NCBI GenBank assembly: GCA_051362555.1
Contig: JBPQGU010000016.1
Location: 992,001 to 1,056,000, forward strand
Source: Lingula anatina
Lineage: Eukaryota > Animalia > Brachiopoda
Direction of reading: 5' to 3'
Length of the DNA stretch: 64,000 nt
The translations under genes were made by a program, and so were the position numbers. Below, piece after piece: positions 1-64,000 of the stretch (its first letter is position 1; the number at the start of each line of letters is the position of its first letter). The notes under the pieces were generated by a model that was not told the origin of the DNA, ran no database searches, and was given only the letters and a program-made list of their open reading frames with translations.

Positions 1-375
1 ATATACTTTTTTGATGAATCAAGCCAAAAAATATTTAATCAGCACTCAAAAATAACAATGATAAAAAATATTCCATATTAAGTAGTAACCCTGTATGTTC
101 TGTAGACTTAACAAACTAAAAACTAAAAACAAAGTTAAGATGAATTGAATTTATAAAATTATGACCTAAGAGTTTGAGGTAAGATAATGATGTTCAGTTT
201 TAAATATTTCCGAGTTATAAAATGATCTTTAATAAAATTTGTTAAAAAGGTATGTTTTTAAAGCTTTTTTTTTTTTAATCCTTCACTGAGCTAATGCTTC
301 TCAAGTCCACAGGAAATTTATTCCACTCATGTGGTGCCGCGTACTGGAATGATTTTTCGCCAAAAGATTGTGTTA
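1..375 (-). mobile_element. 5'-truncated LINE 3' remnant (L2/Crack/CR1-group ORF2 C-terminus plus probable 3' UTR)
   Basis: Minus-strand translation of ~375-240 gives TQSFGEKSFQYAAPHEWNKFPVDLRSISSVKD*..LKTYLF. This matches the FGxxSFxxAAPxxWNxLPxxLR...LKTxLF tail of L2-group ORF2. The paralogous segment starting ~5695 lacks it. Extent toward base 1 is inferred. Confidence 0.7.
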
Positions 376-419
376 ATAGTTTTGACACCCAAGTTTGAAA
401 CCTATCATTTATTATGAAT

Positions 420-474
420 CCCTCACGAAAAAGTCCTATAGGATCCTATAGGAAATTGGCCCAATTCGTAAGGG
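420..474. mobile_element. Internally deleted copy of CCCT-terminated MITE
   Basis: CCCTCACGAAAAAGTCCTATAGG...TTCGTAAGGG flanked by AT/AT. Same position in the duplicated segment as the full 101-bp copy at 5746-5846. Confidence 0.7.
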
Positions 475-1080
475 ATGGCCTTCGCTGCAGGATACGTTTA
501 AATGCCCAGTTAACATTGCATGACCTCATGGTTCAGCTGGTAATGGCTTGACAGTCTAACCGCTACCTCATATGGCCCTGATATTTCTGTTGTGGGTGTT
601 CTATGTATCTTTTTTAGAGAAAGTCATTTTATGCCCCGCATATTCAATTCATTCTAATGTAGATGTAGGCCTACATGGTGAATACGGGTCCAATGGGTTG
701 TAATGTGTTTCCATAACATGTGCTTGTTATCTGAGTGAACTAGGTTATTGCCCTTGCACTATGGTGTCTGTATGTGTTTGCAAAATAATATTAAAAAAAA
801 AAAAAAAGAAGAAGGGTTTGGTGTTGCTTGTGTGGAAGTAAGAATAACCCACTCTCCAGGTTTCAGAAGATTATTTAGGCAAGATGATTTTTTTTCCTAT
901 TTATTTATTTATTTTTTGGTTCAACGTTGTTTCAACGTTAAAACAACATAATTTGCCCGCTGGGATACTAATACAAAAAAGTATTTTGCCATCGGAATGC
1001 CCTGCTGCAATAGGAAACTGTCTTTAGTTTCAAGCACCCGCACTAAGTAATGCAAAGATACAACAAGTAGGGTAAAACAT

Positions 1081-1178
1081 CCCAGCAGACAAACGAGATT
1101 GATTCACGGTTGAATCAACGTTAATTTTGGTGGATCAACGTTGAATCAACGTAGAATCAATGTCGTTTGCCTGCTGGG
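1081..1178. mobile_element. 98-bp MITE with CCCAGCAG termini and 2-bp AT TSD (CMC/EnSpm-like)
   Basis: 25-bp TIRs matching 23/25 (CCCAGCAGACAAACGAGATTGATTC / GAATCAATGTCGTTTGCCTGCTGGG), with internal TTGAATCAACG repeats. The paralogous site at ~6646-6660 reads AAAACATGGTGGTG, an empty site with a single AT. Confidence 0.85.
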
Positions 1179-1252
1179 ATGGTGGTGCCTAGGACGCACT
1201 GCCCAGTCATAGAAAGTCATTTAAGGTAATAAGCCCTATTTAGTTCAAGCTA

Positions 1253-2229
1253 CAGACTTGACATTTAATATGGAATATTTTTCCAAATCATAAATAATCA
1301 GTTTTTTTCCTATTTTGCGGACTGATAAATGAAAATAAGGATTAAAATCGTGTTGTAATAACTTTTGATAATCTGTTAGATGTCATTGTGACATCAGTTC
1401 ATTAATTGAATTCGCCAGTGAAGCAAACAAAAATGCATTGCCTGTTTCAAGTCATACGCCAACCATTGAAAGCGATATTTTGGATCTCCATATTTTCCAA
1501 ATTATCATCTTTAAAAGAGTTACACGCCCCACAAAGGCCCCTCATGTCAGTGTCTAATCACAGCAACAGTCGCTGTTATGCCTGACCTCATCTTCCTGGT
1601 ACCAGAGCTTTCAAGCGGCAAGGCATTCCTTAGGATAGGTTTTTAGAATTTAATCTGGAATAAAATTCCAGGCAACGGTTAAAACTTGTCCAATTTGGTT
1701 CAGTTTTGTTGTAGGAGATGCAGGCCGTTGATTCGACGACTAATGGCCTACCCACATATTGACTATGTGGTTTCAATTATGGCGATTTTGATGACCGAGG
1801 TAGCTGTTCGCTCCCTTGGTTCTGTAAGTTATCTGCTATTTAAATTGCTCTGTGTGAACCGACAATCTCATCGTGCAACCTTAAATTGTTCCTAAGGTGC
1901 CCCCTATCAAATGATAGTCAAGTGGTTCCCAGATTATTCCTTTATTTTATCTGGTTCAAGTTTTCATCGATGACTTCCAATGGTGTTTTGGCACCAATGT
2001 GGTATCCACTCCAAATATTGACGCTGTCAATGATCCTAGTCACTTCAAAAGCGGCACACGCCTTGTCGTAGACTTCTTCAGGATGTCTGTAAACTCTGTT
2101 TTGACCATACAGTTGAAATCTGACCTCAATAAAGAAAAACACGAGGTTTCAATGTTCTACCAAGAAACGGTCATGGTCCCACAATTCATTACAGAAACAG
2201 ACTACTCTGTTTTGCTGTTTACAGTGGCT
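1253..2229 (-). mobile_element. Decayed Tc1-family DNA transposon (3' part of transposase plus probable terminus)
   Basis: ORF 1942..2142(-) FFIEVRFQLYGQNRVYRHPEEVY...SVNIWSGYHIGAKTPLEVIDENLN resembles Tc1 FSDESRF..RVWRRPGERY..SVMVWG...KTPLVVIDGNLN. Downstream, SKSP*LKP resembles the SPDLNPIE motif. TA|CAG at 1251-1255 is where similarity to the paralogous segment (~6720) stops. Multiple stops and frameshifts. Confidence 0.7.
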
Positions 2230-3989
2230 CATTTCTCTAGCAAAGACCATGTGTTGCTGTTGTCGGATACTCTCACCGGCCGCTGGTGGTATGAAGGACT
2301 TACCTTATTACTGAGGTGCAGTACAGTATACAGTATATATATTTTTTTCAGATCCCAATCAGACGACCGATTTTCATAATCGGTCCTCCGCGCACCGGAA
2401 CTACTTTCCTCCATAAGCTCTTATTCTCCGATCCGCACAACACATGCCTGAAGTTTTATGAGCTCCTGCAACCAGTTGTAGATGCCAATACCGTTGTCGA
2501 GGTCCCACGAATTTTGAAAACTACACAAAGAATAGGTAAACCACATTACAATGATATTGCCGCTCAATGAGTCTTAAGAATTCCCTGTCGTAAGAGTATT
2601 AAATAATGAGGTTGTACCCCAAAATACCTTCAAAAGAACTATTTTTAAAATATACATTCAATACAGAGTGAAAAAAATATCTGTTTTAGCCGAGCTATAT
2701 GCCAGCATACCGGTTTTGGAAACCATGCACAAGGAGGAGGCTATCGGTCCGGAAGAAGATCATGCTCTATTTGATAACATTGGTTTGTTTAAAGAAAAAA
2801 TTGTCCAAGGCAACAATTGCATAGAGTATTTAAAATGGTTGGAGGCTCGGACCAACGATGAAATGGTTGAAGTTTATCGTTTCCACAAGCAGCAAACTCA
2901 GCTTATACTTCACAGCAGAGGTGAGTCTTCAATTGGTTTTACCTCACAAATAATTGATTCCCTAAATGTAAAGAGACGAAATACGTTTAAGTATATAAAC
3001 CACATCTCTAATTCTCATTCCATTTCCATCTCAAACCCTTAAGGAACCGTAGACTTGATTTTCGCGCCAATTCTTGATTGTCCTCGATAAAAAATACAAA
3101 TCATTATTAAACCATTCCCTACACTTTCGATAGAAGTATTCTACCATTTTTCATTAAATAAGTAGGCTATTAACGAACCATGATCCATTTGTCTAGATCT
3201 GCCATATTTTGTCTGAAATTACAGAAGAAAAATCGAAATTGGTACTTTTATTTCGGTGGTTTCTCATTTTGAAAGTTTGAATTAAAAAGGAAATAAGATT
3301 GCAGGATATGTAGACGTGAACGTAAAATTTAGGGAAAATTTCAAACTAGAATAGTTTGCATAATAATTACGAGAATACGGCATTATTCTTGAAACATTAA
3401 TACCCATTTCTCAATTTTTGTTGCGGGATTTAAATAGGTTGTCGATTTGTTTTTAGGAGCCGTGAACACTGATCGGCCAATGGTTTTTAAAGATAATTTC
3501 CACAGTCTGTATTTGGATGCCCTACTTAAGGTGTATCCTGAAGCAATCTTCGTTCACACCTACCGCAATCCGAGCGCATCTGTAGCTTCCCTGTGTTCCG
3601 TCTTCGAAGCATTGAAACTTCTTCTCTATAAGGAACATGGCATCGACTTAAAACAACTTGGCAGGGAGGTATTAAACTGGTCATTTTTTCATGGTGGAAT
3701 AGAAATGATGAATTTTCGGAGGAACCACCCAGACCTGGAGCACAGATTCATCGACATTGCGTTTGCCGACCTCGTTATATCACCCATGGATACTGTGAAG
3801 AAAATATACGATCACTTTGGCCTGGAACTGACTGACCAAGGGAAAGATAACATGGAGGAGTATGTGAAGGAAAATCCACAAAACAAATATGGCCGCCACA
3901 AGTATGACCTGAAGCGTTATTACCTGACAGAAGAGGAAGTTTTGGAGCACTTTAAAGAATATGTGAAGGAGTTCAAAATCCCATGTTGA
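2230..3989 (+). pseudogene. Sulfotransferase paralog A, probable pseudogene (exon 1 remnant ~2230-2319; exons 2352-2535, 2690-2920, 3457-3989)
   Basis: Exons 2-4 are open and use GT-AG sites in the same phases as paralog C, with the 5'-PSB motif PIFIIGPPRTGTT. Exon 1 survives only as HFSSKDHVLLLSDTLTGRWWYEGLTLLLRC. It lacks the ATG (abuts Tc1 sequence), the 3' half of the exon and its donor. Confidence 0.75.
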
Positions 3990-5115
3990 CTTATTATCAG
4001 TTAGCTTTTATTATCCAGCGTATAGTTGGAACTTTTTTTAGGGCTTACTAAGTTAATAATTAATACCACGTTTTGCTTAAATGCTTGAGGTTTCCTATAC
4101 CTTTTTCATAAGTTTACTAGGTGTCATAGTGGCGATAAATATACCATTTTAATGAAAAGCATTGATCTCATTAAAGAGATAACAACCATTCGTTTGGGAT
4201 TGATATTTCACAATAGATACATTGTAAACAACTTACTGAAATGTATTATATTCCATTTTACGACCAAAACAGTATTTATCGTAATTATATATCATGGAAT
4301 ATGTACTTGCCATCGGACCACGTGACATACAAAGATGGCTACCCCTTTTTATATAGGAGATTATTACACAAAATAATTTGTGTTTAATCATGTTAAATAT
4401 GGTGTCTGGAATAAAAAGCAATGTTTATTTAAATATTCACCTGTGATGTGATCATTTGTAAATAAAAGCACATGGAATCAGGAGTGGGCCAACCTTTTTT
4501 ACCAATGTTGTGTACTGTATTTTACCACCAAATCTAAGTTTATTCGAGAAAAGAACAGTTTTCTCCTACTCTAGAACCTTGCTTAATTGATCCAGCAATA
4601 TTAATTGAGTGTCAAATATCTCGTGTCCTATCACGAAATTAGCCGGAGTCATCTGAGATGGTGTGCACTTTTTGGCTGAAAACAATGTTATCTTTATATT
4701 ATTAAACCGATTGCTGTAAAGATACGGAATCGTATAAACCCCATTCGTCTGACCCAATGGGATTGTGTTTTGAATCCCTACACCATCTTTCCACCCAGAC
4801 AATATTGCTTGTTAGATTTCTCAGTTTAAGCTTCGAAACAAAAACATTGGAAATACCTTGACAAACCTTAATCATGTATACGCCAGCATTTCCTGAAAAT
4901 CAGTTGTCATTAACAGACAGTACGTGATGCAATTGTGACTTAATGTATGGTGACTTAAATGGGTTTCTGTGTTTTACATTCAGCACTTCAGACACATTGA
5001 CTCAGTTTTAGGATACGCCTTGGATTAAACCCCATTCAATACAAATAAAAGGCTGGCACAGGTATTTGAGATATACAAGTAGGTGTTTTACCTTTCGTGC
5101 TAACAGTTCCGCATA

Positions 5116-5348
5116 ATGTCCCAAGAACAACCGATTCCTCTCACAGAGGAAAGGATTATCAGTCATTTCTCCGAAGAAGACCGTACGTTGCTGTTGTCGG
5201 ATACCCTCACCGGCCGCTGGTGGTATGAAGGCTTTACCTTATTACTGAGGTGCTTTCGTGAAGACAGGACATTGAAAAACGCTGGGTTGATGTCCTTAAA
5301 AACAGACTAGCGATGTCTAGACAACTGCCCTTAGTTGATTTAAACAAG
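5116..5348 (+). pseudogene. Orphan, frameshifted sulfotransferase exon 1 (paralog B)
   Basis: MSQEQPIPLTEE...GRWWYEGFTLLLRCFRED is homologous to C exon 1. It is 233 nt versus 258 nt, from a 25-nt deletion between two GAAGACA repeats, giving TAG at 5308-5310. The donor AAG|GTAAGT at 5348 is intact. No exons 2-4 of its own follow. Confidence 0.8.
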
Positions 5349-5745
5349 GTAAGTACACTGTGCATGTACTTATGGTATCTACGAAACAGAAGGCATGTTT
5401 TGTTGACATCACTGTTCAAAATGCTCTCTTCTTTGTATCTCTTTTAATATTTTTCTGTGTCTTTCGGTAAGTCATCACATTGAAACTAAGTGCAATTCCT
5501 ACTACCTGTGGAGTGTATGAAACCTTCGAAGTTTTAGACACAGGGGCACTTCGACCTGTAGGCTACTGGTCAATTGAAAATAATCGGCCTCAACTTTAAA
5601 GTCTGCTTTGTGCGTGAGTTATTTATCTCAAATTGGTAGACGGATACAGTGTTGAACAAAAGCGGTGTTTCAATCGATTACGCAACATTAGATGTGTGTT
5701 AATAGTCTCGACACCCAAGTTTGGAACCTATCATTTATTATGAAT

Positions 5746-5846
5746 CCCTAACGAAAAAGTCCTATAGAATCCTATAGGAAATTGGTCCAATTTCGTTTAG
5801 AATCCTATAGGATCTTATAGGATCCTATAGGACTTTTTCGTAAGGG
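5746..5846. mobile_element. 101-bp MITE with CCCT termini, AT TSD and internal ATCCTATAGG repeats (CMC/EnSpm-like)
   Basis: CCCTAACGAAAAAGTCCTATAG...CTATAGGACTTTTTCGTAAGGG inverted termini, with AT at 5744-5745 and 5847-5848. Confidence 0.8.
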
Positions 5847-6246
5847 ATGGCCTTCGCTGCAGGATAGGTTTAAATGCCCAGTTAACATTGACCCCATGGG
5901 TCAGCTGGTAATGACTTGACAGTCTAACCGCTACCTCATATGGCCCTAATATTGCTGTTGTGTGAGTTCTATGTGTATTTTTTAAAGAAAGTCATTTTTT
6001 CCCCTCATCTCCAATTCATTCAAATATAGATCTACCTGGTGAATACGATTGTAATGTGATTTCCATAGCATGTGCTTGTTATCTGAGTGAACTAGGTTAT
6101 TGCCCTTGCACTATGGTGTCTGTATGTGTTTGCAAAATAATATTTAAAAATATTTTACAAACGGAAAGGGATTTTGTGATGCTTGTGTGGAAGTAAGAAA
6201 ACCCCACTCTCCAGGTTTCACAAGATTATTTACGCAAAATATTTTC

Positions 6247-6248
<2 letters not shown>

Positions 6249-6278
<30 letters not shown>
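6249..6278. repeat. (TG)15 microsatellite
   Basis: Read directly from the sequence. Confidence 0.95.
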
Positions 6279-6279
<1 letters not shown>

Positions 6280-6449
6280 CCAAGTCATTTCTGGGCAAAA
6301 ACCCACAGCAATTATTTCCAAAGTAACAAATATGGCTGGATAAGTGTATTTATTCAGAGGTCTGCAAATCAACATTTCGACCTTTTCCTGTTTGTGATAA
6401 TTTAAATTATTCAGCCAGCTAGATGTGTTACGTTATACGATGAAAACAT

Positions 6450-6587
6450 GTGTAACGAAACTGAGGGTCCGTAAGAAAGTCCGCCCTCCATAATGGTTAG
6501 GATTAGTGTGACCTATGTGGGTCAAAATCTAGTGCGAGGCTGTACAAATGAATTGGAAACTGACGCTCTATTATGGGGGACTCTCTG
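6450..6587. mobile_element. Dispersed short repeat, degenerate copy of the element at 11391-11546
   Basis: GTGTAACGAAACTGAGGGTCCGT...ATAATGGTTAGG...ATGGGGGACTCTCTG is shared with 11391-11535. Confidence 0.7.
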
Positions 6588-6957
6588 CACTAACCCGCTT
6601 CACAGGCACTAACCCGCAAAGATGCAAAGATACAACGAGTAGGGTAAAACATGGTGGTGTCTAGGCTGCATTGTCCAATCATAGAAAGTCTTTTTAGGTG
6701 ATGCGCATTATTTAGTTCAAGATATAATGAGATGCCCTTATCATCTAGGACACTACTATAACTCGAAGTCCGCCATAGATAAAGGGCCATTAGCTGAGGT
6801 ATTTTAACGTTAGTAACTGGGGCTACCTGATACCGATTTCTATCGGCGTTGGCTTAGTATAGTAACTAATCTTTTAGATATATATATACGTATCCAGTAC
6901 TCAGTACGTGTATTTGAGAATTGAGATTGTTTGTTATACTTGAGTGTAAATAGCATA

Positions 6958-8922
6958 ATGTCCCAAGGACAATTCATTTCTCTCACAGAGGAAAGTATTT
7001 TCTGCCACTTTTCTGAAGAAGACCGCGGGTCTCTGTTAAAGGATACTCTCGCCGGCCGCTGGTGGTATGAAGGATTTATCTTGTTACTGAGGTGCTTTCG
7101 TGAAGACAAAGCTATAAATTTGGCAGGAAGACAGGGGATTGAAAGACGCTTGGTTGATGTCCTTAACAACAGACTAGCAATATCAAGACGACTTCCATCA
7201 GTTGACTTTAGCAAGGTTAGAACATATTGCTTTCTTTTAAATAAGTTATGTCTTCACTTAACTTGATAATGATATATGATATGTAATGCATGGTTTGCGG
7301 GCAGTGTATATTTTTTCAGATCCTAATCAAACGGCCGATTTTCATAATTGGTCCTCCGCGCACCGGAACCACTTTTCTCCAAAAGCTCTTTTTCTCCGAT
7401 CCGCACAACACATGCCTGAAGTTTTATGAGCTCCTGCAACCAGTTGTAGACGCCGATACCGTCGTCGAGGACCCACGAATTTTGAAAACTACACAAAGAA
7501 TAGGTAAACCACATTATAATGATATTGCTGCTCAATGAGTCTTAAGAATTCCCTGCTGTAGAAGTATTAAATGATGAGGTTGTACTCCAAAATACCTTCA
7601 AAAGAACTATTTTTAAAATATGCATTTAATACAGAGTGAAAAAATATCCATTTTAGCCAAGCTGTATGCCAACAGACCGCATTTGAAAACCATGCACACG
7701 GAGGAGGCTATCGGTCCGGAAGAAGATCATGCTCTATTTGATAACATCGGTTTGTTTAAGGAAAACATGTTCCAAGGCAACAATTGCATAGAATATTTAA
7801 ATTGGTTTGAGGCTCGGACCAGTGATGAAATGGTTGAAGTTTATCGTTTCCACAAGCAGCAAACTCGGCTTATACTTCACAGCAGAGGTGATTATTCAAT
7901 TGGTTTTACCTTACAAATAACTGATTCCCTAAACGTAAAGAGACGTAATACATTTGAGTAAATGAACCACATCTCTCATTCTCGGTCCATTTCCATCTTA
8001 AACCCTTCAGGAAGCGTAGACTTTCGCGCCATATCTTGATTGTCCTCGGAAAAATACAAATCATTATTAGACCAGTTTCTGAACTTACGTTAGATGTATT
8101 GTACCATTTTTCATTAAATAAGTGGCCTATAAACGAACCATGATTCATTTGTCTAGATCTGCCATATTTTATCTGAAATTGCAGAATAATAATTCGACAT
8201 CGTGTACTTATGTTTCGGGTTGTTCTCATCTTAAAAGTCTGAAATAAAAAGGAAAATAGATATTAATGTTTAATTTAGGGACACTTTCAAACCGAAACAG
8301 TTTGCATAATAATTACGAGAATACAGCGTTATTCTTGAAACATTTTTCAATTTTTGATGCGAGATTTACATAGCTCGTCGATTTGTTTTTAGGAGCCGTG
8401 AATAGTGATCGGCAGATGGTTTTTAAAGATAATTTCCACAGTCTGTATTTGGATGCTCTGCTTAAGGTGTATCCTGAAGCAATCTTTGTTCACACCTACC
8501 GCAATCCGAGCGCATCCGTAGCTTCCCTGTGTTCCGTCGTCGAAGCATTGAAACATCTCATCTATGAGGAACATGGCATCGACTTAAAACAACTTGGCAG
8601 GGAGGTATTAAATTGGTCATTTTTTCATGGTGGAATGGAGATGATGAATTTTCGGAGGAATCACCCAGACCTGGAGCACAGATTCATCGACATTGCATAT
8701 GACGACCTTGTCACATCGCCCATGGATGCTGTGAAGAAAATATACGATCATTTTGGACTTACCGACCAAGGGAAAGACAACATGGAGGCGTATGTGATGG
8801 AAAACCCACAAAACAAATATGGCCGCCACAAGTATGACCTGAGGCGTTATCATCTGACAGAAGAGGACGTTTTGAAGCACTTTAAGGAATATGTGGAGGA
8901 GTACAAAATCCCATGTTCATAA
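6958..8922 (+). CDS. Sulfotransferase paralog C (Sulfotransfer_3/Stf3-like), ~400 aa; exons 6958-7215, 7320-7503, 7657-7887, 8393-8922
   Basis: Four GT-AG exons (258+184+231+530 = 1203 nt) join in frame from ATG to TAA. Motifs: PIFIIGPPRTGTT (5'-PSB), GPEED, YPEAIFVHTYRNPSASVASLCS (3'-PB), and C-terminal QNKYGRHKYDL. Confidence 0.88.
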
Positions 8923-9411
8923 TCAGTGTTAACTTTTATCAGTCGTCAGAGTTGTCTTGTGACTCTTTAACAGTTGGTAATTAGTAAAATATGGAGATTC
9001 AAAATTACGCTGTAAATGGATGCTTTATAACTTAAAATCAGCCATGCATTTTAGTTTGCTTTAAAAGTTATTAAAAGACGATACATTACTGGGGCATCAT
9101 TTTATTTCTGTTTGGTTTGGATTTATGTTATTACACGTGTGTCCTTGTCTTTATTTACACCATATCTCTGTAACTTGTTTTAATCTTCAATACATTTAAG
9201 GTCTGCAGTCCTGAAACATTATGCTTAATCAATTGCTCCCTGTTTTTTCTTGGCATGAGTGTTAGAAATAAGAAATAATAAAGTACATAATGATAACCCA
9301 TGAATATATTGAATTGCATCAATCAACAGCAAAATTCAGTTTTGAAACTGTGGTTGTTTCTGATTCTCTGATAACACCAGGATAAATAACATTCCACAGG
9401 GTCAAAGCTCA

Positions 9412-12062
9412 TTACTGAGGTCTGCAAAACTCCACAAATTCTTTGAAATATTCCAACACTTCTTCCTCTGTCAGATTATAGCGTTTCAACCCATACGCGT
9501 GCTGGCCGTATTTGTTTTGCGGATGGTCAGTAACGTAAGTAGACATCTTGGCTTCCCCTAACGCCGTCAACTCCAAGCCAAAGAAGTCGTAAATCTCCTT
9601 TACAACTTTCATTGGCGATGCAACAATATCTACGTAATCTACATCGCAGAATCGGTGCGCTTCTTCTGGGTGTTGCTTTCTATATCGAACCATTTCATTT
9701 CCACCGTGAAGCAGCGGAGACCGCATGGTATGTTGACCAAAATCATCCAGGTCTATGTTCTTAGGCTTGGACACGAAAGTAGCAAACCTTTTTGATAACA
9801 GGGAACATACGGACGCGGTCGTCTCACAGGGGTCACGGTAAGTACTGATAAAGCGGGCGTCCGGGTAAACCTTCAGTATTGCCTCGAGATTCGCTGCGTG
9901 CGTCGACTCTTTGAAAATCACTTGTTTGTTGTTCAATACATTGTCTGAAATAGTATTTATTTATTCATTGTTATTTTTTGGCCATTTTTATCTAGCAGAA
10001 GTATTCAAAACGCGAATGATACGTTATCATTATCATAAGTGATCAGTGACATATCGGTGACGTCATCACGGCCCTCTGGTGAAGGGTCGAAGTATTATAT
10101 GTGCCTCAAACGTCAAAACACATTTAGTCTCTTCGAATACGATTACCACAACTTATCCTGTTTGAGATACAATTCGACCCTTAACGTACTGTCAATCGTG
10201 CTTGTGGCAATAATATGATGATACCAAAGTTTTAAATAGATTTCGGTTTCAAAATACATGTACCCGTAAACAATTGTCCATACCTTTGCCCCTTGCTAAG
10301 AATATGATTTGCATCTGAAGTTTATGGAAGCGGTAAGCTTCCACCATTTGATCCTTGGTGAGCGTCCTTCGCCATGCCTCGTAATCCTGGATGTTGGAAG
10401 TGAAGAAAAGGAAGTTCTTAAAAAGTCCCATATTTTCCATCAGATTGAAACACTCGTAAGGCCCCGTTGCCCGTATGTAGTGGATCGCTCTCAACTCTGG
10501 CGTTGCTGTGTACCGTGACCCTGCGTACGAGATACATTCATAAGTTCCGTATTACGTTTTGGTTATCTCGGAGCTGTATATGTTCCTACATGTAGACTTG
10601 AAAGTGAAAGGCAGCGACTCGTTCTCCTTTACAGAGGTGTTAACTTTATAGAGTAGCATTTAGAGCTGAGTAAAACGCAATAACACATCGTTAATGTACC
10701 CCTGTATATTGCAGTTTTGTCATCCGTACATTTTCACGTCATATACATTGTACATTGTACGAGACTCCCATTTTAAACCCACCCACGTTAAATATAACCC
10801 ATTTCTGCCTTATGATCATGCAAGTCTCATCAAAATCAGTGTATGACTTTTTGAGTAGTGCTGACGAAAAACAGATAAACAGGCTAACAGATGAATGGAG
10901 GTAAGAACATTAAGCCACCTTGGCCGAAGTAACAAAATAACAACAGCAGCAGCAGTACCAGCAATAATAATAATAATACCTAATTTCCTAATCTCAGTTA
11001 GCTCCCTTGACTGCGCATGCGTGCTGGTAGCCTCTTCCACAGGGTGCATCACCTCAAAGTACCTAGGAGAAGTGTTCTTAGGATCCTCGTACAGGAGACT
11101 CTGCAGGAAAGATGTTCCAGAGCGAGCAGGTCCGATAATGAATATGGGTCTCTTGATCTGACACTGAAATGACTAAGAATAGTCTGATAGCGTATCGCAT
11201 GTATCGCCCAAACTCAATATAGGGATGCATTTTACATGCTGAAGTATCAAAAAATAAAATTGAATTAATTCGAAGTTGTATTCAATTTTTATACATATGT
11301 ATATATGCATAGAATAAAAACCCATGGCCGCCTCAATATTACACCTACATCTACATTATGTAAGAAGACTAAATGGTAACATATGTTCAGGTGTAACGAA
11401 ACTGAGGGTCCGTGTAACAAGAAGTCCGCCCTCTATATAGTTATAATGGTTAGGGTTAGTCTGACCTAAGTCTAGGGCGAGCCTTTACTTTACAAATGAA
11501 TGGGAAGCGGACTCTCTATCATGGGGGACTCTCTGTCATGTTACACAACCCAGGGAGTGAAGATAATAGTTTTTATTATTTTTCCAAAAAGTGCACAGGG
11601 GGGGGGGGGGGGGGGGGGAGGCATTAACCCTTTACCCCGGCATTCAGGTTGTAGACTGGTGAAAATGATGACAAAAATTGATGACCCCTAAGTAGTCTAA
11701 CCTCCAACCGTCAGGTATAACACACATACCTTCAAAACATCAACAGACGCCAGTCGTTTGGATATAGCCAACCTATTTTGAAGAATTTCAGTCCATCGCG
11801 TTTCAACAATCATTCTGCCTGCCACAGTTAAATCTTCGTCTTCCCGATAACACTTGAGAAGTAAGCAAAAGCCCTCGTGCCACCACCGGCGAGTGAGGCT
11901 TTCTGACAGAATAACCCGTCGCTCCTCAACTGTGAATTTTCTCCACAGACTTTCCTCTGTGAGCGGAGTCAGTCGTCTCCTAAGCAGCACCCGGCACAGC
12001 CAGTCCAGTAACATGTGAAAGTATGGAAGACAGAACGCGTATAAATCTTGTAAACCTGGCAT
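9412..12062 (-). CDS. Sulfotransferase paralog D (Sulfotransfer_3/Stf3-like), ~428 aa; exons 12062-11730, 11163-10980, 10520-10284, 9944-9412
   Basis: Four GT-AG exons (333+184+237+533 = 1287 nt) join in frame with the same intron phases (0,1,1) as C. Motifs: RPIFIIGPARSGTS, YPDARFISTYRDPCETTASVCS, QNKYGQHAYGL. Confidence 0.88.
11391..11546. mobile_element. MITE-like element in intron 1 of paralog D
   Basis: GTGTAAC...GTTACAC terminal inverted repeat with internal GGTTAGGGTTAG. A second copy is at ~6450-6587. Confidence 0.65.
11598..11618. repeat. G21 homopolymer
   Basis: Read directly from the sequence. Confidence 0.9.
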
Positions 12063-12549
12063 ATTCACGTATCACAGTATTAAGGCTAAGGTTCGCGACT
12101 AGAACTCTAAAAACCTAAAAAAAGTTTTTATGACCGCATTGTACTAGCTTGGTCGCTCCGACTCTGCGGGGAATCTCGCTATTTATTAAAGTGCAATCAG
12201 TGGAATCAGCTGAATAGTCTGACTGGTATCCTCGGGCAGCTTGGAGGTAATTAAATTCCGTGTGCTGATTAACCTGATTCCATTGATTGCATTTTAGCGA
12301 GAATTTCCAGCACAGTTGGTTCAACCCAGCTAGAGCGACGTGTGAATCTGAATGCTCCCAATGAGAGGTTTGAATTTCACAGTATTTTGTCCTAACCCAC
12401 AGTCTTGGTTACTCAGGCGTATGGTGGTGATAGCGTCATTTTATGGCCTAAGCTGCACCTTTAATATTAACCTCTACAAAAATCAAACACGGGGTATAAA
12501 CTTATTCTTGACCTTGATAACCGTATGATTTGAGATAGTTGGGCCTTTG

Positions 12550-12768
12550 CAGTGGCGGATATGGGATGGGGGGGGGTCTGAAAAATATCTTTCACTCTAG
12601 AAATTAGTATTTTGACTAGCTGAATCATACTTCTAAACCGGATCAATTGTTCGCCCTCTAAAATTAAAAAAGAAAAAAAAAATGGGCCCTTCAGTGGGCA
12701 CCGAACCCCACGCAGCCACTTATTCCTAAAAATTGGACCCCCTTCAGATAATCCTCGATCCGCCCCTG
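12550..12768. mobile_element. Non-autonomous DNA transposon with CAGTGGCGGAT/ATCCGCCCCTG termini (hAT-like)
   Basis: 11-bp TIRs matching 10/11, subterminal G-run, and TGGACCCCC near the right end. No TSD is recognisable. Confidence 0.6.
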
Positions 12769-13634
12769 CTCTGCGTCTGGTGTCCCAGATGATATGATAA
12801 CCGCATTAAGGTCTGCATGCCTGACCAGCTATTTCAAAGAGGTGAGGTGGGGTCTTTAATTTTTTCAGTGGAACATTTTATGGCGGTTTTAGCATACACC
12901 CTAAGTTGAACCAACTTTAGAAATTGCGCAAAGCCTAGATCAGATAAGGATTCAGAGCAAACTCTTTTGTGGCTTGGATAAGCCTTCTGTTAACTGTTCC
13001 GAATCTCCCTCGTCTTCGGTTGTCCTAATAAAAACTGGAGTCCCTTGGCTGTGTAGAATGATTGCATGCGTGGCCTCAGCATAAGAGGTAGATACTATTA
13101 AGATGTGGTGATATTCACTCTTTCGGGTAGGTACATGTATGTATAGATAATGATGCTATGTTAAGATATTATATGTTGCCCATTAATTCACAATTTTAGA
13201 TATTTGAAGAAGTGGAGAAAGTAATGAAACAACTGTGCATGCGTTACTCAGAGCTCACGCAGTAAGTTGAGATCAAGCAATAAAAAAATATTTGTTACCA
13301 TAACATTTATGTGGTGGAATAGAAAGCTCGCCAGTTCTTGGACATTTAAACGTCTTTTAATGATTCCCTCTTCTTAGGGGCTTGCTAAAACATCAAACTC
13401 CTCATTAAAAAAAAAGTCAGCTCTGTAGGAATTCTCAGTGTCGGGTTCTCAGATACGGCTTCGTGTGCATCATGAACTTAAACGGTCATGAAAAACCTTG
13501 GTCGAGGACTGGGGTTGCCCGGGTTGAAATAGGGCACCCGGATTATCGATTGAAATAGCAAATATATACACATGTACATCCAAACTGGCCCTCTCCCTGA
13601 CAAGCTAGAAAATTTCCATTTGATCCATCACTCA

Positions 13635-13737
13635 GCAACGAAGCTTTTGTGGCTCCGTGGTAACTCCGTTGCCTTGTGCGTGAGTGTATCCTTGTCCGCT
13701 GGTTCGAGACCCAGCAAAATGACTCTGATATTTTTTT
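13635..13737 (+). ncRNA. Vault-RNA-like Pol III small RNA gene, copy 1 of 26 (other copies at anchor+3..anchor+105)
   Basis: A box TGGCTCCGTGG (13650-13660) continues as TAACTCCG, resembling vault RNA TAGCTCAGCGGTTACTTCG. B box GGTTCGAGACCC (13701-13712) matches the vault RNA box B. T7 terminator at 13731-13737, ~100 nt in total. No D-stem or anticodon arm can form, so it is not a tRNA. The 5' end is estimated. Confidence 0.55.
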
Positions 13738-13772
13738 CCTAAAAGTAATCTGTAAAATTTGCTTTTGATTAC

Positions 13773-13778
13773 TATAAG
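13773..13778 (+). promoter_or_regulatory. TATA-like element upstream of the second Pol III cassette (all copies)
   Basis: TATAAG lies ~30-37 nt upstream of the predicted start of the tRNA-like head. Confidence 0.35.
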
Positions 13779-13809
13779 AGGAAACTCGTACCTACGGAGG
13801 GTGGGCGGG

Positions 13810-14004
13810 TCAGTCACGGCGCAGTCGGTAGCGTGCTTGGATGCAAAAAAACAATACAAAGCGTCACCAACCATGGTAACGAGAAGTCACGAGTTCGAAT
13901 CCCGGATGAGGCACGTCAGTCCATCACGACAACGACCTTGCCCCCTGTTCGGGCAGTAACCAGAACGAATGCGGGCTCTCGTGGGTCCTAGCAATTTACC
14001 TTTT
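13810..14004 (+). ncRNA. tRNA-derived Pol III transcription unit / SINE-like gene, copy 1 of 26 (other copies at about anchor+178..anchor+372)
   Basis: D arm GCGC-AGTCGGTA-GCGT (A box 13817-13828) and AAGTC variable loop. B box GAGTTCGAATCC at 13891-13902, with ~30 extra nt in the anticodon region. The ~95-nt 3' body has two hairpins (TTGCCC/GGGCAG; GGGCTC/GGGTCC) and ends AATTTACCTTTT. Acceptor and T stems pair poorly, so it is not a functional tRNA. Confidence 0.6.
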
Positions 14005-14570
14005 GCACAATAAAACGATATACTTGAGAATAAGTGATGGATTTAAAAAGAACATAGTAGCATAAAGTCTGCGTCGTCAATAATATGACATGGGAATGGT
14101 CATTGATCTCTATCTTTTTCCAGCTACGTCACCGATCAAACTTGCATTGAGCTATTGCTAACCGCGTATAGAGCCTCGCCTGTCATACTGCAATTTCAGC
14201 AAAATGGGCTCTTTTCTCGGTGGGATTTTCAGAGGAAAAAAGTTTTATTTTTTACAAAAGTCGCCCCGCCGCTATTGCTTTTACCAGTTGTAAACTACGT
14301 TTGTCTTCTTATGCAACCCCTTCCTATCTTGGGTCCATGCTTCTCGAGACGGTTCATATGTTCATTCAGTACCCGAGGCAACTCCACAGTCAACAATGAA
14401 AGAGTAAAATCTACTCAAAACTGAAACCGCCAAGGTGTGAACAGCTGTGGATCTCATCGCGCTCTTTAACGTCAAAGGTGAAACCACACGTTATCTCATT
14501 GCAAAATAAAATGAAACTAAAAACATCTGAACTCATCTTACTAGGAACATTTCCAGCGGATAAGCAATGA

Positions 14571-14690
14571 AACCGATCGACCTTGTATTGATTCAGTAGC
14601 TTCAGGTATAACAGCACGTCATACCACCAACCGATCGACCTTGAATTGATTCAGTAGCTTCAGGTATAACAAACAACACGTCATACCACC
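14571..14690 (+). repeat. Tandem duplication of a 58/62-bp segment within each unit
   Basis: AACCGATCGACCTTG(T/A)ATTGATTCAGTAGCTTCAGGTATAAC...CACGTCATACCACC at 14571-14628 and 14629-14690. Confidence 0.95.
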
Positions 14691-15012
14691 TGTTAACCGC
14701 GTTCACCCGAAAAAAAATTTCTTCTGGGCAGAATTATTTGCCAAATATGTTTTACTCGAAATTCGCATCGACGCAATTGCTTGAATGGAAAAACACACCA
14801 GTTTTCTGCACATTTGAACGTTTTAATTACAATATACGCTTATTATCCGTTTTGTGAGCAAACGCATTTTTCTTACGGTATAGAACATAACAATAAAATG
14901 AAAAAGCAGGGCAAGTAAAGATTACTTGTCTTGAAAAAGTTTGTTGTAATTGTTTATATAATGGATAGGTCTACGTTATCAATAAATACGTTACCAAAAA
15001 ACGTGAAGGTAT

Positions 15013-15435
15013 TGTTTTCTGTTTTCATTCTTTGTTGTCCTTTGGTGCGACACTGTGGATGCGTGCGACGTTGTACATGTGTGCACGCATGTATATACGT
15101 CGCTCATCCTTCTTTGTTACGTTATTATGATACATACGTTACCGTGAAGCGTGTAAATATACATTTATTCTATTTACATTGGTTGTCTTTTGTTTTGTGG
15201 GCACAAAACACTTCTGCCTTAAAGTGTTGGCCCACAAAACGAAAGACAAACCACTGTAAATAAAATAAATAAATATTTACACGGATCACGGTAACGTATA
15301 TATCGGTAACGTATGTATCATTTTAACGTAACAAAGAAGAATGAGCGACGTATAAACATGCGTGCGCACATATACAACGTCACGCGCACACACAGAGTCT
15401 TGACAAAGGACAACAAACAATGAAATCAAAAAATC
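15013..15435. repeat. ~420-bp imperfect palindrome (foldback/MITE-like) at the end of each complete unit
   Basis: ~200-bp arms are reverse complements, e.g. TTTCATTCTTTGTTGTCCTTTG / CAAAGGACAACAAACAATGAAA and CGTCGCTCATCCTTCTTTGTTACGTTA / TAACGTAACAAAGAAGAATGAGCGACG. The spacer is 8 nt (15214-15221). Confidence 0.92.
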
Positions 15436-18400
15436 ATGAACTTTTAAAACGGTCATGAAAAACCTGGGTCGAGGACTGGGGTTGCCCGGGTTGAAATAGG
15501 GCACCCGGATTATCGATTGAAATAGCAAATATATACACATGTACATCCAAACTGGCCCTCTCCCTGACAAGCTAGAAAATTTCCATTTGATCCATCACTC
15601 AGCAACGAAGCTTCTGTGGCTCCGTGGTAACTCCGTTGCCTTGTGCGTGAGTGTATCCTTGTCCGCTGGTTCGAGACCCAGCAAAATGACTCTGATATTT
15701 TTTTCCTAAAAGTAATCTGTAAAATTTGCTTTTGATTACTATAAGAGGAAACTCGTACCTACGGAGGGTGGGCGGGTCAGTCACGGCGCAGTCGGTAGCG
15801 TGCTTGGATGCAAAAAAAACAATACAAAGCGTCACCAACCATGGTAACGAGAAGTCACGAGTTCGAATCCCGGATGAGGCACGTCAGTCCATCACGACAA
15901 CGACCTTGCCCCCTGTTCGGGCAGTAACCAGAACGAATGCGGGCTCTCGTGGGTCCTAGCAATTTACCTTTTGCACAATAAAACGATATACTTGAGAATA
16001 AGTGATGGATTTAAAAAGAACATAGTAGCATAAAGTCTGCGTCGTCAATAATATGACATGGGAATGGTCATTGATCTCTATCTTTTTCCAGCTACGTCAC
16101 CGATCAAACTTGCATTGAGCTATTGCTAACCGCGTATAGAGCCTCGCCTGTCATACTGCAATTTCAGCAAAATGGGCTCTTTTCTCGGTGGGATTTTCAG
16201 AGGAAAAAAGTTTTATTTTTTACAAAAGTCGCCCCGCCGCTATTGCTTTTACCAGTTGTAAACTACGTATGTCTTCTTATGCAACCCCTTCCTATCTTGG
16301 GTCCATGCTTCTCGAGACGGTTCATATGTTCATTCAGTACCCGAGGCAACTCCACAGTCAACAATGAAAGAGTAAAATCTACTCAAAACTGAAACCGCCA
16401 AGGTGTGAACAGCTGTGGATCTCATCGCGCTCTTTAACGTCAAAGGTGAAACCACACGTTATCTCATTGCAAAATAAAATGAAACTAAAAACATCTGAAC
16501 TCATCTTACTAGGAACATTTCCAGCGGATAAGCAATGAAACCGATCGACCTTGTATTGATTCAGTAGCTTCAGGTATAACAGCACGTCATACCACCAACC
16601 GATCGACCTTGAATTGATTCAGTAGCTTCAGGTATAACAAACAACACGTCATACCACCTGTTAACCGCGTTCACCCGAAAAAAAATTTCTTCTGGGCAGA
16701 ATTATTTGCCAAATATGTTTTACTCGAAATTCACATCGACGCAATTGCTTGAATGGAAAACACACCAGTTTTCTGCACATTTGAACGTTTTAATTACAAT
16801 ATACGCTTATTATCCGTTTTGTGAGCAAACGCATTTTTCTTACGGTATAGAACATAACAATAAAATGAAAAAGCAGGGCAAGTAAAGATTACTTGTCTTG
16901 AAAAAGTTTGTTGTAATTGTTTATATAATGGATAGGTCTACGTTATCAATAAATACGTTACCAAAAAACGTGAAGGTATTGTTTTCTGTTTTCATTCTTT
17001 GTTGTCCTTTGGTGCGACACTGTGGATGCGTGCGACGTTGTACATGTGCGCACGCATGTATATTCGTCGCTCATCCTTCTTTGTTACGTTATTATGATAC
17101 ATACGTTACCGTGAAGCGTGTAAATATACATTTATTCTATTTACATTGGTTGTCTTTTGTTTTGTGGGCACAAAACACTTCTGCCTTAAAGTGTTGGCCC
17201 ACAAAACGAAAGACAAACCACTGTAAATAAAATAAATAAATATTTACACGGATCACGGTAACGTATATATCGGTAACGTATGTATCATTTTAACGTAACA
17301 AAGAAGAATGAGCGACGTATAAACATGCGTGCGCACATATACAACGTCACGCGCACACACAGAGTCTTGACAAAGGACAACAAACAATGAAATCAAAAAA
17401 TCATGAACTTTTAAAACGGTCATGAAAAACCTTGGTCGAGGACTGGGGTTGCCCGGGTTGAAATAGGGCACCCGGATTATCGATTGAAATAGCAAATATA
17501 TACACATGTACATCCAAACTGGCCCTCTCCCTGACAAGCTAGAAAATTTCCATTTGATCCATCACTCAGCAACGAAGCTTCTGTGGCTCCGTGGTAACTC
17601 CGTTGCCTTGTGCGTGAGTGTATCCTTGTCCGCTGGTTCGAGACCCAGCAAAATGACCCTGATATTTTTTTCCTAAAAGTAATCTGTAAAATTTGCTTTT
17701 GATTACTATAAGAGGAAACTCGTACCTACGGAGGGTGGGCGGGTCAGTCACGGCGCAGTCGGTAGCGTGCTTGGATGCAAAAAAACAATACAAAGCGTCA
17801 CCAACCATGGTAACGAGAAGTCACGAGTTCGAATCCCGGATGAGGCACGTCAGTCCATCACGACAACGACCTTGCCCCCTGTTCGGGCAGTAACCAGAAC
17901 GAATGCGGGCTCTCGTGGGTCCTAGCAATTTACCTTTTGCACAATAAAACGATATACTTGAGAATAAGTGATGGATTTAAAAAGAACATAGTAGCATAAA
18001 GTCTGCGTCGTCAATAATATGACATGGGAATGGTCATTGATCTCTATCTTTTTCCAGCTACGTCACCGATCAAACTTGCATTGAGCTATTGCTAACCGCG
18101 TATAGAGCCTCGCCTGTCATACTGCAATTTCAGCAAAATGGGCTCTTTTCTCGGTGGGATTTTCAGAGGAAAAAAGTTTTATTTTTTACAAAAGTCGCCC
18201 CGCCGCTATTGCTTTTATCAGTTGTAAACTACGTTTGTCTTCTTATGCAACCCCTTCCTATCTTGGGTCCATGCTTCTCGAGACGGTTCATATGTTCATT
18301 CAGTACCCGAGGCAACTCCACAGTCAACAATGAAAGAGTAAAATCTACTCAAAACTGAAACCGCCAAGGTGTGAACAGCTGTGGATCTCATCGCGCTCTT

Positions 18401-21400
18401 TAACGTCAAAGGTGAAACCACACGTTATCTCATTGCAAAATAAAATGAAACTAAAAACATCTGAACTCATCTTACTAGGAACATTTCCAGCGGATAAGCA
18501 ATGAAACCGATCGACCTTGTATTGATTCAGTAGCTTCAGGTATAACAGCACGTCATACCACCAACCGATCGACCTTGAATTGATTCAGTAGCTTCAGGTA
18601 TAACAAACAACACGTCATACCACCTGTTAACCGCGTTCACCCGAAAAAAAATTTCTTCTGGGCAGAATTATTTGCCAAATATGTTTTACTCGAAATTCGC
18701 ATCGACGCAATTGCTTGAATGGAAAACACACCAGTTTTCTGCACATTTGAACGTTTTAATTACAATATACGCTTATTATCCGTTTTGTGAGCAAACGCAT
18801 TTTTCTTACGGTATAGAACATAACAATAAAATGAAAAAGCAGGGCAAGTAAAGATTACTTGTCTTGAAAAAGTTTGTTGTAATTGTTTATATAATGGATA
18901 GGTCTACGTTATCAATAAATACGTTACCAAAAAACGTGAAGGTATTGTTTTCTGTTTTCATTCTTTGTTGTCCTTTGGTGCGACACTGTGGATGCGTGCG
19001 ACGTTGTACATGTGCGCACGCATGTATATACGTCGCTCATCCTTCTTTGTTACGTTATTATGATACATACGTTACCGTGAAGCGTGTAAATATACATTTA
19101 TTCTATTTACATTGGTTGTCTTTTGTTTTGTGGGCACAAAACACTTCTGCCTTAAAGTGTTGGCCCACAAAACGAAAGACAAACCACTGTAAATAAAATA
19201 AATAAATATTTACACGGATCACGGTAACGTATATATCGGTAACGTATGTATCATTTTAACGTAACAAAGAAGAATGAGCGACGTATAAACATGCGTGCGC
19301 ACATATACAACGTCACGCGCACACACAGAGTCTTGACAAAGGACAACAAACAATGAAATCAAAAAATCATGAACTTTTAAAACGGTCATGAAAAACCTTG
19401 GTCGAGGACTGGGGTTGCCCGGGTTGAAATAGGGCACCCGGATTATCGATTGAAATAGCAAATATATACACATGTACATCCAAACTGGCCCTCTCCCTGA
19501 CAAGCTAGAAAATTTCCATTTGATCCATCACTCAGCAACGAAGCTTCTGTGGCTCCGTGGTAACTCCGTTGCCTTGTGCGTGAGTGTATCCTTGTCCGCT
19601 GGTTCGAGACCCAGCAAAGTGACTCTGATATTTTTTTCCTAAAAGTAATCTGTAAAATTTGCTTTTGATTACTATAAGAGGAAACTCGTACCTACGGAGG
19701 GTGGGCGGGTCAGTCACGGCGCAGTCGGTAGCGTGCTTGGATGCAAAAAAACAATACAAAGCGTCACCAACCATGGTAACGAGAAGTCACGAGTTCGAAT
19801 CCCGGATGAGGCACGTCAGTCCATCACGACAACGACCTTGCCCCCTGTTCGGGCAGTAACCAGAACGAATGCGGGCTCTCGTGGGTCCTAGCAATTTACC
19901 TTTTGCACAATAAAACGATATACTTGAGAATAAGTGATGGATTTAAAAAGAACATAGTAGCATAAAGTCTGCGTCGTCAATAATATGACATGGGAATGGT
20001 CATTGATCTCTATCTTTTTCCAGCTACGTCACCGATCAAACTTGCATTGAGCTATTGCTAACCGCGTATAGAGCCTCGCCTGTCATACTGCAATTTCAGC
20101 AAAATGGGCTCTTTTCTCGGTGGGATTTTCAGAGGAAAAAAGTTTTATTTTTTACAAAAGTCGCCCCGCCGCTATTGCTTTTACCAGTTGTAAACTACGT
20201 TTGTCTTCTTATGCAACCCCTTCCTATCTTGGGTCCATGCTTCTCGAGACGGTTCATATGTTCATTCAGTACCCGAGGCAACTCCACAGTCAACAATGAA
20301 AGAGTAAAATCTACTCAAAACTGAAACCGCCAAGGTGTGAACAGCTGTGGATCTCATCGCGCTCTTTAACGTCAAAGGTGAAACCACACGTTATCTCGTT
20401 GCAAAATAAAATGAAACTAAAAACATCTGAACTCATCTTACTAGGACCATTTCCAGCGGATAAGCAATGAAACCGATCGACCTTGTATTGATTCAGTAGC
20501 TTCAGGTATAACAGCACGTCATACCACCAACCGATCGACCTTGAATTGATTCAGTAGCTTCAGGTATAACAAACAACACGTCATACCACCTGTTAACCGC
20601 GTTCACCCGAAAAAAAATTTCTTCTGGGCAGAATTATTTGCCAAATATGTTTTACTCGAAATTCGCATCGACGCAATTGCTTGAATGGAAAACACACCAG
20701 TTTTCTGCACATTTGAACGTTTTAATTACAATATACGCTTATTATCCGTTTTGTGAGCAAACGCATTTTTCTTACGGTATAGAACATAACAATAAAATGA
20801 AAAAGCAGGGCAAGTAAAGATTACTTGTCTTGAAAAAGTTTGTTGTAATTGTTTATATAATGGATAGGTCTACGTTATCAATAAATACGTTACCAAAAAA
20901 CGTGAAGGTATTGTTTTCTGTTTTCATTCTTTGTTGTCCTTTGGTGCGACACTGTGGATGCGTGCGACGTTGTACATGTGCGCACGCATGTATATACGTC
21001 GCTCATCCTTCTTTGTTACGTTATTATGATACATACGTTACCGTGAAGCGTGTAAATATACATTTATTCTATTTACATTGGTTGTCTTTTGTTTTGTGGG
21101 CACAAAACACTTCTGCCTTAAAGTGTTGGCCCACAAAACGAAAGACAAACCACTGTAAATAAAATAAATAAATATTTACACGGATCACGGTAACGTATAT
21201 ATCGGTAACGTATGTATCATTTTAACGTAACAAAGAAGAATGAGCGACGTATAAACATGCGTGCGCACATATACAACGTCACGCGCACACACAGAGTCTT
21301 GACAAAGGACAACAAACAATGAAATCAAAAAATCATGAACTTTTAAAACGGTCATGAAAAACCTTGGTCGAGGACTGGGGTTGCCCGGGTTGAAATAGGG

Positions 21401-24400
21401 CACCCGGATTATCGATTGAAATAGCAAATATATACACATGTACATCCAAACTGGCCCTCTCCCTGACAAGCTAGAAAATTTCCATTTGATCCATCACTCA
21501 GCAACGAAGCTTCTGTGGCTCCGTGGTAACTCCGTTGCCTTGTGCGTGAGTGTATCCTTGTCCGCTGGTTCGAGACCCAGCAAAATGACTCTGATATTTT
21601 TTTCCTAAAAGTAATCTGTAAAATTTGCTTTTGATTACTATAAGAGGAAACTCGTACCTACGGAGGGTGGGCGGGTCAGTCACGGCGCAGTCGGTAGCGT
21701 GCTTGGATGCAAAAAAACAATACAAAGCGTCACCAACCATGGTAACGAGAAGTCACGAGTTCGAATCCCGGATGAGGCACGTCAGTCCATCACGACAACG
21801 ACCTTGCCCCCTGTTCGGGCAGTAACCAGAACGAATGCGGGCTCTCGTGGGTCCTAGCAATTTACCTTTTGCACAATAAAACGATATACTTGAGAATAAG
21901 TGATGGATTTAAAAAGAACATAGTAGCATAAAGTCTGCGTCGTCAATAATATGACATGGGAATGGTCATTGATCTCTATCTTTTTCCAGCTACGTCACCG
22001 ATCAAACTTGCATTGAGCTATTGCTAACCGCGTATAGAGCCTCGCCTGTCATACTGCAATTTCAGCAAAATGGGCTCTTTTCTCGGTGGGATTTTCAGAG
22101 GAAAAAAGTTTTATTTTTTACAAAAGTCGCCCCGCCGCTATTGCTTTTACCAGTTGTAAACTACGTTTGTCTTCTTATGCAACCCCTTCCTATCTTGGGT
22201 CCATGCTTCTCGAGACGGTTCATATGTTCATTCAGTACCCGAGGCAACTCCACAGTCAACAATGAAAGAGTAAAATCTACTCAAAACTGAAACCGCCAAG
22301 GTGTGAACAGCTGTGGATCTCATCGCGCTCTTTAACGTCAAAGGTGAAACCACACGTTATCTCGTTGCAAAATAAAATGAAACTAAAAACATCTGAACTC
22401 ATCTTACTAGGACCATTTCCAGCGGATAAGCAATGAAACCGATCGACCTTGTATTGATTCAGTAGCTTCAGGTATAACAGCACGTCATACCACCAACCGA
22501 TCGACCTTGAATTGATTCAGTAGCTTCAGGTATAACAAACAACACGTCATACCACCTGTTAACCGCGTTCACCCGAAAAAAAATTTCTTCTGGGCAGAAT
22601 TATTTGCCAAATATGTTTTACTCGAAATTCGCATCGACGCAATTGCTTGAATGGAAAACACACCAGTTTTCTGCACATTTGAACGTTTTAATTACAATAT
22701 ACGCTTATTATCCGTTTTGTGAGCAAACGCATTTTTCTTACGGTATAGAACATAACAATAAAATGAAAAAGCAGGGCAAGTAAAGATTACTTGTCTTGAA
22801 AAAGTTTGTTGTAATTGTTTATATAATGGATAGGTCTACGTTATCAATAAATACGTTACCAAAAAACGTGAAGGTATTGTTTTCTGTTTTCATTCTTTGT
22901 TGTCCTTTGGTGCGACACTGTGGATGCGTGCGACGTTGTACATGTGCGCACGCATGTATATACGTCGCTCATCCTTCTTTGTTACGTTATTATGATACAT
23001 ACGTTACCGTGAAGCGTGTAAATATACATTTATTCTATTTACATTGGTTGTCTTTTGTTTTGTGGGCACAAAACACTTCTGCCTTAAAGTGTTGGCCCAC
23101 AAAACGAAAGACAAACCACTGTAAATAAAATAAATAAATATTTACACGGATCACGGTAACGTATATATCGGTAACGTATGTATCATTTTAACGTAACAAA
23201 GAAGAATGAGCGACGTATAAACATGCGTGCGCACATATACAACGTCACGCGCACACACAGAGTCTTGACAAAGGACAACAAACAATGAAATCAAAAAATC
23301 ATGAACTTTTAAAACGGTCATGAAAAACCTTGGTCGAGGACTGGGGTTGCCCGGGTTGAAATAGGGCACCCGGATTATCGATTGAAATAGCAAATATATA
23401 CACATGTACATCCAAACTGGCCCTCTCCCTGACAAGCTAGAAAATTTCCATTTGATCCATCACTCAGCAACGAAGCTTCTGTGGCTCCGTGGTAACTCCG
23501 TTGCCTTGTGCGTGAGTGTATCCTTGTCCGCTGGTTCGAGACCCAGCAAAATGACTCTGATATTTTTTTCCTAAAAGTAATCTGTAAAATTTGCTTTTGA
23601 TTACTATAAGAGGAAACTCGTACCTACGGAGGGTGGGCGGGTCAGTCACGGCGCAGTCGGTAGCGTGCTTGGATGCAAAAAAACAATACAAAGCGTCACC
23701 AACCATGGTAACGAGAAGTCACGAGTTCGAATCCCGGATGAGGCACGTCAGTCCATCACGACAACGACCTTGCCCCCTGTTCGGGCAGTAACCAGAACGA
23801 ATGCGGGCTCTCGTGGGTCCTAGCAATTTACCTTTTGCACAATAAAACGATATACTTGAGAATAAGTGATGGATTTAAAAAGAACATAGTAGCATAAAGT
23901 CTGCGTCGTCAATAATATGACATGGGAATGGTCATTGATCTCTATCTTTTTCCAGCTACGTCACCGATCAAACTTGCATTGAGCTATTGCTAACCGCGTA
24001 TAGAGCCTCGCCTGTCATACTGCAATTTCAGCAAAATGGGCTCTTTTCTCGGTGGGATTTTCAGAGGAAAAAAGTTTTATTTTTTACAAAAGTCGCCCCG
24101 CCGCTATTGCTTTTACCAGTTGTAAACTACGTTTGTCTTCTTATGCAACCCCTTCCTATCTTGGGTCCATGCTTCTCGAGACGGTTCATATGTTCATTCA
24201 GTACCCGAGGCAACTCCACAGTCAACAATGAAAGAGTAAAATCTACTCAAAACTGAAACCGCCAAGGTGTGAACAGCTGTGGATCTCATCGCGCTCTTTA
24301 ACGTCAAAGGTGAAACCACACGTTATCTCATTGCAAAATAAAATGAAACTAAAAACATCTGAACTCATCTTACTAGGACCATTTCCAGCGGATAAGCAAT

Positions 24401-27400
24401 GAAACCGATCGACCTTGTATTGATTCAGTAGCTTCAGGTATAACAGCACGTCATACCACCAACCGATCGACCTTGAATTGATTCAGTAGCTTCAGGTATA
24501 ACAAACAACACGTCATACCACCTGTTAACCGCGTTCACCCGAAAAAAAATTTCTTCTGGGCAGAATTATTTGCCAAATATGTTTTACTCGAAATTCGCAT
24601 CGACGCAATTGCTTGAATGGAAAAACACACCAGTTTTCTGCACATTTGAACGTTTTAATTACAATATACGCTTATTATCCGTTTTGTGAGCAAACGCATT
24701 TTTCTTACGGTATAGAACATAACAATAAAATGAAAAAGCAGGGCAAGTAAAGATTACTTGTCTTGAAAAAGTTTGTTGTAATTGTTTATATAATGGATAG
24801 GTCTACGTTATCAATAAATACGTTACCAAAAAACGTGAAGGTATTGTTTTCTGTTTTCATTCTTTGTTGTCCTTTGGTGCGACACTGTGGATGCGTGCGA
24901 CGTTGTACATGTGCGCACGCATGTATATACGTCGCTCATCCTTCTTTGTTACGTTATTATGATACATACGTTACCGTGAAGCGTGTAAATATACATTTAT
25001 TCTATTTACATTGGTTGTCTTTTGTTTTGTGGGCACAAAACACTTCTGCCTTAAAGTGTTGGCCCACAAAACGAAAGACAAACCACTGTAAATAAAATAA
25101 ATAAATATTTACACGGATCACGGTAACGTATATATCGGTAACGTATGTATCATTTTAACGTAACAAAGAAGAATGAGCGACGTATAAACATGCGTGCGCA
25201 CATATACAACGTCACGCGCACACACAGAGTCTTGACAAAGGACAACAAACAATGAAATCAAAAAATCATGAACTTTTAAAACGGTCATGAAAAACCTTGG
25301 TCGAGGACTGGGGTTGCCCGGGTTGAAATAGGGCACCCGGATTATCGATTGAAATAGCAAATATATACACATGTACATCCAAACTGGCCCTCTCCCTGAC
25401 AAGCTAGAAAATTTCCATTTGATCCATCACTCAGCAACGAAGCTTCTGTGGCTCCGTGGTAACTCCGTTGCCTTGTGCGTGAGTGTATCCTTGTCCGCTG
25501 GTTCGAGACCCAGCAAAATGACTCTGATATTTTTTTCCTAAAAGTAATCTGTAAAATTTGCTTTTGATTACTATAAGAGGAAACTCGTACCTACGGAGGG
25601 TGGGCGGGTCAGTCACGGCGCAGTCGGTAGCGTGCTTGGATGCAAAAAAAACAATACAAAGCGTCACCAACCATGGTAACGAGAAGTCACGAGTTCGAAT
25701 CCCGGATGAGGCACGTCAGTCCATCACGACAACGACCTTGCCCCCTGTTCGGGCAGTAACCAGAACGAATGCGGGCTCTCGTGGGTCCTAGCAATTTACC
25801 TTTTGCACAATAAAACGATATACTTGAGAATAAGTGATGGATTTAAAAAGAACATAGTAGCATAAAGTCTGCGTCGTCAATAATATGACATGGGAATGGT
25901 CATTGATCTCTATCTTTTTCCAGCTACGTCACCGATCAAACTTGCATTGAGCTATTGCTAACCGCGTATAGAGCCTCGCCTGTCATACTGCAATTTCAGC
26001 AAAATGGGCTCTTTTCTCGGTGGGATTTTCAGAGGAAAAAAGTTTTATTTTTTACAAAAGTCGCCCCGCCGCTATTGCTTTTACCAGTTGTAAACTACGT
26101 TTGTCTTCTTATGCAACCCCTTCCTATCTTGGGTCCATGCTTCTCGAGACGGTTCATATGTTCATTCAGTACCCGAGGCAACTCCACAGTCAACAATGAA
26201 AGAGTAAAATCTACTCAAAACTGAAACCGCCAAGGTGTGAACAGCTGTGGATCTCATCGCGCTCTTTAACGTCAAAGGTGAAACCACACGTTATCTCATT
26301 GCAAAATAAAATGAAACTAAAAACATCTGAACTCATCTTACTAGGAACATTTCCAGCGGATAAGCAATGAAACCGATCGACCTTGTATTGATTCAGTAGC
26401 TTCAGGTATAACAGCACGTCATACCACCAACCGATCGACCTTGAATTGATTCAGTAGCTTCAGGTATAACAAACAACACGTCATACCACCTGTTAACCGC
26501 GTTCACCCGAAAAAAAATTTCTTCTGGGCAGAATTATTTGCCAAATATGTTTTACTCGAAATTCACATCGACGCAATTGCTTGAATGGAAAACACACCAG
26601 TTTTCTGCACATTTGAACGTTTTAATTACAATATACGCTTATTATCCGTTTTGTGAGCAAACGCATTTTTCTTACGGTATAGAACATAACAATAAAATGA
26701 AAAAGCAGGGCAAGTAAAGTTAACTTGTCTTGAAAAAGTTTGTTGTAATTGTTTATATAATGGATAGGTCTACGTTATCAATAAATACGTTACCAAAAAA
26801 CGTGAAGGTATTGTTTTCTGTTTTCATTCTTTGTTGTCCTTTGGTGCGACACTGTGGATGCGTGCGACGTTGTACATGTGCGCACGCATGTATATTCGTC
26901 GCTCATCCTTCTTTGTTACGTTATTATGATACATACGTTACCGTGAAGCGTGTAAATATACATTTATTCTATTTACATTGGTTGTCTTTTGTTTTGTGGG
27001 CACAAAACACTTCTGCCTTAAAGTGTTGGCCCACAAAACGAAAGACAAACCACTGTAAATAAAATAAATAAATATTTACACGGATCACGGTAACGTATAT
27101 ATCGGTAACGTATGTATCATTTTAACGTAACAAAGAAGAATGAGCGACGTATAAACATGCGTGCGCACATATACAACGTCACGCGCACACACAGAGTCTT
27201 GACAAAGGACAACAAACAATGAAATCAAAAAATCATGAACTTTTAAAACGGTCATGAAAAACCTTGGTCGAGGACTGGGGTTGCCCGGGTTGAAATAGGG
27301 CACCCGGATTATCGATTGAAATAGCAAATATATACACATGTACATCCAAACTGGCCCTCTCCCTGACAAGCTAGAAAATTTCCATTTGATCCATCACTCA

Positions 27401-30400
27401 GCAACGAAGCTTCTGTGGCTCCGTGGTAACTCCGTTGCCTTGTGCGTGAGTGTATCCTTGTCCGCTGGTTCGAGACCCAGCAAAATGACTCTGATATTTT
27501 TTTCCTAAAAGTAATCTGTAAAATTTGCTTTTGATTACTATAAGAGGAAACTCGTACCTACGGAGGGTGGGCGGGTCAGTCACGGCGCAGTCGGTAGCGT
27601 GCTTGGATGCAAAAAAACAATACAAAGCGTCACCAACCATGGTAACGAGAAGTCACGAGTTCGAATCCCGGATGAGGCACGTCAGTCCATCACGACAACG
27701 ACCTTGCCCCCTGTTCGGGCAGTAACCAGAACGAATGCGGGCTCTCGTGGGTCCTAGCAATTTACCTTTTGCACAATAAAACGATATACTTGAGAATAAG
27801 TGATGGATTTAAAAAGAACATAGTAGCATAAAGTCTGCGTCGTCAATAATATGACATGGGAATGGTCATTGATCTCTATCTTTTTCCAGCTACGTCACCG
27901 ATCAAACTTGCATTGAGCTATTGCTAACCGCGTATAGAGCCTCGCCTGTCATACTGCAATTTCAGCAAAATGGGCTCTTTTCTCGGTGGGATTTTCAGAG
28001 GCAAAAAGTTTTATTTTTTACAAAAGTCGCCCCGCCGCTATTGCTTTTACCAGTTGTAAACTACGTTTGTCTTCTTATGCAACCCCTTCCTATCTTGGGT
28101 CCATGCTTCTCGAGACGGTTCATATGTTCATTCAGTACCCGAGGCAACTCCACAGTCAACAATGAAAGAGTAAAATCTACTCAAAACTGAAACCGCCAAG
28201 GTGTGAACAGCTGTGGATCTCATCGCGCTCTTTAACGTCAAAGGTGAAACCACACGTTATCTCATTGCAAAATAAAATGAAACTAAAAACATCTGAACTC
28301 ATCTTACTAGGAACATTTCCAGCGGATAAGCAATGAAACCGATCGACCTTGTATTGATTCAGTAGCTTCAGGTATAACAGCACGTCATACCACCAACCGA
28401 TCGACCTTGAATTGATTCAGTAGCTTCAGGTATAACAAACAACACGTCATACCACCTGTTAACCGCGTTCACCCGAAAAAAAATTTCTTCTGGGCAGAAT
28501 TATTTGCCAAATATGTTTTACTCGAAATTCGCATCGACGCAATTGCTTGAATGGAAAACACACCAGTTTTCTGCACATTTGAACGTTTTAATTACAATAT
28601 ACGCTTATTATCCGTTTTGTGAGCAAACGCATTTTTCTTACGGTATAGAACATAACAATAAAATGAAAAAGCAGGGCAAGTAAAGTTAACTTGTCTTGAA
28701 AAAGTTTGTTGTAATTGTTTATATAATGGATAGGTCTACGTTATCAATAAATACGTTACCAAAAAACGTGAAGGTATTGTTTTCTGTTTTCATTCTTTGT
28801 TGTCCTTTGGTGCGACACTGTGGATGCGTGCGACGTTGTACATGTGCGCACGCATGTATATTCGTCGCTCATCCTTCTTTGTTACGTTATTATGATACAT
28901 ACGTTACCGTGAAGCGTGTAAATATACATTTATTCTATTTACATTGGTTGTCTTTTGTTTTGTGGGCACAAAACACTTCTGCCTTAAAGTGTTGGCCCAC
29001 AAAACGAAAGACAAACCACTGTAAATAAAATAAATAAATATTTACACGGATCACGGTAACGTATATATCGGTAACGTATGTATCATTTTAACGTAACAAA
29101 GAAGAATGAGCGACGTATAAACATGCGTGCGCACATATACAACGTCACGCGCACACACAGAGTCTTGACAAAGGACAACAAACAATGAAATCAAAAAATC
29201 ATGAACTTTTAAAACGGTCATGAAAAACCTTGGTCGAGGACTGGGGTTGCCCGGGTTGAAATAGGGCACCCGGATTATCGATTGAAATAGCAAATATATA
29301 CACATGTACATCCAAACTGGCCCTCTCCCTGACAAGCTAGAAAATTTCCATTTGATCCATCACTCAGCAACGAAGCTTCTGTGGCTCCGTGGTAACTCCG
29401 TTGCCTTGTGCGTGAGTGTATCCTTGTCCGCTGGTTCGAGACCCAGCAAAATGACTCTGATATTTTTTTCCTAAAAGTAATCTGTAAAATTTGCTTTTGA
29501 TTACTATAAGAGGAAACTCGTACCTACGGAGGGTGGGCGGGTCAGTCACGGCGCAGTCGGTAGCGTGCTTGGATGCAAAAAAACAATACAAAGCGTCACC
29601 AACCATGGTAACGAGAAGTCACGAGTTCGAATCCCGGATGAGGCACGTCAGTCCATCACGACAACGACCTTGCCCCCTGTTCGGGCAGTAACCAGAACGA
29701 ATGCGGGCTCTCGTGGGTCCTAGCAATTTACCTTTTGCACAATAAAACGATATACTTGAGAATAAGTGATGGATTTAAAAAGAACATAGTAGCATAAAGT
29801 CTGCGTCGTCAATAATATGACATGGGAATGGTCATTGATCTCTATCTTTTTCCAGCTACGTCACCGATCAAACTTGCATTGAGCTATTGCTAACCGCGTA
29901 TAGAGCCTCGCCTGTCATACTGCAATTTCAGCAAAATGGGCTCTTTTCTCGGTGGGATTTTCAGAGGCAAAAAGTTTTATTTTTTACAAAAGTCGCCCCG
30001 CCGCTATTGCTTTTACCAGTTGTAAACTACGTTTGTCTTCTTATGCAACCCCTTCCTATCTTGGGTCCATGCTTCTCGAGACGGTTCATATGTTCATTCA
30101 GTACCCGAGGCAACTCCACAGTCAACAATGAAAGAGTAAAATCTACTCAAAACTGAAACCGCCAAGGTGTGAACAGCTGTGGATCTCATCGCGCTCTTTA
30201 ACGTCAAAGGTGAAACCACACGTTATCTCATTGCAAAATAAAATGAAACTAAAAACATCTGAACTCATCTTACTAGGAACATTTCCAGCGGATAAGCAAT
30301 GAAACCGATCGACCTTGTATTGATTCAGTAGCTTCAGGTATAACAGCACGTCATACCACCAACCGATCGACCTTGAATTGATTCAGTAGCTTCAGGTATA

Positions 30401-33400
30401 ACAAACAACACGTCATACCACCTGTTAACCGCGTTCACCCGAAAAAAAATTTCTTCTGGGCAGAATTATTTGCCAAATATGTTTTACTCGAAATTCGCAT
30501 CGACGCAATTGCTTGAATGGAAAACACACCAGTTTTCTGCACATTTGAACGTTTTAATTACAATATACGCTTATTATCCGTTTTGTGAGCAAACGCATTT
30601 TTCTTACGGTATAGAACATAACAATAAAATGAAAAAGCAGGGCAAGTAAAGATTACTTGTCTTGAAAAAGTTTGTTGTAATTGTTTATATAATGGATAGG
30701 TCTACGTTATCAATAAATACGTTACCAAAAAACGTGAAGGTATTGTTTTCTGTTTTCATTCTTTGTTGTCCTTTGGTGCGACACTGTGGATGCGTGCGAC
30801 GTTGTACATGTGCGCACGCATGTATATACGTCGCTCATCCTTCTTTGTTACGTTATTATGATACATACGTTACCATGAAGCGTGTAAATATACATTTATT
30901 CTATTTACATTGGTTGTCTTTTGTTTTGTGGGCACAAAACACTTCTGCCTTAAAGTGTTGGCCCACAAAACGAAAGACAAACCACTGTAAATAAAATAAA
31001 TAAATATTTACACGGATCACGGTAACGTGTATATCGGTAACGTATGTATCATTTTAACGTAACAAAGAAGAATGAGCGACGTATAAACATGCGTGCGCAC
31101 ATATACAACGTCACGCGCACACACAGAGTCTTGACAAAGGACAACAAACAATGAAATCAAAAAATCATGAACTTTTAAAACGGTCATGAAAAACCTTGGT
31201 CGAGGACTGGGGTTGCCCGGGTTGAAATAGGGCACCCGGATTATCGATTGAAATAGCAAATATATACACATGTACATCCAAACTGGCCCTCTCCCTGACA
31301 AGCTAGAAAATTTCCATTTGATCCATCACTCAGCAACGAAGCTTCTGTGGCTCCGTGGTAACTCCGTTGCCTTGTGCGTGAGTGTATCCTTGTCCGCTGG
31401 TTCGAGACCCAGCAAAATGACTCTGATATTTTTTTCCTAAAAGTAATCTGTAAAATTTGCTATTGATTACTATAAGAGGAAACTCGTACCTACGGAGGGT
31501 GGGCGGGTCAGTCACGGCGCAGTCGGTAGCGTGCTTGGATGCAAAAAAACAATACAAAGCGTCACCAACCATGGTAACGAGAAGTCACGAGTTCGAATCC
31601 CGGATGAGGCACGTCAGTCCATCACGACAACGACCTTGCCCCCTGTTCGGGCAGTAACCAGAACGAATGCGGGCTCTCGTGGGTCCTAGCAATTTACCTT
31701 TTGCACAATAAAACGATATACTTGAGAATAAGTGATGGATTTAAAAAGAACATAGTAGCATAAAGTCTGCGTCGTCAATAATATGACATGGGAATGGTCA
31801 TTGATCTCTATCTTTTTCCAGCTACGTCACCGATCAAACTTGCATTGAGCTATTGCTAACCGCGTATAGAGCCTCGCCTGTCATACTGCAATTTCAGCAA
31901 AATGGGCTCTTTTCTCGGTGGGATTTTCAGAGGCAAAAAGTTTTATTTTTTACAAAAGTCGCCCCGCCGCTATTGCTTTTACCAGTTGTAAACTACGTTT
32001 GTCTTCTTATGCAACCCCTTCCTATCTTGGGTCCATGCTTCTCGAGACGGTTCATATGTTCATTCAGTACCCGAGGCAACTCCACAGTCAACAATGAAAG
32101 AGTAAAATCTACTCAAAACTGAAACCGCCAAGGTGTGAACAGCTGTGGATCTCATCGCGCTCTTTAACGTCAAAGGTGAAACCACACGTTATCTCATTGC
32201 AAAATAAAATGAAACTAAAAACATCTGAACTCATCTTACTAGGAACATTTCCAGCGGATAAGCAATGAAACCGATCGACCTTGTATTGATTCAGTAGCTT
32301 CAGGTATAACAGCACGTCATACCACCAACCGATCGACCTTGAATTGATTCAGTAGCTTCAGGTATAACAAACAACACGTCATACCACCTGTTAACCGCGT
32401 TCACCCGAAAAAAAATTTCTTCTGGGCAGAATTATTTGCCAAATATGTTTTACTCGAAATTCGCATCGACGCAATTGCTTGAATGGAAAACACACCAGTT
32501 TTCTGCACATTTGAACGTTTTAATTACAATATACGCTTATTATCCGTTTTGTGAGCAAACGCATTTTTTTACGGTATAGAACATAACAATAAAATGAAAA
32601 AGCAGGGCAAGTAAAGATTACTTGTCTTGAAAAAGTTTGTTGTAATTGTTTATATAATGGATAGGTCTACGTTATCAATTAATACGTTACCAAAAAACGT
32701 GAAGGTATTGTTTTCTGTTTTCATTCTTTGTTGTCCTTTGGTGCGACACTGTGGATGCGTGCGACGTTGTACATGTGCGCACGCATGTATATACGTCGCT
32801 CATCCTTCTTTGTTACGTTATTATGATACATACGTTACCATGAAGCGTGTAAATATACATTTATTCTATTTACATTGGTTGTCTTTTGTTTTGTGGGCAC
32901 AAAACACTTCTGCCTTAAAGTGTTGGCCCACAAAACGAAAGACAAACCACTGTAAATAAAATAAATAAATATTTACACGGATCACGGTAACGTATATATC
33001 GGTAACGTATGTATCATTTTAACGTAACAAAGAAGAATGAGCGACGTATAAACATGCGTGCGCACATATACAACGTCACGCGCACACACAGAGTCTTGAC
33101 AAAGGACAACAAACAATGAAATCAAAAAATCATGAACTTTTAAAACGGTCATGAAAAACCTTGGTCGAGGACTGGGGTTGCCCGGGTTGAAATAGGGCAC
33201 CCGGATTATCGATTGAAATAGCAAATATATACACATGTACATCCAAACTGGCCCTCTCCCTGACAAGCTAGAAAATTTCCATTTGATCCATCACTCAGCA
33301 ACGAAGCTTCTGTGGCTCCGTGGTAACTCCGTTGCCTTGTGCGTGAGTGTATCCTTGTCCGCTGGTTCGAGACCCAGCAAAATGACTCTGATATTTTTTT

Positions 33401-36400
33401 CCTAAAAGTAATCTGTAAAATTTGCTTTTGATTACTATAAGAGGAAACTCGTACCTACGGAGGGTGGGCGGGTCAGTCACGGCGCAGTCGGTAGCGTGCT
33501 TGGATGCAAAAAAACAATACAAAGCGTCACCAACCATGGTAACGAGAAGTCACGAGTTCGAATCCCGGATGAGGTACGTCAGTCCATCACGACAACGACC
33601 TTGCCCCCTGTTCGGGCAGTAACCAGAACGAATGCGGGCTCTCGTGGGTCCTAGCAATTTACCTTTTGCACAATAAAACGATATACTTGAGAATAAGTGA
33701 TGGATTTAAAAAGAACATAGTAGCATAAAGTCTGCGTCGTCAATAATATGACATGGGAATGGTCATTGATCTCTATCTTTTTCCAGCTACGTCACCGATC
33801 AAACTTGCATTGAGCTATTGCTAACCGCGTATAGAGCCTCGCCTGTCATACTGCAATTTCAGCAAAATGGGCTCTTTTCTCGGTGGGATTTTCAGAGGAA
33901 AAAAGTTTTATTTTTTACAAAAGTCGCCCCGCCGCTATTGCTTTTATCAGTTGTAAACTACGTTTGTCTTCTTATGCAACCCCTTCCTATCTTGGGTCCA
34001 TGCTTCTCGAGACGGTTCATATGTTCATTCAGTACCCGAGGCAACTCCACAGTCAACAATGAAAGAGTAAAATCTACTCAAAACTGAAACCGCCAAGGTG
34101 TGAACAGCTGTGGATCTCATCGCGCTCTTTAACGTCAAAGGTGAAACCACACGTTATCTCATTGCAAAATAAAATGAAACTAAAAACATCTGAACTCATC
34201 TTACTAGGAACATTTCCAGCGGATAAGCAATGAAACCGATCGACCTTGTATTGATTCAGTAGCTTCAGGTATAACAGCACGTCATACCACCAACCGATCG
34301 ACCTTGAATTGATTCAGTAGCTTCAGGTATAACAAACAACACGTCATACCACCTGTTAACCGCGTTCACCCGAAAAAAAATTTCTTCTGGGCAGAATTAT
34401 TTGCCAAATATGTTTTACTCGAAATTCGCATCGACGCAATTGCTTGAATGGAAAACACACCAGTTTTCTGCACATTTGAACGTTTTAATTACAATATACG
34501 CTTATTATCCGTTTTGTGAGCAAACGCATTTTTCTTACGGTATAGAACATAACAATAAAATGAAAAAGCAGGGCAAGTAAAGATTACTTGTCTTGAAAAA
34601 GTTTGTTGTAATTGTTTATATAATGGATAGGTCTACGTTATCAATTAATACGTTACCAAAAAACGTGAAGGTATTGTTTTCTGTTTTCATTCTTTGTTGT
34701 CCTTTGGTGCGACACTGTGGATGCGTGCGACGTTGTACATGTGCGCACGCATGTATATACGTCGCTCATCCTTCTTTGTTACGTTATTATGATACATACG
34801 TTACCATGAAGCGTGTAAATATACATTTATTCTATTTACATTGGTTGTCTTTTGTTTTGTGGGCACAAAACACTTCTGCCTTAAAGTGTTGGCCCACAAA
34901 ACGAAAGACAAACCACTGTAAATAAAATAAATAAATATTTACACGGATCACGGTAACGTATATATCGGTAACGTATGTATCATTTTAACGTAACAAAGAA
35001 GAATGAGCGACGTATAAACATGCGTGCGCACATATACAACGTCACGCGCACACACAGAGTCTTGACAAAGGACAACAAACAATGAAATCAAAAAATCATG
35101 AACTTTTAAAACGGTCATGAAAAACCTTGGTCGAGGACTGGGGTTGCCCGGGTTGAAATAGGGCACCCGGATTATCGATTGAAATAGCAAATATATACAC
35201 ATGTACATCCAAACTGGCCCTCTCCCTGACAAGCTAGAAAATTTCCATTTGATCCATCACTCAGCAACGAAGCTTCTGTGGCTCCGTGGTAACTCCGTTG
35301 CCTTGTGCGTGAGTGTATCCTTGTCCGCTGGTTCGAGACCCAGCAAAATGACTCTGATATTTTTTTCCTAAAAGTAATCTGTAAAATTTGCTTTTGATTA
35401 CTATAAGAGGAAACTCGTACCTACGGAGGGTGGGCGGGTCAGTCACGGCGCAGTCGGTAGCGTGCTTGGATGCAAAAAAACAATACAAAGCGTCACCAAC
35501 CATGGTAACGAGAAGTCACGAGTTCGAATCCCGGATGAGGTACGTCAGTCCATCACGACAACGACCTTGCCCCCTGTTCGGGCAGTAACCAGAACGAATG
35601 CGGGCTCTCGTGGGTCCTAGCAATTTACCTTTTGCACAATAAAACGATATACTTGAGAATAAGTGATGGATTTAAAAAGAACATAGTAGCATAAAGTCTG
35701 CGTCGTCAATAATATGACATGGGAATGGTCATTGATCTCTATCTTTTTCCAGCTACGTCACCGATCAAACTTGCATTGAGCTATTGCTAACCGCGTATAG
35801 AGCCTCGCCTGTCATACTGCAATTTCAGCAAAATGGGCTCTTTTCTCGGTGGGATTTTCAGAGGAAAAAAGTTTTATTTTTTACAAAAGTCGCCCCGCCG
35901 CTATTGCTTTTATCAGTTGTAAACTACGTTTGTCTTCTTATGCAACCCCTTCCTATCTTGGGTCCATGCTTCTCGAGACGGTTCATATGTTCATTCAGTA
36001 CCCGAGGCAACTCCACAGTCAACAATGAAAGAGTAAAATCTACTCAAAACTGAAACCGCCAAGGTGTGAACAGCTGTGGATCTCATCGCGCTCTTTAACG
36101 TCAAAGGTGAAACCACACGTTATCTCATTGCAAAATAAAATGAAACTAAAAACATCTGAACTCATCTTACTAGGAACATTTCCAGCGGATAAGCAATGAA
36201 ACCGATCGACCTTGTATTGATTCAGTAGCTTCAGGTATAACAGCACGTCATACCACCAACCGATCGACCTTGAATTGATTCAGTAGCTTCAGGTATAACA
36301 AACAACACGTCATACCACCTGTTAACCGCGTTCACCCGAAAAAAAATTTCTTCTGGGCAGAATTATTTGCCAAATATGTTTTACTCGAAATTCGCATCGA

Positions 36401-39400
36401 CGCAATTGCTTGAATGGAAAACACACCAGTTTTCTGCACATTTGAACGTTTTAATTACAATATACGCTTATTATCCGTTTTGTGAGCAAACGCATTTTTC
36501 TTACGGTATAGAACATAACAATAAAATGAAAAAGCAGGGCAAGTAAAGATTACTTGTCTTGAAAAAGTTTGTTGTAATTGTTTATATAATGGATAGGTCT
36601 ACGTTATCAATAAATACGTTACCAAAAAACGTGAAGGTATTGTTTTCTGTTTTCATTCTTTGTTGTCCTTTGGTGCGACACTGTGGATGCGTGCGACGTT
36701 GTACATGTGCGCACGCATGTATATACGTCGCTCATCCTTCTTTGTTACGTTATTATGATACATACGTTACCGTGAAGCGTGTAAATATACATTTATTCTA
36801 TTTACATTGGTTGTCTTTTGTTTTGTGGGCACAAAACACTTCTGCCTTAAAGTGTTGGCCCACAAAACGAAAGACAAACCACTGTAAATAAAATAAATAA
36901 ATATTTACACGGATCACGGTAACGTATATATCGGTAACGTATGTATCATTTTAACGTAACAAAGAAGAATGAGCGACGTATAAACATGCGTGCGCACATA
37001 TACAACGTCACGCGCACACACAGAGTCTTGACAAAGGACAACAAACAATGAAATCAAAAAATCATGAACTTTTAAAACGGTCATGAAAAACCTTGGTCGA
37101 GGACTGGGGTTGCCCGGGTTGAAATAGGGCACCCGGATTATCGATTGAAATAGCAAATATATACACATGTACATCCAAACTGGCCCTCTCCCTGACAAGC
37201 TAGAAAATTTCCATTTGATCCATCACTCAGCAACGAAGCTTCTGTGGCTCCGTGGTAACTCCGTTGCCTTGTGCGTGAGTGTATCCTTGTCCGCTGGTTC
37301 GAGACCCAGCAAAATGACTCTGATATTTTTTTCCTAAAAGTAATCTGTAAAATTTGCTTTTGATTACTATAAGAGGAAACTCGTACCTACGGAGGGTGGG
37401 CGGGTCAGTCACGGCGCAGTCGGTAGCGTGCTTGGATGCAAAAAAACAATACAAAGCGTCACCAACCATGGTAACGAGAAGTCACGAGTTCGAATCCCGG
37501 ATGAGGCACGTCAGTCCATCACGACAACGACCTTGCCCCCTGTTCGGGCAGTAACCAGAACGAATGCGGGCTCTCGTGGGTCCTAGCAATTTACCTTTTG
37601 CACAATAAAACGATATACTTGAGAATAAGTGATGGATTTAAAAAGAACATAGTAGCATAAAGTCTGCGTCGTCAATAATATGACATGGGAATGGTCATTG
37701 ATCTCTATCTTTTTCCAGCTACGTCACCGATCAAACTTGCATTGAGCTATTGCTAACCGCGTATAGAGCCTCGCCTGTCATACTGCAATTTCAGCAAAAT
37801 GGGCTCTTTTCTCGGTGGGATTTTCAGAGGAAAAAAGTTTTATTTTTTACAAAAGTCGCCCCGCCGCTATTGCTTTTACCAGTTGTAAACTACGTTTGTC
37901 TTCTTATGCACCCCCTTCCTATCTTGGGTCCATGCTTCTCGAGACGGTTCATATGTTCATTCAGTACCCGAGGCAACTCCACAGTCAACAATGAAAGAGT
38001 AAAATCTACTCAAAACTGAAACCGCCAAGGTGTGAACAGCTGTGGATCTCATCGCGCTCTTTAACGTCAAAGGTGAAACCACACGTTATCTCGTTGCAAA
38101 ATAAAATGAAACTAAAAACATCTGAACTCATCTTACTAGGACCATTTCCAGCGGATAAGCAATGAAACCGATCGACCTTGTATTGATTCAGTAGCTTCAG
38201 GTATAACAGCACGTCATACCACCAACCGATCGACCTTGAATTGATTCAGTAGCTTCAGGTATAACAAACAACACGTCATACCACCTGTTAACCGCGTTCA
38301 CCCGAAAAAAAATTTCTTCTGGGCAGAATTATTTGCCAAATATGTTTTACTCGAAATTCGCATCGACGCAATTGCTTGAATGGAAAACACAGCAGTTTTC
38401 TGCACATTTGAACGTTTTAATTACAATATACGCTTATTATCCGTTTTGTGAGCAAACGCATTTTTCTTACGGTATAGAACATAACAATAAAATGAAAAAG
38501 CAGGGCAAGTAAAGATTACTTGTCTTGAAAAAGTTTGTTGTAATTGTTTATATAATGGATAGGTCTACGTTATCAATAAATACGTTACCAAAAAACGTGA
38601 AGGTATTGTTTTCTGTTTTCATTCTTTGTTGTCCTTTGGTGCGACACTGTGGATGCGTGCGACGTTGTACATGTGCGCACGCATGTATATACGTCGCTCA
38701 TCCTTCTTTGTTACGTTATTATGATACATACGTTACCGTGAAGCGTGTAAATATACATTTATTCTATTTACATTGGTTGTCTTTTGTTTTGTGGGCACAA
38801 AACACTTCTGCCTTAAAGTGTTGGCCCACAAAACGAAAGACAAACCACTGTAAATAAAATAAATAAATATTTACACGGATCACGGTAACGTGTATATCGG
38901 TAACGTATGTATCATTTTAACGTAACAAAGAAGAATGAGCGACGTATAAACATGCGTGCGCACATATACAACGTCACGCGCACACACAGAGTCTTGACAA
39001 AGGACAACAAACAATGAAATCAAAAAATCATGAACTTTTAAAACGGTCATGAAAAACCTTGGTCGAGGACTGGGGTTGCCCGGGTTGAAATAGGGCACCC
39101 GGATTATCGATTGAAATAGCAAATATATACACATGTACATCCAAACTGGCCCTCTCCCTGACAAGCTAGAAAATTTCCATTTGATCCATCACTCAGCAAC
39201 GAAGCTTCTGTGGCTCCGTGGTAACTCCGTTGCCTTGTGCGTGAGTGTATCCTTGTCCGCTGGTTCGAGACCCAGCAAAGTGACTCTGATATTTTTTTCC
39301 TAAAAGTAATCTGTAAAATTTGCTTTTGATTACTATAAGAGGAAACTCGTACCTACGGAGGGTGGGCGGGTCAGTCACGGCGCAGTCGGTAGCGTGCTTG

Positions 39401-42400
39401 GATGCAAAAAAACAATACAAAGCGTCACCAACCATGGTAACGAGAAGTCACGAGTTCGAATCCCGGATGAGGCACGTCAGTCCATCACGACAACGACCTT
39501 GCCCCCTGTTCGGGCAGTAACCAGAACGAATGCGGGCTCTCGTGGGTCCTAGCAATTTACCTTTTGCACAATAAAACGATATACTTGAGAATAAGTGATG
39601 GATTTAAAAAGAACATAGTAGCATAAAGTCTGCGTCGTCAATAATATGACATGGGAATGGTCATTGATCTCTATCTTTTTCCAGCTACGTCACCGATCAA
39701 ACTTGCATTGAGCTATTGCTAACCGCGTATAGAGCCTCGCCTGTCATACTGCAATTTCAGCAAAATGGGCTCTTTTCTCGGTGGGATTTTCAGAGGAAAA
39801 AAGTTTTATTTTTTACAAAAGTCGCCCCGCCGCTATTGCTTTTACCAGTTGTAAACTACGTTTGTCTTCTTATGCAACCCCTTCCTATCTTGGGTCCATG
39901 CTTCTCGAGACGGTTCATATGTTCATTCAGTACCCGAGGCAACTCCACAGTCAACAATGAAAGAGTAAAATCTACTCAAAACTGAAACCGCCAAGGTGTG
40001 AACAGCTGTGGATCTCATCGCGCTCTTTAACGTCAAAGGTGAAACCACACGTTATCTCGTTGCAAAATAAAATGAAACTAAAAACATCTGAACTCATCTT
40101 ACTAGGACCATTTCCAGCGGATAAGCAATGAAACCGATCGACCTTGTATTGATTCAGTAGCTTCAGGTATAACAGCACGTCATACCACCAACCGATCGAC
40201 CTTGAATTGATTCAGTAGCTTCAGGTATAACAAACAACACGTCATACCACCTGTTAACCGCGTTCACCCGAAAAAAAATTTCTTCTGGGCAGAATTATTT
40301 GCCAAATATGTTTTACTCGAAATTCGCATCGACGCAATTGCTTGAATGGAAAACACAGCAGTTTTCTGCACATTTGAACGTTTTAATTACAATATACGCT
40401 TATTATCCGTTTTGTGAGCAAACGCATTTTTCTTACGGTATAGAACATAACAATAAAATGAAAAAGCAGGGCAAGTAAAGATTACTTGTCTTGAAAAAGT
40501 TTGTTGTAATTGTTTATATAATGGATAGGTCTACGTTATCAATAAATACGTTACCAAAAAACGTGAAGGTATTGTTTTCTGTTTTCATTCTTTGTTGTCC
40601 TTTGGTGCGACACTGTGGATGCGTGCGACGTTGTACATGTGCGCACGCATGTATATACGTCGCTCATCCTTCTTTGTTACGTTATTATGATACATACGTT
40701 ACCGTGAAGCGTGTAAATATACATTTATTCTATTTACATTGGTTGTCTTTTGTTTTGTGGGCACAAAACACTTCTGCCTTAAAGTGTTGGCCCACAAAAC
40801 GAAAGACAAACCACTGTAAATAAAATAAATAAATATTTACACGGATCACGGTAACGTATATATCGGTAACGTATGTATCATTTTAACGTAACAAAGAAGA
40901 ATGAGCGACGTATAAACATGCGTGCGCACATATACAACGTCACGCGCACACACAGAGTCTTGACAAAGGACAACAAACAATGAAATCAAAAAATCATGAA
41001 CTTTTAAAACGGTCATGAAAAACCTTGGTCGAGGACTGGGGTTGCCCGGGTTGAAATAGGGCACCCGGATTATCGATTGAAATAGCAAATATATACACAT
41101 GTACATCCAAACTGGCCCTCTCCCTGACAAGCTAGAAAATTTCCATTTGATCCATCACTCAGCAACGAAGCTTCTGTGGCTCCGTGGTAACTCCGTTGCC
41201 TTGTGCGTGAGTGTATCCTTGTCCGCTGGTTCGAGACCCAGCAAAATGACTCTGATATTTTTTTCCTAAAAGTAATCTGTAAAATTTGCTTTTCATTACT
41301 ATAAGAGGAAACTCGTACCTACGGAGGGTGGGCGGGACAGTCACGGCGCAGTCGGTAGCGTGCTTGGATGCAAAAAAACAATACAAAGCGTCACCAACCA
41401 TGGTAACGAGAAGTCACGAGTTCGAATCCCGGATGAGGCACGTCAGTCCATCACGACAACGACCTTGCCCCCTGTTCGGGCAGTAACCAGAACGAATGCG
41501 GGCTCTCGTGGGTCCTAGCAATTTACCTTTTGCACAATAAAACGATATACTTGAGAATAAGTGATGGATTTAAAAAGAACATAGTAGCATAAAGTCTGCG
41601 TCGTCAATAATATGACATGGGAATGGTCATTGATCTCTATCTTTTTCCAGCTACGTCACCGATCAAACTTGCATTGAGCTATTGCTAACCGCGTATAGAG
41701 CCTCGCCTGTCATACTGCAATTTCAGCAAAATGGGCTCTTTTCTCGGTGGGATTTTCAGAGGAAAAAAGTTTTATTTTTTACAAAAGTCGCCCCGCCGCT
41801 ATTGCTTTTACCAGTTGTAAACTACGTTTGTCTTCTTATGCAACCCCTTCCTATCTTGGGTCCATGCTTCTCGAGACGGTTCATATGTTCATTCAGTACC
41901 CGAGGCAACTCCACAGTCAACAATGAAAGAGTAAAATCTACTCAAAACTGAAACCGCCAAGGTGTGAACAGCTGTGGATCTCATCGCGCTCTTTAACGTC
42001 AAAGGTGAAACCACACGTTATCTCATTGCAAAATAAAATGAAACTAAAAACATCTGAACTCATCTTACTAGGACCATTTCCAGCGGATAAGCAATGAAAC
42101 CGATCGACCTTGTATTGATTCAGTAGCTTCAGGTATAACAGCACGTCATACCACCAACCGATCGACCTTGAATTGATTCAGTAGCTTCAGGTATAACAAA
42201 CAACACGTCATACCACCTGTTAACCGCGTTCACCCGAAAAAAAATTTCTTCTGGGCAGAATTATTTGCCAAATATGTTTTACTCGAAATTCGCATCGACG
42301 CAATTGCTTGAATGGAAAAACACACCAGTTTTCTGCACATTTGAACGTTTTAATTACAATATACGCTTATTATCCGTTTTGTGAGCAAACGCATTTTTCT

Positions 42401-45400
42401 TACGGTATAGAACATAACAATAAAATGAAAAAGCAGGGCAAGTAAAGATTACTTGTCTTGAAAAAGTTTGTTGTAATTGTTTATATAATGGATAGGTCTA
42501 CGTTATCAATAAATACGTTACCAAAAAACGTGAAGGTATTGTTTTCTGTTTTCATTCTTTGTTGTCCTTTGGTGCGACACTGTGGATGCGTGCGACGTTG
42601 TACATGTGCGCACGCATGTATATACGTCGCTCATCCTTCTTTGTTACGTTATTATGATACATACGTTACCGTGAAGCGTGTAAATATACATTTATTCTAT
42701 TTACATTGGTTGTCTTTTGTTTTGTGGGCACAAAACACTTCTGCCTTAAAGTGTTGGCCCACAAAACGAAAGACAAACCACTGTAAATAAAATAAATAAA
42801 TATTTACACGGATCACGGTAACGTATATATCGGTAACGTATGTATCATTTTAACGTAACAAAGAAGAATGAGCGACGTATAAACATGCGTGCGCACATAT
42901 ACAACGTCACGCGCACACACAGAGTCTTGACAAAGGACAACAAACAATGAAATCAAAAAATCATGAACTTTTAAAACGGTCATGAAAAACCTTGGTCGAG
43001 GACTGGGGTTGCCCGGGTTGAAATAGGGCACCCGGATTATCGATTGAAATAGCAAATATATACACATGTACATCCAAACTGGCCCTCTCCCTGACAAGCT
43101 AGAAAATTTCCATTTGATCCATCACTCAGCAACGAAGCTTCTGTGGCTCCGTGGTAACTCCGTTGCCTTGTGCGTGAGTGTATCCTTGTCCGCTGGTTCG
43201 AGACCCAGCAAAATGACTCTGATATTTTTTTCCTAAAAGTAATCTGTAAAATTTGCTTTTCATTACTATAAGAGGAAACTCGTACCTACGGAGGGTGGGC
43301 GGGTCAGTCACGGCGCAGTCGGTAGCGTGCTTGGATGCAAAAAAACAATACAAAGCGTCACCAACCATGGTAACGAGAAGTCACGAGTTCGAATCCCGGA
43401 TGAGGCACGTCAGTCCATCACGACAACGACCTTGCCCCCTGTTCGGGCAGTAACCAGAACGAATGCGGGCTCTCGTGGGTCCTAGCAATTTACCTTTTGC
43501 ACAATAAAACGATATACTTGAGAATAAGTGATGGATTTAAAAAGAACATAGTAGCATAAAGTCTGCGTCGTCAATAATATGACATGGGAATGGTCATTGA
43601 TCTCTATCTTTTTCCAGCTACGTCACCGATCAAACTTGCATTGAGCTATTGCTAACCGCGTATAGAGCCTCGCCTGTCATACTGCAATTTCAGCAAAATG
43701 GGCTCTTTTCTCGGTGGGATTTTCAGAGGAAAAAAGTTTTATTTTTTACAAAAGTCGCCCCGCCGCTATTGCTTTTACCAGTTGTAAACTACGTTTGTCT
43801 TCTTATGCACCCCCTTCCTATCTTGGGTCCATGCTTCTCGAGACGGTTCATATGTTCATTCAGTACCCGAGGCAACTCCACAGTCAACAATGAAAGAGTA
43901 AAATCTACTCAAAACTGAAACCGCCAAGGTGTGAACAGCTGTGGATCTCATCGCGCTCTTTAACGTCAAAGGTGAAACCACACGTTATCTCGTTGCAAAA
44001 TAAAATGAAACTAAAAACATCTGAACTCATCTTACTAGGACCATTTCCAGCGGATAAGCAATGAAACCGATCGACCTTGTATTGATTCAGTAGCTTCAGG
44101 TATAACAGCACGTCATACCACCAACCGATCGACCTTGAATTGATTCAGTAGCTTCAGGTATAACAAACAACACGTCATACCACCTGTTAACCGCGTTCAC
44201 CCGAAAAAAAATTTCTTCTGGGCAGAATTATTTGCCAAATATGTTTTACTCGAAATTCGCATCGACGCAATTGCTTGAATGGAAAACACAGCAGTTTTCT
44301 GCACATTTGAACGTTTTAATTACAATATACGCTTATTATCCGTTTTGTGAGCAAACGCATTTTTCTTACGGTATAGAACATAACAATAAAATGAAAAAGC
44401 AGGGCAAGTAAAGATTACTTGTCTTGAAAAAGTTTGTTGTAATTGTTTATATAATGGATAGGTCTACGTTATCAATAAATACGTTACCAAAAAACGTGAA
44501 GGTATTGTTTTCTGTTTTCATTCTTTGTTGTCCTTTGGTGCGACACTGTGGATGCGTGCGACGTTGTACATGTGCGCACGCATGTATATACGTCGCTCAT
44601 CCTTCTTTGTTACGTTATTATGATACATACGTTACCGTGAAGCGTGTAAATATACATTTATTCTATTTACATTGGTTGTCTTTTGTTTTGTGGGCACAAA
44701 ACACTTCTGCCTTAAAGTGTTGGCCCACAAAACGAAAGACAAACCACTGTAAATAAAATAAATAAATATTTACACGGATCACGGTAACGTGTATATCGGT
44801 AACGTATGTATCATTTTAACGTAACAAAGAAGAATGAGCGACGTATAAACATGCGTGCGCACATATACAACGTCACGCGCACACACAGAGTCTTGACAAA
44901 GGACAACAAACAATGAAATCAAAAAATCATGAACTTTTAAAACGGTCATGAAAAACCTTGGTCGAGGACTGGGGTTGCCCGGGTTGAAATAGGGCACCCG
45001 GATTATCGATTGAAATAGCAAATATATACACATGTACATCCAAACTGGCCCTCTCCCTGACAAGCTAGAAAATTTCCATTTGATCCATCACTCAGCAACG
45101 AAGCTTCTGTGGCTCCGTGGTAACTCCGTTGCCTTGTGCGTGAGTGTATCCTTGTCCGCTGGTTCGAGACCCAGCAAAGTGACTCTGATATTTTTTTCCT
45201 AAAAGTAATCTGTAAAATTTGCTTTTGATTACTATAAGAGGAAACTCGTACCTACGGAGGGTGGGCGGGTCAGTCACGGCGCAGTCGGTAGCGTGCTTGG
45301 ATGCAAAAAAACAATACAAAGCGTCACCAACCATGGTAACGAGAAGTCACGAGTTCGAATCCCGGATGAGGCACGTCAGTCCATCACGACAACGACCTTG

Positions 45401-48400
45401 CCCCCTGTTCGGGCAGTAACCAGAACGAATGCGGGCTCTCGTGGGTCCTAGCAATTTACCTTTTGCACAATAAAACGATATACTTGAGAATAAGTGATGG
45501 ATTTAAAAAGAACATAGTAGCATAAAGTCTGCGTCGTCAATAATATGACATGGGAATGGTCATTGATCTCTATCTTTTTCCAGCTACGTCACCGATCAAA
45601 CTTGCATTGAGCTATTGCTAACCGCGTATAGAGCCTCGCCTGTCATACTGCAATTTCAGCAAAATGGGCTCTTTTCTCGGTGGGATTTTCAGAGGAAAAA
45701 AGTTTTATTTTTTACAAAAGTCGCCCCGCCGCTATTGCTTTTACCAGTTGTAAACTACGTTTGTCTTCTTATGCAACCCCTTCCTATCTTGGGTCCATGC
45801 TTCTCGAGACGGTTCATATGTTCATTCAGTACCCGAGGCAACTCCACAGTCAACAATGAAAGAGTAAAATCTACTCAAAACTGAAACCGCCAAGGTGTGA
45901 ACAGCTGTGGATCTCATCGCGCTCTTTAACGTCAAAGGTGAAACCACACGTTATCTCATTGCAAAATAAAATGAAACTAAAAACATCTGAACTCATCTTA
46001 CTAGGAACATTTCCAGCGGATAAGCAATGAAACCGATCGACCTTGTATTGATTCAGTAGCTTCAGGTATAACAGCACGTCATACCACCAACCGATCGACC
46101 TTGAATTGATTCAGTAGCTTCAGGTATAACAAACAACACGTCATACCACCTGTTAACCGCGTTCACCCGAAAAAAAATTTCTTCTGGGCAGAATTATTTG
46201 CCAAATATGTTTTACTCGAAATTCGCATCGACGCAATTGCTTGAATGGAAAAACACACCAGTTTTCTGCACATTTGAACGTTTTAATTACAATATACGCT
46301 TATTATCCGTTTTGTGAGCAAACGCATTTTTCTTACGGTATAGAACATAACAATAAAATGAAAAAGCAGGGCAAGTAAAGATTACTTGTCTTGAAAAAGT
46401 TTGTTGTAATTGTTTATATAATGGATAGGTCTACGTTATCAATAAATACGTTACCAAAAAACGTGAAGGTATTGTTTTCTGTTTTCATTCTTTGTTGTCC
46501 TTTGGTGCGACACTGTGGATGCGTGCGACGTTGTACATGTGCGCACGCATGTATATACGTCGCTCATCCTTCTTTGTTACGTTATTATGATACATACGTT
46601 ACCGTGAAGCGTGTAAATATACATTTATTCTATTTACATTGGTTGTCTTTTGTTTTGTGGGCACAAAACACTTCTGCCTTAAAGTGTTGGCCCACAAAAC
46701 GAAAGACAAACCACTGTAAATAAAATAAATAAATATTTACACGGATCACGGTAACGTATATATCGGTAACGTATGTATCATTTTAACGTAACAAAGAAGA
46801 ATGAGCGACGTATAAACATGCGTGCGCACATATACAACGTCACGCGCACACACAGAGTCTTGACAAAGGACAACAAACAATGAAATCAAAAAATCATGAA
46901 CTTTTAAAACGGTCATGAAAAACCTTGGTCGAGGACTGGGGTTGCCCGGGTTGAAATAGGGCACCCGGATTATCGATTGAAATAGCAAATATATACACAT
47001 GTACATCCAAACTGGCCCTCTCCCTGACAAGCTAGAAAATTTCCATTTGATCCATCACTCAGCAACGAAGCTTCTGTGGCTCCGTGGTAACTCCGTTGCC
47101 TTGTGCGTGAGTGTATCCTTGTCCGCTGGTTCGAGACCCAGCAAAGTGACTCTGATATTTTTTTCCTAAAAGTAATCTGTAAAATTTGCTTTTGATTACT
47201 ATAAGAGGAAACTCGTACCTACGGAGGGTGGGCGGGTCAGTCACGGCGCAGTCGGTAGCGTGCTTGGATGCAAAAAAACAATACAAAGCGTCACCAACCA
47301 TGGTAACGAGAAGTCACGAGTTCGAATCCCGGATGAGGCACGTCAGTCCATCACGACAACGACCTTGCCCCCTGTTCGGGCAGTAACCAGAACGAATGCG
47401 GGCTCTCGTGGGTCCTAGCAATTTACCTTTTGCACAATAAAACGATATACTTGAGAATAAGTGATGGATTTAAAAAGAACATAGTAGCATAAAGTCTGCG
47501 TCGTCAATAATATGACATGGGAATGGTCATTGATCTCTATCTTTTTCCAGCTACGTCACCGATCAAACTTGCATTGAGCTATTGCTAACCGCGTATAGAG
47601 CCTCGCCTGTCATACTGCAATTTCAGCAAAATGGGCTCTTTTCTCGGTGGGATTTTCAGAGGAAAAAAGTTTTATTTTTTACAAAAGTCGCCCCGCCGCT
47701 ATTGCTTTTACCAGTTGTAAACTACGTTTGTCTTCTTATGCAACCCCTTCCTATCTTGGGTCCATGCTTCTCGAGACGGTTCATATGTTCATTCAGTACC
47801 CGAGGCAACTCCACAGTCAACAATGAAAGAGTAAAATCTACTCAAAACTGAAACCGCCAAGGTGTGAACAGCTGTGGATCTCATCGCGCTCTTTAACGTC
47901 AAAGGTGAAACCACACGTTATCTCATTGCAAAATAAAATGAAACTAAAAACATCTGAACTCATCTTACTAGGAACATTTCCAGCGGATAAGCAATGAAAC
48001 CGATCGACCTTGTATTGATTCAGTAGCTTCAGGTATAACAGCACGTCATACCACCAACCGATCGACCTTGAATTGATTCAGTAGCTTCAGGTATAACAAA
48101 CAACTCGTCATACCACCTGTTAACCGCGTTCACCCGAAAAAAAATTTCTTCTGGGCAGAATTATTTGCCAAATATGTTTTACTCGAAATTCGCATCGACG
48201 CAATTGCTTGAATGGAAAAACACACCAGTTTTCTGCACATTTGAACGTTTTAATTACAATATACGCTTATTATCCGTTTTGTGAGCAAACGCATTTTTCT
48301 TACGGTATAGAACATAACAATAAAATGAAAAAGCAGGGCAAGTAAAGATTACTTGTCTTGAAAAAGTTTGTTGTAATTGTTTATATAATGGATAGGTCTA

Positions 48401-51400
48401 CGTTATCAATAAATACGTTACCAAAAAACGTGAAGGTATTGTTTTCTGTTTTCATTCTTTGTTGTCCTTTGGTGCGACACTGTGGATGCGTGCGACGTTG
48501 TACATGTGCGCACGCATGTATATACGTCGCTCATCCTTCTTTGTTACGTTATTATGATACATACGTTACCGTGAAGCGTGTAAATATACATTTATTCTAT
48601 TTACATTGGTTGTCTTTTGTTTTGTGGGCACAAAACACTTCTGCCTTAAAGTGTTGGCCCACAAAACGAAAGACAAACCACTGTAAATAAAATAAATAAA
48701 TATTTACACGGATCACGGTAACGTATATATCGGTAACGTATGTATCATTTTAACGTAACAAAGAAGAATGAGCGACGTATAAACATGCGTGCGCACATAT
48801 ACAACGTCACGCGCACACACAGAGTCTTGACAAAGGACAACAAACAATGAAATCAAAAAATCATGAACTTTTAAAACGGTCATGAAAAACCTTGGTCGAG
48901 GACTGGGGTTGCCCGGGTTGAAATAGGGCACCCGGATTATCGATTGAAATAGCAAATATATACACATGTACATCCAAACTGGCCCTCTCCCTGACAAGCT
49001 AGAAAATTTCCATTTGATCCATCACTCGGCAACGAAGCTTCTGTGGCTCCGTGGTAACTCCGTTGCCTTGTGCGTGAGTGTATCCTTGTCCGCTGGTTCG
49101 AGACCCAGCAAAATGACTCTGATATTTTTTTCCTAAAAGTAATCTGTAAAATTTGCTTTTGATTACTATAAGAGGAAACTCGTACCTACGGAGGGTGGGC
49201 GGGTCAGTCACGGCGCAGTCGGTAGCGTGCTTGGATGCAAAAAAACAATACAAAGCGTCACCAACCATGGTAACGAGAAGTCACGAGTTCGAATCCCGGA
49301 TGAGGCACGTCAGTCCATCACGACAACGACCTTGCCCCCTGTTCGGGCAGTAACCAGAACGAATGCGGGCTCTCGTGGGTCCTAGCAATTTACCTTTTGC
49401 ACAATAAAACGATATACTTGAGAATAAGTGATGGATTTAAAAAGAACATAGTAGCATAAAGTCTGCGTCGTCAATAATATGACATGGGAATGGTCATTGA
49501 TCTCTATCTTTTTCCAGCTACGTCACCGATCAAACTTGCATTGAGCTATTGCTAACCGCGTATAGAGCCTCGCCTGTCATACTGCAATTTCAGCAAAATG
49601 GGCTCTTTTCTCGGTGGGATTTTCAGAGGAAAAAAGTTTTATTTTTTACAAAAGTCGCCCCGCCGCTATTGCTTTTACCAGTTGTAAACTACGTTTGTCT
49701 TCTTATGCAACCCCTTCCTATCTTGGGTCCATGCTTCTCGAGACGGTTCATATGTTCATTCAGTACCCGAGGCAACTCCACAGTCAACAATGAAAGAGTA
49801 AAATCTACTCAAAACTGAAACCGCCAAGGTGTGAACAGCTGTGGATCTCATCGCGCTCTTTAACGTCAAAGGTGAAACCACACGTTATCTCATTGCAAAA
49901 TAAAATGAAACTAAAAACATCTGAACTCATCTTACTAGGAACATTTCCAGCGGATAAGCAATGAAACCGATCGACCTTGTATTGATTCAGTAGCTTCAGG
50001 TATAACAGCACGTCATACCACCAACCGATCGACCTTGAATTGATTCAGTAGCTTCAGGTATAACAAACAACACGTCATACCACCTGTTAACCGCGTTCAC
50101 CCGAAAAAAAATTTCTTCTGGGCAGAATTATTTGCCAAATATGTTTTACTCGAAATTCGCATCGACGCAATTGCTTGAATGGAAAAACACACCAGTTTTC
50201 TGCACATTTGAACGTTTTAATTACAATATACGCTTATTATCCGTTTTGTGAGCAAACGCATTTTTCTTACGGTATAGAACATAACAATAAAATGAAAAAG
50301 CAGGGCAAGTAAAGATTACTTGTCTTGAAAAAGTTTGTTGTAATTGTTTATATAATGGATAGGTCTACGTTATCAATAAATACGTTACCAAAAAACGTGA
50401 AGGTATTGTTTTCTGTTTTCATTCTTTGTTGTCCTTTGGTGCGACACTGTGGATGCGTGCGACGTTGTACATGTGCGCACGCATGTATATACGTCGCTCA
50501 TCCTTCTTTGTTACGTTATTATGATACATACGTTACCGTGAAGCGTGTAAATATACATTTATTCTATTTACATTGGTTGTCTTTTGTTTTGTGGGCACAA
50601 AACACTTCTGCCTTAAAGTGTTGGCCCACAAAACGAAAGACAAACCACTGTAAATAAAATAAATAAATATTTACACGGATCACGGTAACGTATATATCGG
50701 TAACGTATGTATCATTTTAACGTAACAAAGAAGAATGAGCGACGTATAAACATGCGCGCGCACATATACAACGTCACGCGCACACACAGAGTCTTGACAA
50801 AGGACAACAAACAATGAAATCAAAAAATCATGAACTTTTAAAACGGTCATGAAAAACCTTGGTCGAGGACTGGGGTTGCCCGGGTTGAAATAGGGCACCC
50901 GGATTATCGATTGAAATAGCAAATATATACACATGTACATCCAAACTGGCCCTCTCCCTGACAAGCTAGAAAATTTCCATTTGATCCATCACTCAGCAAC
51001 GAAGCTTCTGTGGCTCCGTGGTAACTCCGTTGCCTTGTGCGTGAGTGTATCCTTGTCCGCTGGTTCGAGACCCAGCAAAATGACTCTGATATTTTTTTCC
51101 TAAAAGTAATCTGTAAAATTTGCTTTTGATTACTATAAGAGGAAACTCGTACCTACGGAGGGTGGGCGGGTCAGTCACGGCGCAGTCGGTAGCGTGCTTG
51201 GATGCAAAAAAACAATACAAAGCGTCACCAACCATGGTAACGAGAAGTCACGAGTTCGAATCCCGGATGAGGCACGTCAGTCCATCACGACAACGACCTT
51301 GCCCCCTGTTCGGGCAGTAACCAGAACGAATGCGGGCTCTCGTGGGTCCTAGCAATTTACCTTTTGCACAATAAAACGATATACTTGAGAATAAGTGATG

Positions 51401-54400
51401 GATTTAAAAAGAACATAGTAGCATAAAGTCTGCGTCGTCAATAATATGACATGGGAATGGTCATTGATCTCTATCTTTTTCCAGCTACGTCACCGATCAA
51501 ACTTGCATTGAGCTATTGCTAACCGCGTATAGAGCCTCGCCTGTCATACTGCAATTTCAGCAAAATGGGCTCTTTTCTCGGTGGGATTTTCAGAGGAAAA
51601 AAGTTTTATTTTTTACAAAAGTCGCCCCGCCGCTATTGCTTTTACCAGTTGTAAACTACGTTTGTCTTCTTATGCAACCCCTTCCTATCTTGGGTCCATG
51701 CTTCTCGAGACGGTTCATATGTTCATTCAGTACCCGAGGCAACTCCACAGTCAACAATGAAAGAGTAAAATCTACTCAAAACTGAAACCGCCAAGGTGTG
51801 AACAGCTGTGGATCTCATCGCGCTCTTTAACGTCAAAGGTGAAACCACACGTTATCTCATTGCAAAATAAAATGAAACTAAAAACATCTGAACTCATCTT
51901 ACTAGGAACATTTCCAGCGGATAAGCAATGAAACCGATCGACCTTGTATTGATTCAGTAGCTTCAGGTATAACAGCACGTCATACCACCAACCGATCGAC
52001 CTTGAATTGATTCAGTAGCTTCAGGTATAACAAACAACTCGTCATACCACCTGTTAACCGCGTTCACCCGAAAAAAAATTTCTTCTGGGCAGAATTATTT
52101 GCCAAATATGTTTTACTCGAAATTCGCATCGACGCAATTGCTTGAATGGAAAAACACACCAGTTTTCTGCACATTTGAACGTTTTAATTACAATATACGC
52201 TTATTATCCGTTTTGTGAGCAAACGCATTTTTCTTACGGTATAGAACATAACAATAAAATGAAAAAGCAGGGCAAGTAAAGATTACTTGTCTTGAAAAAG
52301 TTTGTTGTAATTGTTTATATAATGGATAGGTCTACGTTATCAATAAATACGTTACCAAAAAACGTGAAGGTATTGTTTTCTGTTTTCATTCTTTGTTGTC
52401 CTTTGGTGCGACACTGTGGATGCGTGCGACGTTGTACATGTGCGCACGCATGTATATACGTCGCTCATCCTTCTTTGTTACGTTATTATGATACATACGT
52501 TACCATGAAGCGTGTAAATATACATTTATTCTATTTACATTGGTTGTCTTTTGTTTTGTGGGCACAAAACACTTCTGCCTTAAAGTGTTGGCCCACAAAA
52601 CGAAAGACAAACCACTGTAAATAAAATAAATAAATATTTACACGGATCACGGTAACGTATATATCGGTAACGTATGTATCATTTTAACGTAACAAAGAAG
52701 AATGAGCGACGTATAAACATGCGTGCGCACATATACAACGTCACGCGCACACACAGAGTCTTGACAAAGGACAACAAACAATGAAATCAAAAAATCATGA
52801 ACTTTTAAAACGGTCATGAAAAACCTTGGTCGAGGACTGGGGTTGCCCGGGTTGAAATAGGGCACCCGGATTATCGATTGAAATAGCAAATATATACACA
52901 TGTACATCCAAACTGGCCCTCTCCCTGACAAGCTAGAAAATTTCCATTTGATCCATCACTCAGCAACGAAGCTTCTGTGGCTCCGTGGTAACTCCGTTGC
53001 CTTGTGCGTGAGTGTATCCTTGTCCGCTGGTTCGAGACCCAGCAAAATGACTCTGATATTTTTTTCCTAAAAGTAATCTGTAAAATTTGCTTTTGATTAC
53101 TATAAGAGGAAACTCGTACCTACGGAGGGTGGGCGGGTCAGTCACGGCGCAGTCGGTAGCGTGCTTGGATGCAAAAAAACAATACAAAGCGTCACCAACC
53201 ATGGTAACGAGAAGTCACGAGTTCGAATCCCGGATGAGGCACGTCAGTCCATCACGACAACGACCTTGCCCCCTGTTCGGGCAGTAACCAGAACGAATGC
53301 GGGCTCTCGTGGGTCCTAGCAATTTACCTTTTGCACAATAAAACGATATACTTGAGAATAAGTGATGGATTTAAAAAGAACATAGTAGCATAAAGTCTGC
53401 GTCGTCAATAATATGACATGGGAATGGTCATTGATCTCTATCTTTTTCCAGCTACGTCACCGATCAAACTTGCATTGAGCTATTGCTAACCGCGTATAGA
53501 GCCTCGCCTGTCATACTGCAATTTCAGCAAAATGGGCTCTTTTCTCGGTGGGATTTTCAGAGGAAAAAAGTTTTATTTTTTACAAAAGTCGCCCCGCCGC
53601 TATTGCTTTTACCAGTTGTAAACTACGTTTGTCTTCTTATGCAACCCCTTCCTATCTTGGGTCCATGCTTCTCGAGACGGTTCATATGTTCATTCAGTAC
53701 CCGAGGCAACTCCACAGTCAACAATGAAAGAGTAAAATCTACTCAAAACTGAAACCGCCAAGGTGTGAACAGCTGTGGATCTCATCGCGCTCTTTAACGT
53801 CAAAGGTGAAACCACACGTTATCTCATTGCAAAATAAAATGAAACTAAAAACATCTGAACTCATCTTACTAGGAACATTTCCAGCGGATAAGCAATGAAA
53901 CCGATCGACCTTGTATTGATTCAGTAGCTTCAGGTATAACAGCACGTCATACCACCAACCGATCGACCTTGAATTGATTCAGTAGCTTCAGGTATAACAA
54001 ACAACACGTCATACCACCTGTTAACCGCGTTCACCCGAAAAAAAATTTCTTCTGGGCAGAATTATTTGCCAAATATGTTTTACTCGAAATTCGCATCGAC
54101 GCAATTGCTTGAATGGAAAAACACACCAGTTTTCTGCACATTTGAACGTTTTAATTACAATATACGCTTATTATCCGTTTTGTGAGCAAACGCATTTTTC
54201 TTACGGTATAGAACATAACAATAAAATGAAAAAGCAGGGCAAGTAAAGATTACTTGTCTTGAAAAAGTTTGTTGTAATTGTTTATATAATGGATAGGTCT
54301 ACGTTATCAATAAATACGTTACCAAAAAACGTGAAGGTATTGTTTTCTGTTTTCATTCTTTGTTGTCCTTTGGTGCGACACTGTGGATGCGTGCGACGTT

Positions 54401-57400
54401 GTACATGTGCGCACGCATGTATATACGTCGCTCATCCTTCTTTGTTACGTTATTATGATACATACGTTACCGTGAAGCGTGTAAATATACATTTATTCTA
54501 TTTACATTGGTTGTCTTTTGTTTTGTGGGCACAAAACACTTCTGCCTTAAAGTGTTGGCCCACAAAACGAAAGACAAACCACTGTAAATAAAATAAATAA
54601 ATATTTACACGGATCACGGTAACGTATATATCGGTAACGTATGTATCATTTTAACGTAACAAAGAAGAATGAGCGACGTATAAACATGCGTGCGCACATA
54701 TACAACGTCACGCGCACACACAGAGTCTTGACAAAGGACAACAAACAATGAAATCAAAAAATCATGAACTTTTAAAACGGTCATGAAAAACCTTGGTCGA
54801 GGACTGGGGTTGCCCGGGTTGAAATAGGGCACCCGGATTATCGATTGAAATAGCAAATATATACACATGTACATCCAAACTGGCCCTCTCCCTGACAAGC
54901 TAGAAAATTTCCATTTGATCCATCACTCGGCAACGAAGCTTCTGTGGCTCCGTGGTAACTCCGTTGCCTTGTGCGTGAGTGTATCCTTGTCCGCTGGTTC
55001 GAGACCCAGCAAAATGACTCTGATATTTTTTTCCTAAAAGTAATCTGTAAAATTTGCTTTTGATTACTATAAGAGGAAACTCGTACCTACGGAGGGTGGG
55101 CGGGTCAGTCACGGCGCAGTCGGTAGCGTGCTTGGATGCAAAAAAACAATACAAAGCGTCACCAACCATGGTAACGAGAAGTCACGAGTTCGAATCCCGG
55201 ATGAGGCACGTCAGTCCATCACGACAACGACCTTGCCCCCTGTTCGGGCAGTAACCAGAACGAATGCGGGCTCTCGTGGGTCCTAGCAATTTACCTTTTG
55301 CACAATAAAACGATATACTTGAGAATAAGTGATGGATTTAAAAAGAACATAGTAGCATAAAGTCTGCGTCGTCAATAATATGACATGGGAATGGTCATTG
55401 ATCTCTATCTTTTTCCAGCTACGTCACCGATCAAACTTGCATTGAGCTATTGCTAACCGCGTATAGAGCCTCGCCTGTCATACTGCAATTTCAGCAAAAT
55501 GGGCTCTTTTCTCGGTGGGATTTTCAGAGGAAAAAAGTTTTATTTTTTACAAAAGTCGCCCCGCCGCTATTGCTTTTACCAGTTGTAAACTACGTTTGTC
55601 TTCTTATGCACCCCCTTCCTATCTTGGGTCCATGCTTCTCGAGACGGTTCATATGTTCATTCAGTACCCGAGGCAACTCCACAGTCAACAATGAAAGAGT
55701 AAAATCTACTCAAAACTGAAACCGCCAAGGTGTGAACAGCTGTGGATCTCATCGCGCTCTTTAACGTCAAAGGTGAAACCACACGTTATCTCATTGCAAA
55801 ATAAAATGAAACTAAAAACATCTGAACTCATCTTACTAGGAACATTTCCAGCGGATAAGCAATGAAACCGATCGACCTTGTATTGATTCAGTAGCTTCAG
55901 GTTTAACAGCACGTCATACCACCAACCGATCGACCTTGAATTGATTCAGTAGCTTCAGGTATAACAAACAACACGTCATACCACCTGTTAACCGCGTTCA
56001 CCCGAAAAAAAATTTCTTCTGGGCAGAATTATTTGCCAAATATGTTTTACTCGAAATTCGCATCGACGCAATTGCTTGAATGGAAAACACACCAGTTTTC
56101 TGCACATTTGAACGTTTTAATTACAATAAACGCTTATTATCCGTTTTGTGAGCAAACGCATTTTTCTTACGGTATAGAACATAACAATAAAATGAAAAAG
56201 CAGGGCAAGTAAAGATTACTTGTCTTGAAAAAGTTTGTTGTAATTGTTTATATAATGGATAGGTCTACGTTATCAATAAATACGTTACCAAAAAACGTGA
56301 AGGTATTGTTTTCTGTTTTCATTCTTTGTTGTCCTTTGGTGCGACACTGTGGGTGCGTGCGACGTTGTACATGTGCGCACGCATGTATATACGTCGCTCA
56401 TCCTTCTTTGTTACGTTATTATGATACATACGTTACCATGAAGCGTGTAAATATACATTTATTCTATTTACATTGGTTGTCTTTTGTTTTGTGGGCACAA
56501 AACACTTCTGCCTTAAAGTGTTGGCCCACAAAACGAAAGACAAACCACTGTAAATAAAATAAATAAATATTTACACGGATCACGGTAACGTATATATCGG
56601 TAACGTATGTATCATTTTAACGTAACAAAGAAGAATGAGCGACGTATAAACATGCGTGCGCACATATACAACGTCACGCGCACACACAGAGTCTTGACAA
56701 AGGACAACAAACAATGAAATCAAAAAATCATGAACTTTTAAAACGGTCATGAAAAACCTTGGTCGAGGACTGGGGTTGCCCGGGTTGAAATAGGGCACCC
56801 GGATTATCGATTGAAATAGCAAATATATACACATGTACATCCAAACTGGCCCTCTCCCTGACAAGCTAGAAAATTTCCATTTGATCCATCACTCAGCAAC
56901 GAAGCTTCTGTGGCTCCGTGGTAACTCCGTTGCCTTGTGCGTGAGTGTATCCTTGTCCGCTGGTTCGAGACCCAGCAAAATGACTCTGATATTTTTTTCC
57001 TAAAAGTAATCTGTAAAATTTGCTTTTGATTACTATAAGAGGAAACTCGTACCTACGGAGGGTGGGCGGGTCAGTCACGGCGCAGTCGGTAGCGTGCTTG
57101 GATGCAAAAAAACAATACAAAGCGTCACCAACCATGGTAACGAGAAGTCACGAGTTCGAATCCCGGATGAGGCACGTCAGTCCATCACGACAACGACCTT
57201 GCCCCCTGTTCGGGCAGTAACCAGAACGAATGCGGGCTCTCGTGGGTCCTAGCAATTTACCTTTTGCACAATAAAACGATATACTTGAGAATAAGTGATG
57301 GATTTAAAAAGAACATAGTAGCATAAAGTCTGCGTCGTCAATAATATGACATGGGAATGGTCATTGATCTCTATCTTTTTCCAGCTACGTCACCGATCAA

Positions 57401-60400
57401 ACTTGCATTGAGCTATTGCTAACCGCGTATAGAGCCTCGCCTGTCATACTGCAATTTCAGCAAAATGGGCTCTTTTCTCGGTGGGATTTTCAGAGGAAAA
57501 AAGTTTTATTTTTTACAAAAGTCGCCCCGCCGCTATTGCTTTTACCAGTTGTAAACTACGTTTGTCTTCTTATGCACCCCCTTCCTATCTTGGGTCCATG
57601 CTTCTCGAGACGGTTCATATGTTCATTCAGTACCCGAGGCAACTCCACAGTCAACAATGAAAGAGTAAAATCTACTCAAAACTGAAACCGCCAAGGTGTG
57701 AACAGCTGTGGATCTCATCGCGCTCTTTAACGTCAAAGGTGAAACCACACGTTATCTCATTGCAAAATAAAATGAAACTAAAAACATCTGAACTCATCTT
57801 ACTAGGAACATTTCCAGCGGATAAGCAATGAAACCGATCGACCTTGTATTGATTCAGTAGCTTCAGGTTTAACAGCACGTCATACCACCAACCGATCGAC
57901 CTTGAATTGATTCAGTAGCTTCAGGTATAACAAACAACACGTCATACCACCTGTTAACCGCGTTCACCCGAAAAAAAATTTCTTCTGGGCAGAATTATTT
58001 GCCAAATATGTTTTACTCGAAATTCGCATCGACGCAATTGCTTGAATGGAAAACACACCAGTTTTCTGCACATTTGAACGTTTTAATTACAATAAACGCT
58101 TATTATCCGTTTTGTGAGCAAACGCATTTTTCTTACGGTATAGAACATAACAATAAAATGAAAAAGCAGGGCAAGTAAAGATTACTTGTCTTGAAAAAGT
58201 TTGTTGTAATTGTTTATATAATGGATAGGTCTACGTTATCAATAAATACGTTACCAAAAAACGTGAAGGTATTGTTTTCTGTTTTCATTCTTTGTTGTCC
58301 TTTGGTGCGACACTGTGGGTGCGTGCGACGTTGTACATGTGCGCACGCATGTATATACGTCGCTCATCCTTCTTTGTTACGTTATTATGATACATACGTT
58401 ACCATGAAGCGTGTAAATATACATTTATTCTATTTACATTGGTTGTCTTTTGTTTTGTGGGCACAAAACACTTCTGCCTTAAAGTGTTGGCCCACAAAAC
58501 GAAAGACAAACCACTGTAAATAAAATAAATAAATATTTACACGGATCACGGTAACGTATATATCGGTAACGTATGTATCATTTTAACGTAACAAAGAAGA
58601 ATGAGCGACGTATAAACATGCGTGCGCACATATACAACGTCACGCGCACACACAGAGTCTTGACAAAGGACAACAAACAATGAAATCAAAAAATCATGAA
58701 CTTTTAAAACGGTCATGAAAAACCTTGGTCGAGGACTGGGGTTGCCCGGGTTGAAATAGGGCACCCGGATTATCGATTGAAATAGCAAATATATACACAT
58801 GTACATCCAAACTGGCCCTCTCCCTGACAAGCTAGAAAATTTCCATTTGATCCATCACTCAGCAACGAAGCTTCTGTGGCTCCGTGGTAACTCCGTTGCC
58901 TTGTGCGTGAGTGTATCCTTGTCCGCTGGTTCGAGACCCAGCAAAATGACTCTGATATTTTTTTCCTAAAAGTAATCTGTAAAATTTGCTTTTGATTACT
59001 ATAAGAGGAAACTCGTACCTACGGAGGGTGGGCGGGTCAGTCACGGCGCAGTCGGTAGCGTGCTTGGATGCAAAAAAACAATACAAAGCGTCACCAACCA
59101 TGGTAACGAGAAGTCACGAGTTCGAATCCCGGATGAGGCACGTCAGTCCATCACGACAACGACCTTGCCCCCTGTTCGGGCAGTAACCAGAACGAATGCG
59201 GGCTCTCGTGGGTCCTAGCAATTTACCTTTTGCACAATAAAACGATATACTTGAGAATAAGTGATGGATTTAAAAAGAACATAGTAGCATAAAGTCTGCG
59301 TCGTCAATAATATGACATGGGAATGGTCATTGATCTCTATCTTTTTCCAGCTACGTCACCGATCAAACTTGCATTGAGCTATTGCTAACCGCGTATAGAG
59401 CCTCGCCTGTCATACTGCAATTTCAGCAAAATGGGCTCTTTTCTCGGTGGGATTTTCAGAGGAAAAAAGTTTTATTTTTTACAAAAGTCGCCCCGCCGCT
59501 ATTGCTTTTACCAGTTGTAAACTACGTTTGTCTTCTTATGCAACCCCTTCCTATCTTGGGTCCATGCTTCTCGAGACGGTTCATATGTTCATTCAGTACC
59601 CGAGGCAACTCCACAGTCAACAATGAAAGAGTAAAATCTACTCAAAACTGAAACCGCCAAGGTGTGAACAGCTGTGGATCTCATCGCGCTCTTTAACGTC
59701 AAAGGTGAAACCACACGTTATCTCATTGCAAAATAAAATGAAACTAAAAACATCTGAACTCATCTTACTAGGAACATTTCCAGCGGATAAGCAATGAAAC
59801 CGATCGACCTTGTATTGATTCAGTAGCTTCAGGTATAACAGCACGTCATACCACCAACCGATCGACCTTGAATTGATTCAGTAGCTTCAGGTATAACAAA
59901 CAACTCGTCATACCACCTGTTAACCGCGTTCACCCGAAAAAAAATTTCTTCTGGGCAGAATTATTTGCCAAATATGTTTTACTCGAAATTCGCATCGACG
60001 CAATTGCTTGAATGGAAAAACACACCAGTTTTCTGCACATTTGAACGTTTTAATTACAATATACGCTTATTATCCGTTTTGTGAGCAAACGCATTTTTCT
60101 TACGGTATAGAACATAACAATAAAATGAAAAAGCAGGGCAAGTAAAGATTACTTGTCTTGAAAAAGTTTGTTGTAATTGTTTATATAATGGATAGGTCTA
60201 CGTTATCAATAAATACGTTACCAAAAAACGTGAAGGTATTGTTTTCTGTTTTCATTCTTTGTTGTCCTTTGGTGCGACACTGTGGATGCATGCGACGTTG
60301 TACATGTGCGCACGCATGTATATACGTCGCTCATCCTTCTTTGTTACGTTATTATGATACATACGTTACCGTGAAGCGTGTAAATATACATTTATTCTAT

Positions 60401-62795
60401 TTACATTGGTTGTCTTTTGTTTTGTGGGCACAAAACACTTCTGCCTTAAAGTGTTGGCCCACAAAACGAAAGACAAACCACTGTAAATAAAATAAATAAA
60501 TATTTACACGGATCACGGTAACGTATATATCGGTAACGTATGTATCATTTTAACGTAACAAAGAAGAATGAGCGACGTATAAACATGCGTGCGCACATAT
60601 ACAACGTCACGCGCACACACAGAGTCTTGACAAAGGACAACAAACAATGAAATCAAAAAATCATGAACTTTTAAAACGGTCATGAAAAACCTTGGTCGAG
60701 GACTGGGGTTGCCCGGGTTGAAATAGGGCACCCGGATTATCGATTGAAATAGCAAATATATACACATGTACATCCAAACTGGCCCTCTCCCTGACAAGCT
60801 AGAAAATTTCCATTTGATCCATCACTCAGCAACGAAGCTTCTGTGGCTCCGTGGTAACTCCGTTGCCTTGTGCGTGAGTGTATCCTTGTCCGCTGGTTCG
60901 AGACCCAGCAAAATGACTCTGATATTTTTTTCCTAAAAGTAATCTGTAAAATTTGCTTTTGATTACTATAAGAGGAAACTCGTACCTACGGAGGGTGGGC
61001 GGGTCAGTCACGGCGCAGTCGGTAGCGTGCTTGGATGCAAAAAAACAATACAAAGCGTCACCAACCATGGTAACGAGAAGTCACGAGTTCGAATCCCGGA
61101 TGAGGCACGTCAGTCCATCACGACAACGACCTTGCCCCCTGTTCGGGCAGTAACCAGAACGAATGCGGGCTCTCGTGGGTCCTAGCAATTTACCTTTTGC
61201 ACAATAAAACGATATACTTGAGAATAAGTGATGGATTTAAAAAGAACATAGTAGCATAAAGTCTGCGTCGTCAATAATATGACATGGGAATGGTCATTGA
61301 TCTCTATCTTTTTCCAGCTACGTCACCGATCAAACTTGCATTGAGCTATTGCTAACCGCGTATAGAGCCTCGCCTGTCATACTGCAATTTCAGCAAAATG
61401 GGCTCTTTTCTCGGTGGGATTTTCAGAGGAAAAAAGTTTTATTTTTTACAAAAGTCGCCCCGCCGCTATTGCTTTTACCAGTTGTAAACTACGTTTGTCT
61501 TCTTATGCAACCCCTTCCTATCTTGGGTCCATGCTTCTCGAGACGGTTCATATGTTCATTCAGTACCCGAGGCAACTCCACAGTCAACAATGAAAGAGTA
61601 AAATCTACTCAAAACTGAAACCGCCAAGGTGTGAACAGCTGTGGATCTCATCGCGCTCTTTAACGTCAAAGGTGAAACCACACGTTATCTCATTGCAAAA
61701 TAAAATGAAACTAAAAACATCTGAACTCATCTTACTAGGAACATTTCCAGCGGATAAGCAATGAAACCGATCGACCTTGTATTGATTCAGTAGCTTCAGG
61801 TATAACAGCACGTCATACCACCAACCGATCGACCTTGAATTGATTCAGTAGCTTCAGGTATAACAAACAACTCGTCATACCACCTGTTAACCGCGTTCAC
61901 CCGAAAAAAAATTTCTTCTGGGCAGAATTATTTGCCAAATATGTTTTACTCGAAATTCGCATCGACGCAATTGCTTGAATGGAAAAACACACCAGTTTTC
62001 TGCACATTTGAACGTTTTAATTACAATATACGCTTATTATCCGTTTTGTGAGCAAACGCATTTTTCTTACGGTATAGAACATAACAATAAAATGAAAAAG
62101 CAGGGCAAGTAAAGATTACTTGTCTTGAAAAAGTTTGTTGTAATTGTTTATATAATGGATAGGTCTACGTTATCAATAAATACGTTACCAAAAAACGTGA
62201 AGGTATTGTTTTCTGTTTTCATTCTTTGTTGTCCTTTGGTGCGACACTGTGGATGCGTGCGACGTTGTACATGTGCGCACGCATGTATATACGTCGCTCA
62301 TCCTTCTTTGTTACGTTATTATGATACATACGTTACCGTGAAGCGTGTAAATATACATTTATTCTATTTACATTGGTTGTCTTTTGTTTTGTGGGCACAA
62401 AACACTTCTGCCTTAAAGTGTTGGCCCACAAAACGAAAGACAAACCACTGTAAATAAAATAAATAAATATTTACACGGATCACGGTAACGTATATATCGG
62501 TAACGTATGTATCATTTTAACGTAACAAAGAAGAATGAGCGACGTATAAACATGCGTGCGCACATATACAACGTCACGCGCACACACAGAAGCTTGACAA
62601 AGGACAACAAACAATGAAATCAAAAAATCATGAACTTTTAAAACGGTCATGAAAAACCTTGGTCGAGGACTGGGGTTGCCCGGGTTGAAATAGGGCACCC
62701 GGATTATCGATTGAAATAGCAAATATATACACATGTACATCCAAACTGGCCCTCTCCCTGACAAGCTAGAAAATTTCCATTTGATCCATCACTCA

Positions 62796-62898
62796 GCAAC
62801 GAAGCTTCTGTGGCTCCGTGGTAACTCCGTTGCCTTGTGCGTGAGTGTATCCTTGTCCGCTGGTTCGAGACCCAGCAAAATGACTCTGATATTTTTTT
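62796..62898 (+). ncRNA. Vault-RNA-like Pol III small RNA gene, copy 26
   Basis: Same A box, GGTTCGAGACCC and T7 as copy 1. Confidence 0.55.
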
Positions 62899-62970
62899 CC
62901 TAAAAGTAATCTGTAAAATTTGCTTTTGATTACTATAAGAGGAAACTCGTACCTACGGAGGGTGGGCGGG

Positions 62971-63165
62971 TCAGTCACGGCGCAGTCGGTAGCGTGCTTG
63001 GATGCAAAAAAACAATACAAAGCGTCACCAACCATGGTAACGAGAAGTCACGAGTTCGAATCCCGGATGAGGCACGTCAGTCCATCACGACAACGACCTT
63101 GCCCCCTGTTCGGGCAGTAACCAGAACGAATGCAGGCTCTCGTGGGTCCTAGCAATTTACCTTTT
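62971..63165 (+). ncRNA. tRNA-derived SINE-like Pol III unit, copy 26
   Basis: Same A and B boxes and T4 as copy 1, with one substitution in the 3' body. Confidence 0.55.
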
Positions 63166-64000
63166 GCACAATAAAACGATATACTTGAGAATAAGTGATG
63201 GATTTAAAAAGAACATAGTAGCATAAAGTCTGCGTCGTCAATAATATGACATGGGAATGGTCATTGATCTCTATCTTTTTCCAGCTACGTCACCGATCAA
63301 ACTTGCATTGAGCTATTGCTAACCGCGTATAGAGCCTCGCCTGTCATACTGCAATTTCAGCAAAATGGGCTCTTTTCTCGGTGGGATTTTCAGAGGAAAA
63401 AAGTTTTATTTTTTACAAAAGTCGCCCCGCCGCTATTGCTTTTACCAGTTGTAAACTACGTTTGTCTTCTTATGCAACCCCTTCCTATCTTGGGTCCATG
63501 CTTCTCGAGACGGTTCATATGTTCATTCAGTACCCGAGGCAACTCCACAGTCAACAATGAAAGAGTAAAATCTACTCAAAACTGAAACCGCCAAGGTGTG
63601 AACAGCTGTGGATCTCATCGCGCTCTTTAACGTCAAAGGTGAAACCACACGTTATCTCATTGCAAAATAAAATGAAACTAAAAACATCTGAACTCATCTT
63701 ACTAGGAACATTTCCAGCGGATAAGCAATGAAACCGATCGACCTTGTATTGATTCAGTAGCTTCAGGTATAACAGCACGTCATACCACCAACCGATCGAC
63801 CTTGAATTGATTCAGTAGCTTCAGGTATAACAAACAACTCGTCATACCACCTGTTAACCGCGTTCACCCGAAAAAAAATTTCTTCTGGGCAGAATTATTT
63901 GCCAAATATGTTTTACTCGAAATTCGCATCGACGCAATTGCTTGAATGGAAAAACACACCAGTTTTCTGCACATTTGAACGTTTTAATTACAATATACGC

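What the first reader, a model, noticed from the sequence alone, without database searches (positions are those of the whole stretch)
13635..13737. Candidate vault RNA gene amplified to at least 26 tandem copies
Seen: TGGCTCCGTGGTAACTCCG ... GCTGGTTCGAGACCCAGC ... TTTTTTT within ~100 nt. Established: vault RNAs are ~100-nt Pol III transcripts with box A TAGCTCAGCGGTTACTTCG and box B GTTCGAGACCC, and they normally occur as a few copies. Seen: a 5' hairpin GCAACGAAG/CTCCGTTGC (13635-13672, 8 of 9 pairs) and a 3' hairpin GCTGG/CCAGC. The canonical vault 5'/3' closing stem is weak here (TT(C/T)TG-TGG with CCAGCAAAA). Inference: either a divergent invertebrate vault RNA at unusually high copy number, or a new vault-like RNA class.
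Basis: partly seen in the sequence, partly recalled or inferred. Interest (0 to 1): 0.75.

Follow-up and report, generated by a model that had tools for sequence, protein, structure and literature searches.

The report
Tandem tRNA-derived RNA gene, vault-like boxes
In a lamp shell (Lingula-like brachiopod), at least 26 near-identical 2-kb repeats each carry a short gene-like unit with RNA polymerase III signals that resemble vault RNA, but it is not predicted to fold like vault RNA and more likely descends from a tRNA gene; no RNA from it has been seen.

Summary
In detail: 26 copies at 1,965-1,967-bp spacing, 99.7% identical, running off the window end. Each has box A (13650), box B (13701) and T7 (13731). 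The match to the quoted vault boxes is 25 of 30 letters; none of 300 shuffles reached it. Vault membership fails both defining tests I could run: no Rfam Vault hit even at E<=10, and the 5'/3' closing stem is 6-16 kcal/mol worse than the best fold. The 3' half sits in tRNA register (positions 38-65, 5-bp T-stem): a motif from it found tRNA genes in 59 of 73 loci, and it scores like a tRNA on a profile from 89 unselected tRNAs (1 of 3,000 shuffles). The host is a brachiopod, not a deuterostome. The unit is a patchwork with a SINE-like element, other repeats and a 419-bp palindrome at the junction, with no sign of purifying selection. No small-RNA library was available, so expression is untested. 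Best reading: a tRNA-derived Pol III unit in a young macrosatellite, laid out like rodent 4.5SH genes. A divergent vault gene stays possible (about 0.2). The scan noted similar tRNA-derived arrays in other genomes, not this sequence.

The parts
13470..64000 (+). Tandem array, unit 1,965-1,967 bp, 25 complete units plus a partial 26th; continues beyond the window
   Evidence: mean 6.2 differences between units (range 1-11)
13610..13617 (+). A/T-rich stretch at -31/-24 if transcription starts near 13641; no canonical TATA or CRE seen
   Evidence: sequence; position rule from PMC7279448 passages; start site inferred
13635..13737 (+). Element 1: Pol III type-2 unit of the finding, predicted RNA about 95-105 nt, not a cloverleaf and not a vault panhandle
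   Evidence: Rfam negative; ARAGORN negative at default
13650..13668 (+). Box A (13650-13660, one mismatch to the recalled consensus) plus vault-like extension
   Evidence: 14 of 19 to the quoted vault motif; extension absent from 89 of 89 control tRNAs
13688..13715 (+). tRNA-like 3' half: positions 38-43, 4-nt variable loop, 5-bp T-stem with an 8-nt loop holding box B (13701-13711)
13731..13737 (+). T7 run, predicted Pol III terminator, 18 nt after box B; a further T4 at 13763-13766
   Evidence: sequence
13773..14004 (+). Element 2: TATAA at 13773, tRNA-like head from about 13803 (box A 13817-13828, box B 13892-13902), T4 at 14001-14004; SINE-like member of a dispersed family
   Evidence: reads at 90-99% identity with several distinct variant sets, many running on unlike; tRNA profile 5.1 bits, 1.7% of shuffles; fold no better than shuffles
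14289..14690 (.). Mid-unit stretch matched by diverged reads in run X6, including a 58-62-bp direct repeat (14571-14690)
15015..15433 (.). 419-bp imperfect palindrome (78% self-complementary, foldback/MITE-like) whose right end abuts the unit junction; absent before the first unit
   Evidence: explains the sub-threshold miRNA-model hits

Best explanation
Each 1.97-kb repeat carries a short unit that likely descends from a tRNA gene, keeps box A, box B and a T7 run, and would be read by RNA polymerase III into a roughly 100-nt RNA predicted to fold as two separate stem domains; it was likely multiplied as part of a young macrosatellite and not because it is a vault RNA. Inferred steps: (1) a tRNA gene copy kept positions 8-21 and 38-65 but lost the pairing strands of the acceptor, D and anticodon stems and gained 6-8 nt in the middle, where intron-bearing tRNA genes have their intron; (2) TFIIIC would still bind the two boxes and Pol III would stop at T7; (3) a segment with this unit, a SINE-like neighbour and other repeat pieces was duplicated head to tail, likely helped by the palindrome at the junction, and then spread and homogenised by unequal exchange. 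Shown: the array, the boxes, the register with tRNA, the predicted fold, the patchwork unit. Not shown: transcription, any protein partner, any selection on the RNA.
For: Window motif 13688-13707 retrieved ARAGORN tRNA genes in 59 of 73 viral loci, 36 of them tRNA-Tyr(GTA); element 1 aligns end to end with such genes with one 9-nt insertion at the anticodon loop (L044). Unselected control of 89 tRNA genes: the 14 nt before box B score 7.2 bits, tRNA median 6.4; 1 of 3,000 shuffles and 0.26% of unit 14-mers score as high; mean in-register match beaten by 0.17% of shuffles. T-stem probability 0.998; panhandle below 0.001. Rfam negative. Variation is not lower in the gene: 4 of 111 sites vary against 32 of 1,967 substitution sites overall. 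The rest of the unit is hit by diverged reads from other loci. The palindrome ends at the junction. Variants are shared by non-adjacent units.
Against: The 5' half shows no tRNA likeness beyond box A (46% of shuffles as good with box A fixed; acceptor strand 5.9%, positions 22-33 score -11.5 bits). The best single tRNA match is not significant (8 of 10, 8.6% of shuffles; an earlier gapped version 35%). Rfam's tRNA model does not hit. 0 of 89 control tRNAs have GA after GGTTCGA or the vault-like extension. The controls are viral tRNAs, not Lingula's. Real vault RNAs could not be scored on the profile, and may keep the same tRNA-like stretch. The 5' domain folds somewhat better than local shuffles (2-4%) and the 63-nt core has 0 variable sites (about 1 expected), weak hints of constraint.
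Confidence: 0.47

Rival explanations
1. Same tRNA origin, but the unit is a selected, lineage-specific small RNA gene and the array is kept for dosage, as with rodent 4.5SH genes.
For: Both boxes, T7 and about 165 bp of upstream flank are intact in all 26 copies. The 5' domain folds better than shuffles of the leader (4.3%, 1.7%) or the middle (2.2%). One X1 fragment matches 13636-13668 at 90-95% and runs on unlike, so a second family member with another body likely exists (two reads inferred from depth). Precedent: hundreds of 4.5SH genes in 4-5-kb tandem units (PMC7279448, passages); snaR genes in tandem arrays (PMC3045588, passages).
Against: No excess conservation within the array; the 3' trailer pairing is no better than shuffles (20-33%); no shared read starts or ends in six long-RNA runs (weak, wrong library type).
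Confidence: 0.22
2. A divergent lophotrochozoan vault RNA gene, or a vault-derived copy, amplified far above the usual few copies and bound by TEP1 in vaults.
For: 25 of 30 letters match the quoted vault boxes; the extension and the GA in box B are each absent from 89 of 89 control tRNAs; length about 100 nt with T7. Putative Fasciola vault RNAs (PMC8824774 Table S9, compared by eye): 4 of 5 share the 8-nt word at 13691-13698 at a similar distance from the T-run (38 vs 40 nt in the first), and one has the same CTCCG variant of the extension. That paper says ordinary homology search does not find them. A 4-bp 13632-13635/13725-13728 helix can be drawn.
Against: No RF00006 match although Lottia and Helobdella sequences are in that family; 5'/3' duplex weaker than 99% of shuffles in a typical unit, 85-90% in unit 1; forced vault-type stems cost 6-16 kcal/mol; the box B word also occurs in tRNAs, Helenus LTRs (3 against 61 with two common variants) and a V-SINE. 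The Fasciola RNAs are themselves putative.
Confidence: 0.2
3. Elements 1 and 2 are pieces of one silent composite mobile element (dimeric SINE or TRIM-like) caught in a satellite; no discrete RNA is made.
For: In X4 a diverged locus shares the spacer and TATA upstream of element 2, and about one read reaches back into the box B region; an X3 pair runs through the T7.
Against: Other loci begin to match only at about 13801-13806, the start of element 2; T7 separates the two; the three Lingula Helenus LTRs do not match by eye; no LTR ends or target duplication seen.
Confidence: 0.09
4. A spliced-leader or other Pol II snRNA-type gene array (G|GTAAC at 13659|13660 read as a donor site).
For: Tandem array of about 2 kb and a GT in a hairpin-forming region.
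Against: The only partial reads span 13636-13668 and do not stop at the donor; no Sm-type site seen; box A, box B and T7 point to Pol III; no Rfam match.
Confidence: 0.02

Closest known systems
Rodent 4.5SH RNA genes (PMC7279448, passages)
   Same: About 100-nt type-2 Pol III unit with T7, each copy inside a multi-kb tandem repeat; derived from another Pol III RNA
   Different: 4.5SH derives from 7SL via B1, has 4-5-kb units, hundreds of copies, a CRE near -50 and a proven abundant RNA; here a 1.97-kb unit, likely tRNA origin, no CRE seen, no RNA shown
Primate snaR genes (PMC3045588, passages)
   Same: Young Pol III small-RNA genes spread by segmental duplication into tandem arrays together with repeat fragments
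   Different: Alu-derived, about 30 genes, expressed and NF90-bound; none of this is shown here
Vault RNA, Rfam RF00006 (PMC7058938 section 2; PMC8824774 passages and Table S9)
   Same: Extended box A and box B words, length, T-run terminator
   Different: No model match, no 5'/3' stem, a tRNA-type T-stem instead, and at least 26 copies against one to five in the species those papers list
Nuclear tRNA genes, nearest intron-bearing tRNA-Tyr(GTA) and tRNA-Arg/Phe/Met 3' halves
   Same: Register of box A, positions 38-65, T-stem and a T-run a few bases after the gene end
   Different: Acceptor, D and anticodon stems do not pair; T-loop has 8 nt; not called by ARAGORN at default or by Rfam
tRNA-derived mobile elements of Lingula: LinSINE1 (PMC4824008, passages) and Helenus-1/2/3_LAn (PMC10886601, parts 1-3 of 6 and supplement hits)
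   Same: tRNA-type boxes without tRNA function
   Different: Helenus LTRs do not match by eye; LinSINE1 could not be compared (its sequence is in a figure, not in the supplement text); element 1 ends at T7 with no SINE body

Membership tests
Vault RNA (RF00006) | Box A followed by a TTACTTCG-type extension | tested here: met
   14 of 19 to the motif quoted in the finding; 6 of 8 in the extension
Vault RNA (RF00006) | Box B, T-run terminator, 80-150 nt | tested here: met
   11 of 11; T7 at 13731; about 95-105 nt if the start is 13635-13643 (start inferred)
Vault RNA (RF00006) | 5' and 3' regions pair into a closing stem (panhandle) | tested here: not met
   Pair probability below 0.001 for all starts tried; forced stems cost 6-16 kcal/mol; duplex weaker than most shuffles. 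No real vault RNA was folded as a positive control
Vault RNA (RF00006) | Covariance-model score | tested here: not met
   No hit at gathering or at E<=10 on 2,051 and 151 bp
Vault RNA (RF00006) | Upstream CRE-like element near -50 | tested here: inconclusive
   No TGACGTCA seen by eye; described for vertebrates, start site unknown
Vault RNA (RF00006) | Binds TEP1 / copurifies with MVP vaults | not testable with these tools
   Needs pull-down
Vault RNA (RF00006) | Host encodes MVP and TEP1 | not tested
   No genome held; no paper held both 'major vault protein' and 'Lingula anatina'; no protein search run
Functional tRNA gene | Cloverleaf with acceptor, D, anticodon and T stems | tested here: not met
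   ARAGORN 0 genes; Rfam none; only the T-stem pairs
tRNA-derived sequence | tRNA-like sequence in register outside the promoter boxes | tested here: met
   Positions 38-51: 1 of 3,000 shuffles on a profile of 89 unselected tRNAs; 5' half not significant
SINE | Body and LINE-type tail, many dispersed copies with target duplications | tested here: inconclusive
   Element 1 stops at T7 with no body; one partial homologue seen in reads; no genome to count copies. Element 2 behaves like a dispersed family
Helenus TRIM | TG...CA LTRs with PBS and PPT | tested here: not met
   No LTR pair in the unit; Lingula Helenus LTRs differ by eye
4.5SH/snaR-type Pol III RNA gene arrays | Type-2 Pol III unit with terminator in a multi-kb tandem repeat | tested here: met
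4.5SH/snaR-type Pol III RNA gene arrays | Discrete, abundant ~100-nt RNA | tested here: inconclusive
   Only polyA, oligo-dT and unspecified long-insert runs could be laid; no pile-up
Spliced-leader RNA | Leader exon on mRNA 5' ends, ending at the GT donor; Sm site | tested here: not met
   Partial reads span 13636-13668, past the donor; no Sm-type site seen

The most novel reading that the evidence does not exclude
Lingula has built a new ~100-nt Pol III RNA from a tRNA gene, or remodelled its vault RNA so that it lost the closing stem, and has amplified it into an array of at least 26 copies whose RNA fills a real particle (vault/TEP1 or another). This would be the first high-copy array of vault-like RNA genes that my searches turned up, and a lophotrochozoan parallel to rodent 4.5SH.
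Probability: 0.3. Interest if true: 0.62.

Novelty: new member of a known kind. Interest (0 to 1): 0.34.

Why it matters
If the RNA is made and used, it adds a lineage-specific small RNA to a phylum with no such RNA found in my searches, and its mix of tRNA register and vault-like boxes bears on how vault RNAs arose from tRNA genes. The high copy number makes it easy to test by Northern blot or small-RNA sequencing. If it is a passenger, it is an ordinary young macrosatellite and a caution that vault-type box words alone do not identify a vault RNA.

Tried and rejected
Rfam: nothing at gathering on the window; only palindrome-driven, sub-threshold miRNA models on one unit; no Vault or tRNA hit on either element at E<=10. 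Whole genome: none held. Sequencing-run search: no RNA holder listed; 6 of the 9 listed runs were laid. Strict vault-type pattern in metagenomes: 0 hits; looser pattern: 17 loci, none with box A or terminator context by eye and none a Vault hit, so no real vault RNA was available as a control. Spliced-leader idea rejected. Helenus TRIM rejected by eye. Y-RNA-like bulged helix at 13694-13698/13720-13723 considered: it is internal, and the trailer pairing is not better than shuffles. Coding potential: 3 ORFs of the unit have no Pfam match. Low-threshold ARAGORN calls on the unit are not credible cloverleafs. No degenerate copies of the unit in the left flank. The first panhandle test left out the CC of box B and was redone with the same result; the first gapped best-match test and the element-2 anchor were faulty and redone. 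Permuted-motif control scans were not run. Stadler 2009 and Kolev 2019 are not held; I know them only through citing papers. Literature searches for vault RNA or arrays in Lingula or tandem vault genes listed nothing on this array; figures with vault alignments (PMC8824774 Fig. 8, not held; its supplementary image file has no text) could not be seen and may bear on the vault rival. Earlier scan notes: no look-alike sequence.

Full report
Observation. Box B occurs 26 times at 1,965-1,967-bp spacing and the array runs off the window end. Its left edge is at about 13470. The 25 complete units differ by 6.2 bases on average (range 1-11); 23 of 35 variable columns are shared by two or more, often non-adjacent, units. 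That pattern fits a real, young array with unequal exchange (inference). The match to the two vault motifs quoted in the finding is 14 of 19 and 11 of 11; 0 of 300 shuffles of the unit reached the joint 25 of 30.

Host. The flank holds tandem sulfotransferase genes (PF13469). All 3 hits of one exon among 444 candidates are Lingula anatina proteins, the best 77% identical, and earlier unreviewed notes on the same genome name Lingula. No genome is held.

Vault tests. Rfam gives nothing at gathering on the window and no Vault match at E<=10 on 151 bp. [quoted passage not shown] Here no start between 13622 and 13644 gives such a stem. With box B's CC included, the 5'/3' duplex is weaker than 99% of shuffles in a typical unit and 85-90% in unit 1; forcing vault-type stems costs 6-16 kcal/mol; their pair probabilities are below 0.001. 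The best fold has a 5' branched domain (13629-13686) and a 3' long hairpin (13687-13730) ending at the U-run. The box B word is not vault-specific: it is in tRNA genes L021 and L057, in 3 Helenus LTRs against 61 with two common variants and in a bivalve V-SINE. I could not fetch a real vault RNA as a positive control.

tRNA origin. The stretch 13688-13715 lies in register with tRNA positions 38-65 (numbering from my own knowledge): six bases of loop and anticodon stem, a 4-nt variable loop and a 5-bp T-stem with an 8-nt loop (probability 0.998). A motif from it found 73 viral loci; 59 are ARAGORN tRNA genes covering the motif, 36 of them tRNA-Tyr(GTA). On their profile the 14 nt before box B score 7.2 bits against a tRNA median of 6.4; 1 of 3,000 shuffles scores as high; the mean in-register match is reached by 0.17% of shuffles, the best single match by 8.6%. 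The 5' half shows no significant likeness beyond box A, and positions 22-33 are not tRNA-like. Box A to box B spacing is 51 against 43-46 in 85 of 89 controls; the extra bases align at the anticodon loop, where introns sit. The unit cannot fold as a cloverleaf.

What keeps the vault rival alive. None of the 89 tRNAs has the vault-like extension or GA after GGTTCGA. Putative Fasciola vault RNAs share, by eye, an 8-nt word at a similar distance from the T-run (4 of 5) and one has the same extension variant (PMC8824774 Table S9). Real vault RNAs might keep the same tRNA-like stretch, which I could not test. The 18-nt gap from box B to the T-run agrees with my recollection of human vtRNA1-1; that comes from no call.

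The rest of the unit. Element 2 (TATAA 13773; boxes 13817 and 13892; T4 14001) is hit in all six runs by reads mostly 90-95% alike, with several variant sets, many running on unlike; several begin to match at about 13801-13806. It behaves like a dispersed SINE-type family. The mid-unit is hit by diverged reads in X6. A 419-bp palindrome ends at the unit junction and is missing before the first unit; a role in starting the amplification is inferred. Substitutions are not rarer in element 1 (4 of 111 sites) than in the unit (32 of 1,967); the 63-nt core has none, about 1 expected.

Expression. Six runs (about 66 million records, 6-25% of each run; polyA, oligo-dT or unspecified) show no shared starts or ends. 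About five reads touch element 1, counted from depth: an X1 pair matching 13636-13668 at 90-95% and running on unlike (likely a second family member), an X3 pair from about 13671 that crosses the T7 (DNA or read-through), and about one diverged X4 read. These libraries lose ~100-nt unpolyadenylated RNAs, so this says little.

Mechanism and verdict. Most likely a tRNA-gene copy kept its internal promoter and terminator, lost the cloverleaf, and was amplified inside a 1.97-kb patchwork repeat; it would give a ~100-nt two-domain Pol III RNA, with no evidence yet of use (0.47). A selected 4.5SH-like RNA (0.22), a divergent vault gene (0.20), a silent composite mobile element (0.09) and a spliced leader (0.02) are the rivals. 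It is laid out like 4.5SH genes (PMC7279448, passages) and snaR arrays (PMC3045588, passages) and is not filed as a vault RNA. The 4.5SH comparison was prompted by an earlier scan note. The scan has unreviewed notes on similar tRNA-derived arrays in other genomes but no look-alike sequence. My paper searches (listings only) showed no description of this array. Interest 0.34.

Noticed in passing
window 2229-3989 (+), 5111-5357 (+), 6953-8922 (+), 9412-11976 (-): Cluster of multi-exon sulfotransferase (PF13469) genes: two + copies about 88% identical over 1.7 kb, a fragment between them and a more distant copy on the - strand; nearest hits are uncharacterised Lingula proteins.
   Followed up: partly
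window 13773-14004: Element 2 has TATAA 30 bases before its 5' edge, and one other locus seen in run X4 shares that upstream stretch but changes after 13844; it could be a source gene of a SINE family or a second Pol III RNA gene with a variable middle.
   Followed up: partly
window 15015-15433: 419-bp palindrome built from TACGTTAC-type subrepeats, foldback/MITE-like, at the array junction; gives sub-threshold hits to many miRNA models.
   Followed up: partly
window 1078-1181, 5744-5848, 12187-12296: Short palindromic MITE-like elements in the flank.
   Followed up: no
window 13664-13672 against 13635-13643: The segment that replaces tRNA positions 22-31 is an 8-of-9 reverse complement of the leader, as a template switch might leave; this could be the origin of the vault-like extension.
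   Followed up: no
L020-L090 (viral contigs): Many viral contigs carry intron-bearing tRNA-Tyr(GTA) genes with introns of varied length.
   Followed up: no
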